Source: a virus (lineage: Duplodnaviria; Caudoviricetes). Taken from it: a stretch of 59,247 nt of DNA. The notes beneath the pieces were generated by a model. It made no database searches, was not told the DNA's origin, and saw nothing but the letters and a program-made list of their open reading frames with translations. Within the stretch, counting starts at the first letter, position 1. Every line of letters begins with the position of its first letter. This document shows positions 1 through 59,247 of the stretch, in pieces. Where the stretch lies: positions 1 to 59,247 of IMG/VR virus record IMGVR_UViG_3300021961_000105. One strand, given 5' to 3'. The translations under genes were made by a program, and so were the position numbers.

Positions 1-1243
1 CAAGTTGAACCCAACCAGGGGTGCCATCAGAAGCGCGACTCTTAGTAAACCAGTCACGCAAAGAACTATCACCACTCTTGTTTTCATCAATAGAATCCTC
101 CTTCACACAATTGGGAACTACTTTCTTTCCCTTCTTTTTCATTCCAAGTTGTTTATATCCGTCCCAACACTTTTCATCTAATTTTGCAGATTCATCATAA
201 ACCTTCTTACCATCTCTGATATAACCAGATCCTTTCTTATCGTAGAAACGGATTCCTTTAGTCATTCTCTCTGTAGCTAATTCATCTTTTCTTTTTTTAG
301 CCGATTGTCTCTTCTCACCTTCTTTCTCTTTCTTTTCTTTTTCCAATTGTTTCTGATCATCAGCACCAGAAACATCTCTGAACCTTCTACCAGTAACTGA
401 AGAAGTGGAGATCATTTCAGATAACTTCTTCTTTTTCTTTTTGGTTTCGTGTGTACCACCACAACCTTCTGCAACCCTTACACTAGGACTCTTCATTATC
501 TTAGTGTTTTTTGCAGACTCTCTTGCTTTTCGTATGGATTCTACACCATGCATCAACTGATTCTTTACATGTGGTGAATATGCATTTACAAGTTTATCAA
601 CATGCCTTTGACTCACGGGCATATCCCTCATCATGGGATTGGGATGATTTTTATGGGAAATAATGTCGCTATAATCAGCACCTTCGCTTACCCCGCCACC
701 ATTTGATTCCGAACCTTCACCATTTCCATTACCATTCTTATTCTCTTCTTCCTCCTCATGTTCCTTATCCTTCATAAGGTAACCACTCTTCATTACGTGC
801 CAACCCTTAGGGATTTTCTTGCACTTCTTATCTGTCATGCACCAGTATTTTCCATCTGGACATGACTTCATTTCTTTGGAGTCTTTCTCTTCCTTAATAT
901 CATGGTGACTCTTTCCACACTTTACGCATGGATCCTGTCCACAATCACAATCGCACTCGGACTTTTTTCCTTCCTTTACCTCCTTCTTCTTCTCAGTATC
1001 ATCTTCGCCACCATCCATGTGATCTGCTACAGTATCAAGATACTCAGATGCCTTAGTAATCTTGGACTGCACCCACGCTTCTAAATCACCTTCACCTTTG
1101 AGATGACGCATCAATCTATTGATTGCTGATTTAGCAGTCTTAAGTTCTCCACGAGCCATAGAAAACTCAAAGTCCTCTCCAAGAGGTGCAATGGTTTCTA
1201 GGTCAGAGAGAATAGACCACTCCTTAAAGGTGAGTTTATCCAT
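1..1243 (-). CDS. Modular, highly charged putative internal head (poly)protein, 3'-truncated by the window edge (>=414 aa)
   Basis: Absent from the ORF track because it has no stop inside the window. Hand translation from ATG at 1243 is open to position 2: MDKLTFKEWSILSDLETIAPLGEDFEFSMARGELK...CDCDCGQDPCVKCGKSHH...CPDGKYWC...KCWDGYKQLGMKKKGKKVVPNCVKE...LRDWFTKSRASDGTPGWVQL. Lies directly downstream of g16, with a late-promoter box upstream. Confidence 0.9.
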   Translation of the reverse strand, partial: MDKLTFKEWSILSDLETIAPLGEDFEFSMARGELKTAKSAINRLMRHLKGEGDLEAWVQSKITKASEYLDTVADHMDGGEDDTEKKKEVKEGKKSECDCDCGQDPCVKCGKSHHDIKEEKDSKEMKSCPDGKYWCMTDKKCKKIPKGWHVMKSGYLMKDKEHEEEEENKNGNGNGEGSESNGGGVSEGADYSDIISHKNHPNPMMRDMPVSQRHVDKLVNAYSPHVKNQLMHGVESIRKARESAKNTKIMKSPSVRVAEGCGGTHETKKKKKKLSEMISTSSVTGRRFRDVSGADDQKQLEKEKKEKEGEKRQSAKKRKDELATERMTKGIRFYDKKGSGYIRDGKKVYDESAKLDEKCWDGYKQLGMKKKGKKVVPNCVKEDSIDENKSGDSSLRDWFTKSRASDGTPGWVQL

Positions 1244-1269
1244 TATTTTAGTAATACTTTTCCTATATT

Positions 1270-1701
1270 TTATTTAGGGAGATCTCCCTTCATTGATCCT
1301 TTTAGAAACTTTTGTAGTTCTGCTGTAGATCCTAAGAAAACAGCATTGTTGGTAACGCTGGTTGGCGCAACACCTTTTTCGTCTTTATTCACATCCTTCA
1401 GTTTCTTTTGAAGGTCCATCAATTTATCTGCAGTATCTGCAACGTTTTTAATTAATTGTCCTGCAACTTCATACGCTCTTGGTGAGTCAGATTCCTGTGC
1501 AAGTTCTAGGATACCATCAATAGCTTCCTGTCCCTTCTCAATGATTGAGTAGAGTTGTCCTCTAGAATACTCGTAATCTTTTTGAATTTGTTCTTCTTGT
1601 GTCTGAATCTTTTTTATTTTTGGTTCTTCTGATTCGACAATCTCCGATTTTATCGGAGTACTCTCAATATCTAATGCCTTATCAATATCTTCGAAACTCA
1701 T
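1270..1701 (-). CDS. g16: Terminase small subunit gp16
   Basis: DYEYSRGQLYSIIEKGQEAIDGILELAQESDSPRAYEVAGQLIK and NNAVFLGSTAELQK motifs typical of T4-like gp16; follows g15. Confidence 0.92.
   Translation of the reverse strand: MSFEDIDKALDIESTPIKSEIVESEEPKIKKIQTQEEQIQKDYEYSRGQLYSIIEKGQEAIDGILELAQESDSPRAYEVAGQLIKNVADTADKLMDLQKKLKDVNKDEKGVAPTSVTNNAVFLGSTAELQKFLKGSMKGDLPK
1271..1277 (-). promoter_or_regulatory. T4-type late promoter box (CTAAATA)
   Basis: tatttag on + strand, overlapping the g16 stop, ~28 nt upstream of ATG 1243. Confidence 0.6.
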
Positions 1702-2747
1702 ATATCAGTTCCTTTTGTTGTACTATAAACTTTTCCATCGTTATATTCATAACGATATTCACTAAATCCAAAGTCATCATCTAGATCGATTAATTGATCA
1801 TCAGCACTGTTGATTACGTTAATTGTAGACCCTGATGTATGCTCCGCAGCTGTAGTATTATCTTGACCCCTATTTACCGTTAAAGTGTTTCCAGTAATCT
1901 TACGAATATACATTGACTCGGAATCAATCTGAATATATGAGTTTTCTACAAGTGGAGTTGCGTCACCAACAACAAATTCCGTAACTTCTGTAGAGATATT
2001 TTCTGAAAGTTGAGTAGTTGCATCATCGTTATAATCTTTAATAGCTCTAGGTTCAGCAACATATCTAAGTTGTCTAGATGCATTCACTCTATTTGTATCA
2101 GTATAATAATCAACTTGTACTTGTTTGATGAGAGCTTCATTTGGACTTCCAACAGGACCAAACAAATATGTTTTTGCGGTAAAATCTAAACTGTAAATCA
2201 AAACTCTTCTGGTTGTAAAGTCTCCCTCATATTGATCATCCATTTGAATGCCATTCAAAATCATTGGAATATCTCTTTTTTCTCCAATAGAAGAAACTAG
2301 ATCTACAGTCAAATTAAAGTGTGGTTGAAAATATGGAAGTATTTGTTCTATAACTTGCAAAGCATCTTCATTCAACTTAGCCATAATGGAAAGTTTGAAG
2401 TTTACATTGTATGGAACTGGCATAAAAACCTTTGTCACCTGATTACTGTCTTTGTCAACAGACTTGAAGGTTTGCATAGTAGAAGATTTTCTACCAGGAT
2501 CATATGATATACCCGTCATCTCAAATGACATTCTGGGTAAAGTTATTGCAACTTCTTTTCTAACTGTCGGAGATTGTTCGATTCTTGCCAAGAATTTTTG
2601 AATGGGACCATAGGCAATCGGAACTGTTATGATACTAAAATCCCCACCAGATTTATCTTTATGTTTTATCTGGATATTATTAAAAAGAGTACCAAAAGAT
2701 ATGATAGTCTTCCTCAATATCTCGTGGTAAAAATAATTAGATAACAT
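1698..2747 (-). CDS. g15: Tail terminator / proximal tail sheath stabilizer gp15, with a C-terminal accessory domain
   Basis: YFYHEILRKTIISFGTLFNNI, VPIAYGPIQKFL, LPRMSFE, PVPYN, QVIEQILPYFQP motifs; g13-g14-g15-g16 synteny. Confidence 0.93.
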   Translation of the reverse strand: MLSNYFYHEILRKTIISFGTLFNNIQIKHKDKSGGDFSIITVPIAYGPIQKFLARIEQSPTVRKEVAITLPRMSFEMTGISYDPGRKSSTMQTFKSVDKDSNQVTKVFMPVPYNVNFKLSIMAKLNEDALQVIEQILPYFQPHFNLTVDLVSSIGEKRDIPMILNGIQMDDQYEGDFTTRRVLIYSLDFTAKTYLFGPVGSPNEALIKQVQVDYYTDTNRVNASRQLRYVAEPRAIKDYNDDATTQLSENISTEVTEFVVGDATPLVENSYIQIDSESMYIRKITGNTLTVNRGQDNTTAAEHTSGSTINVINSADDQLIDLDDDFGFSEYRYEYNDGKVYSTTKGTDI

Positions 2748-2778
2748 TACAATACACCATTTTATACCTTATTTAAAT

Positions 2779-2785
2779 TATTTAG
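2779..2785 (-). promoter_or_regulatory. T4-type late promoter box (CTAAATA) for g15
   Basis: tatttag overlapping the g14 stop, ~30 nt upstream of the g15 ATG. Confidence 0.55.
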
Positions 2786-4212
2786 TATTCGCCAAAAGGA
2801 TTACTTTGACTAAAGTCAACGAATGAATCAGCCTCAGACTCAATATCATCATTACTTGCATACTCATCTAAGAATTGGTTTGTCTCTATTGTAGAAACTT
2901 TATAACTTGCTGCAGCACCAACAATTGATTCACCTCTTGCGAAGGTTCCATCAACTATTGCAAGTTTCAATACTCTATTTGTATAATCCCAGTCCTTCAC
3001 GTAACCAGTTGTACCAGTTCTTGTTCCAGTGACAACTTCATTATATTCGTAATCACCAAATGTATCAGATGTTGGATTTGTAAACTCTATGTTTGGAGTA
3101 AATGTATATCCAGCACCAGCGTTAGAATATCTAACTGCAACTACCACTCCATTGCTGTTTAGAATTGCCTCTGCCTGTGCATTGTTGATGTTTGAAGATA
3201 CTCCAACACTCGATGGTATAAAGATCCTATCAATAAACACTTGTGGAGTAGTACTATACCCAACACCACCAGTAGTAATTCCAATAACTCCAAGTACACC
3301 AGTGTTTATAACAGCAGTAGCAATTCCCCCAGAACCTCCGCCTCCACTGAAGGTAACCGTTGGTGGTAATGTATATCCAAATCCTGGATTTGTAATCAAT
3401 ACTTTATCAATAGCAAACCTTTGATTCGCTGATCTACTTGTCATTATTGCAACTGCAGTTGCGTTAGATCCTCCAGTTGGAGCCGTTGATATAGAAACAG
3501 TCGGAGCACTGGTATATCCAAATCCGTCGTTTATTAGATCAATGTATTGTACCGACTTCGAAGTTGGATCTGTCGATGCAAAACCAACAGTCGCAGTTGC
3601 AGTAGTTGCTGCACTACCAACCATTTGAATATTGTAGATATTTCCAAATTCTTTCAGGGACTCGTTTACTTCAATTCCAGTTTCATCTACATTTGGTACA
3701 TCAATAATTTCATCCTCAAATTCAAATCTTTCACATCTCAATTCGTAAACATATAATTGGTTTAACTGGTAAAATGGTTTTTTGAATTCTATAAATTTAA
3801 TTTCAAATAATGATTCATCTAGAGGGAACCAGATTAAGTCACCTTCTTGGGGTCTTTGTGCATTTTTTCTATCCCCTTCTGGCCACAACTTTAAAAGAGG
3901 CAATATAAAATCATCATATCGTTCTTTTGAAATAACTAAATTTATTTCATCACTATTTCTTATCCCAAATTTTGTTAACATTTCCCCATTTCCACTGAAT
4001 CCATCAGTGTTCATTAGATAAGCTTCTATACGATAACTGTCATCAAACTTTGATGCTGTTATCTCTTTAATGACATTATTTTCTCCAACAATCCTTCTAG
4101 GCATGTATAGAACATCTTGTCCATACATTTTAAGTTGTTCGTTTATTAAATCCTGAATGAGTCTTTGCTCACTCGGAGAACCTTGGAGAAAGTAAGAATT
4201 GAGTGGTGACAT
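2782..4212 (-). CDS. g14: Neck protein gp14 (head closure) with inserted NxGxGY beta-repeats
   Basis: EQRLIQDLINEQLKMYGQDVLYMPR, PQEGDLIWFPL, PFYQL..YVYELRCE, C-terminal DFSQSNPFGEY; central DGFGY/NPGFGY/NAGAGY repeats. Confidence 0.92.
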   Translation of the reverse strand: MSPLNSYFLQGSPSEQRLIQDLINEQLKMYGQDVLYMPRRIVGENNVIKEITASKFDDSYRIEAYLMNTDGFSGNGEMLTKFGIRNSDEINLVISKERYDDFILPLLKLWPEGDRKNAQRPQEGDLIWFPLDESLFEIKFIEFKKPFYQLNQLYVYELRCERFEFEDEIIDVPNVDETGIEVNESLKEFGNIYNIQMVGSAATTATATVGFASTDPTSKSVQYIDLINDGFGYTSAPTVSISTAPTGGSNATAVAIMTSRSANQRFAIDKVLITNPGFGYTLPPTVTFSGGGGSGGIATAVINTGVLGVIGITTGGVGYSTTPQVFIDRIFIPSSVGVSSNINNAQAEAILNSNGVVVAVRYSNAGAGYTFTPNIEFTNPTSDTFGDYEYNEVVTGTRTGTTGYVKDWDYTNRVLKLAIVDGTFARGESIVGAAASYKVSTIETNQFLDEYASNDDIESEADSFVDFSQSNPFGEY

Positions 4213-4213
4213 A

Positions 4214-5038
4214 TCAACCTATTAGATCCATTGGTGGTAATTCATAATCAGTTCTAAGTTTTTGTTCTAACTTTTCTACCTCCTGAACACCATCGTCATA
4301 AATCTGTCTCCCATTGAGTTGAACTCCACCAGGAAGAAGAACTCCTTGGAACTTGATCATGTTCTGACCCCATTGTTTTTTGATCAGTGCAGTTAGATAT
4401 TTCTTCAACCAAGAATCATTATATAACTTCGGAGCATCTGCACCATCCAAAAGTCTATAACAATCAATAATTACATATTCATCTTGACCAACTTCACTCC
4501 AATCAATATCTAGATATAACTTATGATTTTTTTTATTAAAACGAATTTGTGCATTAGGATTTAAAAGAAAGTCCAGATCTTCAAGATATCTTTTTACCAT
4601 TGAATAGTTCAATAGATCCAATGCACCATAGTAGTACATGTCATTCAAGAACAACTGATATTTAATATTAAATAATCCATCAGAAACCGAACTTGAATTT
4701 ATTTTTAGAACGTTATTTACTCCTATAATTGTGTCAGGTAAAGGTAAGTAATTTACACCCTCGACATAATTGATAGAAGTCAATCCATCACCAACAACAG
4801 TTGCAGATGTCGTTGTAGATACTCCCAATTGACTTATTGTATCTTTTTCCGCTGGAGTTAGTTTATGTTTTAGAAAAACCCTGTCAATTCCATCATAATG
4901 GTGTTCATGGAAATATTGGATGGCATCATCCATCAAATTATCAATCTGATCGTCGTCTACATTTATCTCTAAAACTGGCTTTCCTAACTGTTTGAGGCAA
5001 TAGTCTTTCAACTCCGCTCTACTAGATGGCTGCGCCAT
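4214..5038 (-). CDS. g13: Neck protein gp13 (head-tail adaptor)
   Basis: PSSRAELKDYCLKQLGKPVLEINVDDDQI, WLKKYLTALIKKQWGQNMIKF, LPGGVQLNG motifs. Confidence 0.94.
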   Translation of the reverse strand: MAQPSSRAELKDYCLKQLGKPVLEINVDDDQIDNLMDDAIQYFHEHHYDGIDRVFLKHKLTPAEKDTISQLGVSTTTSATVVGDGLTSINYVEGVNYLPLPDTIIGVNNVLKINSSSVSDGLFNIKYQLFLNDMYYYGALDLLNYSMVKRYLEDLDFLLNPNAQIRFNKKNHKLYLDIDWSEVGQDEYVIIDCYRLLDGADAPKLYNDSWLKKYLTALIKKQWGQNMIKFQGVLLPGGVQLNGRQIYDDGVQEVEKLEQKLRTDYELPPMDLIG

Positions 5039-5065
5039 AAAAAAATACCCCTAGTCCTATAGAGG

Positions 5066-5073
5066 TATTTATA
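5066..5073 (-). promoter_or_regulatory. T4 late promoter TATAAATA for g13
   Basis: Exact tatttata on + strand, 28 nt upstream of the g13 ATG. Confidence 0.8.
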
Positions 5074-5075
5074 AA

Positions 5076-5762
5076 TTAGTCGGCGAATTCTCCAAATCGT
5101 CGCATTAGTCTATTTACTGTGTTATCTATTTTAAATTTAATATCATTTAACCCTTCTTCCATAGTCTCTTGATATTCAATGGGTGTTTCATCAAATTTGA
5201 TACTTTTAAGTTCTCTATAACAATCTAAAATAGTTGAATCTCTAATAATGCATTTTACCCAAAATACAAATGCATATCTATCTCCAGAAGTAACCTTTTT
5301 TACTCTATGTGGAATTCCTGTTGGATAAACCACACAGTATCCAGGATTGAGTTTTAAGTTTTCTTCTCTTCCATTTATAAACAAAGATAATTCTCCACCT
5401 TCATAAGAATCTTTTTCGGATAAAAATACAGTTGTACTAAAATCTCCTACTTCAGCGCAATCAATATGTGTATTGTAATAACCACCTTCACTAGTTTTGT
5501 TAACTATACAGCCAGTATAACTTTTTGGAATAGTAAAATTATTATATTCTTCACATTTACTACAGGCATTTATTACTATTTCTCTTATCTTTTTTAGTGC
5601 CATTGGATTATAAAGTTCTACATTAGATTTTGTACCTTCTGCCCCCTTAAAAGTATCATTTCCATTAACCCAATCAGATGGTCTCTTACAAGAATCTAAA
5701 AGTCTTTGAACTTCTTTAATTTTATTTTCATCCAATAATTTTATTATTTTGAAAGTATACAT
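5076..5762 (-). CDS. 2OG-Fe(II) oxygenase, PKHD-type/PiuC(YbiX)-like hydroxylase
   Basis: W.NG..T N-terminus, GGYYNTHID (HxD), DFSTTVFLS...YEGGEL, VVYPTGIPHRVKKVTSGDR..FVFW. Confidence 0.85.
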   Translation of the reverse strand: MYTFKIIKLLDENKIKEVQRLLDSCKRPSDWVNGNDTFKGAEGTKSNVELYNPMALKKIREIVINACSKCEEYNNFTIPKSYTGCIVNKTSEGGYYNTHIDCAEVGDFSTTVFLSEKDSYEGGELSLFINGREENLKLNPGYCVVYPTGIPHRVKKVTSGDRYAFVFWVKCIIRDSTILDCYRELKSIKFDETPIEYQETMEEGLNDIKFKIDNTVNRLMRRFGEFAD

Positions 5763-5786
5763 TATAAAAAAAAATTATTTTAGTAT

Positions 5787-6377
5787 TTAAACTCCATAGT
5801 TAAAGGATATGGATATTCGTTCTTCATTACTATTATTTGGTTCTACCAAATGTTCTAACCATGGTGGGAATAAAATCAAATCATTTTTTTCCGGAACTAC
5901 ATTCCATCCATGTGACAATATTGTAGTTGGTGAATAATCTTTTCCGACTTCAAAATGAAAATAACCAAGATAAGAATCTATTAGAGCTCCATTTGGATTT
6001 ATAAATTTTATTCTACCACTATTTTCTGGGACTTTTATGTAAAAAACTCCAGACATTAGAGATTTGGGGTGTCTGTGTGGAGTATTGTAATCTTTATGAT
6101 TATTTACATTTAACCAAAAATTATATAGTTTTAATTTTCTCTTAAATCCTATGTTTTGAGCAGTTTTATGTAAATGATGTTCTATTTCATTAAACAGAAA
6201 TAATATAGTATCATCTAACTCCAGATCATTAGTTTGATATCCTCCACAATTAGAACGAACTCTGTTATTATTATCAAAGGTAATATTTTTTAAATATCTT
6301 TCCAAATTATTTTCATCAATATCTAAAGTTGTATGATATAAAAAATCTGAAAATATTGGGATGATTGTATCTTTCAT
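5787..6377 (-). CDS. Putative 2OG-Fe(II) oxygenase (TIGR02466-like)
   Basis: SNCGGYQT, WLNVN....N.PHRHP.S.MSGVFYIKVP, LILFPPWLEHLVEPN.S.EERISISFN. Confidence 0.85.
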   Translation of the reverse strand: MKDTIIPIFSDFLYHTTLDIDENNLERYLKNITFDNNNRVRSNCGGYQTNDLELDDTILFLFNEIEHHLHKTAQNIGFKRKLKLYNFWLNVNNHKDYNTPHRHPKSLMSGVFYIKVPENSGRIKFINPNGALIDSYLGYFHFEVGKDYSPTTILSHGWNVVPEKNDLILFPPWLEHLVEPNNSNEERISISFNYGV

Positions 6378-6381
6378 AATT

Positions 6382-7560
6382 TTATTTAAAGTTTGGTCCT
6401 ATTAACCAAGTAACAATTGTTCTTCTTACGCCAGACAAAACTGGCTCTACACCATGAAGGAAGAAAGATGGAAATACTAGAACCGTACCTGGTTCTTGTG
6501 GTGGATAAATTTTTTCATGTCCTACTTTTATAAAGAATTTTCCACCTTCAAAATCATTGTTTAGAAAACATAAGATTGTTAGTTTTCTGCATTCGTTCTC
6601 TGATAAATTAAAGAATGTATCTATGTGTTCTTTATAATGCCCATTCTTTTCATACTTTAGATAATCTGACTGATCTACGTGCGTAATATCAAATTTCCAT
6701 GCATTATGATTTGCATCCAGTCCAATTCCAGAAAGAGCAGCATTTATTCCGCTGGATGGAATCATGTGGTAATGATTTACATCTCTTACTGAGGAATCAA
6801 TTATAGATTCTCCATCCCAATTGCCAATGCCCGCTTTTTCAAATTCTACACTACTCTCGACAGATTCAATCAGTTTTTTACAATCTTGAATTTCGAATGC
6901 ATTTTTATAAGACCAATAATGAACTGCTTCATAATCATCATGGTGGTGTGAAAGTTTTGGTCTGCCGTCATACTTCATCTTAGCGTGAGGACCATTTGCA
7001 TCCACATAATGAAGAAATACTTGAATTTGATTTTTTCCTTGGAACTCTTCTCTCCAATGAAAGATCTCTTTTCCTTTATAAACTACAGCATCACCAACTC
7101 CCATTTTTATTTTGGTTATATTTTTTAAGTATTTTACAACACTTTTTTCATCTTCATCAAAATACTCATGATCTTCTTTGGATCCTTCAAATCCAAATAA
7201 AATTGGCCATGGATTATCTTTATCCAAACGTAAAGTTATTGTAACACTTATTTCACAAGAATCCCTGTCACGATGAATCCTTAATTTTTCTCCAGGATTG
7301 TATATTCTAGCATATGAATAAGTTGGGTATAATTGTAATCCAGTGGCTTGTTCGACATATGGACAGAGTTGTTCCATCACACTATCAAACATTGGTTCAG
7401 CATATACCGAATGCGACTTTGGACATTGAGTATCTACTTTAGTTTTTCCTTCTGTACGCAGCCTTTCAAATTCATCGGACAATTCGCAACAGTTTATGTT
7501 ATCCAAAAAATCTGGTAGATATAAGAATTTTTGTTTGTGAAATTCTTGTGAATAATTCAT
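6382..7560 (-). CDS. Two-domain (tandem) 2OG-Fe(II) oxygenase
   Basis: Domain 1: LYPTYSYARIY..G..L..HRDR.SCEISVT...HWRE. Domain 2: Y...GHY..HID...RKLT....LNNDFEGG...FPSFFLHGVEPVLSGVR. Confidence 0.85.
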   Translation of the reverse strand: MNYSQEFHKQKFLYLPDFLDNINCCELSDEFERLRTEGKTKVDTQCPKSHSVYAEPMFDSVMEQLCPYVEQATGLQLYPTYSYARIYNPGEKLRIHRDRDSCEISVTITLRLDKDNPWPILFGFEGSKEDHEYFDEDEKSVVKYLKNITKIKMGVGDAVVYKGKEIFHWREEFQGKNQIQVFLHYVDANGPHAKMKYDGRPKLSHHHDDYEAVHYWSYKNAFEIQDCKKLIESVESSVEFEKAGIGNWDGESIIDSSVRDVNHYHMIPSSGINAALSGIGLDANHNAWKFDITHVDQSDYLKYEKNGHYKEHIDTFFNLSENECRKLTILCFLNNDFEGGKFFIKVGHEKIYPPQEPGTVLVFPSFFLHGVEPVLSGVRRTIVTWLIGPNFK

Positions 7561-7609
7561 AATAGAAGAGACCTCAAATCAAAGTATGGTATTGTAATTT
7601 TTATTTTTT

Positions 7610-8254
7610 CTAAATTATGGATTGTAGAGAATCATTGGTATTTAGTTCTAGACTAATGGACGAATCTCCAAAACCAAACGTTCCGCAAGGCATTATATTA
7701 AAAGCCAAACAGTATCTTGGATCATCAAGGTTATGTCTTCCCATTCTGTGTTTTAAATAACTTGGGAAAAAAATAACCATGTTCTTTTTTGGTTTAAAAT
7801 TCCACCATGGAGAATTGTAAATATTATATTCCGTTGGCTTTGAAGGAGATATTGTTTGGGGAATTAATCCCATACTATCTATTTGAAAATCGCCAGCTTC
7901 TTCGTTATTATCAAAGTTTTGAAAATATAATACTCCAGCATAAAAACAATTTTGATGAGAGTGATATTCTGTCTGACAGTTTTTTAAGGCTTTACTTAAC
8001 CATGAAGTAGTTATATCAAATTTTGTACGCTCATATTTCAATATATCAGTAACAATACAATTAAATTTGTTCATTAACATATCCTTCAATTCAGGATATC
8101 TATTTAAAATTTTTTTATCCCTAGTAACATATAAATTATCAATTTCGCATTTTTGGTAATTTTCATTTTTTAATTGATCAAAAAATAAGTTTCCCTCCAC
8201 CGTAGAAACAAAAACGGCAGAGGGAAACAGAGGGAAAATATCAATGTATGACAT
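7610..8254 (-). CDS. Putative 2OG-Fe(II) oxygenase (TIGR02466-like)
   Basis: ITTSWL, HSHQNCFYAGVLYF, IFFPSYLKHR...RYCLAFN.MP.G.FG. Confidence 0.83.
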   Translation of the reverse strand: MSYIDIFPLFPSAVFVSTVEGNLFFDQLKNENYQKCEIDNLYVTRDKKILNRYPELKDMLMNKFNCIVTDILKYERTKFDITTSWLSKALKNCQTEYHSHQNCFYAGVLYFQNFDNNEEAGDFQIDSMGLIPQTISPSKPTEYNIYNSPWWNFKPKKNMVIFFPSYLKHRMGRHNLDDPRYCLAFNIMPCGTFGFGDSSISLELNTNDSLQSII

Positions 8255-8281
8255 AATAAAAAAATATAAATTTAATTATAA

Positions 8282-8530
8282 TTATTCAGATGGTGGTCCA
8301 TATGGATCGGTAAATACTCCAGTTTCTTCATCCATTACGGGTTGTGGCCAGATAACAACCTTACCGTCTTTGAAACAATGAGTTTCTTGAGTTACATCAT
8401 CTTCACAATCAACCCAATGACATGGTGGACACACATCATATGATTCATCTTTAACGTCTGCAATTCTTTGTGCATATACTTGATATGCATATGGAACTTC
8501 TTCCGTTGGTGATATTAAAGCTTTTTTCAT
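8282..8530 (-). CDS. Small acidic Cys-containing protein, possible fibre/adhesin partner or chaperone
   Basis: Strong SD (aaggagg) before ATG; MKKALISP...RIADV...WVDCEDD; directly follows the Gly-rich protein; function inferred from position only. Confidence 0.65.
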   Translation of the reverse strand: MKKALISPTEEVPYAYQVYAQRIADVKDESYDVCPPCHWVDCEDDVTQETHCFKDGKVVIWPQPVMDEETGVFTDPYGPPSE

Positions 8531-8560
8531 GTTTGTTACCTCCTTTATTTTAGAATAATA

Positions 8561-9349
8561 TCAATAAAATTCTTCAACTATAATACATCCTCCAGCTCCA
8601 GCGCCGCCAGTGCCTTGAGAGGTTTGAGCTCTAGCCCCACCTGAACCGCCGCCACCATAGTTACGACCAGCCTCACCAGTAAAGTTGGCAACGTGTCCTC
8701 TAGCACCACCACCCATGCCTGATGATCCGCCATGGCCAGAACCCTGATCGCTTGGATAGGTTCCACCACCGCCACCACCTTGTCCTTGGAATACGATTCC
8801 TCCTGAAGCAGTGCCGCTTCCTCCATTACCACCACTCCAACCGCTATTATTTGTACCACCAGTTGCAGTGAGAAAAGTCCCAAAACTAGTGGTGCCGCCG
8901 CTAGTTCCATTAGTTACTCTACTATTTGATGGTGGTCCACTTCCGGCAGCGCCGCCACCGCCTACAGCATATGGTACAGTATTTCCAGGAATCGATGGAG
9001 CTGGAATCCACCTAATTGACATTCCACCACCGCCTCCGCCACCAGCTTGTCTGTGTGAACCTGGAGGATTACCTCTGACGCCACCGCCGCCAGCGCCGCC
9101 GCCAATGCAGGTTACCTTAATACCTTTAAGACCTGCTGGTTTTGTCCATGTGCCTGGTCCGGTGTAAATTCTAGGAGTTATCTCTCTATTCACATCAATC
9201 CAAGTTGTCCCTTGAGCATACTCAATTCTATTGTTGCTGGTGTTGTAGCGCATCATGCCATTTTGGCCACTTGGCCTTTGTGGACTTGTTCCCTGAGGAA
9301 GTCTCAGATACCCAGTATCATTAATAGTTGTGTTCTTAAACGTTGCCAT
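8561..9349 (-). CDS. Glycine-rich tail fibre tip / adhesin-like protein
   Basis: N-terminal fibre-junction motif LPQGTSPQRP...GMMRYNT....EY...W, then a polyglycine domain (TWTKPAG...VTCIGGGAGGG...GGGGGGG...GAGGCIIVEEFY). Confidence 0.75.
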   Translation of the reverse strand: MATFKNTTINDTGYLRLPQGTSPQRPSGQNGMMRYNTSNNRIEYAQGTTWIDVNREITPRIYTGPGTWTKPAGLKGIKVTCIGGGAGGGGVRGNPPGSHRQAGGGGGGGMSIRWIPAPSIPGNTVPYAVGGGGAAGSGPPSNSRVTNGTSGGTTSFGTFLTATGGTNNSGWSGGNGGSGTASGGIVFQGQGGGGGGTYPSDQGSGHGGSSGMGGGARGHVANFTGEAGRNYGGGGSGGARAQTSQGTGGAGAGGCIIVEEFY

Positions 9350-9371
9350 TACAGTACGTCTCCTTCTGTAT

Positions 9372-9378
9372 TATTTAT
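9372..9378 (-). promoter_or_regulatory. Late promoter box ATAAATA
   Basis: Overlaps the fibre gene stop; followed by SD gaaggag and ATG 9349. Confidence 0.7.
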
Positions 9379-12300
9379 GAATTTTTTAAAGAATCAATTT
9401 CAGCTTTGAGTTCTTTGATAGACTCGATTAACAATCCAATCAAGTTTCCATAAGAAACAGACTTCATTCCATCTTCATTTTCAAATACTGCCTCTGGAAT
9501 AATTGATTCAACTTCTTGAGCAATTAATCCAAGTTTTCTTGATCCATCAGAGATCAAGTTATATTCAACACCACGTAGGTTGCATACTTTATTTAGTGCA
9601 TTTGTAATAGTATCAACATTAGTCTTCAATCTAAGGTCAGAAGTTTCTGTCAGTGTTGTTGCACTTAATGTTGCGAGAACAGTTACGTTGCCTCTGAATG
9701 TTGGCGTTGTGGTCAAACTGTAAGCAGATCCATTACCAATGAGGATTGCACCGTTTGCTGGAACTCCAGTTTGTCCAGTACCACCTCTAGCAATAGGAAT
9801 TGTTCCTGTATGGTTTGCAGAGTTTGTATAGAATGCGGAGTTCTTAGTACCAAGAGTTGAAGCATCAACATCACCTGTTGAAGAATTCTTGATACTTACC
9901 GCACCATCAGCAGCAATTGAGAATGTAGATGTCTTGAACTTCGCAACACCAGTTGTCGAATAAGTATCTAGAGTTTGTGCAACTCTATTTGCAGTAATTT
10001 GAATTGCACCGTAGTGGGTTGCAAATCCAACTCCATAATCGGAACTTGAAGCAGTGATTCCAAATGGTTGTGTAGAACCGATTCCAACACTGGTTACAAC
10101 CTTCTGATAGGAAGAGTTACCATTGAGGAATGTGTCGGAGTTTGCGGGACCAGAACCAAGTCTGGAAGGCGATACAGTACCACTAACGATGTTAGCCGCA
10201 TCAATATCCGCGCTGGCGAGGAGTGACCAGTTATCAGGATCTGTGGATGAAGTATTAACGGTATCCTGGTATCTTACGTTCTGTTTGGTGAATGTAATGC
10301 TTCCAGTTCCAGTTTGGGCAATTCCAACTGCGTTGAATGTAACACCACTTGCAGATGAAGTTGCATCACTCTGGGTGGAGTGGAGTGTAAATCCGTTCTG
10401 AACAACAGAACCAACGTAGTAGAATCCACCAGTATCAATTCCAAGTGGAGTACTTCCGGAAACTCTTACTGGATCACCAGTTGTGTATCCGTGGTTGACG
10501 AAGTGAATCGTGTCCTTAGCGCTGGAAACACCACATCTAATAAATGCGTGTGTTCCGATTCCACTACCAGATAGATCCTGTCTAGAAACTAGTGCATATG
10601 TAGAGTGAAGTTCGACAGAAGAAACACCAACTCTCTTAACATAATATGTGGAATTTTCAATTAGACCAGTAATATTTGTTCCGCCATTTGTTGCATACTT
10701 AACAGCGTCTCCATTCTGGAAGGTATGTCCAACTCCAAGAACAACTCTATCTTCATCGAAGTCAACATCTCCTCCAGTTGCGATAGTAGTTGGATCAATT
10801 TCATACGAAAGATCAAGATCTAGTGTTGTTGTAATTCCAACTGCATTTCCATCAGCGATGTAGTCAGGTAGAGCTGCACTACCAGCAAATTTCTGGTTAT
10901 TTGTCAATGCAAGATATAGTCTTGTTTCAACATCATTAACTTGGACGGTAAATGCTCCGCCTCCAGATCTTCCACCAACATCTCCGTCATTTGCACTTAG
11001 AATATCTCCTCCCTGATAGTATCTACCACCAGTCTTGATATTTACGTTAGTTACGGTTCCAGATCCACCAACAGTAACCTCAGCAAGTGAAGCAGTACCA
11101 AGACCAGTTGTTGATGTTAAGTAACAAGTGTAGATACCTGGTGAAGAATATCCAGAACCACCATTGGTAATTGGAGCTCCTAGTAGAACACCCTTAACAA
11201 GACCTGTTAGACCATAACCAACATATGGAGCGATAGTTGTTCCAATTCCAACGCCTTGTGGAGGTGCAGTAACAACACCAATTGCACTTGCGGCTAGAGC
11301 ACTGACTACTGTATTTCCATTAGAGAACGCATAATCTCTGCTATCGTCGTCAAGGATCAAATACTGACTTACAACGTCCTGAACAAGTACGTAGGATAGT
11401 TCTGGTTCAACGATTGTGTCACCGTTGAGAATGTTAATTGCTGGAATTTCGTTAACGAGAACAGTTCTACCAGTAGAAACATTTGTTTTTGTGTAATTAA
11501 CGACCTTTGGTGGAATCAAGTCAGCATTAATTTGACCAGAAGAGTTCAACTGAACAACAGCATTTGGAACTGCGTTCTGTGATACGGTCTTATCAATGAA
11601 GGTTCCAAGTCTGTTAGACATGAAACTTCTGACAGCCAACTGGGTGGAAACTCTCTTATTGAGTGGTCCACCAAGTTCTCCTTCACCAAGGTTAGTATCA
11701 GTTGAGAATTCTTCAACAGCAACACCACCAGATAGAGATAGACGGATGGAATCCAGTTCTCCAATGGATACCTTGTTGTTAAAGACAATATTACCAGTTC
11801 TGTTGTATGCGGTAATTTGATCACCGATCTTGAAGTCACCAAGTTCGTTAGTACCAGAAGCATAAACACGACCACCAAGTTCGGAAACCTGCTCTGCGGT
11901 TGGATCTCCCTTACCACCATTCTGTGGTAGAGCGTTGTAATCAGTACCAGAACCAGCGAATTCCCAGGTGTGTGAGGAAGAGTTAACGATGGATGGTCTA
12001 TGTAAATGACATCTGTACTGAACTGGTAGGGCACCAATACCCTGGATTACGTTTCCAGTTTCAGTAGAATCTACTTTAAATTCGATCGTTCTGAAACTTG
12101 TAATTCCAGAAACTTCAGTAACTCCAACAGCAATTTGTGGGTCATTGTGGTCAACAATATTTCCACCAGTAGTAGAGAAGAAATATCTAGAACCACCAAC
12201 TTCTTCTACGGAAACAATAAGTTGTCTTGTTGATGAAGTGAAAGTTAGAGCAAAACCAGTAGCAGTTCCACCACTTACAGTTTGTGTAATTTGCTGACCA

Positions 12301-15300
12301 GAATTGAAGACAGCAGTAGAACCAACTCCAGCAAGAGTCAATAACTGATATTGAGAGTGAGAATCAATGATCTCATCAACAATAAATTCTTGGTTGTTCT
12401 TCTGGAAGGTGTTAATACCTGTTGGAGCAGAAGTTAAATCAACAGGTCTTCTTAGAGATTCATCTTCAAATAGTTTGAAGCTTCCAGAGTCAATATACTG
12501 CACATAGTAAGTGTTACCATTAACAAGACCGCCAATTACTACAGGAGGTTCTGCCTGTTCGTTACCAAGATAAACAACACTATCTGTATCAAGGAATGGA
12601 TGACCTGCAATTGAAATTACATCAGTATCCGTGTTAATACCAACTGCTGGGTTTATTACAGCTTCTTGAACAAGTGGCTTAAATAGACTTGTTCTATCTA
12701 CACCCTCGTTATCGAGGAATCTTAGAACGTATAGATCCTGTTCTGTTCTACCAACACCGATAACTCTTAAAGTCTGCAATCCACCAGAAGTACCAGTTGC
12801 AGCAACACGTCCCTTATCGAAAGTGAATGCATTTGGTGAGAATCCAGTTGCCCTTAGAGCAATTGATCCAAAGTTAGTTGCGGAGTTGGTGATGGATAGA
12901 TAACCACCAGACTGTGAGAGTGAACCATAACGACAGAAGATTTGGAAGCAAGAAACAACCTGTGCATAACCATCGTTAATTGTTCTCCAACCAATACCAT
13001 CAAAGGAGATCATGGTAAAGGTTGCAGCAACCATCGACTTACCAAACTCTGGAATGTCTCCTACTGGAGGATTCTCTGCGAGGAGTTGTACTGCAGGTAC
13101 GTTTGGAGAAATAACCTTGTCACCATCAACAAGGATACCATTACCACCAAGACTGGAAAGGATTGTGCAGTTTTGGATGTATGGTGACTTGAAGATTTGT
13201 GGCTTACTTAGAACTGCTGTTCCTCCAACACCAGCAACATAATAGTGTGGAATATCGGGTTTCTTCTCACCACGAATTGCAAATACAGTTGAAGAAGCAG
13301 CTGAAACAACACCGAAGTCTCTTACTCCACTTTGGTGCTGATCGGGGTAGAACTGAATTTTCTGTACTGTAGGAACTTTCTCAACAGTAGGAACTTTCTT
13401 CGATGTACCACCACTTACATAAGTATGTGCAATTGTAGAAATACCAGAGTTAATTACGAATGTATTTGGATCACTTACGCTGTCTACTAAGAATGTGAAT
13501 CCATAAGGAGAAGTGCCATCTGGGAAAATGGAAGTTGTTACGCCAGCATGTTCTACAGAACATGAGAATTCAAGACCAATGAGAGTTACATAATCACCAG
13601 CTGTGAGTCCGTGAGCACCTGAAGTGACACAAGTTGATACGCCAGTTGACTCAGTATAGAGGAAGTTGGTAACTCCCACTTCGCCATATCCATCATAGGT
13701 ATGTGCAATTGTAGAAATACCAGCATTGAAGGTAAATCCGTTTGTTGTTACACCGGTAATTGTAAATGTATATCCATCTACGTTATATGAGTTGATGGTT
13801 CCATCTGGGAATAGTGTGGTTGTTACTCCAGCATGTGCTACTGCACAAGAGAATGGAAGATCTCTTAGGGTAATCTTATCATTTACTTGATAACCATGAG
13901 TTTCTCTAGTTGTACCAGTACATACACCTGTAGATTCGGTGTATTGGAATGTATTAATACCTAGTTTTTGCCAACCAGTATAAATGTGTGGAATTGTCGA
14001 AATACCACCCTGAATTGTAACTGTCTTAGCAACAGTATTAACACCAATAATTGGGTAAATTGCTCCATAACCTTGATCATCCAATCCATTATATGGGAAG
14101 ATCGTTGTTGTAACACCTGCATGTTCCTCTGAACATGCAAATGGGAAGTTATAGAGGAATAGTTTTTCTCCAATAGTATATTCTCCACCATACTCTGATC
14201 TATCTGGTGAGGAACGGAAGGTGAGAGTAGATACACCAACTACATTATTATATCTAATACTTGCAATACCAGTTTCATCGTAACCACAAGTCCAACCAAG
14301 TCCAGCAAGTCTTACTGTATTTCCTGGATATAATTCATGTTGAGATGCACTGGTAATTGTCGTAACTCCGGTTGCACCATCATAAGTAGCACCAGTAATA
14401 TTAATTACCGCTGTTGCTGCATATCCAGTTCTATCCAAACTTGAGTTGAATGGTTCGTCAAATGAAATTGTATAATTCCAAGTGTGTTGAGGAATCTTTG
14501 TATTTGAATCAATAAAATCGGTAAAAGTTAGTCCAGTAATATAGTTACCGTTTCTTACCTTGAAGAAGTCAACCCCAGCATTTAGTGGTCTTACAACAAC
14601 GTTTCTAAGAGAATCCGCAATAATATTTACGTTATCATAGAGAATAATTGGGTTATCTTCAATATAATCACCAGATTCTACTAGGATTGTTGCACCAGTG
14701 TTAAAGAAGAATCCGAGGTATGATGCAATCTGAGCAGCCTTCTTAATTGTCTTGACAGGCTTAGTTCTTCCATCATTTGCATCATTACCAGTTGCCTGAG
14801 ATACCCTAACAAGAACTTGTGAACCAGATCCACCACCACCTGTTGCAAATCCGATATTTCCTTGACCATCAGTGATCAGAACTTGGCCATCTTGTCCATC
14901 TGCGGTTGGGAATGTTAATCCATTAATAGTTGCAATTCCAACTACTTCAAGATTTTTGAAAGAACCCTTTTCTACGTTGATGTTACTACCATCATTTTGA
15001 ATCCTTTCAATACTTACAGGGGTATTCAAAGGAACATCATATGTACTTACTGAACTATAACCAATCTGAACAGTGTTTGCACTTGTTGTTACAGTTGAAA
15101 TAGAAACTGTTGTTCCAGAGGAAAGTCCTACAGATAATGTGCTTCCAGCTCCAATTACCAAAGCTGGAGTTGTTGGGATAGTTGGATCAGTGAATGATAC
15201 ATCTTTACCTACTGTTAATCCAACACCAAGTACATTAGAAAGTATAACTGCTGCACTATCTGATCTAATTGTACTGATTGAAACTATAGATCCACTGGTT

Positions 15301-16478
15301 ATCTCTGACGCTGGAGCAAAAGATACGCCAATTTCTACAGAATCGACATTCACAGCAATAATTGGAACCAACTCCAGTATTGGACTTCCCCCTGTAGAAA
15401 CAGAAACTGAATTTCCAATAGAAACTCCTGTTGTATCAGTAACAGGTATTAGAGTTGAACCTATACTTACAGTTACTGAAAGTGTATCCTCTAAAAAGAT
15501 AGAATCATATGCAGCTACAGCTATTGTAGTAAATCCTACAACTGGGTTATATGAAACATCTCCATCAAATACTCCCTCTGTAACAGTACTTAAAGAACTT
15601 CCGATAGAAACTCCACCAGTACTAGCAACACCAACAATTGTCGCTCCAATACTTGCTAATGCACTTACTGTGGTATTTAATACAATAGTATTTTCTAAAG
15701 GAAGGTCAGTAACTCCAAATCCAGTAATTGGAACATTTGTAGCTACACCAGCAATGCTGAAGGAGTTTCCAATAGATACTCCATTAGTACTTGCAACAGC
15801 AATGAGTGTAGCTCCAATATTTACATTATTGGATAATGTTGTAGTTGTTCGTGGAGCATTAAATGGTGTAGAAACTATACTAGATCCAAAGCTAACAATT
15901 CTAGCAGCACTAATAAATGTTCCAATACTTACAAAATCACCAGTTTGTACGGAAGTAGTATCCGCTACAGCGAAAACAGTATTTCCAACACCAGAAAGTT
16001 GCGTTACGAATGTATCAAGAGTAAACGTAGTAACTCCATGACCAGTTACATTTAGTCTATTAAATGTAGCTGTTGTTCCATGAGTTGTAGTTACTGTCGA
16101 AATGCCAGTTACTAATTGATTTCCATTTACAATTAATCCAGTATTTCCATAACCAATTTTAACATCCCACGAAGGCATGTCTGTGGATGAATCCGTGGTA
16201 ATACCTGCGAACGTCGCTATACCAGCAACATTGAAATTACCAGTAAGTCCAGTTTGATAATCAGGATCTGTATTAAATCCTACCTGTAATGTCTCTGGAA
16301 ACTCGGCTTTTCTGACGTTAGCAAAATCTTTTCTCGCTAACTCAATTCCACCAACAGTACTCCCATCATGAGCTAGTAGAGTCTTTTTGTCGGTATCATA
16401 AGTAATCTCTCCAATTGCCCCAGTAAAAACGGTGTGCTGGGCGGTAGTACCCCTTCTTATCTGTACCTGCTTAGTCAT
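9375..16478 (-). CDS. Long tail fibre/spike protein: Mtd_N-like N-terminus, pectin-lyase-like beta-helix, nested beta-domains, C-terminal peptidase S74 intramolecular chaperone
   Basis: MTKQVQIRRGTTAQH..FTGA.GEITYDTD...HDG.T.GG N-terminus; GNDANDG...PVKTIKKA...ESGDYIEDNP beta-helix cap; SDLRLK...GLIAQEVE...SVSYGNLIGLLIESIKEL at 9375-9641. Confidence 0.88.
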   Translation of the reverse strand: MTKQVQIRRGTTAQHTVFTGAIGEITYDTDKKTLLAHDGSTVGGIELARKDFANVRKAEFPETLQVGFNTDPDYQTGLTGNFNVAGIATFAGITTDSSTDMPSWDVKIGYGNTGLIVNGNQLVTGISTVTTTHGTTATFNRLNVTGHGVTTFTLDTFVTQLSGVGNTVFAVADTTSVQTGDFVSIGTFISAARIVSFGSSIVSTPFNAPRTTTTLSNNVNIGATLIAVASTNGVSIGNSFSIAGVATNVPITGFGVTDLPLENTIVLNTTVSALASIGATIVGVASTGGVSIGSSLSTVTEGVFDGDVSYNPVVGFTTIAVAAYDSIFLEDTLSVTVSIGSTLIPVTDTTGVSIGNSVSVSTGGSPILELVPIIAVNVDSVEIGVSFAPASEITSGSIVSISTIRSDSAAVILSNVLGVGLTVGKDVSFTDPTIPTTPALVIGAGSTLSVGLSSGTTVSISTVTTSANTVQIGYSSVSTYDVPLNTPVSIERIQNDGSNINVEKGSFKNLEVVGIATINGLTFPTADGQDGQVLITDGQGNIGFATGGGGSGSQVLVRVSQATGNDANDGRTKPVKTIKKAAQIASYLGFFFNTGATILVESGDYIEDNPIILYDNVNIIADSLRNVVVRPLNAGVDFFKVRNGNYITGLTFTDFIDSNTKIPQHTWNYTISFDEPFNSSLDRTGYAATAVINITGATYDGATGVTTITSASQHELYPGNTVRLAGLGWTCGYDETGIASIRYNNVVGVSTLTFRSSPDRSEYGGEYTIGEKLFLYNFPFACSEEHAGVTTTIFPYNGLDDQGYGAIYPIIGVNTVAKTVTIQGGISTIPHIYTGWQKLGINTFQYTESTGVCTGTTRETHGYQVNDKITLRDLPFSCAVAHAGVTTTLFPDGTINSYNVDGYTFTITGVTTNGFTFNAGISTIAHTYDGYGEVGVTNFLYTESTGVSTCVTSGAHGLTAGDYVTLIGLEFSCSVEHAGVTTSIFPDGTSPYGFTFLVDSVSDPNTFVINSGISTIAHTYVSGGTSKKVPTVEKVPTVQKIQFYPDQHQSGVRDFGVVSAASSTVFAIRGEKKPDIPHYYVAGVGGTAVLSKPQIFKSPYIQNCTILSSLGGNGILVDGDKVISPNVPAVQLLAENPPVGDIPEFGKSMVAATFTMISFDGIGWRTINDGYAQVVSCFQIFCRYGSLSQSGGYLSITNSATNFGSIALRATGFSPNAFTFDKGRVAATGTSGGLQTLRVIGVGRTEQDLYVLRFLDNEGVDRTSLFKPLVQEAVINPAVGINTDTDVISIAGHPFLDTDSVVYLGNEQAEPPVVIGGLVNGNTYYVQYIDSGSFKLFEDESLRRPVDLTSAPTGINTFQKNNQEFIVDEIIDSHSQYQLLTLAGVGSTAVFNSGQQITQTVSGGTATGFALTFTSSTRQLIVSVEEVGGSRYFFSTTGGNIVDHNDPQIAVGVTEVSGITSFRTIEFKVDSTETGNVIQGIGALPVQYRCHLHRPSIVNSSSHTWEFAGSGTDYNALPQNGGKGDPTAEQVSELGGRVYASGTNELGDFKIGDQITAYNRTGNIVFNNKVSIGELDSIRLSLSGGVAVEEFSTDTNLGEGELGGPLNKRVSTQLAVRSFMSNRLGTFIDKTVSQNAVPNAVVQLNSSGQINADLIPPKVVNYTKTNVSTGRTVLVNEIPAINILNGDTIVEPELSYVLVQDVVSQYLILDDDSRDYAFSNGNTVVSALAASAIGVVTAPPQGVGIGTTIAPYVGYGLTGLVKGVLLGAPITNGGSGYSSPGIYTCYLTSTTGLGTASLAEVTVGGSGTVTNVNIKTGGRYYQGGDILSANDGDVGGRSGGGAFTVQVNDVETRLYLALTNNQKFAGSAALPDYIADGNAVGITTTLDLDLSYEIDPTTIATGGDVDFDEDRVVLGVGHTFQNGDAVKYATNGGTNITGLIENSTYYVKRVGVSSVELHSTYALVSRQDLSGSGIGTHAFIRCGVSSAKDTIHFVNHGYTTGDPVRVSGSTPLGIDTGGFYYVGSVVQNGFTLHSTQSDATSSASGVTFNAVGIAQTGTGSITFTKQNVRYQDTVNTSSTDPDNWSLLASADIDAANIVSGTVSPSRLGSGPANSDTFLNGNSSYQKVVTSVGIGSTQPFGITASSSDYGVGFATHYGAIQITANRVAQTLDTYSTTGVAKFKTSTFSIAADGAVSIKNSSTGDVDASTLGTKNSAFYTNSANHTGTIPIARGGTGQTGVPANGAILIGNGSAYSLTTTPTFRGNVTVLATLSATTLTETSDLRLKTNVDTITNALNKVCNLRGVEYNLISDGSRKLGLIAQEVESIIPEAVFENEDGMKSVSYGNLIGLLIESIKELKAEIDSLKNS
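13208..14408 (-). repeat. Four related ~90-aa beta-domains (C..HAGVTTTIFPDG...GISTIxHxY), nested
   Basis: Three complete repeats plus one split outer repeat in the translation; the same module occurs in gp7 at 37927-38808. Confidence 0.8.
15001..16010 (-). repeat. Four Thr/Ser/Val-rich repeats (IGAT.I.VAST.GVSIG), N-halves followed by C-halves
   Basis: Visible in the translation of the 2367-aa fibre. Confidence 0.7.
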
Positions 16479-16511
16479 GGAAATACTTAATGACGGTTTA
16501 TCTTCTTCATT

Positions 16512-16519
16512 TATTTATA
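16512..16519 (-). promoter_or_regulatory. T4 late promoter TATAAATA for the tail fibre gene
   Basis: Exact match, 34 nt upstream of ATG 16478. Confidence 0.8.
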
Positions 16520-16521
16520 CT

Positions 16522-19500
16522 TTAAATGATGCAGACATAACTTCTTGGTATCTGATAAGGATTGTTGATAGTTGATGCAGGAATATCTTGGAAGTAAATT
16601 GTTCCAACGCCAATATAGGTGGATTTGCTGAAGGATTCGAATCCACCAGAGAAAGTGAAGAGAACTCCTGTAGTATCCCATACTTTTGTGAGAGAATCTG
16701 TAGAAGATCCAAGAATGTTGATCGTTCCGGATCCCTTCGGTGCTGGGAGGAAGATAACATCTGGATGAACAAGTTCTCCAGAAAGAGTAATTGTTCCAGA
16801 ACCAGATACTGGATAAGAATTGATCTCGCTGGTAACTGCGGATCCATTGAAGTTGAAGAGTCCAAGTCCAACTGCAAAGAAGTCGGACTCGACAGAAGTA
16901 ATTGCGGATCCAGAAATTTGCAGAATAACTGTATTTTCTGGAGTATTTGCGCTGTATAGACTGTCGGAACTGGAGATTGCAAATAGAGATCCAGATCCAA
17001 CATAAGCATCGCGCTCGCTCGAGGTTGATGCGTCTGCGAGGAATATTGTACCAATTCCAGATTCGGAGTTGGTAAGTTTGATATCTTGTAAAGTTCCAGA
17101 TAGGGTAAAGAGTCCTGTTGCAACTTTTGTATAGAGAGCAGTCTCTGCAGTTGTTGCACTTCCATCGATATTGAATAGAACAGTATCTTCTGGAGTATTT
17201 GCAGTGAAACTTTCACGAGCAGAACCAATTTCATCTGAGTAGATATCATCGGAATCACAAGTATCATAAGTTTGATCGCATGTGTGCTTGACGAATCTGA
17301 ATGTTCCACTTCCTACGTGAGAACCAGTACCTCTCTCGACTGAATCACCACTGATGAAGATAGTACCAGAACCATCTGGTGAAGGAATATATCGTTCCGA
17401 ACCGCCACCAGAGAATGTATAAAGAACAGTATCCTCTGGAGTCTGAGCAACGAATGACTCTTGAGCACTTCCAGAGATTTGGAGAGTTGCAGTATCTTCT
17501 GGAGTTTGTGCTGAGTATGAATCAGCACCACCGGATATTGCAAGTATAGTGCCAGTTCCATTATAAGCTTCAGTATTTCTCTCAATAATGGTGTCAGAAA
17601 TTGTCAGATTTCCACTTCCAACTTCGGAGAATGTAGTCTTCTCAATAACCTGAGTAGTCTCGGAAGAAATTACGATACCACCAGTTGTTCCATAATCTTG
17701 GAATACATCTATTTCTCGTGTGGATGCAATTCCAGATATTGTTACCTGACCAGAAGCGATGTGTGTTGCAGGTGTGAAGCTTTCATCTGCACCAACATCA
17801 AATTGACCTTCAGAACCAACACCAACAATATAAATCGTACCATCAGCGAAGATAGGTAGAGTCGCTCTGTAGAATGTAAGTTCTTTATCGTCATTGATTC
17901 TGATTAGTCCTTTACCGGAACCAGGATCAGTAATGAGAGCGTTTCTTGGATATACTGGCGAATAAGTACGTGTTGGAACTCCAGTAGATAGAGTGATAGA
18001 ACCATCGCCAATGTAGGTTGTTCTTGTGAAACTCCAAGACTTTCCAACACCTGGTCCACCAGGATAAGCTTCGGTTTCTTGTGGGCTGAGTCCATTGACA
18101 ATAAAGACCGTTCCAAGACCAACATAAGACTCAGATTCAGATTCAAGTGCAGTACCGGATAGTTGAATTCCAGTCGTCCCAACACCAATGTTCTTCTCAA
18201 TACCATAGTGTGGGGTGAGGTCAATATCTGGGTGATTGAGTTCACCGTAGATTGTGAAGAGTTGAGTTCCTTCTGGAGTTTGTGCAGAGTAGGCTTCTAG
18301 AGCTGTTCCAGAGAATGTCGCTGTTCCAAGTCCAACGTAAGATTCTGCATCTCTTTCAATAGCACTATCAGAAACAAATATTGTACCAATACCAAGATAT
18401 GCATCAGTTTGTCTTTCAACAAGAGTTCCAGAAAGTGTAATCTCTGTTGCAACTCCAACAAATACATCCGTTTCACTATAAAGGGCATCACCACAGAATC
18501 TGATATTGCCACCACGTCTACGGCCACTACCAAAGTCATCTGTCTCACTTTCAAGAGCAGATCCAGAAATGGTAATAGTTCCACTGCCAGTATATTCTGG
18601 AGTATAATCAATATCTGGATGTCCAAGGTCACCAGAAATCGTGATAGTTCCAAACGGATAAATGTCTGAGGTTATATCACTACTTACTGAACCAAGTTCT
18701 ATAGTATTTGATCCAGCAATTTCACCAACAGATCCATAATCTGCAGAAACTTCCGTAGTTGCAGAAAGAGATCCATATTCAAGAAGTTGTTCACCAATGG
18801 TAAGAATTGAACTTTCGTTATAACTCTTAGTTCTTCTTTCAATCTTGGTTCCAGAAACAACACCAATTCCCGACTTAACTTCAGATGAAGTGAACTTGAC
18901 GATAGAAGTTCCAGAAATATTGAGAGTTCCACCAACAGAAGTATATTTTGGAGTATAGTCTGTAAGTGCAGAACCATATATATCGAGATTTCCAATAAAA
19001 ACTTCGTCGAATGTCGCTTCTACAGATGCGGATCCAAGAACATTGAGTGTTCCGAATGGATATACATCTACAGAAGAAACGAAATCTATTAAGGATAGAT
19101 AGTCCTCAGACTGAGTATGGATTTCATTAATAAATCCATTATCTTCAGTAATAGAAGTAACATCATCAACAGATCCACTGTCAGGAATTCCGGCGAAGAA
19201 TATAGACTCTTCATTGTAATCGAAGGAGAAGGACTCAAGTTTTTCGCCAAATCCAAACAGAGTTCCAGTTGTATCATCTGGACTAAAGGTACGTCTTACT
19301 ACGGCCTCTGCATAGACATTAACGTTTCTGTACTCAACGTTAGCAGATCCAGAAAGAGTAAATAATCCAAATGGAACTGATCCTTCAAGAGTTTCATCAT
19401 TTAATCCATAGTCATCAAACGCTGTTGGTGTAGAGCTTATCAGTCCATAATCATCTACTACAGTTACTCCAGAACCAACAGAATCCGAATCTTCTAGTGC

Positions 19501-22500
19501 AAACTCTCTTATAGAATCTATGTTGTAATCATAAACAACACTTTCAGATCCACCATTAATTGTGAATAGAGTTCCAGTCGTGTCATCTGGGCTGTATGCA
19601 ACTCTTACCTTAGACTCTACATTAACATCATCATAGAACTTAGCATCGATGAATACAAGACCTGCAGATCCACTGAGACTTAAGGTTCCAAATGGAGGTA
19701 CTGGTGCGGAAGGATCATAGACATTTCCATAATCAAGTTCTCCATCATCGATTATCTCACTAACAAATCCATAATCTGTAAGTGGATAGGTAACATAGTC
19801 ATATCCAACAGTGGTTATGCCATAATTATCCCAATTGGTTCCATTATGATTTGTTTGTATTAGTCTGTATAGAGTTCCGGAAGACCTAGCTTCTGAAGGA
19901 ACTGCAATCGATACAGATTTTAGACTATTAAACGATGTATCATTGTATGCGACTACGGTATCGATCCTTGTCCAACTTGATCCACCATTTAGAGAATAAT
20001 CTAGATTTAGATTTTCATTTGTATTATCTGGATCTTCGCCGCCGTTAAGATCACTTCCTCTAATTACTTCAAAGGTTAATTCGGATTCTACATCTCTTGG
20101 TAGACTAAATTCTACAATTCTTGGAACTAAAGCACCATTAAATCTAATGTGTCTACCGATATTAAATCCACCTGTAGAACCACTTCCGGTGCCAGAATCT
20201 GACAGTAAAATATTTGTAAGAACTCCATTATATTCAGATCCAAGAAGTTCATCAGGTAATATTGTCTCAGTCAGAGTTACTGTTTCTACAGTATCAATAG
20301 ATGAAGAATCAACTATTTCAAATGGTAAGATGGAAGATTCATTATAAGCATAAGTTAGTGAATCATCTACTTCACCAATACTGAACAGTGATCCACCGCC
20401 AATTTCACGATAAACAACTGGCGCAAATTCACTAGATTCTGAAAGTGAAATAGATGCCTGAGTTGTTGGTGGTACTGCAATAGTTCTCTCGACACCACCA
20501 CCAGAATAAGTGAATAGTCTAGGTGTATCTACACGAGGCGTTAGAACATATTGAGTTATAGCATAGTTATCAAATTGAGCTCCACTGCTATTTTGCTGGA
20601 AGAATCTTAGGGTAGTTTCGCCAGTTTGTGCTCCTTCTGGAATGGTCAGTGTTACATCATTTAAAGTTTGGTAATCTGGAGCATTTTCAGCAACAATAGT
20701 TCCAATTGTTATCCAAGTTGGATCACTTGCGGTATTGTATTGTAGTAATAGATTCTCATTTGGTTCTGGATCTTCTCCACCATTTCCACCGTTACCTCTA
20801 ACAGCGGAGATAGTTATTGATTCATATCTTGCAAGATCTAACGTTGGTAGTTCTGCCCATCTTGGGCCACCAGCACCAATGAAGTTGATGTGTCTGTCAA
20901 TATTAAATCCACCGTAAGCACCAACACCAGTTCCTCTATCTGAGAATGCAACACCAACAAAGGAACTTGTGTTGAGACCAATTTGTGGATAGTCTTCCAG
21001 GAATCTGTAGATCTTGACCAGAGGAGTGTCATAGATCTTAATCTCTCTAGGATCTGCAGATCCAACAATAGAGATGGTGCCGAATGCTCCTGTTTCCTCA
21101 CCAAGAACAACACCTGAATAATCCTCTTGTCCCTGAGTTACAACGTCAAAGACATAACCATAATCAAGAGAAAGTGTGATTGGATCGGATACTGCTCCAC
21201 TAGTTTCACTTACAAATCCAACTACAGAATCTAAAGTATAGTCATAAGTTACACTTTCTAGTTTTTCACCAAAGTTGAATAGTGATCCAGTTCCAACTTC
21301 ACTGAATCCTAGAAGTGTTATTCCAGATGTTCCAGAAAGTGTAAGAATTCCACTTCCAATTTCTGTTTGTGGAATAAAGGATTCAAGTCCATTTCCTGTA
21401 ATTACAATATTGACGGTATTTTCTGGAGTCTGGGCATCTAGTTTTTCTATGGCCGATCCAGAAATTGTTAGAATTCCAAACGGATATATGTCCTCACTAG
21501 CGGAGAATCCAAGAATAGTTCCAACATCTTCAGATTGAACATGAACCTCACTTATTATTCCATAATCATCAGTAATAGTTGCAGCAGCACCAATTGCTCC
21601 GTAATTTGGAACACCAACCGAAAGAATAGAGTCTTCGTTGTAATCATATGCAATCGATTCAAGTTTCTGGCCAAATCCGAATAGAGTTCCTTCTGTATTA
21701 TCTGGACTGTAGACAAATTTAACTTCAGCACCAGTTACTGATCCATAGAAGTTTAGATCCGTATATTCTACATCAGCGGATCCACTAATATTAAACAATC
21801 CGAATGGAACTGATCCAACAAATGATTCATCAATTGCTGCATAATCTTCAAATGTCGTTGGAGTATCGGTTATTAAACCATAGTTGTCAACTATTGTTGG
21901 TGATCCAGATACTGAGTCTGAATCTTCGAATACAAATTCTCTTATTGAGTCTTCATTATAACTAAAGATGATATTTTCGGATATTCCACCAACACCAAAG
22001 AGACTGCCATTTCCTTCTGCTGGACTGTAAACAACCTTTACTTCAGCTCCAGGAGTGTCACTGTAGAAGTTTAGATCTGTATATTCTACATCAGCAGATC
22101 CAGAAACAGTAAATAGTCCAAATGGAATTCCTTGTTCAACACTGTTGAATGTTACATCAAGATAATCTACAAAGACAACTGGTAAATCCTCAGTCGAACC
22201 ATAATCATCACTTTCTGTAATAGGTCCAGAAACATCTCCAGTATCTTCAGTTATAAATGGAACAATAGAATCTGCGTTGTAATCATATACTACATGTTCT
22301 TCAATATTACCAACTTTGAAGAGATGAACCGTATTTTCTGGAGGATTATAAGATACAGCATAATCTGCTCCAGTATCATACGTTTTAATATCAGCCGGAG
22401 GTCTAACAAATGCAGATCCACTAAATGAAGCATTACCAAATGGAACAATGGTTTCTGCAAATACTACAGATCCTTGATCCTCATTTCCTTGACTTGTAGA

Positions 22501-23373
22501 ACTTGAAATGAATCCATAATCAAGAGTTCCTGTTGTTGAATCAGATATTCCCCCATAAGGATCAGATTCAAAAAGGTCTACAGAACTTTCATTGTAATGA
22601 ATTGTCCTCTTATCAATTCCTTGACCCGAGGATATTAAATTTATTTCTTCTTCTGGTGGATTACTTATAAACGAATATAAAGCACTACCACTTATTTGAA
22701 CATCTAGAGTATTTTCTGGAGTATCCCAAGAAACTTTCTCAACAAGATTACCAGATACTATTACTAAAATAGTGTTTATTTCGTCACTTATTGCAGAATA
22801 AGAAGCACTACCATTAAAAATAATATTTCCTATAGCGGAAGAAGTTTCTGAAAGTATTTCTGTACTTCCATAATCTTCTTGGCCTTGAATTGCTGGATCG
22901 AGAATATTACCGTAGTCATTAAATTCATCAATAACTGCAGATATTGTTCCATCACTATCTGAAGAGAAAGGAACTACCGAATCTAAATTATAATCATAAG
23001 TAACTCTTTCAGTGCTAGAAATCTCAGATTCTAAAGATCCGGCAACGATATCATCACTAGATACAAACTTCTCTACAGCAGAACCAGAAAGACTGATTGT
23101 AGAGTCGCCAGAGTATGAATACGTTCTATTTTCTGCTAGTTGGCCACTAACAATATATGTTGCAGTTCCTGACCAAGCAGCCTTTACTATAAATGCTCCA
23201 TAAATCGAAATGATTCCAGTTGCAGAGTTGGGAATCGAAATCGAATTATTATAAATTCTTGAAAAACTTTCGTTAAGGTTTGAGGCTAATACTAACGGAC
23301 CACCTGCTGCGCCGCCGCCCCAAATTTCTGGATCTGGTTGTTTACAATCTGCGTTATAATGGAAGGTACTCAT
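16522..23373 (-). CDS. Large acidic repeat-containing virion structural protein with two reelin-subrepeat-like domains
   Basis: About ten repeats of YxYNxxSI..F...D.G.I......DYG.I.......EDYG......PFG...ISGSA, plus TPE(N/D)T and HPDI repeats; located in the late structural module. Confidence 0.75.
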   Translation of the reverse strand: MSTFHYNADCKQPDPEIWGGGAAGGPLVLASNLNESFSRIYNNSISIPNSATGIISIYGAFIVKAAWSGTATYIVSGQLAENRTYSYSGDSTISLSGSAVEKFVSSDDIVAGSLESEISSTERVTYDYNLDSVVPFSSDSDGTISAVIDEFNDYGNILDPAIQGQEDYGSTEILSETSSAIGNIIFNGSASYSAISDEINTILVIVSGNLVEKVSWDTPENTLDVQISGSALYSFISNPPEEEINLISSGQGIDKRTIHYNESSVDLFESDPYGGISDSTTGTLDYGFISSSTSQGNEDQGSVVFAETIVPFGNASFSGSAFVRPPADIKTYDTGADYAVSYNPPENTVHLFKVGNIEEHVVYDYNADSIVPFITEDTGDVSGPITESDDYGSTEDLPVVFVDYLDVTFNSVEQGIPFGLFTVSGSADVEYTDLNFYSDTPGAEVKVVYSPAEGNGSLFGVGGISENIIFSYNEDSIREFVFEDSDSVSGSPTIVDNYGLITDTPTTFEDYAAIDESFVGSVPFGLFNISGSADVEYTDLNFYGSVTGAEVKFVYSPDNTEGTLFGFGQKLESIAYDYNEDSILSVGVPNYGAIGAAATITDDYGIISEVHVQSEDVGTILGFSASEDIYPFGILTISGSAIEKLDAQTPENTVNIVITGNGLESFIPQTEIGSGILTLSGTSGITLLGFSEVGTGSLFNFGEKLESVTYDYTLDSVVGFVSETSGAVSDPITLSLDYGYVFDVVTQGQEDYSGVVLGEETGAFGTISIVGSADPREIKIYDTPLVKIYRFLEDYPQIGLNTSSFVGVAFSDRGTGVGAYGGFNIDRHINFIGAGGPRWAELPTLDLARYESITISAVRGNGGNGGEDPEPNENLLLQYNTASDPTWITIGTIVAENAPDYQTLNDVTLTIPEGAQTGETTLRFFQQNSSGAQFDNYAITQYVLTPRVDTPRLFTYSGGGVERTIAVPPTTQASISLSESSEFAPVVYREIGGGSLFSIGEVDDSLTYAYNESSILPFEIVDSSSIDTVETVTLTETILPDELLGSEYNGVLTNILLSDSGTGSGSTGGFNIGRHIRFNGALVPRIVEFSLPRDVESELTFEVIRGSDLNGGEDPDNTNENLNLDYSLNGGSSWTRIDTVVAYNDTSFNSLKSVSIAVPSEARSSGTLYRLIQTNHNGTNWDNYGITTVGYDYVTYPLTDYGFVSEIIDDGELDYGNVYDPSAPVPPFGTLSLSGSAGLVFIDAKFYDDVNVESKVRVAYSPDDTTGTLFTINGGSESVVYDYNIDSIREFALEDSDSVGSGVTVVDDYGLISSTPTAFDDYGLNDETLEGSVPFGLFTLSGSANVEYRNVNVYAEAVVRRTFSPDDTTGTLFGFGEKLESFSFDYNEESIFFAGIPDSGSVDDVTSITEDNGFINEIHTQSEDYLSLIDFVSSVDVYPFGTLNVLGSASVEATFDEVFIGNLDIYGSALTDYTPKYTSVGGTLNISGTSIVKFTSSEVKSGIGVVSGTKIERRTKSYNESSILTIGEQLLEYGSLSATTEVSADYGSVGEIAGSNTIELGSVSSDITSDIYPFGTITISGDLGHPDIDYTPEYTGSGTITISGSALESETDDFGSGRRRGGNIRFCGDALYSETDVFVGVATEITLSGTLVERQTDAYLGIGTIFVSDSAIERDAESYVGLGTATFSGTALEAYSAQTPEGTQLFTIYGELNHPDIDLTPHYGIEKNIGVGTTGIQLSGTALESESESYVGLGTVFIVNGLSPQETEAYPGGPGVGKSWSFTRTTYIGDGSITLSTGVPTRTYSPVYPRNALITDPGSGKGLIRINDDKELTFYRATLPIFADGTIYIVGVGSEGQFDVGADESFTPATHIASGQVTISGIASTREIDVFQDYGTTGGIVISSETTQVIEKTTFSEVGSGNLTISDTIIERNTEAYNGTGTILAISGGADSYSAQTPEDTATLQISGSAQESFVAQTPEDTVLYTFSGGGSERYIPSPDGSGTIFISGDSVERGTGSHVGSGTFRFVKHTCDQTYDTCDSDDIYSDEIGSARESFTANTPEDTVLFNIDGSATTAETALYTKVATGLFTLSGTLQDIKLTNSESGIGTIFLADASTSSERDAYVGSGSLFAISSSDSLYSANTPENTVILQISGSAITSVESDFFAVGLGLFNFNGSAVTSEINSYPVSGSGTITLSGELVHPDVIFLPAPKGSGTINILGSSTDSLTKVWDTTGVLFTFSGGFESFSKSTYIGVGTIYFQDIPASTINNPYQIPRSYVCII
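21720..22300. repeat. Recent intragenic duplication (~320-bp period)
   Basis: tagaagtttagatc(c/t)gtatattctacatcagc(g/a)gatcca occurs at ~21746 and ~22064, both encoding SGSADVEYTDLNFY; a weaker third copy lies near 19330-19380. Confidence 0.75.
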
Positions 23374-23738
23374 AACATACCTCCACCTGAAACATCAGGT
23401 ATTACCTCTCTCTTCATATCATTAGAGAGTTGGAAAAGAACGCTGAATCCAATCCAACGAAGAACAATTCCATTAAAGATAATTGATTTGGAGTTAAGAT
23501 CAAGATATCTCTTGAATATAGAATTGTTCTTCTTATACTTAGTCTTACCACCAATTTTAACGCCACCAAAAGGAGTTAAAGTTTCATTGCAATTGATATT
23601 ATAAAAATCTTCTTTGTTATCAGTACCATCACATAAATTTCCACAGTCAATTACTTCCCAAGAAGAGTCTGTTAAAAAACCAGAGTCATCTTGGGAATAT
23701 TCGTTAATAGTAGATGAATTATATACGTAGATATTCAT
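23370..23738 (-). CDS. Hypothetical protein containing one degenerate copy of the repeat of the downstream 2283-aa protein
   Basis: YVYNSSTI...DDSG......IDCG.L.....EDF......TPFGGVKIGG; 4-nt ATGA overlap with the next gene. Confidence 0.75.
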   Translation of the reverse strand: MNIYVYNSSTINEYSQDDSGFLTDSSWEVIDCGNLCDGTDNKEDFYNINCNETLTPFGGVKIGGKTKYKKNNSIFKRYLDLNSKSIIFNGIVLRWIGFSVLFQLSNDMKREVIPDVSGGGML

Positions 23739-23767
23739 CCTTCACTACGATAAAAGACCTATTAATG

Positions 23768-23797
23768 AAAAAGGGGATTGCAGTTATTACAATCCCC
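23768..23797 (-). terminator. Rho-independent terminator
   Basis: Minus strand ggggattgta-ataac-tgcaatcccc stem followed by ttttt. Confidence 0.7.
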
Positions 23798-23812
23798 AAA
23801 AAATCAATTATG

Positions 23813-23823
23813 TATTTATTTAT
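23813..23823 (-). promoter_or_regulatory. Tandem overlapping late promoter boxes (ATAAATAAATA)
   Basis: tatttatttat on + strand just after the stop of the 335-aa gene. Confidence 0.5.
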
Positions 23824-23826
23824 GAA

Positions 23827-24834
23827 TCAGTCAAGAGCGACGTTTAGAGTGATCTTGATTTGGTCTCCGTTGTTCTGAATGCTGTAAGGACCATTTGTGA
23901 ATCTTTCAGCATACATGATTGAACTGTAGAGGGTACAAGTGTCAAGTCCGACAATAGAGTTCATTGTTGGATTTAGAGCTGGTGAAGTATAGAACTCGTC
24001 AGCATTTGGAACACTGAATACGGTGTAAGTTGCACTTTCGGTAACGGTGTTTCCTGTACCAGCAGCAACGTAAAGAACATCTCCAGCAACTAGTTGGTGG
24101 CCAACTGCACTGATCTTACCATAACTGAAGCTGACTTCTGGTGAAGTAGCAACCTGAATGTTATCGATTAGTGGTAGGTCTAGGTAGACAACCTTGAGTG
24201 CTCTGTCGATACCAATAACGGTTGTTCCTGTTTGGATACCAGCGTTACCGCCAACAACCATTCCAAGAGTTAGGTCATCAACACTTTGATCTGGGTCAAT
24301 AGTGATGTACTGGTTTCCAACGACTCCGATTACTGGGTCGGTGTTATCTCCTTTAACAACAGTTGTTCCAACACCAACGTTTGCTCCGTGTACAACACCC
24401 TGAACGGCAACAGGCATGTTGTTTGCACGGGTTACATAGTAACCATAAACATCACCTGCGTCACCAGTGAATGTGAAGGTCTGTTCTGGATAGGTTGCGG
24501 TTGTACCTGAACCAACGTTATTGATTCTCCAACGTGATCCGTTTAGAAGAATACCTGTTTGTGATGTGTAATTTTGATCGGTTCTGTTATTTACACAATA
24601 TGGATAACCAGTGGAAGGTGCATATCCATATGAATTAGTATTACCAACTCCATAAGGCTCATAATATTGGGTAAAGGAAGGTACATCCGATTCCGCTGGA
24701 GTCGTATTACTAGTGAAGAGTTTGAGAACGAGATTTCTTGGTGACTGGTCAGCCAAGGCGGCAGTATGATTATTCTGTGCAATCAAATACCTTAGTGACT
24801 CAATTTCCCCAATATTAGGAACTAATAGTGCCAT
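23827..24834 (-). CDS. Virion structural protein (cyanomyovirus-type) with inserted beta-domains
   Basis: MALLVPNIGEIESL...LVLKLFTSNTTPAESD...ATYPEQTFTF...YGYYV...YAERFTNGPY..QNNGDQIKITLN; has its own late promoter. Confidence 0.7.
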   Translation of the reverse strand: MALLVPNIGEIESLRYLIAQNNHTAALADQSPRNLVLKLFTSNTTPAESDVPSFTQYYEPYGVGNTNSYGYAPSTGYPYCVNNRTDQNYTSQTGILLNGSRWRINNVGSGTTATYPEQTFTFTGDAGDVYGYYVTRANNMPVAVQGVVHGANVGVGTTVVKGDNTDPVIGVVGNQYITIDPDQSVDDLTLGMVVGGNAGIQTGTTVIGIDRALKVVYLDLPLIDNIQVATSPEVSFSYGKISAVGHQLVAGDVLYVAAGTGNTVTESATYTVFSVPNADEFYTSPALNPTMNSIVGLDTCTLYSSIMYAERFTNGPYSIQNNGDQIKITLNVALD

Positions 24835-24880
24835 TTAAACAACTCCTTACAACTTTGGTGACGTTTGATTTAACTATCTT

Positions 24881-24888
24881 TATTTATA
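24881..24888 (-). promoter_or_regulatory. T4 late promoter TATAAATA
   Basis: Exact match overlapping the stop of the 225-aa gene. Confidence 0.75.
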
Positions 24889-25561
24889 ATTTTAATTTTA
24901 AAGAGATTAGAAACCTATTAATGTTGTTTACTGCAATGACATCAAAAGTCAAGATATCACCAGCAACGATTGTCTTATCCCAACTATTTAGTACATCATC
25001 TTTGACCTTTCTTGCATTTGAAAACTGAGGATACACTCCCCCGACTATTGATGTAAATGTTGGAAAATCAGCATAATTGGACTTTTTAATGTCTAAAATT
25101 AAATCACCTTCTTGATCAGAAAATATAGTGAGAGATTCAATAATTCCACTAACATCTATAGTAATTGACCCCTTATTACCAGATAACATTGCGATAGATC
25201 CGCTATCTACAATATAATTAACTGTTCTTGTTAGATCTGCAGTTGTAGCTAAAGCAACAATAGTATTGTCTGTACCCGAAGTAGGTGCTGTAGAAAATAT
25301 GATATTCGCACCAGAAATAGTAAAATCTTTTCCTGGTTTTAATATCTGACCATCAGACATAACTAGAAGTTGTTGGTCATTGATAGGTACATAAGATGTA
25401 CCATTTTTAGCTAAAGCAAATGTGGTTTCAACTCCATCAAACTGAGAACTAATATCATCTAGAATGATATTGCCATATTGTATGGATTTTGTTGGAATTT
25501 CATAATCAACACCAATCCTATATGGACCCGGTTCATTTAATTGAACTACGTAATCTGTCAT
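24884..25561 (-). CDS. Putative virion/baseplate-associated protein
   Basis: N-half ILDDISSQFDGVETTFAL...LLV..DG..LKPGKDFTISG..I.FS.AP resembles the DDISS.F.G repeats of gp7; translationally coupled (1-nt overlap). Confidence 0.65.
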   Translation of the reverse strand: MTDYVVQLNEPGPYRIGVDYEIPTKSIQYGNIILDDISSQFDGVETTFALAKNGTSYVPINDQQLLVMSDGQILKPGKDFTISGANIIFSTAPTSGTDNTIVALATTADLTRTVNYIVDSGSIAMLSGNKGSITIDVSGIIESLTIFSDQEGDLILDIKKSNYADFPTFTSIVGGVYPQFSNARKVKDDVLNSWDKTIVAGDILTFDVIAVNNINRFLISLKLKL

Positions 25562-25893
25562 TATGATACTCCTGGAGTTACTAGAACATTACCTTGTACT
25601 GCTCTACTTCTATAGGCATTTGGAGAAATCAATACGACATCATAGACATATCTACCACCTTCCATTGCATCGGTAGCAGTATATCCCATAGAAATTCTAA
25701 CCTTACCGTTAAGTCTGTCTGGAAATTCTAGTGTTAATGGATACGCAGTGGATGATTCTGGGTGTTTTCTAATAGAAGAAATTCCAGTATATCCAGTCAA
25801 ATTCAATGGAGCATTGTTAGTATTATTGATAGTAAAGGTTGCTTGGAAATCAACCCCCTGTTCAAGAACTAAGTTTACATTCCTTGCCGCCAT
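25561..25893 (-). CDS. Small putative virion structural protein (Ig-like beta-sandwich)
   Basis: NLVLEQGVDF...PLNLTGYTG...IRKH...GRYVYDV...VQG.VLVTPGV pattern seen in cyanomyovirus tail modules. Confidence 0.7.
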   Translation of the reverse strand: MAARNVNLVLEQGVDFQATFTINNTNNAPLNLTGYTGISSIRKHPESSTAYPLTLEFPDRLNGKVRISMGYTATDAMEGGRYVYDVVLISPNAYRSRAVQGNVLVTPGVS

Positions 25894-25913
25894 TATTAGA
25901 ACCTGTTTTTAAG

Positions 25914-25920
25914 TATTTAT
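25914..25920 (-). promoter_or_regulatory. Late promoter box ATAAATA
   Basis: Overlaps the upstream stop, 21 nt before ATG 25893. Confidence 0.7.
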
Positions 25921-26162
25921 GAATTTGACTCCAGCTTTTGAATAATGAGTCTCATCATATCTTTCATTTCACTTACATCAGATTTTAACTGATCAATTTC
26001 ACTTATTTTTTCTTTCATATCATTGAGTTTGGAAACTTCTTTCAGTTTTTGACTTTTCAATTCAAGATATCCTTGATATTCCGAATCAGAACAATTTAAT
26101 ATGGCTTTTGTATTTTCATCACGAAACAATCCTCGGTTTCCTTCTACTGGTATTAAACTCAT
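25917..26162 (-). CDS. Conserved small coiled-coil protein following the VrlC-like gene
   Basis: Likely start MSLIPVEG (ATG 26162, just after the upstream stop); GLFRDENTKAILN...EIDQLKSDVSEMKDMM. Confidence 0.75.
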   Translation of the reverse strand: MSLIPVEGNRGLFRDENTKAILNCSDSEYQGYLELKSQKLKEVSKLNDMKEKISEIDQLKSDVSEMKDMMRLIIQKLESNS

Positions 26163-26166
26163 GGTC

Positions 26167-29100
26167 TTAGATAGTTGCAATAACTCGGAAATCTCTAATT
26201 TTTGGTACAAATGCTGAATTAGTACCAGTCATCAGAATTTTTATTTGGAATCCATTAAACTGTGGTAAATTAGATGCGGTAAATTCATAAGAATTGAAGT
26301 CATCTTCGGCTATAGAATTTGCAACTCTCCTATCTGGCCTTCCATTATTATTTGAAGGATTAATAACCTGAGAATTTGTATCCAGATTATCATATCCAGG
26401 GAATAGTTGCCAAAGTTGTGCTTGTTGTGGAGTATCTGATCTAAAAATTCTATAACATACTCTGATATCACTAGATGCGTGTTTAAAAGCATCAAAGAAT
26501 ACTTTCAAATTATCAGACACTTTATCAAGAGTAACGATGTTACTCAAATAAGTTGCCGCTGTAGGATCGTTTGCCAGTGAGTTTACTCTTGCATCAGTTG
26601 CATAATTTGTAACTTTGGAATTAATTCTATTGGCAACCGTAATAAGGCTTACTCTATCCAAATCAATCATTGGAGAAACTTTACTATCACTAGTGTCCAT
26701 TGCGATTTCCATTGTAAATGATTTCTTACCTGGAAAATCTGCAAGATATGTTTCTTCATTTATTTGAGAAGCAATAATTCTTGGAGAAGAAAATTCCGTA
26801 TTATCATTTAATGAAATATCTACAAATCCTTGGTCTACATATGAAGTCAAGTTACCGTCAGGAGAAGACCCACTGAAAGTTCTCACTTTTGCAGATATTG
26901 ATGTTTGTTGGGGTATCATTGTTGCAATATTTGGTCTAATAAGACTATATGGTATATTTTGAGTTGCTTTTGGTCCTTTTGGTGAACCAGTTAATGGAAC
27001 AGTGTCATATGATCCACAAGACTTATTGGAGTTAAAATATAGAGCTGGGTATCCAGCTCCATTTCCAGGAGTCCTATCAATACCAATACTACCAGTAGCA
27101 CTCATATCGACTTTAATATAATAATGATCCAAATCAGTTGGATAAGTTACCAAATCAGTGTCTGCAAAACTATGGGTTTTGTTTATTCTTCTTAGAGATA
27201 CTCCATTTAGTTCATATTTGAAGACCGAAGTCTCCAAAGAGTAACTTCCGGAATCAGTATTATCAATATTTCTAGTTATTCCTGTCAGACTATTAGTTGA
27301 CGTTACAATACCAGTATATTTTATAACTTCACTATCAATTAAAATATATCCTGGGTTTACAGAAGAAACTGGAACATTTTCAAAGCTCGTAAAGATTCCA
27401 ACATTGCTTACAGTAATACTGTTTGTAGATGTCGAGTTATATGATGCTTTGAGAGTTTGTGGTTTCTGATCTGGTTCAATACCAGTTATCGTAACCTTAT
27501 CAACCAAAGAATACATTCCATGATTATTATGACTTACTTTAAAGTGAAGTCCATCAGAAAGGTCTGTTATTGTGTTTACAGTCGCACCAGTAAGAAGAGA
27601 TGTTCCACTAGTACCAACATAGAATAGACTATCTGTATTATTTTGAGTTAGAGATCCTTGAACTCTATCAACTAACAATGAATTAAAGGATGAAATTACG
27701 CCAACGTTATTTGGAATACTCAGAATCAAGTTAGTTCCAAGTCCATCAGTTTGAGTATAATTTATTTCTAGGGAATCGCCATATGCATATCCAGTGCCAC
27801 CAATAGAAACAGTTGCAGCAATTGCAACACCATTATCAACACTTAGGTTGACTTTTCCGCCAAAACCACTACCTGTAATAGAAACCAAATCCACATTAGA
27901 ATAAGTTTTAAATGTAGAAGTGAATCCAATACCTGGTGATGTCACTGATAGTGTGCTACCAATTCCAATGGCTCCGACTACACTTCTTAAATTAGATTTA
28001 AATACTGAATTGTTACTTTGGAGTATTGGGCTTCCAGGAGTTAATCCAGTAACTTCTGAAGATGTCAAACTCTTTGCTAAACCAACCAAGGTTGACTTGG
28101 AAATAGTATCTAATGGATTAGCTCTTAAAGTTACAATTTGGTTATTACCAATATCAAGTTTAGGATTATAGAATCTAGCCGTGGATGGCTCTGTGACAAA
28201 ATCTGCTCTATAAAGAGTTAGTTTTAAGTCCTCTAATTGGCTAGGATCCCACGTAGCACCGTTTTGAGATTTAAAGAGAGATCCCAATAAAGGTTGTTGG
28301 GACACAACTACCTTCTGGGATTCGGGCAGATCTAATGTGGTTACATCTTCTTCGCCCATTCTTGATATCCATACTTTATATTCATTGGATGCAGAAAGAA
28401 GAACTACACAATATGAATTTCCAGTTTCAAGATATACTGGAGATGGGAAAGTGAATGTCGTTGGCGTCTTACCATCAGCAGATACTTTAACTTCACTTGG
28501 ATCTAAGATTACTTCACCGAATGGAATGATTGTTGTAGTTGGTAGACCAGTTTGCATAGTTCTGATTTGCATCGTAACTGGCAAATCATTGGTATCTTTT
28601 GCTTGGAAGAATATATCACACTTAGTTATAAAGACACCATTTTCATCTGGAACTTCAAAAGATTGTGCAAGGGGGTCAACCCATCTTGTTTGAGTTACGC
28701 TACGATTAGAGAATGAAGTTCCAGCCTGAAGTCTGGTATTTGTACTTGTCAGAGTTCTTTCTTCAGAACGATCTCGTCTTTCTACATCTGCATTTCTAGT
28801 TCGTAAAGTAACTTCTTCAGTATTGTTTAGTGTTCCCGATGATGTAAACTTAACATCAGCAGTACTGTCTGTAGAACCGACAATGGTCTCATTAGTCGAA
28901 CTTGTTGTGAGGACAAACGTTTTGGTTCCTGTTTCAAATGACGGTGTAGATTGTAGTTTGGAATCAGGAATAAAGATTGAACCAATCAAAGTACCAGAAG
29001 AATCGGTAATAAGTCTCACATTTTTTACTTTTGCAATTGCCTTAGAAGTTTTGCCTCTAAGTTGCATATTCTTAACAATATGTCCATAGTATCCAGAAGC

Positions 29101-32100
29101 AGATTGCAATTCTAAAGATGCAGTATCAACATTCAATATTGAAGATGTTGTGGAATATGATGCAGGAATCGTTTGATTGGGTTTATATGGATTTGATTTG
29201 TAGGTTTGTGTGGCTCTCTTATACGGACCATACTTATGATTTGGTGAAGCCAATCTGAATCGAATGGAAGTTGTACCAAGAGTTCCGGTTACAGTTTCCC
29301 CTACCTGGAACGTACCACTTTGCATTTCAATTTCAATAAGTTTGGGTACAACATACTTAGACATCATGACATCATCAAAGAACGGATAAAGTCGCGTCTT
29401 TGGCTTTAGTCTTCTTGCTATAAATTCAATATTTCTAGACCTCATCGTATGAATAATTTCAGTAGACACAACATTTTTACCAAGATATGCTGTATCAAAT
29501 CTTTCACCTACCTTATATTGAATACCATCTCTGGATTGTTTTGTAGTAGTTAATGTTGTTACATTCGTAAAATTAGTATATTGATCTCTAAACGTTGTTC
29601 TTGTTGTAATTGGAACTCCTCTTCCATGTTGGAATCCACCTCTACTTTCACTTCTACCAATTACTTTTGTGCCAACATGGATTCTTCCCATGTTTTGTCT
29701 GGCGACTACTCTCGTACCCGTCCAAGTGGTTTCCCAAGAGTTCCAATCAATTGGCGATAATCCAGTATTAGTATCAACGCCCAATTGTTTAATCGTTGAG
29801 TTATAGTTTCCTTCTTGATCTACGGTTCTCTTGGTATTTTTAGTTTCAACCCAAGTATCAGTACCTGGATTCAATTCTATATTACCAATCCAATTTACAA
29901 CGGCAAATGGATTGACATTTTCAATCCTGGTCGCAAATGTATTTTTAAGGAATACTTTATTAGTGTATTTCAAACAAACAACATCACCAACTTTAACAGT
30001 GTTTGGATTGCCCAAATCTTCGACAAATCTCAAATCTGCATCTGGATTTGAAGAATTGGAAGCACCAATTACAGCTTCAGATCCCAAAAGAAGATCTATT
30101 GAAGTAGTATAGTGTTGGGGTCGAAGTATACCATCTTTCGTATCAATACTACATTTATGTTGTGGGTCACCTAGAGATCCAGCATCGACAGATTTAAAAT
30201 TATCTACCAAGAAACCACACTTAAATCTATCCAGTTGAGTCTGAGAATCTCTTATTTTTAAATTCTTAGTGTCAGTTTCTAATAGAGATAGTGAAGTATA
30301 ATATTCCACATTTCTCAATCTATCTTCCAGTCTGGCAATATCTTGCATTCTATAACGTTTATGTGCAGATAATTGCACAGTCACATCATCTATACTATAA
30401 ACATAAGGTCTCATAGTAATAGTAGCCACCTCTAAAGCATTATCAACACCTGGAGGTTCAACTGGTGACAGAGATGGAACACCTTTTGATACAAAAAATT
30501 CTCCATATCTATTGAGATATAATTTATCCGTTCTTGCAAGATAATAATCATAAGATAAGAATAAATTTTTGTCTTTAGCAAAATTATATGGACTGGAATT
30601 AGTTGAAGCTAAAAACTGCCTTGCATTAAATTCAAATGGAGAGTATGGAGTTGTTGAACTATCATATGGAGCAACTCTAGGTCTAAGGTCAATAATATCA
30701 CTTCCTCTATAAATTCCAATCTGAGGAAGTTCTGTTGCATATCTATCCGCATCATAAGAGTTAACAGTTACAAAATCTCCATCATCATTAGGATCTATGT
30801 AATAATGATTATATACTATTTTTAATCTTTTCGATGGTGCGGTTACTCCACTTTTTCTCCTTAAAGAAGAAAAATCTGCTATTTCTTCCGTTTGTCCACT
30901 ATCAAAAATATAATCACCAATTATATTCCTATCACCCTCAATTAGTAAACTTATTTCAGCACTAATATTTGACTCATATAAACGAATCCTCTCTCCAACT
31001 TGGAAAGTGTTTTCATTAAAATATACAAACTCTATTTGATTTGTTCCATTAGTTGTAACAAATATTGCCATTGCCTCACTTGTTTCGCCATAAATGATTT
31101 CACCCTTGATAGCGTTTAAAATATTTGCATTTAGGTCAATGACTTCTATTTTTGGCAAATCTGCATCATTTTCATCAGAGGATTCATAAATTCCCGCAAC
31201 GTAAATTACATCTGGAACATTTAAAGATATTCTTTCATCTTGAACTCTTGTTCCATAATAAGGACTGTATGTTAATCCATCGGAAATAGTAGTGCTTCCT
31301 ATTCCAGAAGAAGTAGAACTAGAGTTTGCAATATTTAAAACTGAAGCCCTGTTGTAGATTTTTTTTCTAGACTTCAATCTTCTTTTCTTCAAAGTGGCTG
31401 TTAAAGTTGCTGGGCCATTTTGACTTAGATTTGTAAGTGTTAAAGTCCTTCCAGAAGTAATAGTAAATTGACCAGAAGTTAAAGTCTCAATAGTTCCATC
31501 ATTGAAAACTAAAGAATAGTCTTCTTCATCAAATTGTTCCAAAGTAATATCGGTATCACTTTCTAAAGTTGCTGTTAAACCATTAGAAGCAACTGTAACT
31601 GAATATGATTTTCTAAAAACTATTTCTCCCTCAGATACATCAACACTAGCAACATTGGAATTGTCGAGTTCCGTAAAATAATAAGCCTCTCTAGTGTTTA
31701 TTAATGCAGAAATACCTTTATACAAATTAGTAGTTTCTACTTCACTAGTTGGCAGAGCACCAATACTAACGCCAGATACAGTTGTAGTCGCTTCAAGTTT
31801 TATAGATCTTCCAGAAGCATTTACTTCTGTTACTCTATTATAAGTTGGTCTAACTTGTCCACGTTTTGTATAAACAAAAATATCACCAGTATTAATTCCA
31901 ACACCAAAAGTAGAAACCGATGTGGTTACTGTACTTATTCCACCAGAGGCCGCAGAAATTGTATATTCAGAGTTTTGTGGCCCAAGTGCAATTCCTTGAT
32001 TAATTATAGTGTCGGATGTAAATGATGTGGTGGCTCCAACATAGCCAACGAGTTGTCTTACATCACCTAGAGTATAATCTCTAACTGCAGTAATAGTTCT

Positions 32101-33690
32101 AGAAATATCTTCTCCGTCTACTTGCAACTGTTCGCCAACAGTGAAATTTCCTACTCCTTGATATAATACTAATTGATTACTATTAGTAACATTAGAAACT
32201 AGGAATCCAGATGCAGAACTATTTTTTCCTTCAATGAAAGCTGGTGCAGTCAAAGATATAGTTGCATTTAACTGTACATAAGTATATGTCTGTAAATCAA
32301 ATGCAGATAGTTCAAAGATAGTGCTAGCATCTTCATATTCTGCATTTTTTAATTTAAGATCATAGACTCTACCAATTCCAATAGGAATTCCTGATGGAAG
32401 TCCTGGGGTTACTGTTCTTTCAGAATATAAGGTTACCTGACTGCTGGCACCAAATCCAACAGGCAAAGTTCCATAAACATTGTTTATTTCTACTTGATTT
32501 CCAAGACTAAATGGAACTGTCGTGTCTTTAACACTTTCAGTTGTTCTTGGTTTTTCTAAGTCTGCGTTTATTGTTAAAAGAGTCTCTACTTCATATCCTT
32601 TTACATATGCCTTTCCTGGAGATATTTGCAGTGCCAATAGATCATTAGATGGAGTATTTCCTTCTCTAGTTAACTGTCCTAGACTATATACGCCATTATT
32701 TCCTACTTTATCATTTAAAGATTCTTTAGCGACTACCTGAAATGGTTTTACATAATAATCTCCAGATTCATCATTAGTTCTTCTCGCTAATTCATCTGTT
32801 ATTAAAGTAGATACTTGTTCTTTTTTTGGAATTCTTTTAATGATACCATTTTCAATTCTGAGCAATTCTACAAAATTTTCATCATTAAAATCTTCCAGTG
32901 ACTTTTTAATTAGAGTTGCAGTAATTCTTAATCTGTCAGCACCAGGAGCTGCAAAGTTAGAAAATCCTCTTGCATTATCAAACAAATCTTCATTTGATTG
33001 AGATGGTACAGCAATATCTTCAAAAATAGAAAGTCCAACCCTGTAAGAAGGAGTATTGCTATATTGATCTAATATTACAGCTTGTGAGAATACATCTACA
33101 AAAAATCCTCGTATAAAATATACACCTTCTTCTATTTTTACAGCAGATCCAGTAGCTATAGAACCTTCAATGACAGAAGTAGCAAATGAAGATTCTGTCC
33201 TGATAACACCAAGACCATAATCTACATCTTCCAATACAATGAGATTTTCACCATCCACAAAAGTACTTGTGGAAAAATTTTCTTCACTTGCACTCTGATA
33301 CTTTATATACAAAGTATAATTATCTTTTTCAGACGTTTCGCTATCAATATATCTTTCTACCTTAGCAAAAACTCCACTTGTTTCACCCTTAATTCTTTTT
33401 CCTATCAAATATTCCAGATATGTAGATACTGGAATGCCCAAGTGGGTTGGATCAATTTGGACACATGTGTACTCAGAATCATAAGCAGTATTTCCTGGAA
33501 TTACTACTTGACCCTCTTTAAAAAAGTGTTTACCAAATTTTTCAACTTGATTTTGGAGAATTGACTGTAATGTTGTCAATTCTCTGGCTTGAATTGGAGT
33601 TCCTGGCTTAAATAAGACTCGTTGATAATTTCTAGTTACATCAAAATCGTCAAAATATGGGGATGTGTTTAGATTTGTATTTTGTGCCAT
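26167..33690 (-). CDS. Large virion structural protein, VrlC-like / DUF4815 family
   Basis: NLNTSPYFDDFD...RVLFKPG.PIQARELTTLQSILQNQ, APGADRL, ELARRT.DESGDY, DPLAQSF, GSLFKSQN..TW motifs; follows g8. Confidence 0.85.
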   Translation of the reverse strand: MAQNTNLNTSPYFDDFDVTRNYQRVLFKPGTPIQARELTTLQSILQNQVEKFGKHFFKEGQVVIPGNTAYDSEYTCVQIDPTHLGIPVSTYLEYLIGKRIKGETSGVFAKVERYIDSETSEKDNYTLYIKYQSASEENFSTSTFVDGENLIVLEDVDYGLGVIRTESSFATSVIEGSIATGSAVKIEEGVYFIRGFFVDVFSQAVILDQYSNTPSYRVGLSIFEDIAVPSQSNEDLFDNARGFSNFAAPGADRLRITATLIKKSLEDFNDENFVELLRIENGIIKRIPKKEQVSTLITDELARRTNDESGDYYVKPFQVVAKESLNDKVGNNGVYSLGQLTREGNTPSNDLLALQISPGKAYVKGYEVETLLTINADLEKPRTTESVKDTTVPFSLGNQVEINNVYGTLPVGFGASSQVTLYSERTVTPGLPSGIPIGIGRVYDLKLKNAEYEDASTIFELSAFDLQTYTYVQLNATISLTAPAFIEGKNSSASGFLVSNVTNSNQLVLYQGVGNFTVGEQLQVDGEDISRTITAVRDYTLGDVRQLVGYVGATTSFTSDTIINQGIALGPQNSEYTISAASGGISTVTTSVSTFGVGINTGDIFVYTKRGQVRPTYNRVTEVNASGRSIKLEATTTVSGVSIGALPTSEVETTNLYKGISALINTREAYYFTELDNSNVASVDVSEGEIVFRKSYSVTVASNGLTATLESDTDITLEQFDEEDYSLVFNDGTIETLTSGQFTITSGRTLTLTNLSQNGPATLTATLKKRRLKSRKKIYNRASVLNIANSSSTSSGIGSTTISDGLTYSPYYGTRVQDERISLNVPDVIYVAGIYESSDENDADLPKIEVIDLNANILNAIKGEIIYGETSEAMAIFVTTNGTNQIEFVYFNENTFQVGERIRLYESNISAEISLLIEGDRNIIGDYIFDSGQTEEIADFSSLRRKSGVTAPSKRLKIVYNHYYIDPNDDGDFVTVNSYDADRYATELPQIGIYRGSDIIDLRPRVAPYDSSTTPYSPFEFNARQFLASTNSSPYNFAKDKNLFLSYDYYLARTDKLYLNRYGEFFVSKGVPSLSPVEPPGVDNALEVATITMRPYVYSIDDVTVQLSAHKRYRMQDIARLEDRLRNVEYYTSLSLLETDTKNLKIRDSQTQLDRFKCGFLVDNFKSVDAGSLGDPQHKCSIDTKDGILRPQHYTTSIDLLLGSEAVIGASNSSNPDADLRFVEDLGNPNTVKVGDVVCLKYTNKVFLKNTFATRIENVNPFAVVNWIGNIELNPGTDTWVETKNTKRTVDQEGNYNSTIKQLGVDTNTGLSPIDWNSWETTWTGTRVVARQNMGRIHVGTKVIGRSESRGGFQHGRGVPITTRTTFRDQYTNFTNVTTLTTTKQSRDGIQYKVGERFDTAYLGKNVVSTEIIHTMRSRNIEFIARRLKPKTRLYPFFDDVMMSKYVVPKLIEIEMQSGTFQVGETVTGTLGTTSIRFRLASPNHKYGPYKRATQTYKSNPYKPNQTIPASYSTTSSILNVDTASLELQSASGYYGHIVKNMQLRGKTSKAIAKVKNVRLITDSSGTLIGSIFIPDSKLQSTPSFETGTKTFVLTTSSTNETIVGSTDSTADVKFTSSGTLNNTEEVTLRTRNADVERRDRSEERTLTSTNTRLQAGTSFSNRSVTQTRWVDPLAQSFEVPDENGVFITKCDIFFQAKDTNDLPVTMQIRTMQTGLPTTTIIPFGEVILDPSEVKVSADGKTPTTFTFPSPVYLETGNSYCVVLLSASNEYKVWISRMGEEDVTTLDLPESQKVVVSQQPLLGSLFKSQNGATWDPSQLEDLKLTLYRADFVTEPSTARFYNPKLDIGNNQIVTLRANPLDTISKSTLVGLAKSLTSSEVTGLTPGSPILQSNNSVFKSNLRSVVGAIGIGSTLSVTSPGIGFTSTFKTYSNVDLVSITGSGFGGKVNLSVDNGVAIAATVSIGGTGYAYGDSLEINYTQTDGLGTNLILSIPNNVGVISSFNSLLVDRVQGSLTQNNTDSLFYVGTSGTSLLTGATVNTITDLSDGLHFKVSHNNHGMYSLVDKVTITGIEPDQKPQTLKASYNSTSTNSITVSNVGIFTSFENVPVSSVNPGYILIDSEVIKYTGIVTSTNSLTGITRNIDNTDSGSYSLETSVFKYELNGVSLRRINKTHSFADTDLVTYPTDLDHYYIKVDMSATGSIGIDRTPGNGAGYPALYFNSNKSCGSYDTVPLTGSPKGPKATQNIPYSLIRPNIATMIPQQTSISAKVRTFSGSSPDGNLTSYVDQGFVDISLNDNTEFSSPRIIASQINEETYLADFPGKKSFTMEIAMDTSDSKVSPMIDLDRVSLITVANRINSKVTNYATDARVNSLANDPTAATYLSNIVTLDKVSDNLKVFFDAFKHASSDIRVCYRIFRSDTPQQAQLWQLFPGYDNLDTNSQVINPSNNNGRPDRRVANSIAEDDFNSYEFTASNLPQFNGFQIKILMTGTNSAFVPKIRDFRVIATI

Positions 33691-33696
33691 TTTTAT

Positions 33697-35292
33697 TTAA
33701 AACTCCAATACAATTTTAATGTCTTCTTTTTGGTTGGCAGATCTCGGAATAGGTTGTCTATTATCCAAGTAAATAACATCCCCAGATTTTTTCTCATACT
33801 CAGCGGTAGAAATTCCAGATACGAAATCTTGTCCTAACTGGTATATTCTATTATTTATTGTCGTAGTGACACCACTAAAACCTGTGTTAATTTGCAATGT
33901 TGGACCGATTATGGAAGAACAATTGATTGTTACTCCATATCCAACGTCTGGAGTTGAAGTAAATGGAATAATTTTAAATCCAGTTTCACTTGAAGCTAGT
34001 CCTGTTGGTTGATAATATTTTAATACTCCAGTTATTGGATCCCAGGATGCAACATATCCAATAGCAGTTGATCCTAAACCTACAGTCTGTTTGATTACCG
34101 AATCAACACCATAAGTTGTATTTGTAGTAACACCAGCTAATTTCAGAGCATTCAATCCACTTACAACTGATGCATCTAAAAGTTGGACGTTACTTCCCAC
34201 CACTGTTGGATTTTTTAATATTCCAACCCTAGCAAAATCATTACCCAAAATAATATCTGGATTACTTTCCAATGTTTCATATCTGGAATACAACAATACT
34301 CTATATGCACCAAGTTCCCTATAAACATCATAGCCATGGCCACCTTTTGGTGGAATGATAACATTAAAGGATGATATGGAAGTAGTTCCAATTCCAGTAT
34401 TACTTAACTGACTTAATGGACCATTAATATCAGATCCTGGAGCTCCTGGATAGAATTCTACAGTTCCATAAGTATAACCCTTACCCCCATCCGTGACAAA
34501 AACTTCAGATACTTTACCAAAAGAATCAATTGTAATAGTGGCCTTTCCCCCAGTTCCATCACCAAGAATCGGAACATTTGAGAACGACGTAGAAATTGGC
34601 TGATAATTTGAACCTCTATTATTAATCAGAACAACTTCTATCTTTCCATCAACAGCGTTATTTTTTGTTGCAATCGATTCTCCAGAATCTCCCCAACTAT
34701 CTGGAACTGGAATATATTCAATAGAATCAAATTTTACAATCTCAGATGGTTTAATAGTATACAAGTACTTCCAAATATATCCATCACCACTAGCACCAGC
34801 AGCTCTTGCCTCTAAATCAATAAAAGTTGGTTGGTCAAAAGACGGTCTTCCTTTAGGATTTTCTGGGTCTGTTCCATTCTGCAAACAAATATAAACTCTC
34901 AGATCTTCATTTATGACATAATAATTTGCTTCATAAAGTCCGGTCTGTGAAGTAACTGGAGTTACATTAAAAACATTATAGTCATGTCTATACATTTCAT
35001 AAGTATTTCCTGCAACCCAGTTTACTTTTCTAACTAATCTCCGTACATCTTGACTTGTTATTTGTTTCAGAGATATAATACTTTCTTTAACTTGATACTC
35101 CTCTCTAAATCCATCCACTGGAGATGGAGTATTAGAGGACCACGTTGGTGATCCACCAGCAGCTGGTTGGTTGCTGTTCGGAAGTCCAATAAAAGTATAA
35201 TACCTATTTGATGTGTCACCTACTCCAGAAACACTTTTTACAAAGTTTTCTGCATTTAAAATTCTAAATTGGTCGGATATTATAGCGGGCAT
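33697..35292 (-). CDS. g8: Baseplate wedge subunit gp8
   Basis: MPAIISDQFRILNA, W..G.TYEMY.HDY, YYVIN...VY.CL.NG, DGYIWKYLYT, PPKGGHG.D, Y.DNR..I.R...QKEDIKIVLEF. Confidence 0.9.
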   Translation of the reverse strand: MPAIISDQFRILNAENFVKSVSGVGDTSNRYYTFIGLPNSNQPAAGGSPTWSSNTPSPVDGFREEYQVKESIISLKQITSQDVRRLVRKVNWVAGNTYEMYRHDYNVFNVTPVTSQTGLYEANYYVINEDLRVYICLQNGTDPENPKGRPSFDQPTFIDLEARAAGASGDGYIWKYLYTIKPSEIVKFDSIEYIPVPDSWGDSGESIATKNNAVDGKIEVVLINNRGSNYQPISTSFSNVPILGDGTGGKATITIDSFGKVSEVFVTDGGKGYTYGTVEFYPGAPGSDINGPLSQLSNTGIGTTSISSFNVIIPPKGGHGYDVYRELGAYRVLLYSRYETLESNPDIILGNDFARVGILKNPTVVGSNVQLLDASVVSGLNALKLAGVTTNTTYGVDSVIKQTVGLGSTAIGYVASWDPITGVLKYYQPTGLASSETGFKIIPFTSTPDVGYGVTINCSSIIGPTLQINTGFSGVTTTINNRIYQLGQDFVSGISTAEYEKKSGDVIYLDNRQPIPRSANQKEDIKIVLEF

Positions 35293-35311
35293 TGTTAAAT
35301 AGACTTTTTTT

Positions 35312-35318
35312 TATTTAG
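35312..35318 (-). promoter_or_regulatory. Late promoter box CTAAATA for g8
   Basis: tatttag 20 nt upstream of the g8 ATG. Confidence 0.6.
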
Positions 35319-35325
35319 TCACCTT

Positions 35326-38300
35326 TTATTGACTAACCACATTTCTTGTTCTCATAATCTTAGGAGATGTGGATAATCCTGTAAGTCCATTGTCGGTAAA
35401 GACATCAAAAGTTTTTGGATTTCCTAAAATTCTATTTTGGTAATCATAAATTTTAGCCCAACTATATCTTCCATAATATCCATTTGTATTAATTCCAGTT
35501 TCATTTTCACCTCTAGAATAGACTTTGACATAGTTATCTACCATAGGAGCAAAGTTACATGTCACAGTAACTATACCAATAGAAGGTGTGGTGACATCTT
35601 CTACTCTATAAACACCATCTATGAATTGTGTAGCAACTCCAATAACGGAATCTGGGTAACTGGCCATTCCCCCAAGTAATGTAGATATTCCGATTAGATT
35701 TCCACCAGTTTCAACGTTACTATCTGTAATGACAAAATAATCACCCTTGGACAATTGACTGTTCGTAACTCCTAAAACATTGAGTGATGAATATCCAATA
35801 CCTAGAGTACTATTATCATATTGTTCAGATTTCAAGGTAAAGGAAATTTTTGGAGATGTTGTTCCAATTCCTGGTGTTCCACTTAGATATGTTTGAATGC
35901 CAATAATAGTTCCAAAATCTCCCACAACTTTAAATGATTTAACAGTTTCTGTCTTATAAGTGTCCAATTCCACCAAAGTTGGAGGTGGGTTGGTTGGATC
36001 ATAACCAAATCCTGGATTATCAATTTGGATAGAAGTGACAACTCCAGAAGTAACACTGGAAGTAGCAGTTGCTCTATTAAGAACAGGTTCTGCATATATT
36101 GATGTTGCACCAGCTCCAACAGCTACATATCTACCATCTGATCCAAGATTGTCTACAAAAGCAAAATCATTTAATAAATTGGATTGATTTGTTGATCTGT
36201 AAATCCAATCAGATAAATCGAAGGAATAATATAAATCTCCACTGGAGAGTGTAATAATATAGAATCCATAAGCATAGTGAATATTTGTAATATCGGAAAC
36301 TCCAAGATTGTTTGTAATAATTTCATAGGTATCTCTCGTGAGATTGCGTATAACTTTTCCATTATTGCCAACTGCGACGAACTTCCCATTAGCGTAAATT
36401 ACTTTATTTAAATTGGTGACAACTGGAGAAGATGCAGTTTCCCAAATAAAACCATTATTGGAAGTTCTAATAACACCATCTGCACCAACTGCAACAAAAT
36501 ATTCTGCACCAAATGCAACACTATTAAGATCAGAAAGAGTGGAGGAGAATCTGCTTGTAAATGCGTCAGTAGTAACTCCAGTAGCAACAAATATAGATCC
36601 TGCAGCTCCAACAGCTACCCAACTATCCGTAACACTAGAATATGCAATTTCATTAAATGATCCAGTGTACCCACTACCTACTTGACCAACAACACCAAAA
36701 CCAGGAAGAGCAACATCTTCTTTCAGAGGAATTTGTTCCCAAACTGAAGTAGAAGTATTGTAGTCTGTTGCTTTTACAATTTTTCCAAGACTGCCAACAG
36801 AAACCAATAAATTACTTGTACCGATGCCAACAGATTCAATAGAATTGAAGTCCAAACTTTCAGTTTGGCCAAATCCAACCGTACCTAATTGCCAATTTAT
36901 TCCATCATAACTTGTTGCATAGATAGCACTGGCTCCAACAGAAACAAATCTATCATTAAATTTAACAGATTTTAAATCATAAGTTGTTGTTAATCCAACT
37001 CCACCATTCCAGTTAAAGATAGGATCTTTTTGGGTAATGGAGGTTTCAGAAATTACGACTTTTGGTGATAATGTATTTGCATAACCAATTCCACCATCTA
37101 AAATATTGATAGAAGTAACTGTGGATGAGGAAGAAACTACGGACTCAACAACACATTGTTCAACTGTTTTATTTTCTAGTATCAATAAATCTCTAATATC
37201 TTCAGAGAGATTATCAACATCAGAAAATAGTGGATAAGCGTTATCAACATAAATTGATGTATCATCCGGTTGAATCTTTTTAATTACTGTAGCAAAAGGT
37301 TTAACTCCACTCTGCAAACTTGGTCTAGACTTAGAATAAAGTGTTCCATTGATAACGGTATCGTTAAGTTGTTTTTTCCATGTCAATGGTCTCACTCTTG
37401 TTGGATCAGTAATAATACCAACAGAATAATAATTGAAAGTTTCTAGTTGATCTGAGGTAACAATCTTTTTAACAACTCTATCAAACTGTGAAATATCATA
37501 GGGGTCTAGTGGATTCTCCTGAATGGTAATGTTATCACCTGTTTTAATTGTCTTTGGTGGATCGACCAACTCAACGTCAACTGAAGATCCCCTATAGTAA
37601 AGGATAACACACTTTGATCCAGCTTTTGGAGCCTCAGTGAAAGTTATTCTACTTCCAGAGAATGAATATGATGTACCAGGAACCTGAAGTACGTCATTAA
37701 TGTATATAAAGATGTTATTAGTTATATCTAAATCAGTTCCATCCGGAACTTTAAGTCCTATAACAGTTCTTACGCCATTAAGAGTAGTTGCAAGTGTAAA
37801 CTTCTTCCTAAATCCATTAAAGAATGAAGAAATATCATCGAATTGTATAAACTGACCTGGATAGAAACCAGCAAATGTATCGGTTTGTACCTCTTCAACT
37901 GTCAAAATGAAAGGTTCATATTGTTTGAATGTTACTATTCCACCTTGAGTGTAATAGTGTGGTATTGTTGAAATAGAACCAGCTAGAACAGTAAATTGAT
38001 TAGTAGATCCAATAGAAACTACTCTAAAGTCTCTAGCTCCATCAGTGCTATCATCAGTATATTTTAAAACTCTTTGAACCGTTGGAACTTTCTTGGTATA
38101 TCCACCACCAGTGTAATAATGTACAATAGTGGATATTCCAGCAAGGAATTCAAATTCTGTTGCACTATTAACAGCGGTAACGGTGAAAGTGTAACCATAT
38201 TCGGAGGTTCCATCTGGGAAAATCGTTGTAGTTAGTCCAACATATGCCGAATCACAAGTAAATGCAAGTCCAGCTAGAGTTACCTTATCGCCAACCGCAA

Positions 38301-41300
38301 ACTCATGATTTGCGGATGTTGTTACAGTTGATAATCCAGTAACTTCGTAATATGCAAATGTACTAATTCCAATTTCTGACCAACCTTCAAATACATGAGG
38401 AATAGTTGAAATTCCAGCATTCATAGTGAAACTGGTAGAACTTATAGAAGTTAGAACTGGGAATACTCTTCCATAAGAAGATGTGCCATCTGGGAAGATT
38501 GTTGTTGTAACACCTGCATGTTCTGCAGCACATGAGAAAGGTAAGTTAAATAAGAATACTTCATCACTAGTTTGATTTGCAGGTACATCATCTCGCAATA
38601 ATCCATGAGGAGAATAAGTAACAACTGTACAAATTCCACTAGCCTCATCATAAGAGAAGGTTTGAATACCAACTTCATCATAACCACAAGTAAATGCTAT
38701 GCCAGTGAGAGTTACAAGATCATCTTCACTAAGATTGTGAACAGAATCTGTAGTAATAGTAGTGACTCCGGTTATGTTATTATATAAAACGTTAGAAATA
38801 TTTAAAGAATCATATCTAATTGAGGTATCCGTGTATATTCCCACTGGAGTAAGTTTATCTCCAAGTTTGTATCCAATACCTGGGCGATCAAATTTAAAGT
38901 TTATGACACTGGATCCCATACCGATCTGAACAGAAAGTCTTGCATCCTGACCAACACCAGAAGATCCATCAGCGTAATCAAGTGATAGAGCACTATATCC
39001 AGTAGGCAAACCAATTACTGCGACTGGTAGGGAAGTTGTTGTGTATCCACTTCCAGCATTTACAACAGTATATCCTGTGATTGTTCCACCAGCACCGACA
39101 GAAGCGGTAATACTAGCACCAGTTCCAATAGTGGATGCAATGCTTACTACTGGAGCACTTCTATAACCAGAACCACCACCAGTAACAACAACATCACTAA
39201 TTGTTCCAGCAGCAGAAACAACTACAGTAGCCGCGGCACCAAGTAATGGTATGTAACCAAAACTGGTAGAAATGGAGACTTTCGATATTCTTCCAGCGTT
39301 TGGAGTACCACTTAAGAACCTCAGAACGTTTGTTCCACTACCATCTACAGTATAATCGACAGATGGGTTTTGGAAAACATTGTTGATTAGAACTATTGGA
39401 TTGTTACTAATTTCTGTTGCACTATTAACATCGTTGAAAACTGTGTCTGTTGTCTGGCCATTAGATTTTAAAGTAAATTCTGTCGCTGCAATACCAGTGA
39501 ATGACAACGATATATCATCGAATAGAATGTTCTTGTCCTCTGGAACACCAGCATCAAATCTTCTACTAAATGCTCTACCACCAAATATAGATCCGGTTTC
39601 TAATCCAACAGGACCTATTTGACCATATGGAGCAGTATCAAAATAAATTACATCACCAACAATATTGAAGCTACCGTTTAATACTGTAGCCGCAACACCA
39701 ACAGTATGTGCAGTTGAAACTGTTCCAAAGTAACCTCTCTCAACTTCCACATGATTTTCTGAAGAAACTCCAATCTTTTTGATTGAAACAAGTTCATTAT
39801 CAAGATTAATAATGTCACGAACATTTAATGAAGAAATTCCAGAAGAAACACTCAATATGTTTGTAGAAGCCGTAGAAACACTTGATGCAAGAACAACTTC
39901 AAGAGATTTTCTTGAGAGTGGTTTTTGTATTACTCCATCAATTGTTATTATTACACTAGCATTAGGATCTTTGTATTCTAGAGAATGTGTTGCAGTACCA
40001 ACACCAGTAAGATTCAAGAAAACACTGGTTGACAATCCAGCGAGTTTGAATTGATTATCATTTAGTTTAAATACGAAAAGATTAGATGGCAAAGAATCTG
40101 TGCCAAGTTCAAGTGGTCTGAAAGATAAATCATCATTTGATCCAGACCCACCGATATAAGTACCAGCAATTGAAATCACTGAATTGGAATCATATCCAGA
40201 TCCACCATTTAAAACATCGACAGAAGCAATTTCCCCATCATTATTTCTAAACACATTGAAAGTGGCTCCAGTTGCATCCGAAGAAGGAACTTCCAAATAA
40301 CTTTGATTTGCTTCTGCATCCAGTACTGTTGGACCTGTTGCGGAAACAACAAAACTCAAGTCATTTGTTGGAGTCGTTCCTCCCATGTATGTACCTGCGA
40401 TAGACACAGTTTCTCCAATCGAATATCCACTTCCACCCTTGATTAGAGTTATAGATGTTGAAAGTGGTTGTCCAGTAGATACACTATAAGTAATTGTAAC
40501 AGTGAATTCTGCATCAGTTCCTGTTGTTCCATTACCGACAGTTTGAACATACTGTTTGAAAGACGGTCCTACAGGAGACAGTACTGTAGATACACCTGTT
40601 ATAGAAGTTGTTAATGCGGATGTATATCCATTTTCAAGTATTGCAGTCCCATCAAACTCATGAACGTTCAATAGACTATCAACAGTTCCCGAAACATATG
40701 AAGTAGTTGCAATTCCAATAGGACTTCCATTTGTGTAAGAGTATATTAATTCTTGACCGGACTGGAAATTGTGGTTAAGAATAGTAAATGTATCTGTTGC
40801 AACATCAACACTAGAACCAGTAAATTCATGTTTGAATAGAGAAATTCCTTTATTTTTTAACTTAAAGGTACTCAATCCAACTACGGAACCACCTCTCGTT
40901 AATGATGGGAATGTTAAATCTGGTGCAAAATTTGTACCCAATCCAATAATTGTGGTTATAATTCCAACATAGTTACCGAGAGAAGCTCTGACATCTGCAC
41001 AATCTGCAGTTCCATAGAATTCTGTTGGAATACCGGCAAGACTACTATTTCCTACAGCAACCGTTAGAATTCCAACCAAGGTATCAATATTAGTTTGAAC
41101 ATCAGCACATGAAGATGGATCAGTATTAAATCCTGTAAGTGGGTCTGCTGTAATTGTAAGGTCCTTGGAATACAGTTGGTTTGTAACCGCCTGTTTCATG
41201 TATCCTTTTGCACTTTCAAATGCATAAATTGATTCAGATTCTTCGCCAATAAGTCCATCTGTTCTGGCAACCCCAGCACCATCAAAATACTTTTTAGTGT

Positions 41301-44300
41301 TGTATATTGTGTGTTGATTTGTTCCATAAGACAAGTCCTGTGCGACACCATCAACAATATAACTAAGATCACGATAACACTTATTACCACCAGTGGTATA
41401 GGTTCCAACATTAAGCGCTGGCAGAGTTGCCGTGGACCCTAGAGAGATGATTGACGTTATAATACCTACCAAGGTTATAACATTAGATTGAACGTCGGTA
41501 CAGGCGCTAGGATCTGTATTAGAAACTATGCTTCCTACACCATAAGTTGGTGGACCGGAAGTGATACCAACATCCTGAACAGAAAGTCCATTCCTAATGG
41601 CAATCTTCATCAAATCTCTGGACTGAACAAAGCCATAAATTGACTCCGATTTTCCTCCAGTCAATTTTCCAGAAATAATAATGTCATTACTAAAGTATTG
41701 AGCTGTAAATTCTCTAGAATATGTATTTCCTCCAGTAAATACGTCAACAGAGACTGCATCAACAAATTGACCCAAATCGGTCTTGAATTGAGAAATTACA
41801 GTAGAAATTCCTGGATAAACTGAAACAGTATTAGAATAAGAAGTATCAATAATTTCTTGTCTGTTTAATTGAATCAATCTATATCCATCATAATATCTCG
41901 ATCTCGCATTTGTTTGAGTATCTCCTGGGAAATAGAAATCCGGGAAGCCAATTCCAATGGAAGCAAGAGATCTATCTAGAATTTCTCTTCTATTTGCAAG
42001 AATAAGGTTTCTCGAATCCTTATACCTATTAACATCATCATTAAGTGGATCTGGGGTTACAGTGAAATTAAACTGTTGTTCTACTGATGATTGGTATAAG
42101 GTTGGTGGAGTTTGGTTATTAATTACATATTGTCCAATAAACTTTACATAGTTGTATGCAAATAATGTTTCATCGGTTTCATTTGTAACATATGAAGAAC
42201 CAGCATCCCAATATGCCAAACCAGCTTCAACAGACTTATTATTAGAATTATACTTAAGGTCGTGCGAAACAGCATCAACAATAAAACCAGTATCTCTGAG
42301 GCACTTTTCTTTACTATAAGTTGTACTCAATCCAATATTTGGATAATTAAATTCAACAAATGCAACTACCTCTTCTTTAATAAATTCTTTGTTTAAATCT
42401 AACAAATCAGAAGCGTCTGCATATCTTCCTCTCAGATATTGTTCGGAAGTTCCATTAAATTGACTAGAAATGTCATCAATACTTATAACCTTATTTGTTC
42501 TGTTCAATATGTAAGGTGCCAAATCAACTCCTTCATCAAAGAAAACATTTTGAGTTGATCCATTTTCTAATAATTCTTCCTCATAAACTTTAGCAAAATT
42601 TCTCCTAGTGTTCATTGATGTCACTTCATCAATATTGAGGAAAGTAAAAGAGTCAGTCGCAGCCAATATTGGTTTCATATTGGAAGACTTGGCTATTCCA
42701 ACAGAAACCTCATTTAATGTTGGACTTGTGACAATTTCCAAATCAGAAAATTCTTTAAATCCAGATGGGTGGACAATAGATCTTACAGATTCCCTCCAAG
42801 TAGAATATGGAATATTTCCTTTAATTGAATATGAGAACTTCTGGTAGTAGAAGTTATCAGATATTCTCTGAGAATATTCATTCAAAATACCGGAGGAAAG
42901 ATCTACCGAGGCAGTTTTGTCTCTGGAAACACCAAGAGTTGCAAATAAATTAAATTTATCAAAATATTCTACAGTACCAGTAATTTTAGATGTTTCTCCA
43001 TAAATCTTATCACCTACAGTTATATCGCCAGAAACATTTTTTAATCTCATTTGATTGAGAGTTCCATCCCAACCCCTCTCCATAATTCTACCGGAAAATC
43101 TTGGTGATGTAACAACTTCATTTGAAGAATAATTTACATCATCTTTCAAGATCATTTCAAAAACTGGCATATCATTTTTGTTAACTACGATACCCAGATT
43201 AAATTCATCACTATAATCACCAAAAGTGCCGGTAGATATACCAGTCATATCATAAGTGACAGTGTTGTTAACTGAATTTATTCCAGTAACAGTAAAGAAT
43301 GCATAGTCATATGAAGAAGAATTGAAATTAGCATTACCAAGAGCTCTTGTCTCATCTGTAAGTCTGCAGTTTTCAATAAAAATTTCATCTCCGACTTTAA
43401 AAGGATATACAAAATCAGTACTACCAAATCCAGTAGGTATAAATGGCGTCAGACCTGCAACGTTTGATAATTCCAGAGTTACAGAATCACCTACGACACT
43501 TATATTATCAATCTCATATCCATTTGAATTGAATATTGTTATCACTTCAAGTGGTTTAGCTATAGAGGTGGAGTTTTTATTGATAGTTACATTAGTTACT
43601 GATCCCCCAGAAATAACTGCACCGAGTTCTATTCCCAAATCACTATTTTTTACAAGTAATTTTGGTGGACTATTATATCTTCTACCGCCTGTTATTATTC
43701 CAACATAATCTATAGTTCTTATATCTTTTACACCAATAATCGTAGGAACACTCAAAGATGGTGATAATGTTGCGTCTGTTGGATAGTCAAATCCATCCTT
43801 CACTCTTGTAAAAGTTTCAACTCTACCAATAGTTGGAGATATTAACTTTACAACTGCATTTGTACCAGAATCACTCTTAATTTCTCTAACTTTAGGAACT
43901 TTGGAATATCCTCTTCCTGGGAAGTTTATTTTTAATTTAGATATTGGACCTAATGCAGTTGTGGATGTAGTTTTATAAGAAAAAGTTGTTAGATTTTCAT
44001 TTATAATCTGATTTTCAATAAATGTTGGTTTCTTGTTATTAAAGAAACTAAATGATTTATCAGTTACATTAGAAATAACAAAATCAGCATTAAGTCTGTG
44101 ATTTACAATACTAATTTTATTATTTGACAATACATCATAATCTGTAGATATTTGATTTTTACTTTGTTCGGAAGTTCCTTTAGTAAATAGTCCATAATAA
44201 ATTGGGAAAAACTGGCCAGATAGATCCAAAATTACTTTAGCACCAGGATCTCCGGAAATACCCTCTCTTTGCACAAAGAAACCTGTTCTTTCATTAATTT

Positions 44301-47300
44301 TTTCAACAAAATTAACATCAAAATAAAATTGTAAATCTAAACTTGAAAGACTAGAATCAGATAAATCAAATTCTATCTTTGTTGTTCTTATGCAAGTTAT
44401 TTGTGGATTTATAAAATGTAATTTTTGATCCGAACCACCAATAGAAGTGAAATTAACAAAATTAGAGTCTTCAATATCACTTCTATACTTACATAGTTTT
44501 ATTGCATTATAATCTGTTTTTAAAACATAATAAGTACCATAGTTTTCAAGACCATTTATTGGGTATTGAGCCACATAAACAACTTTATCGCCGGTTTCTA
44601 TATTACCATTATATGAAGAAACATCAATAGAATTATCAGATAATGAAACATCGGAATCAGAGAAAGAAACTTCTCTCATTAAAACTTTTCTATTTACAGG
44701 GTCAAAGAAAACTTTTACAACTTCATTATAGTCAGTGGTTATATTAAATTTAATAATATCATCAACTTGAAGATTATGATTGGATGTTGTAGTTACAACA
44801 CCTAAAGTTTTTCCTATAACTCCAGTAAGTTTAGGATATAAAGTAGTCAGAGAATGAGCTGCACCAATCACACCGTATGATTTTACCTGATCCCAAAATT
44901 CTACAGAATTGTTGTTAGTTCCAATACCATTGGAAGATGATGTTGTAAATCCAACCGTTGACAATCCGATAAAATCTCTACCCAGATTTACAGCGTAAAC
45001 TGTTTGATCATTCTCTAGTTGAATGGATTGAGCAACACCAACATTATTAACATATAAAGATGTTCCAGCAACACCGGATCCAGAATTGTATTTTAGTGGT
45101 TGACCTGTGTAGAATTTGTGACCAGGTAAATAGATACTTCTTGGTGGAATAAATCGGTTTTGCGCTGAGCTAGAACCAAAAGAAATAACACTTCTAATTG
45201 AACCTGTACTTCCAATTCCCACATCACTTCTAGGATCAAAAAATACACTATAGTTCTGTAATGAGTAGTCTTTTACCTCTCCAGTGGGAATTTCAAATTC
45301 TCTCGGAAGAAGAACTACATTGCCACCAGATACTGTATGAATTCCAGTATTTTCTAGTCTGTTTACATAAAAACCAGATCTCTTAAAATCAATACCAGTA
45401 ATTAATAATTTTTCTGTTCCAATTCCTATAAAATCATTGGTATTGAATCCATTAACATCTTTAACTTTTATAAAGGTAAACTTACTTGTTGTTGCTTCAT
45501 CTGCAATATCTTCGGATAATTGTACTTCTTTCTCCTGAACATTCGTTATTTTAACGCCTTGGAAAGCTGCTGCAGTAATAGTGGAGATTCCAGAAATTGT
45601 AATTGGTTGTTGATTTTTAATGCCATGAGGTCCTGAAGTTTTTATCAGAGTATTTGGTTGTCTTACAAAAAATTCTGCTTCAAGTACCTCTTCAACTATA
45701 GAAAAGTTCTCAACTTGTCTTCCTTCTAATTCACTTACAACAATATTTGGTTGTATTCCACCAGTTCCAGATATGTCTACATCTACCGGATCATTTACTT
45801 TATAGTTATCACCACTAGAGAATATTGAAACATCTTCTATTTTACCAGAATTTATTGATGTGACTGAAAATTCCTGTTTATACTCATCTAATACCGTATC
45901 AATTAAATCATAAGAAGAACTAGATCTATTCAAATAATATGGTCCAATATTTCTAGTTAGTTTTGTATCAAAAACATTAAAGTCTTGGTTAAATGCTGGT
46001 AAGAAGTTTTCTGCTGTTGGTTTATTGTAGAAATATGGACCAACAACATATGGATATTTTGGAATAGACTCATTTGATGCACTAACATCTATCGTTGAAA
46101 AATAAGCATATACACCATTAGGGTATTCTGGAGTTATTGCAAATCTACCATTATGAATGTCCAGATCTCCAGATCCATCATACTTATAATCATTGACAAA
46201 GAATCCCCCCTCAAAAGAAGGTGGTCTCTTACCACTAGTAGTATCAACATCTAAGACATAACCAGGATTCATTCTTCTTATGAATCCGCCGGTTGTAGTA
46301 TTATATGCATATGGTCCATAAATTGGATTACCATCATAAGCATAACCCAAAATGGGGGAGTGGTTTACCGTTCCCGTACTCTCCTTATTGTCTTCAGTAA
46401 AATTATCAGACAACTGATATCTCAATATCTTCGGTACGTAGAAAGAAATAAACTGTAGTCCCAGATTCGTATTTTTACTGGAATACAATATTCCATCGTC
46501 ATCTTTATTAATAACTTCTTTACTTTTAGATACTTGATTTATCTTCCATTCAGTTATATTAGCCAAGAATTTGGCATTTTGTCCCCTATTTTTTAAAGTC
46601 AACGTAGTATCTGATGATCCATAACCAACTCCACCAAAAACAATATTAACAGATTGAATAGATCCATCTGATATAATTGGTTCTAGTTGTGCAAAGTTTC
46701 CAGATCCACCTACTATTATTTCACAATTTTTTCTAAATCCCTTTCCTCTATTGATAATTTGAACGTCTACTATTGATCCATCTATAATAATAGGTTTCAA
46801 AATGGCATTGGAAGTTATACTTGAAACTCCAACATTAGGCCTTCTATGGAAATTAATAATATCAGTACATCCAAATCCAATTCCACCATCTTCAAGATAA
46901 ACATCATCAATTGATCCCAATACAATGGGAACCAATTCAGAGGTAATTATCGTTGTAGCTCCAGTACCAGACTTAGATTCCACTTTTATCTCAATAGGTG
47001 GATATCCAAAAGTATGGGTTCCTACTCCCAAAGACTCAAATTTAACAAATTTATTTTTATCGTAATTTTCGGAACTTAATTGAGTACTAACTCCAGCACT
47101 GTATAGTCTAAATTTGTTGTTATTTATTACTTTTACTTGATAATATAAAGATGTCGATAATCCACTAATAGGAGTATCTGATGATTGATAAACTACAAAT
47201 TCTTCATTAGAGAATCCGTGATTTCTTGCATAAACATATGAATCAAAAGTATTAATGCCCGCGATATTATCGTTTGAAGAAAGTAGTGAGGGAACTTTTA

Positions 47301-50034
47301 CCTTTCTATTAGAATAACCTCTTCCTGGATCTTTAACATAGATTTTAGTAAAAGTATTTTTGTTTTTTAAAGTTGTTATAAAGTGGAATCCAGAAGACAC
47401 CCCAACAATGTCAATTTCATTTTCTTTGCGAAGAGCGTCTTGTTGGGTATTGAATAATTTAATTTTATTATCAGTCAGAATTCCAACAAAATATATTGAA
47501 CTGTCTACAATACCAGGAAGATTTGAGTTTTTATTTGAATCGTATACAACTTCTTCACCATCTTCAAATGGAATAGTAGTAAGAAATTGTATAGTATTTG
47601 TTGGAGTGTCTACATTTAAATCTGCCTTAAATCCAACAGAAACTCTAGTACTAACAAAGTTAGATTCTAGAGCACAACCCTCTCCATTGCCACCGGTAAT
47701 TGTAACTTTTGGTTTTTCTTGATAACCATATCCAGCGCTTAATATTTTAACTTCTCTAACTGTACCGCTGAGATTTAGGTGGGCTTTAACTCCAGTTCCA
47801 ACTTCGTCTCTTACTTCTATCGGTGGAGATTCAATAACATCATATTCTTCTCCAGGATTAGTAACTTCAATAGAAGACAAACCACCATAATAAATGTTTT
47901 CATCAAATAGAGTTGGTGATAATAATTCAACACCATTTATTAATATTCCAAGTTCTCTGTTGAATGTAGTCCTCTCGTTCAAATCATCAAATAAAGACTT
48001 GGTAGCATTAAATGGGAATTTCTTTAAAAGTTTTTGGTGTTTTAAAGTTTTTTCTTCATATCCAGATTTGTAAAAAACATCACCTGATATTCCCGGATTA
48101 ACATCAATATACTTTTCGGAAAAAATATCAGATTTACTATATGATAATTTTATATTATTCTTATCAACTCTGGTTGCATAATAAATTCCTGTTGAAAGTC
48201 CAGAAGTTCCGGTATCATTACCATAATATAACAATTCTCCACTTAAGTAATTGTGGTTTGGGATATTAAAAATGTTTGTTTTAGAAGAACCAACATTAGT
48301 TGTTGCTATTTTCCTATTATCGGTTGAAAAAACTGTATAATTAGGCAATCCCGAAGATGTTACATAGAAAAACTTTTCATCAGAATCAATATATGTGTTT
48401 TGGACTCCTGCTGAAACATTTCCAAGATCTTGGAAATAGTTGCTGTAGTGATTTACTTTGTAAATCTTTTTCCTCAATACGGAGGATGTTAAAACAGTAA
48501 ATGATCCAGGATTTAACACCTGAATTAGAACTGTATTTGCATATTTTTTAATTAAATCAGAAGATGAGTATTCTACATCAATAATTTTAGCTTCTGTATT
48601 ATTACCAAACGGATCTACTAAAAGAATGGACTCTCCAACATAAAAATAAACTTTATCAAATAATTGAACTCTATATTTTGTACTGTCAACTTGATTTATT
48701 ACTTGAATATTATGGTTAGTTGGTAAGTTATACATCCAACTATTAAATTCGTATTCATCAAACAAATCTTTACCAAAACCAGATAAAGAAATAGAATCTC
48801 CGACTCTTAGATTAGACGTTTTGGAAAAATCAATAGTATCAATTACATTAACAACTCTAAATTCAACTTTAGATGTATTACCTACACCAATATAACTAAA
48901 AGCAAATTTTTCTTCAATTAAGTCTAAACCAAAGTCAAGAGGTTTAGATACATTTGTGACTCCTGTAAATTGATTTATATTTTTTCCAGTATAATTTATT
49001 GTAATAAAATCAGAATTTCTGGGTTTTACCAGAATCGCTCCAGAGTTAGCAAATCCAACTGTAGAGTCAACTAAAATATTATCAGCATTTTCCGAAACAC
49101 TCTCCAAAATTCTAGTTTTACCAGATACTTCAAAATTTCCACTAAATGAAGTACTATCTAGAGAAATCTCGTAAAAATTTTTATTTGAGACAGGTCTATA
49201 TTCTACATTAAAAATAGAAGCACTTACAGTTCCAATGCCAGTTATATTTTGGAATAAAAAATTACCTTTAGTGTCTATTGGATCTCCACCAGAAATTTTT
49301 TCTACAAGAATATTTTTTGTAGTAAAATATGAGTTTGAAGATGGACTTAGGGTATAATCCTGTGGTTTGATTATCTCAATATCAGAACCATATAAAATTT
49401 TGAAGAGTAGTTTATATGACTGATCAGTTCCCTTAGATGAATATAAATCCTTTATTTTATAGGCTATATTTTCTACAGAAATATTTTCATAAAAATCTCT
49501 GGACTCAAATCCGGGTAAAAATTCATACTTGAATTTTTCAAAAAACTCAACTAAAAATAAATTACTTAAATTAAAAACTACATCTCCACTTGAGTGTTCT
49601 TCAGAGTTGGTAGATGTAAATACAGCAAATTCTGGATTATCTAATGCTCTTAAATTTTCAATTCCACTAAACCCTCTTACACAGTTTTTGAACGATGTTG
49701 AGGTTTTTGATGTATATGTAATAATTTCATTGTTTATCTTTAGTAATCCATAAGTATCGGGCCAACCCTTCGTTGAAGTTACATTTATAGTTGTATCAAA
49801 ACTCAAGACATCAGAAGTCAGTGAAGTTTCTTCAATTAGGTCAATATTATTGAACTTTTTAGTATTTTTATACTTAGATATATTTGAAATAATATCAATG
49901 GAACCAGACTGGCTTTCCATTGATTTATAATACTGTTCAAGAAACTCTACAAGAAGAGGTGATTCTACAGATAGAAACTCTGGAATTTGTGATTCTATGA
50001 TAGAACCAATTTTTACCCTTTTGATTTCTGACAT
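35326..50034 (-). CDS. g7: Giant baseplate wedge initiator gp7-like protein (4902 aa) with many accessory domains
   Basis: SQIPEF...FLEQYY, IKDLYSSKGT..SYKLLFKILYG, HSPILGYAYDGNPIYGPY (YHYH-like), DNFYYQKFSYSIK...W...V..IVHPSGFK; lies between g6 and g8. Confidence 0.85.
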   Translation of the reverse strand: MSEIKRVKIGSIIESQIPEFLSVESPLLVEFLEQYYKSMESQSGSIDIISNISKYKNTKKFNNIDLIEETSLTSDVLSFDTTINVTSTKGWPDTYGLLKINNEIITYTSKTSTSFKNCVRGFSGIENLRALDNPEFAVFTSTNSEEHSSGDVVFNLSNLFLVEFFEKFKYEFLPGFESRDFYENISVENIAYKIKDLYSSKGTDQSYKLLFKILYGSDIEIIKPQDYTLSPSSNSYFTTKNILVEKISGGDPIDTKGNFLFQNITGIGTVSASIFNVEYRPVSNKNFYEISLDSTSFSGNFEVSGKTRILESVSENADNILVDSTVGFANSGAILVKPRNSDFITINYTGKNINQFTGVTNVSKPLDFGLDLIEEKFAFSYIGVGNTSKVEFRVVNVIDTIDFSKTSNLRVGDSISLSGFGKDLFDEYEFNSWMYNLPTNHNIQVINQVDSTKYRVQLFDKVYFYVGESILLVDPFGNNTEAKIIDVEYSSSDLIKKYANTVLIQVLNPGSFTVLTSSVLRKKIYKVNHYSNYFQDLGNVSAGVQNTYIDSDEKFFYVTSSGLPNYTVFSTDNRKIATTNVGSSKTNIFNIPNHNYLSGELLYYGNDTGTSGLSTGIYYATRVDKNNIKLSYSKSDIFSEKYIDVNPGISGDVFYKSGYEEKTLKHQKLLKKFPFNATKSLFDDLNERTTFNRELGILINGVELLSPTLFDENIYYGGLSSIEVTNPGEEYDVIESPPIEVRDEVGTGVKAHLNLSGTVREVKILSAGYGYQEKPKVTITGGNGEGCALESNFVSTRVSVGFKADLNVDTPTNTIQFLTTIPFEDGEEVVYDSNKNSNLPGIVDSSIYFVGILTDNKIKLFNTQQDALRKENEIDIVGVSSGFHFITTLKNKNTFTKIYVKDPGRGYSNRKVKVPSLLSSNDNIAGINTFDSYVYARNHGFSNEEFVVYQSSDTPISGLSTSLYYQVKVINNNKFRLYSAGVSTQLSSENYDKNKFVKFESLGVGTHTFGYPPIEIKVESKSGTGATTIITSELVPIVLGSIDDVYLEDGGIGFGCTDIINFHRRPNVGVSSITSNAILKPIIIDGSIVDVQIINRGKGFRKNCEIIVGGSGNFAQLEPIISDGSIQSVNIVFGGVGYGSSDTTLTLKNRGQNAKFLANITEWKINQVSKSKEVINKDDDGILYSSKNTNLGLQFISFYVPKILRYQLSDNFTEDNKESTGTVNHSPILGYAYDGNPIYGPYAYNTTTGGFIRRMNPGYVLDVDTTSGKRPPSFEGGFFVNDYKYDGSGDLDIHNGRFAITPEYPNGVYAYFSTIDVSASNESIPKYPYVVGPYFYNKPTAENFLPAFNQDFNVFDTKLTRNIGPYYLNRSSSSYDLIDTVLDEYKQEFSVTSINSGKIEDVSIFSSGDNYKVNDPVDVDISGTGGIQPNIVVSELEGRQVENFSIVEEVLEAEFFVRQPNTLIKTSGPHGIKNQQPITISGISTITAAAFQGVKITNVQEKEVQLSEDIADEATTSKFTFIKVKDVNGFNTNDFIGIGTEKLLITGIDFKRSGFYVNRLENTGIHTVSGGNVVLLPREFEIPTGEVKDYSLQNYSVFFDPRSDVGIGSTGSIRSVISFGSSSAQNRFIPPRSIYLPGHKFYTGQPLKYNSGSGVAGTSLYVNNVGVAQSIQLENDQTVYAVNLGRDFIGLSTVGFTTSSSNGIGTNNNSVEFWDQVKSYGVIGAAHSLTTLYPKLTGVIGKTLGVVTTTSNHNLQVDDIIKFNITTDYNEVVKVFFDPVNRKVLMREVSFSDSDVSLSDNSIDVSSYNGNIETGDKVVYVAQYPINGLENYGTYYVLKTDYNAIKLCKYRSDIEDSNFVNFTSIGGSDQKLHFINPQITCIRTTKIEFDLSDSSLSSLDLQFYFDVNFVEKINERTGFFVQREGISGDPGAKVILDLSGQFFPIYYGLFTKGTSEQSKNQISTDYDVLSNNKISIVNHRLNADFVISNVTDKSFSFFNNKKPTFIENQIINENLTTFSYKTTSTTALGPISKLKINFPGRGYSKVPKVREIKSDSGTNAVVKLISPTIGRVETFTRVKDGFDYPTDATLSPSLSVPTIIGVKDIRTIDYVGIITGGRRYNSPPKLLVKNSDLGIELGAVISGGSVTNVTINKNSTSIAKPLEVITIFNSNGYEIDNISVVGDSVTLELSNVAGLTPFIPTGFGSTDFVYPFKVGDEIFIENCRLTDETRALGNANFNSSSYDYAFFTVTGINSVNNTVTYDMTGISTGTFGDYSDEFNLGIVVNKNDMPVFEMILKDDVNYSSNEVVTSPRFSGRIMERGWDGTLNQMRLKNVSGDITVGDKIYGETSKITGTVEYFDKFNLFATLGVSRDKTASVDLSSGILNEYSQRISDNFYYQKFSYSIKGNIPYSTWRESVRSIVHPSGFKEFSDLEIVTSPTLNEVSVGIAKSSNMKPILAATDSFTFLNIDEVTSMNTRRNFAKVYEEELLENGSTQNVFFDEGVDLAPYILNRTNKVISIDDISSQFNGTSEQYLRGRYADASDLLDLNKEFIKEEVVAFVEFNYPNIGLSTTYSKEKCLRDTGFIVDAVSHDLKYNSNNKSVEAGLAYWDAGSSYVTNETDETLFAYNYVKFIGQYVINNQTPPTLYQSSVEQQFNFTVTPDPLNDDVNRYKDSRNLILANRREILDRSLASIGIGFPDFYFPGDTQTNARSRYYDGYRLIQLNRQEIIDTSYSNTVSVYPGISTVISQFKTDLGQFVDAVSVDVFTGGNTYSREFTAQYFSNDIIISGKLTGGKSESIYGFVQSRDLMKIAIRNGLSVQDVGITSGPPTYGVGSIVSNTDPSACTDVQSNVITLVGIITSIISLGSTATLPALNVGTYTTGGNKCYRDLSYIVDGVAQDLSYGTNQHTIYNTKKYFDGAGVARTDGLIGEESESIYAFESAKGYMKQAVTNQLYSKDLTITADPLTGFNTDPSSCADVQTNIDTLVGILTVAVGNSSLAGIPTEFYGTADCADVRASLGNYVGIITTIIGLGTNFAPDLTFPSLTRGGSVVGLSTFKLKNKGISLFKHEFTGSSVDVATDTFTILNHNFQSGQELIYSYTNGSPIGIATTSYVSGTVDSLLNVHEFDGTAILENGYTSALTTSITGVSTVLSPVGPSFKQYVQTVGNGTTGTDAEFTVTITYSVSTGQPLSTSITLIKGGSGYSIGETVSIAGTYMGGTTPTNDLSFVVSATGPTVLDAEANQSYLEVPSSDATGATFNVFRNNDGEIASVDVLNGGSGYDSNSVISIAGTYIGGSGSNDDLSFRPLELGTDSLPSNLFVFKLNDNQFKLAGLSTSVFLNLTGVGTATHSLEYKDPNASVIITIDGVIQKPLSRKSLEVVLASSVSTASTNILSVSSGISSLNVRDIINLDNELVSIKKIGVSSENHVEVERGYFGTVSTAHTVGVAATVLNGSFNIVGDVIYFDTAPYGQIGPVGLETGSIFGGRAFSRRFDAGVPEDKNILFDDISLSFTGIAATEFTLKSNGQTTDTVFNDVNSATEISNNPIVLINNVFQNPSVDYTVDGSGTNVLRFLSGTPNAGRISKVSISTSFGYIPLLGAAATVVVSAAGTISDVVVTGGGSGYRSAPVVSIASTIGTGASITASVGAGGTITGYTVVNAGSGYTTTSLPVAVIGLPTGYSALSLDYADGSSGVGQDARLSVQIGMGSSVINFKFDRPGIGYKLGDKLTPVGIYTDTSIRYDSLNISNVLYNNITGVTTITTDSVHNLSEDDLVTLTGIAFTCGYDEVGIQTFSYDEASGICTVVTYSPHGLLRDDVPANQTSDEVFLFNLPFSCAAEHAGVTTTIFPDGTSSYGRVFPVLTSISSTSFTMNAGISTIPHVFEGWSEIGISTFAYYEVTGLSTVTTSANHEFAVGDKVTLAGLAFTCDSAYVGLTTTIFPDGTSEYGYTFTVTAVNSATEFEFLAGISTIVHYYTGGGYTKKVPTVQRVLKYTDDSTDGARDFRVVSIGSTNQFTVLAGSISTIPHYYTQGGIVTFKQYEPFILTVEEVQTDTFAGFYPGQFIQFDDISSFFNGFRKKFTLATTLNGVRTVIGLKVPDGTDLDITNNIFIYINDVLQVPGTSYSFSGSRITFTEAPKAGSKCVILYYRGSSVDVELVDPPKTIKTGDNITIQENPLDPYDISQFDRVVKKIVTSDQLETFNYYSVGIITDPTRVRPLTWKKQLNDTVINGTLYSKSRPSLQSGVKPFATVIKKIQPDDTSIYVDNAYPLFSDVDNLSEDIRDLLILENKTVEQCVVESVVSSSSTVTSINILDGGIGYANTLSPKVVISETSITQKDPIFNWNGGVGLTTTYDLKSVKFNDRFVSVGASAIYATSYDGINWQLGTVGFGQTESLDFNSIESVGIGTSNLLVSVGSLGKIVKATDYNTSTSVWEQIPLKEDVALPGFGVVGQVGSGYTGSFNEIAYSSVTDSWVAVGAAGSIFVATGVTTDAFTSRFSSTLSDLNSVAFGAEYFVAVGADGVIRTSNNGFIWETASSPVVTNLNKVIYANGKFVAVGNNGKVIRNLTRDTYEIITNNLGVSDITNIHYAYGFYIITLSSGDLYYSFDLSDWIYRSTNQSNLLNDFAFVDNLGSDGRYVAVGAGATSIYAEPVLNRATATSSVTSGVVTSIQIDNPGFGYDPTNPPPTLVELDTYKTETVKSFKVVGDFGTIIGIQTYLSGTPGIGTTSPKISFTLKSEQYDNSTLGIGYSSLNVLGVTNSQLSKGDYFVITDSNVETGGNLIGISTLLGGMASYPDSVIGVATQFIDGVYRVEDVTTPSIGIVTVTCNFAPMVDNYVKVYSRGENETGINTNGYYGRYSWAKIYDYQNRILGNPKTFDVFTDNGLTGLSTSPKIMRTRNVVSQ
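37927..38808 (-). repeat. Nested three-domain module homologous to the tail fibre module at 13208-14408
   Basis: FTCGYDE, CAAEHAGVTTTIFPDGT, GISTIPH, KKVPTVQR, RDFRVVS, PHYY, in the same order as in the fibre. Confidence 0.8.
40940..42427 (-). repeat. Helical repeats in gp7 (RY.D...LI..N....; KC.RD....VD.V..DL; CADV...I..LVGI)
   Basis: Three to four copies of each sub-motif in the translation. Confidence 0.7.
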
Positions 50035-50035
50035 T

Positions 50036-51910
50036 TTATCTCGTATACTTTCCGTTTAGGTAGCTAGATGTAGTTACATAATTTGTTGCAGAAGAATTTT
50101 CGCCAGAACTGACAACATCTTCTACAATATTTACCACAGTATTTTGAACGTCCAATTGCAAATACAAATCTTGCAATCCAATAATATCATTTGATTCTGG
50201 AATTGCTTGAACCTCAATAAATCCATTGGCCAAAGAAGCAGATGTTATATTGACAACATCTAATCGTATTTCACCCCTAACATAATCAACAGTTCCTGCA
50301 ATATTTTTTACATTCACAGGCAAATTATTGACCAACTTGAAGAAGAAAATTGTTCCAGTTTTTGCATTTGTGGATACTGGTCGGTCTGCCATATAAAGTG
50401 TTTCAGTCACCCCATCAATAGTAAATCCTGTAGATTTTATCGAATATCCAGAATCTCTAGTATGTATTTGATTTCCAAAGCAAAGTTCATAAGTTGCAAA
50501 AGAGTTGATTTCTGGATTCAAGTCTCTTCTCATTTTAACTTTAGTTATGTTTGAAGTTATAGACTTGTCACAATCATCGATGAGACCAACTATCTTACTA
50601 TATTTGAATCTACCACCAAAACTATTTACATCTTTTGAATTAGAATATTCAGTTAAAGTGTTCGTTACTTTTGTTTTTGCTTTTTCTGGATTACTTAGTA
50701 AATTTGCATTATAATAAGCGGAAACATCCAATTCAATATAAAGATATGACAAATCAACGATCTCTGGTCTAATTCCAGCAATAGAATATTTTCTAATTGT
50801 ACTTAAAATATTCTGTTTTGTGATTTGAGACAAAAATGTACCATTTCTGGGTTTAATGGATATGAAAACTTTTCCATATTCTGGGGGATCCAATTCGTCA
50901 CCACCGTATGCATTTACCGACTCTACATTTGGGTAAATATATGGAACTAAAGCTTTGTAGTCATTTGATGTTACAGCACGATACTGCGAGGCATACACTT
51001 TTGGTGAAAAATACTTAATAGAATCTACAGATTCTATCTCATCACCACTTTCAGATTTTGACTGAGTTAATAGTAGAGAAATTCCAGTTGTAATATCAAG
51101 TAAATTGTTATCCTTTAATCTTCCAGAAAAAGTAAAGTTTGTAGCTCCATTTCCAAAAGATCCGTTTGTAACAATATAACTAACTTCTATCCTACTACCA
51201 TTAGTTGGTTTTTTACCAATAATATTATCTCCAAATCTAATTTCATATTTTGTTCCTTCAACTTCTTGAATCAAGAATAATCTAGTTTCTTTACCAACAT
51301 CCAACAGAGTATCATACGCAGTATAAGTCTCAGTTACAGCATCAGTTACTTTTACTCTAATAGAAGTTGTGTCAATATTACTATTTGGTAATACAAATCT
51401 CTGATTTGGTTGAGATTCATCTACAATAAATGTACTGGTAAGGAATATTCCTTCATAAATGGGTAAATTATCGAAAATGGCTATTCCATCACTATTAACA
51501 GGTGTTGTAATATCCTCTGGGATTGAAAAAATATAATTACCATTTACTACTGCACCAAGAGCAACTTGACCTGCTAATAATTTAACTGTTCTAGCATCAG
51601 TTGCGCTCATATCAACAGTGAAACTTACTGTTGCTCTAGAAGATCTTTTTGATCTTGGTAAATATCCAATATTTCTAGAAAGTGAAACTACATTCTCCCG
51701 CAAAGTTGCACTTTCCAAAAATACTTCATTAACCGCCATGTTTGAGTTGAAGGCAGTTATATAACTGTTATAGGCTAGTAAATCTATTAGAACCGAAAAG
51801 TTAGACCCTTCAAAATCAAAATCTGTAAAATTTTGATTTGCACGTAAATAGTCCTTGATCTGAGTCCTTAGATCACTGAAATCTAAATTTGTAAATTGAT
51901 TGAATGACAT
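50036..51910 (-). CDS. g6: Baseplate wedge subunit gp6
   Basis: LDFSDLRTQIKDYL...FTDFDFEGSN.SVLIDLLAYN, FLESATLRENVVS, SQYRAVT.NDY, PPEYGKVFI. Confidence 0.94.
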   Translation of the reverse strand: MSFNQFTNLDFSDLRTQIKDYLRANQNFTDFDFEGSNFSVLIDLLAYNSYITAFNSNMAVNEVFLESATLRENVVSLSRNIGYLPRSKRSSRATVSFTVDMSATDARTVKLLAGQVALGAVVNGNYIFSIPEDITTPVNSDGIAIFDNLPIYEGIFLTSTFIVDESQPNQRFVLPNSNIDTTSIRVKVTDAVTETYTAYDTLLDVGKETRLFLIQEVEGTKYEIRFGDNIIGKKPTNGSRIEVSYIVTNGSFGNGATNFTFSGRLKDNNLLDITTGISLLLTQSKSESGDEIESVDSIKYFSPKVYASQYRAVTSNDYKALVPYIYPNVESVNAYGGDELDPPEYGKVFISIKPRNGTFLSQITKQNILSTIRKYSIAGIRPEIVDLSYLYIELDVSAYYNANLLSNPEKAKTKVTNTLTEYSNSKDVNSFGGRFKYSKIVGLIDDCDKSITSNITKVKMRRDLNPEINSFATYELCFGNQIHTRDSGYSIKSTGFTIDGVTETLYMADRPVSTNAKTGTIFFFKLVNNLPVNVKNIAGTVDYVRGEIRLDVVNITSASLANGFIEVQAIPESNDIIGLQDLYLQLDVQNTVVNIVEDVVSSGENSSATNYVTTSSYLNGKYTR

Positions 51911-52308
51911 CAGATTCTGGTTGGTTGTAGTAGGAACTCTACAGTTTGAGTTGGAACTGGAATACCAATAATATCATATGAAATTTTTATGTTAAGATCA
52001 TTGGATTCATCAGGATAAGTTACTAAAACTGATGAAACTTTTACTCTCCTCTCAAAGTTTTTAAGAAGAGTCCTAATATCCAACTCCAAAGAGTAAGCTA
52101 TCTCTGGAGTTTGTATTTCAAACATCGAATCTTCAACTTTAGATCCGAGTTGTTGATTAAAAAATCTTTCACCAGTCTTAGTTCTTACCAAATTTATAAC
52201 TGATTTTTTAATTGCATCAGCATCATTAATTGCAAGAATATCATTAGTTACAGGATTTCTCACAAAAGAGAGACTAATATCTTTAAATTTGCGAGAAATC
52301 CTAGTCAT
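51910..52308 (-). CDS. g25: Baseplate wedge subunit gp25 (sheath initiator)
   Basis: FKDISLSF..NPVT.D.....DAIKKSV.NLV.T..GERFF...LGS; 1-nt overlap with g6. Confidence 0.92.
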   Translation of the reverse strand: MTRISRKFKDISLSFVRNPVTNDILAINDADAIKKSVINLVRTKTGERFFNQQLGSKVEDSMFEIQTPEIAYSLELDIRTLLKNFERRVKVSSVLVTYPDESNDLNIKISYDIIGIPVPTQTVEFLLQPTRI

Positions 52309-52323
52309 TACTCAAACTAAGGG

Positions 52324-52330
52324 TATTTAT
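52324..52330 (-). promoter_or_regulatory. Late promoter box ATAAATA for g25-g6-g7
   Basis: tatttat 16 nt upstream of the g25 ATG. Confidence 0.7.
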
Positions 52331-52348
52331 TATATGTATAAGACATTT

Positions 52349-52576
52349 TTACCACTTTTTTCCATAGACTGGTTCAGTACCATATTCCCAATCATCATAA
52401 TCATCATCATTTCTGATTTTTTCATGAAGTTTTGTTTGTCTTTTAATGTCATTGATGTGGTCATATGCAACTTCACGAAGCATATTCATATACTTGTCTG
52501 ATCTGGGATCAGTAATTAGAGTCATTCCCGAATTAATAAAGTCCTTTCCTTGGTCTGGAATTGGATGATTTGACAT
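52349..52576 (-). CDS. Hypothetical protein
   Basis: SD aggag before ATG; MSNHPIPDQG..F..SGMTLITD; acidic/aromatic C-terminus DDYDDWEYG. Confidence 0.75.
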   Translation of the reverse strand: MSNHPIPDQGKDFINSGMTLITDPRSDKYMNMLREVAYDHINDIKRQTKLHEKIRNDDDYDDWEYGTEPVYGKKW

Positions 52577-52580
52577 TTTT

Positions 52581-52628
52581 AGCTCCTGATTTGTTAGATC
52601 AGAACTTTTTACGGGGTTGCTATCCCGT
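52581..52628 (-). promoter_or_regulatory. Two-hairpin structured leader; the second hairpin sequesters the SD
   Basis: Minus strand: acggg-atagcaac-cccgt aaaa agttctgat-ctaacaa-atcaggagct aaaa ATG. Confidence 0.55.
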
Positions 52629-53227
52629 TAATCAATAAAAAACCCTCTTCTCAAGTAATCTGCATCCTCAACAAAAGTTAAATTTTCTATTTTTTGAGGC
52701 CGGTCTCCCCTCCAAACTGGTATTGCTACACTGTTATTATATCTAAAGTCTGGATTTTGTCTAAAATGAACTTCTATGAGTCTATTTTCAATAAATTCGC
52801 AATTTATCCATTCATAGTTACCAACTAATCTATTTAATATTGCTGGAAATTCTATAAAATTGTCAACCTTACTCCATTTTTTCCACTTATACAAATCATC
52901 ATCCCCATCACGTTCACCTAAAACAGTTAATTTTGGAATTTTATTTTGATAATCAACACTAAAATGTCTTCCTTTAAAAATTTCACACCAAAATTCTGCA
53001 GGATGAAAATGATCTGTACTGTTTTCTATCCATTCTATTCTGGCAAAACGTCCCATACCCAGTAAGTTAATACTAGGTCGAACTATATAATTACCCGAAC
53101 ATGAAACAGACACCCCTGTAGGTCCACAGAGGTGTCTTAGACGTGTATTTAAAATAAGTTTGTTATAGACCCAAAGATCTTCTGGATGTATATTACTCCA
53201 TTCTTCCTTCGAGTCCAAAAAATACAT
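52628..53227 (-). CDS. Hypothetical protein, possible ATP-grasp-like fold
   Basis: YIVRP..N..GMG, FWCEIFKG.H.SVDY, NCEFI...LIEVHFR resemble the ATP-grasp vvKP..g.g / E.fi.G.e.svd / iEvN.R motifs. Confidence 0.6.
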   Translation of the reverse strand: MYFLDSKEEWSNIHPEDLWVYNKLILNTRLRHLCGPTGVSVSCSGNYIVRPSINLLGMGRFARIEWIENSTDHFHPAEFWCEIFKGRHFSVDYQNKIPKLTVLGERDGDDDLYKWKKWSKVDNFIEFPAILNRLVGNYEWINCEFIENRLIEVHFRQNPDFRYNNSVAIPVWRGDRPQKIENLTFVEDADYLRRGFFID

Positions 53228-53234
53228 ATTGAAA

Positions 53235-53405
53235 TTAGTTTTCTTCAGTTAGTTCTTTAATTTTATCATCGATAGAAGCTTGTTTTAGATGTGGCATATA
53301 GTTCATAGCAATACTGTATAATTGTTTCTCAACATCATACAGATATTTTTCTGAAACTCCGTCGCTACCTTTTTTATGAGTGTCTGGTTTACTATTAAAG
53401 TCCAT
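53235..53405 (-). CDS. Small hypothetical protein (56 aa)
   Basis: Hand-translated MDFNSKPDTHKKGSDGVSEKYLYDVEKQLYSIAMNYMPHLKQASIDDKIKELTEEN; fills the gap in the operon. Confidence 0.65.
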   Translation of the reverse strand: MDFNSKPDTHKKGSDGVSEKYLYDVEKQLYSIAMNYMPHLKQASIDDKIKELTEEN

Positions 53406-53425
53406 TTTTTTAACTTATGGAATTA

Positions 53426-53581
53426 TCAACCTGCTGCTAAAGGAGAAGCAGGATTTGGTTTTGCAGGAACTACTTTTCTTGCATTTGCAGATACATCATA
53501 ACCAAAAACTTTTGCACTTTCTGGAGCAGATGCTGGTGCATCTGCTGCTGATGGTCCTACTTTTGGGGTTGTTTCTGACAT
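53426..53581 (-). CDS. Small Ala/Pro-rich late protein (51 aa)
   Basis: MSETTPKVGPSAADAPASAPESAKVFGYDVSANARKVVPAKPNPASPLAAG, preceded by a perfect TATAAATA. Confidence 0.7.
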   Translation of the reverse strand: MSETTPKVGPSAADAPASAPESAKVFGYDVSANARKVVPAKPNPASPLAAG

Positions 53582-53605
53582 CTTTTTAAATTAATAATTT
53601 AAAAT

Positions 53606-53613
53606 TATTTATA
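53606..53613 (-). promoter_or_regulatory. T4 late promoter TATAAATA
   Basis: Exact match, 25 nt upstream of ATG 53581. Confidence 0.75.
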
Positions 53614-53615
53614 AA

Positions 53616-53768
53616 TCAACCTTTGCCTTGACCACGATATGCTTTACGAGCCTTGTTGCGACTCGTTGCAGCATACTTAGTTCCTTTTCCATTACCCTGA
53701 CGGGTTTTCTTAGGAGGGCCGGGAACATGAGCCTTTTTACTAAGTCCACCTTTTGCTTTTACTGCCAT
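53616..53768 (-). CDS. Small very basic protein (50 aa)
   Basis: MAVKAKGGLSKKAHVPGPPKKTRQGNGKGTKYAATSRNKARKAYRGQGKG; SD gaggt upstream; contains no acidic residues. Confidence 0.8.
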   Translation of the reverse strand: MAVKAKGGLSKKAHVPGPPKKTRQGNGKGTKYAATSRNKARKAYRGQGKG

Positions 53769-53800
53769 TTTTTAGTACCTCAAGATTGTTTTTTTATTTT

Positions 53801-53825
53801 GCGCTTTAGTCAATAACTAAAGCGC
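53801..53825. other. Perfect 10-bp stem-loop in intergenic leader
   Basis: gcgctttagt-caata-actaaagcgc; no 3' U-tract on either strand. Confidence 0.6.
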
Positions 53826-53861
53826 GCCGAAAGTCCATTTGTCGGGGTTTTAAGACCTATA

Positions 53862-54614
53862 TCAGATGATACGAGTCTTCTCGTGTCCAACACGAATTTG
53901 GGGGTCACACCAGATCTCATAACCCGCAGCCTTGGCATCAAGACAGAAAGATACGTCTTCACCACACATATCTTGAACTTCACCAGAATCAAAGACTTGC
54001 ATCTTAGGAGCGAACCAGGGATACTCTAGAGACTCGAAGACACCATGTTTGATCAGAGTCCAACCAAAACCAGTGTAGTCAACAGTGAATGGTTTACGAC
54101 GCTTACTCATCGTTTCACCAGTTTCATGATTCATGACACCACCGTTGTTCTTGAAGTCATCTTCTTCAAGCCAGTGTGCAACAGAGGTGGTATGACCATC
54201 TTCAGTCATGTACCAACCACATGCAATGTCCTTATCCATTGCAACTAGACGATAGAATCCTTCAGTGCTGAAGACAATATCGTTGTCAATCCAGAGTTGA
54301 TAGTCATATTTCAGTTTACCATCCCAGGGAATCTGTTTGGGCCCACGGAGAACGTTTGCACCAAGAACTTTACAACGTGCAAAGTTAACCATGGAGGAAT
54401 AATCTTGTGAAATTTGAATGGCTGCACCATTCTGAACAAGATCAAAACAAAGTTGGACAAAATTCTTTAGAAAAATATAAGAACACCCACGACCGGGAAG
54501 CATGAATACGATACTCTTACCGCGAATCATCTCTTTTGCAGCGGCTAGATCGAAATCTCCTTCTTTCTTTTTTGGGGTGGGTGCGTTAGCTTTAATTGTA
54601 AATCCTTTAGACAT
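53862..54614 (-). CDS. Glycosyltransferase-like protein (GT-A fold)
   Basis: SSMVNFARC, YDYQLWIDNDIVF (DxD), TGFGWTLIK.GVFE...PWF, GEDVSFC..A...G..IW.DP...VGH.K. Confidence 0.8.
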   Translation of the reverse strand: MSKGFTIKANAPTPKKKEGDFDLAAAKEMIRGKSIVFMLPGRGCSYIFLKNFVQLCFDLVQNGAAIQISQDYSSMVNFARCKVLGANVLRGPKQIPWDGKLKYDYQLWIDNDIVFSTEGFYRLVAMDKDIACGWYMTEDGHTTSVAHWLEEDDFKNNGGVMNHETGETMSKRRKPFTVDYTGFGWTLIKHGVFESLEYPWFAPKMQVFDSGEVQDMCGEDVSFCLDAKAAGYEIWCDPQIRVGHEKTRII

Positions 54615-54637
54615 AAAATTAGAATAGCGACGTGTTC

Positions 54638-54666
54638 ATTCTACCACCACAAGTCAATTCATGCAA
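54638..54666 (-). promoter_or_regulatory. sigma70-like promoter TTGCAT-N17-TAGAAT (extended -10)
   Basis: 17-nt spacer and TG before the -10; 24 nt upstream of the GT-A ATG. A CTAAATA late box also lies at 54679-54685. Confidence 0.55.
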
Positions 54667-54692
54667 TGGTTTCTGGTTTATTTAGAAGAAAA

Positions 54693-54842
54693 TTAAATGC
54701 ATTCTTCTTCGACTTTTTCAAGTAAATCTTCAATCTCATTTCTGAGAGAATCGTTAATAACCAAAACTTTATCTGTATATAAACGATGTTGAAGACACTC
54801 GATTAATAGATCTTTTTCTTGGTAATCCAACTTGAGTTCCAT
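54693..54842 (-). CDS. Small hypothetical protein (49 aa)
   Basis: MELKLDYQEKDLLIECLQHRLYTDKVLVINDSLRNEIEDLLEKVEEECI; fills the intergenic gap. Confidence 0.65.
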   Translation of the reverse strand: MELKLDYQEKDLLIECLQHRLYTDKVLVINDSLRNEIEDLLEKVEEECI

Positions 54843-54885
54843 ATATTTTACTAGATCACTTTCAAAAATTATATATGAGTTTTAA

Positions 54886-55485
54886 TTATTCACCGATATA
54901 TCTAGCAATAGACCCGACATATCGACCTGGTTTAGTAATATTTTTAGTGACATTACTAAAAGCACCAACTGTAACATTATCAGTCATAGTTACATTATTA
55001 ATCATCGATGATTTAAAGTTAAAAGTGCAAAATTCTCCTATTGTAGTTCTACCTGCAATTAAAGTTCCTGCATGGATCACCGAACCTCTTCCAAGATTAA
55101 CGTGATGGGTGATTAAAGAGTTACATTCTATCCAACAATGGTCTTGAATATTGGAATAATATGCAACTGTACAAAAAGAACCGATAAAAACTCCTTTGCC
55201 AATTTTAGAAGAGTCAAAAGTTACACAAGAATCATGTACATAAGTAACACACTCTAGGTCTAACTCATCAATTTTATCACAAATAACCCGTTTAAGCGAC
55301 ATATCGAGAGAAAATCCGACAAAATATTGATAATCAGACTTATTTTTGAGGTCTAAAAACGCTTCCGGCGTGATAATTTCGATTTCATTCTTACTTTCGA
55401 GTAAAAACCACTGTAAAGCCCCATCAGTTAATGAGGATTCTGGGTAACCAATGATTTTGATTGGTTTATTGTTTTCAATAATCAT
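54886..55485 (-). CDS. Sugar O/N-acyltransferase, NeuD/PglD-like (left-handed beta-helix)
   Basis: N-terminal Rossmann-like segment (IKIIGY...YFVGF), then hexapeptide repeats IGKGVFIG, LGRGSVIH, IGEFCTF, VTVGAFSNVTKNITKPG.YVG..AR. Confidence 0.8.
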   Translation of the reverse strand: MIIENNKPIKIIGYPESSLTDGALQWFLLESKNEIEIITPEAFLDLKNKSDYQYFVGFSLDMSLKRVICDKIDELDLECVTYVHDSCVTFDSSKIGKGVFIGSFCTVAYYSNIQDHCWIECNSLITHHVNLGRGSVIHAGTLIAGRTTIGEFCTFNFKSSMINNVTMTDNVTVGAFSNVTKNITKPGRYVGSIARYIGE

Positions 55486-56621
55486 AATTCAAGAGAAATA
55501 TTGAAATGATGCAAAGATTGTTTAATTTTATTGTGATTAAACAGTGTTTGATAGGTGCGATCATATAAAAGTGACTCCATTTTCTCACAATTTGACTCAA
55601 ATCGATGTTTATGAGTGGTCCATAACTTATGAATATCGGTTGAACCGTCTAATAAGTGTTTATTTCTATCAATTGCTGCAGCCATTCTTTCGAAATGATT
55701 TTCAATTTCATCATAACTATGATCAATGACACCATCAAACAAGTCAAGACCAAAAAAACTTTTAAGTTCTCTGACTATTCCTACACCATTAAGAAAGATT
55801 GGAAAGACCATACCCCAGACAGACTGCATTTCTTTTTCACTTAAGAGAGGAGTTTGTTCAAAAAATGATGTTCCAGTTATAATTTCGACACCATAGTTGG
55901 AATAAACTGATGACAGTACATCATTGTAGTTAGCTGCAGGTGCAAGATTACTTGCATCAAATTGACTAATCTTTATTCGATTAAACTCTTTGTTCTTAAA
56001 CTTCTTGTGTCCTTTTGCAAAACTAGTCTTAAGTTCAGGAGAAGGTGGTTTAAAGTTTTTATATTGATATGGTTGTTTATAGATCTTATGACGAAAGTCA
56101 AAAGTGAAGTCACCATTGTCTCCATAGTCCTTTGATAGGAGATAGGACATCGCCATCACCCTATGCAATTTGGTACTTGAATTGAACGATACCCACCTAT
56201 TGGATAGTTCACCCTTCTCGCAACGTTTAAACCTCTCAGAGAAGGTTGTAGGTATCCATGAAGTAAGATATAGGTTCGGAATGTTTATACCTCTTTTATC
56301 TAACTCACGTTGGAGATTTAAATGAGGGGACGATATAATAAAACTATTTTCAGGGTGTTTCGCGCAAAATTTTCGAAGCCCATGAATATCAGTATTATCA
56401 TCATTATCAATAATAGAATCAATGATATTAAAAATGACAACTCTACTCTGAAAATTGAGTTTATTTAAATTATTAAATGAAATCCCAGTACCAGTTTCAT
56501 AAGGACAAAAAATAAACTGATAACACTCAACGTCTTCACTTAGTTTATACTTATCAAAAAAACTTTCGAAAGTATCATTAAATGGAAGACCAGGATAGGA
56601 AAATAAAGTATCAATCTTCAT
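55482..56621 (-). CDS. Hypothetical protein, possible GT-B/GT10-related glycosyltransferase
   Basis: WVSFN...KLHRV, EIITGT....LLSEK, PIFL.G....L...G.D.FD.VIDHSYD pattern (degenerate ITEK motif). Confidence 0.5.
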   Translation of the reverse strand: MKIDTLFSYPGLPFNDTFESFFDKYKLSEDVECYQFIFCPYETGTGISFNNLNKLNFQSRVVIFNIIDSIIDNDDNTDIHGLRKFCAKHPENSFIISSPHLNLQRELDKRGINIPNLYLTSWIPTTFSERFKRCEKGELSNRWVSFNSSTKLHRVMAMSYLLSKDYGDNGDFTFDFRHKIYKQPYQYKNFKPPSPELKTSFAKGHKKFKNKEFNRIKISQFDASNLAPAANYNDVLSSVYSNYGVEIITGTSFFEQTPLLSEKEMQSVWGMVFPIFLNGVGIVRELKSFFGLDLFDGVIDHSYDEIENHFERMAAAIDRNKHLLDGSTDIHKLWTTHKHRFESNCEKMESLLYDRTYQTLFNHNKIKQSLHHFNISLEL

Positions 56622-56623
56622 TG

Positions 56624-57211
56624 TTAAAAATATCTTTGGTAAACTTCTTCCTCATTTGACAATCTCATAGTCAATAAAATTCTAGGTAGATTATCATTTA
56701 AGATATCAACACCATGAATCTCTTTGACATTATTCAAAGTAGGAACATCTAGAATATATCTATCAACTTCAGTCAAATCATTAATATCAAAAACGCGCCC
56801 AGATACACCAGACTTATAAGAATGCGCTGTTGATTCTACATCCTTATTATTTCTCTTATAATAAACCGTTGAAGCACTCGTCTCATTTAAGATGGGCCAA
56901 TGAAGTCTTATTCTTCTCTTGATTGAATCATCACCATCAGTATGAATCGGAATACTATCGATACCATCAATGTATACAAATGCCATGTAGATCACTTCAC
57001 TCCCAAGTTCTCTACGGATACATTCGAATAGTATAGGAATATCTCTCTTAAATCTTATAAGGTCTTCGTCAGAGATAAAGTTAAAAGAAACCTTTTCAGA
57101 AAATTTATTCTCAGACTCTCTTACGTCATTAGTTACAAAATCAATTACATAAGGGACGATTTGATCTTGTACTTCTCTAAAGGTATCAATATCAAGTTTC
57201 TTATAAAACAT
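56624..57211 (-). CDS. Putative 2OG-Fe(II) oxygenase / cupin-like protein
   Basis: IPIHTD (HxD)...RLHWPI...PTL.NV..IHGV......R..L.MR; likely ATG at 57211, downstream of a late promoter. Confidence 0.6.
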   Translation of the reverse strand: MFYKKLDIDTFREVQDQIVPYVIDFVTNDVRESENKFSEKVSFNFISDEDLIRFKRDIPILFECIRRELGSEVIYMAFVYIDGIDSIPIHTDGDDSIKRRIRLHWPILNETSASTVYYKRNNKDVESTAHSYKSGVSGRVFDINDLTEVDRYILDVPTLNNVKEIHGVDILNDNLPRILLTMRLSNEEEVYQRYF

Positions 57212-57230
57212 CACAACCAACTTAAAATGA

Positions 57231-57237
57231 TATTTAT
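57231..57237 (-). promoter_or_regulatory. Late promoter box ATAAATA
   Basis: 20 nt upstream of ATG 57211. Confidence 0.65.
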
Positions 57238-57243
57238 GGCCAC

Positions 57244-57306
57244 GAAAAAAATTTTGATGGTCCTATGAACCTTATGGGTGTTTTTGGCCTAAGAAAAAAA
57301 TTTTGA
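57244..57306. repeat. Identical 14-bp A-tract direct repeat GAAAAAAATTTTGA x2
   Basis: Copies at 57244-57257 and 57293-57306. Confidence 0.8.
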
Positions 57307-57502
57307 AATGCGTTTAATATTTCGAGCGCTTATTGGGTTCGTTATAGATTAGGGTAGTTAGCGTTTTTTAATAAGGGGGGCCACCGCGCCCCGCGCTATA
57401 ACATAAGACCGCACAATTAACTGCTCAAACTGCCGCTGAGTTTGCTGCTCATAAGGTCTTCGTGAATCTTGTCGTGTATATTTAAGCTAGCCCTCCTTGA
57501 GT

Positions 57503-57531
57503 ATTATAAACTCTCGGAGGGTTTCTGTCAA
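57503..57531 (-). promoter_or_regulatory. Perfect consensus sigma70 promoter TTGACA-N17-TATAAT
   Basis: tgtcaa 57526-57531 and attata 57503-57508 on + strand; 17-nt spacer. Confidence 0.9.
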
Positions 57532-57539
57532 CTTATCCC

Positions 57540-57785
57540 TCAGCCACTGGTCTTGAAGTAAGCACCTGCATTGCCCTCGATAACACTGTTCTGTGCATGA
57601 GTTGCGTGACCGCTATAAGCTTGACCCTTACGGTTAGTGTTAGTCCGAACCCCATTTGTGCGGCTCATGATCAACTCAGACTTACGAGCTTTCCGAGTGG
57701 GTAACACAGTGTACTTAATCTGCCCTTGAGTGTCAGCAATCAGGAGATCCAGTTTGCTTGCTTTGGAGATGTCGATGTTGGTCAT
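57540..57785 (-). CDS. Early-region hypothetical basic protein
   Basis: ORF track entry 57540..57794; ATG at 57785 preferred; IKYTVLPTRKARK motif. Confidence 0.7.
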   Translation of the reverse strand: MTNIDISKASKLDLLIADTQGQIKYTVLPTRKARKSELIMSRTNGVRTNTNRKGQAYSGHATHAQNSVIEGNAGAYFKTSG

Positions 57786-57827
57786 GAGTGTCAAGAATAA
57801 ACGAACAGTTAGTGTAAACGAATCAGG

Positions 57828-58106
57828 TCAAAGTTCAGTCATCATCTCTAGCATTTCCTCCTCATTGATTGCTTCATCATCCCAACGAACTCCGTCACGA
57901 GTCTGAACCAAATGACGACCAATCTGCCCATCAGTCATACAACGAACAAACTTAGCCCAAGGGGTCTCGTCATCACTGCAGAACTCAACACATGCCTTTG
58001 CAGTGTTATAGAGAAACTCATCATTTCCAATCCACAGAGCAGCATTCCAGGTCTCGTAGTTAGTCCAGCCGTTGTAGGTCTCTTTGATGGTTTGAGTGTT
58101 GCTCAT
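57828..58106 (-). CDS. Early-region conserved phage protein (YNGWTNYETWN family)
   Basis: YNGWTNYETWNAALWIGNDEFLY...T.DGV.W.D; SD gagga before ATG 58106. Confidence 0.8.
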   Translation of the reverse strand: MSNTQTIKETYNGWTNYETWNAALWIGNDEFLYNTAKACVEFCSDDETPWAKFVRCMTDGQIGRHLVQTRDGVRWDDEAINEEEMLEMMTEL

Positions 58107-58128
58107 GTGTGTTCCTCTCAACATGGCT

Positions 58129-58187
58129 AAGATACCAGGCCTGAGCCCCCTCTGGCATCATCTGTGGCCACTTGTAGGACTGTCCAC
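58129..58187 (-). promoter_or_regulatory. Cyanomyovirus early promoter: extended -10 (TGgTATCTT) with upstream imperfect palindrome GTGGACAGT-N6-AGTGGCCAC
   Basis: -10 at 58129-58134 and palindrome at 58164-58187; resembles the upstream motif reported for early promoters of T4-like cyanophages such as Syn9. Confidence 0.65.
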
Positions 58188-58391
58188 TATTCTCTCTGTT
58201 GTCAAGGTTCTATGGTAAGCTCATGAGTCTTTGTCCCTTGAGCTTAACTGGAGCTGGCTTAGTGGCTTAAGCATTCAAAGCATACTTATGAAACTCCACA
58301 GAGTAATTGTACACCACATGAGTAGGCTATGGCAACTCTTGAAGATGTGTCCCCTTGGAGTGCTCATAAGACTGCGGAGAAACTATAAAAG

Positions 58392-58657
58392 TTTTCCACA
58401 ATTTCCACAGGGATGCTGTGGAAAACTCAGAGGACTTATGTGTAGCAAACTGTGTGGGTTCTGAGACTTATGTGGGGGGGTCTCTTGACATTTATGCGAT
58501 CGTGTGATAGCCTGCACGCTAAGACAACAAGAACTCAGAGGCTTTTCAGAGAACATAAACACTCGAAAGCTTTCACACAGCTACATTTTTTTAGCCATTT
58601 TTTAAAGCTTAACTTTTCCACAGCTTTTTCCACAAGTTATCAGAAACCTGTGAAAAA
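58392..58657. other. Cluster of cyanobacterial-type DnaA boxes (TTTTCCACA); candidate origin or DnaA-titration site
   Basis: Exact boxes at 58392-58400(+), 58417-58425(-), 58614-58622(+), 58626-58634(+); one-mismatch boxes at 58401-58409(+) and 58649-58657(-). Confidence 0.6.
58485..58513 (+). promoter_or_regulatory. sigma70 promoter TTGACA-N17-TAGCCT (extended -10), on the otherwise non-coding strand
   Basis: TTGACA 58485-58490, TG 58505-58506, TAGCCT 58508-58513. Confidence 0.65.
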
Positions 58658-58743
58658 CTCATGCTAACTAACTCTTTGAGGACTAGGAGAATATAACTCC
58701 ACTCCTCTTTAGGTGTTGTTTCGGTAGAGAGCTTAGGGGTCAT
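58609..58743 (-). CDS. Small hypothetical protein (44-48 aa)
   Basis: MTPKLSTETTPKEEWSYILLVLKELVSMSFSQVSDNLWKKLWKS (alternative ATG 58755); its 3' end overlaps DnaA boxes. Confidence 0.45.
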   Translation of the reverse strand: MTPKLSTETTPKEEWSYILLVLKELVSMSFSQVSDNLWKKLWKS

Positions 58744-58858
58744 AAGACTCAGCATCTATAGACCCCTGAGAGTAATCATCCCAATCAATTACGTTCTCTT
58801 CAGTGTTACTTTGTTCGAGAAGTTCTTGATAGAAATCGAACTCTTCTTGTCCCATCAT
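58733..58858 (-). CDS. Small very acidic protein (41 aa)
   Basis: MMGQEEFDFYQELLEQSNTEENVIDWDDYSQGSIDAESYDP; ATGA overlap with the upstream 61-aa ORF. Confidence 0.65.
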   Translation of the reverse strand: MMGQEEFDFYQELLEQSNTEENVIDWDDYSQGSIDAESYDP

Positions 58859-59040
58859 TTGTTCCTCTTAGTGTTGTATTCTCCGAGGTTCTCTACATAA
58901 ACCTCATTAACACTTTCATTACTTTGGAGTTCTAGAAGTTCTTTCCAATTCCATTCCTTAGGACTTACACAGTTAGATGCATCAACTGTAAAGTCTAATG
59001 TAACTCGATACCTTGTAACTTTGTTGTTGATTGTTTGCAT
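58855..59040 (-). CDS. Early-region hypothetical protein (61 aa)
   Basis: SD aagga upstream; RYRVTLDFTV....P..WNW..LL.L...E.V. Confidence 0.75.
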   Translation of the reverse strand: MQTINNKVTRYRVTLDFTVDASNCVSPKEWNWKELLELQSNESVNEVYVENLGEYNTKRNK

Positions 59041-59078
59041 TGGTGGTTTGTCCTTAAATGAGAAGAAACGACTAAGAT

Positions 59079-59107
59079 ATTTTATACGTTTTTATATTTC
59101 AAGGCAA
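59079..59107 (-). promoter_or_regulatory. sigma70-like promoter TTGCCT-N17-TAAAAT
   Basis: Correct spacing, ~39 nt upstream of ATG 59040. Confidence 0.45.
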
Positions 59108-59247
59108 TCGGTTTGTTATACTTTTCCAACACATCAATCTTAACTTGTTCAGCAAAAAAGTTCACCACTTCATTATAGTAATGATCTTGTTCTTCGGGTG
59201 TAAGATTGTTCACCCAATTTCCACTGATAAAGTTCACGTTTGCTTGT
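59082..59247 (-). CDS. Hypothetical protein, 5'-truncated by the window edge
   Basis: Open frame ...QANVNFISGNWVNNLTPEEQDHYYNEVVNFFAEQVKIDVLEKYNKPIALKYKNV*. Confidence 0.55.
   Translation of the reverse strand, partial: QANVNFISGNWVNNLTPEEQDHYYNEVVNFFAEQVKIDVLEKYNKPIALKYKNV

What the first reader, a model, noticed from the sequence alone, without database searches (positions are those of the whole stretch)
13208..14408. Matryoshka (nested) domain architecture with a countable closing motif
Seen: the outer domain begins (YDGATGVTTITSASQHEL..TVRLAGLGWTC) and is interrupted. Three repeats follow, the first two lacking their last strand, and then ...HTYVSGGTSKK-VPTVEK-VPTVQK-IQFYPD...RDFGV...PHYY completes the outer domain. 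The gp7 copy has two inner repeats and only one VPTVQR before VLKYTD...RDFRV...PHYY. In both proteins the number of VPTVx(K/R) closers equals the number of inner repeats minus one, as expected if each domain is inserted into the previous one. Inference: a length-tunable, rigid out-and-back stalk built by recursive domain insertion.
Basis: partly seen in the sequence, partly recalled or inferred. Interest (0 to 1): 0.76.

Follow-up and report, generated by a model that had tools for sequence, protein, structure and literature searches.

The report
Self-nested beta-barrel domains in cyanophage fibre
A tail-fibre protein and a giant baseplate protein of a T4-like cyanophage carry small beta-barrel domains inserted inside one another like Russian dolls, with short return strands that close the earlier domains, and relatives nest the same domain at least eight deep.

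Summary
In the 2367-aa fibre ORF (9375..16478, minus strand), a ~92-aa domain is split after its conserved Cys. Three further copies sit in the gap, followed by VPTVEK, VPTVQK and the outer C-half. The 4902-aa gp7-like ORF has two inner copies and one VPTVQR.

Non-terminal inner copies end at HxY and lack the GGTxxK last strand. In 59 of 59 complete homologous modules (35 sequence classes), the return segment is 14, 20 or 26 residues long. That is 0, 1 or 2 six-residue closers, always inner copies minus one, whatever the insert length (106-927 aa).

Two AlphaFold2 models (pLDDT 70.8 and 66.3) make the closers strands. Structural-alignment ranges place the last closer with the first repeat and the first closer with the second, which is last-in-first-out order.

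The fold resembles the E1 FCCH barrel and the endosialidase sialic-acid-binding barrel.

Family-wide, half-domains form balanced bracket patterns, up to seven N-halves followed by seven C-halves. Recursive insertion is known from cyanobacterial RNA polymerase Si3. I found no description of this phage family or of its closer mode. Rigidity and function are untested.

The parts
14271..14411 (-). Copy 1 (fibre ORF): N-half of the outer barrel domain, ending in the conserved Cys and the GYDET exit linker
   Evidence: Profile positions 3-50, E 6.6e-13. In the AF2 model it joins residues 381-433 to form one barrel: VIA range 27..433, 81 residues aligned at rmsd 1.8 to 4hiz_A.
13971..14270 (-). Copy 1 inner repeat 1. 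It ends HIYTGW and has no GGTxxK last strand.
   Evidence: Full-length profile hit, E 1.8e-18; alignment. VIA ranges 67-74..380-383 in 17 of 50 rows and 3 of 50 rows.
13686..13970 (-). Copy 1 inner repeat 2. It ends HTYDGY and has no last strand.
   Evidence: Profile hit E 1.3e-27. VIA range 176..376 in 1 row, 9jlf_E, 78 residues aligned at rmsd 2.3.
13395..13685 (-). Copy 1 inner repeat 3, the complete innermost domain with its own last strand (GGTSKK)
   Evidence: Profile hit E 4.6e-34. VIA ranges 269-272..369-372; UBA6/UBA1 FCCH Z 9.2-10.3.
13377..13394 (-). Closer 1 (VPTVEK), proposed last strand of repeat 2
   Evidence: Strand E371-374 in the model; block pLDDT 82-85. One VIA row ends at 376. 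Count rule.
13359..13376 (-). Closer 2 (VPTVQK), proposed last strand of repeat 1. It runs on into the first strand of the outer C-half.
   Evidence: Continuous strand E377-384. Repeat-1 VIA rows end at 380-383. 15 of 18 bases are identical to closer 1.
13200..13358 (-). Copy 1: C-half of the outer barrel (IQFYPD...RDFGV...PHYY...GGTAVLSKP), then back into the beta-helix-like fibre body
   Evidence: Aligns by eye with the repeat C-half. Weak profile hit. Part of the 27..433 barrel in the model.
38671..38811 (-). Copy 2 (gp7-like ORF): outer N-half ending FTC-GYDEV
   Evidence: Profile positions 2-51, E 3.5e-14.
38380..38670 (-). Copy 2 inner repeat 1 (ends HVFEGW, no last strand)
   Evidence: Profile hit E 5.4e-29; alignment.
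38089..38379 (-). Copy 2 inner repeat 2, complete (ends HYYTGGGYTKK)
   Evidence: Profile hit E 6.2e-33.
38071..38088 (-). Copy 2 single closer (VPTVQR)
   Evidence: Tail length 20 with n=2.
37921..38070 (-). Copy 2 outer C-half (VLKYTD...RDFRV...PHYYTQGG)
   Evidence: Profile positions 56-90, E 4.1e-4; 2.3e-5 with the half-domain profile.
9375..16478 (-). Host gene 1: 2367-aa tail-fibre protein
   Evidence: Pfam Mtd_N (residues 5-41) and Peptidase_S74 (2280-2331). PHROG tail-fibre families.
35326..50034 (-). Host gene 2: 4902-aa gp7-like baseplate wedge protein
   Evidence: PHROG 2885/438 baseplate wedge. Pfam YHYH, and Baseplate_wedge below threshold. Flanked by a phrog_219 baseplate wedge gene and a phrog_438 baseplate wedge gene; the T4 names gp6 and gp8 for these are my recollection.

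Best explanation
The module is a four-level self-nested array of one small (~92-aa) eight-stranded beta-barrel domain. The domain is related in fold to the E1 FCCH barrel and to the sialic-acid-binding barrel of phage endosialidases.

Shown by sequence:
- The outer copy is split in the loop after its conserved Cys, and everything else sits in that loop.
- The inner copies follow head to tail.
- Every inner copy except the last stops after strand 7 (HxY) and runs straight into strand 1 of the next copy.

Inferred from the models and the count rule:
- After the last, complete copy, the chain turns back.
- On the way back it lays one six-residue strand (V-P-T-x-x-K/R) onto each earlier copy as its missing strand 8, in reverse order.
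- It then continues without a break into the C-half of the outer domain.

Topologically, repeat 3 is therefore inserted before the last strand of repeat 2. Repeats 2 and 3 are inserted before the last strand of repeat 1. All three are inserted into the outer domain.

The same domain family also nests through the mid-domain Cys loop. That produces runs of N-halves followed by equal runs of C-halves, up to 7 plus an intact core.

Inferred function: an out-and-back projection from the fibre or baseplate surface. Its length and number of (probably glycan-binding) barrels change quickly between related phages.
For: Sequence:
- Repeats and the split outer copy.
- Only terminal repeats carry GGxxKK.

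Count rule:
- The closer count equals repeats minus one in 59 of 59 complete modules (35 sequence classes).
- The rule holds in two protein contexts: fibre with n=1, 2, 3 and gp7-like with n=2, 3.
- The tail length is quantised at 14, 20 or 26 residues while the insert length ranges from 106 to 927 aa.
- The n=1 relative P0012 has GGTVQK directly before the outer C-half. This matches the idea that closers are displaced last strands.

Model 1 (16-row alignment, pLDDT 70.8, pTM 0.64):
- Strands 365-368, 371-374 and 377-384, with block pLDDT 77-85.
- VIA-align wide, 50 rows: 16 rows span 12-31..433-441 (outer barrel, e.g. 4hiz_A, Z 8.8, rmsd 1.8, 81 aligned). 17 rows span 67-74..380-383 (repeat 1 plus closer 2). 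13 rows span 263-272..369-386 (repeat 3). 1 row spans 176..376 (repeat 2 plus closer 1).
- repeats this: 3 rows for repeat 1 and 4 rows for the outer barrel.

Model 2, an independent gp7-type module from L098 (24 rows, pLDDT 66.3). VIA ranges, read against the half-domain map:
- 18 rows for the intact inner domain (431-439..539-541).
- 21 rows for the innermost level-3 domain (163-175..290-293).
- 4 rows spanning 389-391..589, a domain split by an inserted domain.
- 68..597 and 90..589 for the first top-level repeat plus closer.
- 22..650 for the outer domain.

Natural variants:
- L007 differs from L001-L006 by exactly one full domain inserted after the Cys of repeat 3.
- L100 has one more nesting level than L098.

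Family-wide bracket patterns include P0052 NNNFCCC, P0065 NNFCC, P0026 NNNFCCNFCC, and P0016 with 7 N-halves followed by 7 C-halves.
Against: - Both models have only moderate confidence and come from shallow alignments. In model 2 only 7 rows cover the nested core.
- No coordinates or contact maps were available. Pairing is inferred from the first and last aligned residues of structural alignments.
- Repeat 2 plus closer 1 rests on a single row. Level 2 of model 2 never appeared in the 50 rows.
- The two closers of copy 1 are much more alike (5 of 6 residues, 15 of 18 bases) than repeats 1 and 2 are to repeat 3 (37% and 54%). This fits a local 18-base duplication better than inheritance of two old last strands. 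The evolutionary route may therefore differ from the structural description.
- The fibre probably assembles as a trimer and was modelled as a monomer.
- Automatic bracket parsing of the 150 database proteins is noisy. Only 26 of 115 proteins with half-domains parse as perfectly balanced. Many of these are fragments, and divergent halves are missed.
Confidence: 0.75

Rival explanations
1. This is ordinary single-level insertion. Three tandem complete-enough domains sit in one loop of the outer domain. The VPTVxK units are only a spacer whose length must grow with the number of domains so that the chain can reach back. They do not become part of the earlier barrels.
For: The inner repeats match the profile almost end to end (positions 2-92) without the closers. 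The two closers look like a recent 18-base tandem duplication. A spacer model would also predict a length that scales with the repeat number.
Against: The increment is exactly six residues in 59 of 59 modules, with a conserved V-P-T-x-x-K/R pattern that resembles the GGTxxK last strand. The models make the closers strands at pLDDT about 80. Repeat-1 structural alignments extend to residues 380-383 in 17+3 rows. The closer number tracks only the strand-less repeats, not the total number of domains or the insert length.
Confidence: 0.12
2. The closers complete barrels of a neighbouring subunit. In the assembled, probably trimeric fibre the return strands are swapped between chains, so the nesting seen in a monomer model is an artefact of modelling one chain.
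For: The fibre ends in a Peptidase_S74 intramolecular chaperone domain, which is typical of trimeric fibres (established knowledge). Only monomers were modelled.
Against: The same module with the same count rule occurs in the gp7-like baseplate protein. In T4 that protein is a single-copy wedge component (recalled, not tested). The short two-residue connections between successive closers, and the direct run of closer 2 into the outer C-half, favour an in-chain return path.
Confidence: 0.08
3. N-halves and C-halves are two independent small repeat types that merely occur in runs. The apparent nesting is a by-product of profile matching.
For: Random orderings of equal numbers of two tokens are well-formed bracket strings fairly often: 1 in 9 for 8+8 by the Catalan count (my arithmetic). 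Many database proteins parse as unbalanced.
Against: Intact domains are one N-half directly followed by one C-half. In both models, halves 300-600 residues apart assemble into one barrel that superposes on solved barrels (27..433 at rmsd 1.8; 389..589; 22..650). Run lengths match: 7/7 in P0016, 3/3 in P0052, 2/2 in P0065. The L007 and L100 variants add whole domains or matched half pairs.
Confidence: 0.03

Closest known systems
Si3 insertion of cyanobacterial RNA polymerase beta' (nested sandwich-barrel hybrid motifs)
   Same: One small beta domain is inserted recursively into copies of itself, giving discontinuous domains and an elongated out-and-back body. Passages of PMC13114784 describe a 6-level recursive architecture. 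Passages of PMC10895346 state that SBHM-2 to -5 contain elements from distant parts of the chain.
   Different: The fold and family differ. 8emb_B appears only as a weak Foldseek row (probability 0.11). It is a cellular enzyme, not a virion protein. No six-residue 'closer' mode is described in the passages I read. The phage family reaches at least 7 split levels plus a core and varies between close relatives.
Beta-barrel domain of phage endosialidases (K1F endoNF 3ju4 residues 422-510; phi92 4hiz residues 254-342)
   Same: Same barrel fold: Z 8.6-8.9, rmsd 1.8-2.0 over 81 residues. Both are carried by a phage fibre or spike that ends in a Peptidase_S74 chaperone domain. The K1F barrel holds a sialic-acid site and is a host-discrimination hot spot (passages of 10.1101/2025.10.06.680778).
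   Different: Only 15-18% identity, and no sequence-level match to any PDB chain (best E 0.46). Endosialidases carry one barrel, not a nest. The binding residues were not compared.
E1 ubiquitin-activating enzyme FCCH domain (Pfam PF16190)
   Same: Best structural match: UBA6/UBA1, Z 9.2-10.3, rmsd 1.9-2.2, 77-84 aligned, 18-26% identity. A sub-threshold Pfam hit in 4 of 16 repeat sequences, best E 4.1e-4. The nearest named ESM-Atlas cluster is a viral E1_FCCH cluster (score 0.93). FCCH is itself an inserted domain in E1 (established knowledge).
   Different: Below Pfam's gathering score (20.8 against 29.5 bits). No link to ubiquitin-like chemistry. No nesting in E1.
Periplasmic adaptor proteins (AcrA/MexA type) - recalled, not tested here
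   Same: An out-and-back chain in which each domain is completed by the returning polypeptide, giving an elongated rod.
   Different: Those domains are of different folds, not copies of one domain. There is no variation in copy number.

Membership tests
Pfam PF16190 E1_FCCH | Profile score at or above the curated gathering score (29.5 bits) | tested here: not met
   Best score 20.8 bits, E 4.1e-4. 4 of 16 repeat sequences give any hit at E<=1. The full-length proteins give no hit at E<=0.01.
Pfam PF16190 E1_FCCH | FCCH beta-barrel fold | tested here: met
   7sol_A Z 10.3, rmsd 1.9, 77 aligned. 65 of 995 chains have Z>=8, mostly E1 enzymes. This rests on a predicted model.
Endosialidase beta-barrel (sialic-acid-binding) domain | Fold superposition on the solved barrel | tested here: met
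   4hiz_A/B Z 8.8-8.9, rmsd 1.8, 81 aligned. 3ju4 Z 8.6.
Endosialidase beta-barrel (sialic-acid-binding) domain | Detectable sequence homology | tested here: not met
   Profile of 16 repeats against all PDB sequences: best E 0.46, to unrelated proteins.
Endosialidase beta-barrel (sialic-acid-binding) domain | Conserved sialic-acid-binding residues / glycan binding | not tested
   No residue-level superposition was available and there is no assay.
Recursive (nested) self-insertion architecture, as in RNAP Si3 | Discontinuous domains whose halves flank complete copies of the same domain, in last-in-first-out order | tested here: met
   Half-domain profiles. Model ranges 27..433, 389..589 and 22..650.
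Recursive (nested) self-insertion architecture, as in RNAP Si3 | SBHM fold | tested here: inconclusive
   Only a weak Foldseek row for 8emb_B (E 2.1e-3, probability 0.11). It is absent from the VIA lists, which do not exclude it.
PHROG 3442 / 17885 / 1276 (cyanophage structural proteins) | Profile match | tested here: met
   P0001: phrog_3442 E 1.6e-45, phrog_17885 E 9.2e-37, phrog_1276 E 2.5e-16. These families carry no description of the domain.

The most novel reading that the evidence does not exclude
T4-like cyanophages carry a dedicated 'self-inserting' barrel domain, and it forms the deepest natural domain nests I know of. It reaches at least 8 levels, against the 6 reported as the extreme in a 2.7-million-domain survey.

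The domain has at least three permissive insertion sites: after the Cys, inside the C-half, and before the last strand.

Nests grow and shrink between closely related phages by matched duplications of half-domains plus linker. This gives a modular way to change the reach and valency of glycan-binding barrels on fibres and baseplates, and so to change host range.
Probability: 0.45. Interest if true: 0.85.

Novelty: new variant of a known kind. Interest (0 to 1): 0.72.

Why it matters
Recursive domain insertion has so far been a curiosity known mainly from one cellular enzyme. Here the same principle appears in abundant marine virus particles, in a different fold. It shows a simple, countable sequence rule (six residues of return strand per unfinished barrel) and rapid variation between relatives.

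- Structural biology and protein design: natural, length-programmable rigid-looking rods built from one module, and a test case for how discontinuous domains fold.
- Phage biology: it marks a hypervariable surface module in the fibre and baseplate of cyanophages that infect Synechococcus and Prochlorococcus, and so a candidate determinant of adsorption.
- Annotation: it explains why these giant ORFs have no Pfam domain here. It also shows that 'half repeats' in them are not degenerate copies.

Tried and rejected
- Foldseek against the PDB with the whole 460-residue model gave only meaningless multi-domain matches (TM 0.07-0.17). Domain-level VIA-align was used instead.
- The search for homologous proteins with P0001 returned only 19 proteins of 253-805 aa. 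They were not used further.
- The search for related loci with P0052, the cleanest NNNFCCC protein, found no relative in viral contigs. The deep-nest model was therefore made from L098 instead.
- The 16-row repeat alignment A3 was too diverse for a pattern scan (an error). A 4-row alignment A4 was used.
- The first automated count flagged 9 of 28 classes as mismatches. These came from my loosened regular expression, which started the match one residue early or at an inner site, and from a parsing failure in the P0005 type. The anchored re-analysis replaced it.
- A bracket-balance statistic over all 150 database proteins was abandoned as uninformative, because of fragments, missed divergent halves and a weak null.
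- Literature: searches found no paper describing this phage domain or its nesting. Supplements were closed and subscription journals are not covered, so prior description cannot be excluded.
Full report
**Context**

All large ORFs of the window lie on the minus strand. They form the baseplate and fibre module of a T4-like cyanomyovirus. In order they include:
- a phrog_219 baseplate wedge protein (50036..51910; gp6 in T4 terms, as I recall);
- a 4902-aa gp7-like protein (35326..50034);
- a phrog_438 baseplate wedge protein (33697..35292; gp8 in T4 terms, as I recall);
- further giant structural proteins;
- a 2367-aa fibre (9375..16478) with an Mtd_N domain at its start and a Peptidase_S74 chaperone domain at its end.

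A tblastn search of the region against 50,697 phage records matched 83 records. Their organism names begin with Synechococcus (73), Marine (5), Prochlorococcus (4) or Cyanophage (1), and every named host is a Synechococcus-type cyanobacterium.

**The observation**

The finding covers residues ~691-1091 of the fibre. The second copy is in the gp7-like ORF.

Aligning the five inner repeats and the outer halves shows one ~92-aa unit. Its features, in order, are:
- a first strand ending in Y;
- T-G-x-x-T;
- H-G-L-like;
- G-D-x-V-x-L;
- F-x-C;
- a loop;
- G-V-T-T-x-I-F-P-D-G;
- G-I-S-T-I-x-H-x-Y.

The outer copy stops after the Cys (WTC-GYDET). It resumes about 300 residues later with IQFYPD...PHYY. 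A profile of the unit finds the outer N-half as positions 3-50 (E 6.6e-13) and the inner copies as full-length hits (E 1e-18 to 1e-34).

Only the last inner copy of each protein continues after HxY with GG(T/Y)xKK. The others go straight from HxY-x-G-(W/Y) into the first strand of the next copy.

The two closers of copy 1 differ at 3 of 18 bases.

**The family**

A full HMMER scan of 1.84 billion representative proteins found 163 relatives at E<=1e-3. A pattern scan of IMG/VR found at least 494 encoding stretches. Pfam has no model above threshold.

I classified profile hits as N-half, C-half or full. This gave architectures that read as brackets:
- P0052: NNNFCCC
- P0065: NNFCC
- P0026: NNNFCCNFCC
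- P0003: NNNNNNNFCCNFCFFFCCFCFCC (8 N, 8 C)

P0016 has seven N-halves separated by 7-8-residue linkers, then an inner cluster, then seven C-halves separated by 6-7-residue linkers.

The automatic parse is noisy. Only 26 of 115 proteins with half-domains come out perfectly balanced. Many of these are contig fragments, and divergent halves are missed; the window's own outer C-half is one example.

Close relatives differ by whole units at the same site:
- L007 has one extra full domain after the Cys of repeat 3, compared with L001-L006.
- L100 has one more level than L098. It is made of a near-copy of an N-half with its linker and a near-copy of a C-half with its linker.
- The gp7-type site shows at least eight different architectures among the fetched contigs.
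- Insertions also occur inside the C-half (L040, L080) and elsewhere (P0005 repeat 2).

**The closer rule**

I anchored on the conserved flanks and measured the segment from the last HxYxxGG to the outer Y(P/T)(D/E).
- Of 67 outer domains of the C-G-Y-D-E type, 59 were complete. The other 8 were truncated or had no anchor.
- The segment is 14 residues in 2 cases, 20 in 35 and 26 in 22. No other length occurs.
- (length - 14)/6 equals the number of top-level inner repeats minus one in 59 of 59 cases, when repeats are counted as strand-less junctions plus one.
- It does so in 55 of 59 by bracket parsing. The four exceptions (L034, L013, L014, P0005) have missed half hits and are n=3 by eye.
- The 59 fall into 35 sequence classes. 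Several loci are the same contig fetched from two collections.
- Both protein contexts contain n=2 and n=3. The fibre context also has n=1 (P0012/L039), where GGTVQK directly precedes the outer C-half.
- Insert length (106-927 aa) and total domain number do not predict the tail. A 535-aa insert with six domains has one closer, because it has only two top-level repeats.

Relatives whose inner copies each keep their own GGxxxx strand (P0034, NFFFC) have no closers.

**Structure prediction, window copy 1**

This model used a 16-row alignment and gave mean pLDDT 70.8 and pTM 0.64.

Each copy shows seven strands. Repeat 3 has an eighth (365-368). The closers are strands 371-374 and 377-384, with block pLDDT 77-85. 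The second closer strand is continuous with the first strand of the outer C-half.

I could not read coordinates, so I used the first and last aligned residues of domain-level structural alignments. In the PDB-wide VIA-align list (50 rows):
- 16 rows span 12-31..433-441. This is the outer barrel rebuilt from halves 300 residues apart, for example the phi92 endosialidase barrel (Z 8.8, rmsd 1.8, 81 aligned).
- 17 rows span 67-74..380-383, with 68-90 aligned residues. This is repeat 1 plus closer 2.
- 13 rows span 263-272..369-386. This is repeat 3.
- 1 row spans 176..376. This is repeat 2 plus closer 1.
- 3 rows are not assignable.

The second-look list agrees: repeat 1 at 72-74..380-381 in 3 rows, and the outer barrel at 27..433 in 4 rows.

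It is well supported within the model for repeat 1 and thinly supported for repeat 2.

**Structure prediction, an independent gp7-type module**

This model covers L098:301-2316 (672 aa). It used a 24-row alignment, of which only 7 rows cover the nested core. It gave pLDDT 66.3 and pTM 0.47.

The expected map comes:
- outer 29-69 / 601-649;
- repeat 1 = 73-120 / 344-387, enclosing level 2 (129-168 / 288-343) and level 3 (179-287);
- repeat 2 = 394-433 / 538-588, enclosing an intact domain (442-537);
- closer at 589-594.

The 50 VIA rows give:
- 18 rows at 431-439..539-541 (the intact inner domain);
- 21 rows at 163-175..290-293 (level 3);
- 4 rows at 389-391..589 with 71-75 aligned (repeat 2, skipping its insert);
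- 68..597 and 90..589 (repeat 1 with or up to the closer);
- 22..650 (outer domain);
- 4 unassignable rows.

Level 2 did not appear in any row.

**Fold and likely function**

The best structural matches are:
- the FCCH barrel of ubiquitin E1 enzymes (Z 9.2-10.3, rmsd about 2, 18-26% identity);
- the barrel of endosialidases NF and phi92 (Z 8.3-8.9).

A sub-threshold Pfam E1_FCCH hit appears in 4 of 16 repeats, with best E 4.1e-4. The nearest named ESM-Atlas cluster is a viral E1_FCCH cluster. No PDB chain matches by sequence.

In K1F endosialidase, the barrel holds a sialic-acid site and is a host-discrimination hot spot (passages of 10.1101/2025.10.06.680778). By analogy only, the cyanophage barrels may bind host surface glycans. 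No binding residue was compared.

**Comparison with what is known**

Recursive insertion of one domain into itself is documented for the Si3 insertion of cyanobacterial RNA polymerase.
- A 2026 survey of 2.7 million classified domains names its six-level nesting as the complex extreme (abstract and passages of PMC13114784).
- The crystal-structure paper states that SBHM-2 to -5 are built from distant parts of the chain (passages of PMC10895346).

The phage family differs in four ways: the fold, the host molecule, the depth (at least 7 split levels plus a core), and the terminal-strand closer mode with its six-residue rule.

My searches for a description of the phage family found none. Supplements and subscription journals were not covered.

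**Verdict**

What remains inferred:
- the actual hydrogen-bond pairing;
- the stiffness and shape of the array;
- whether the closers descend from displaced last strands or from a local duplication;
- the function.

Noticed in passing
L098:301-2316 versus L100:301-2853 (gp7-type module): One extra nesting level in L100 is made of a near-identical copy of an N-half with its YVQNPIVN linker and a near-identical copy of a C-half with its SGGTAQ linker. This suggests that levels are added by matched duplications on both sides, or by inserting a domain copy into itself.
   Followed up: partly
L040:4495-9702, L080:1-9534, P0005 residues 979-1176: Full domains are also inserted at sites other than the Cys loop. 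One site is after the FP..G(I/T)(E/Q)(Y/W)G stretch of the C-half. Another is after the first strands of the C-half in P0005 repeat 2. The barrel therefore tolerates at least three insertion points.
   Followed up: no
window 13395-14270 and 38089-38670 (all repeats): Across 16 diverse repeats, the invariant residues are one Tyr, one Phe, one Thr, one Pro, three Gly, and the single Cys and the His of HxY. One Cys plus one His per barrel may hint at a metal site or an inter-domain contact. This was not examined.
   Followed up: no
window 16361-16475 (fibre residues 5-41): The fibre starts with an Mtd_N domain (Pfam PF18454, E 9.4e-13). This is the N-terminal domain of the Bordetella phage major tropism determinant, an unusual head for a cyanophage fibre.
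   Followed up: no
window 35326-50034, residues 1218-1319: The gp7-like giant protein contains a YHYH domain (PF14240, E 1.3e-21), in addition to the nested module.
   Followed up: no
window 16522-23373: A 2283-aa ORF is built of many degenerate repeats of the type ...PFG..(I/L)SGSA... . It has only one weak PHROG match of unknown function (phrog_11522). It is a second highly repetitive structural protein, next to the fibre.
   Followed up: no
window 6382-7560 and 7610-8254: An ORF combines ferrochelatase-like and 2OG-Fe(II) oxygenase matches (phrog_2954 and phrog_61). It is followed by a second 2OG-Fe(II) oxygenase ORF. These are auxiliary metabolic genes directly downstream of the fibre module.
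   Followed up: no
L008:2501-3875: In one otherwise close relative (82% identity), the reading frame through repeats 2-3 is interrupted, so the open frame is split. This could be a sequencing error or a broken fibre gene.
   Followed up: no
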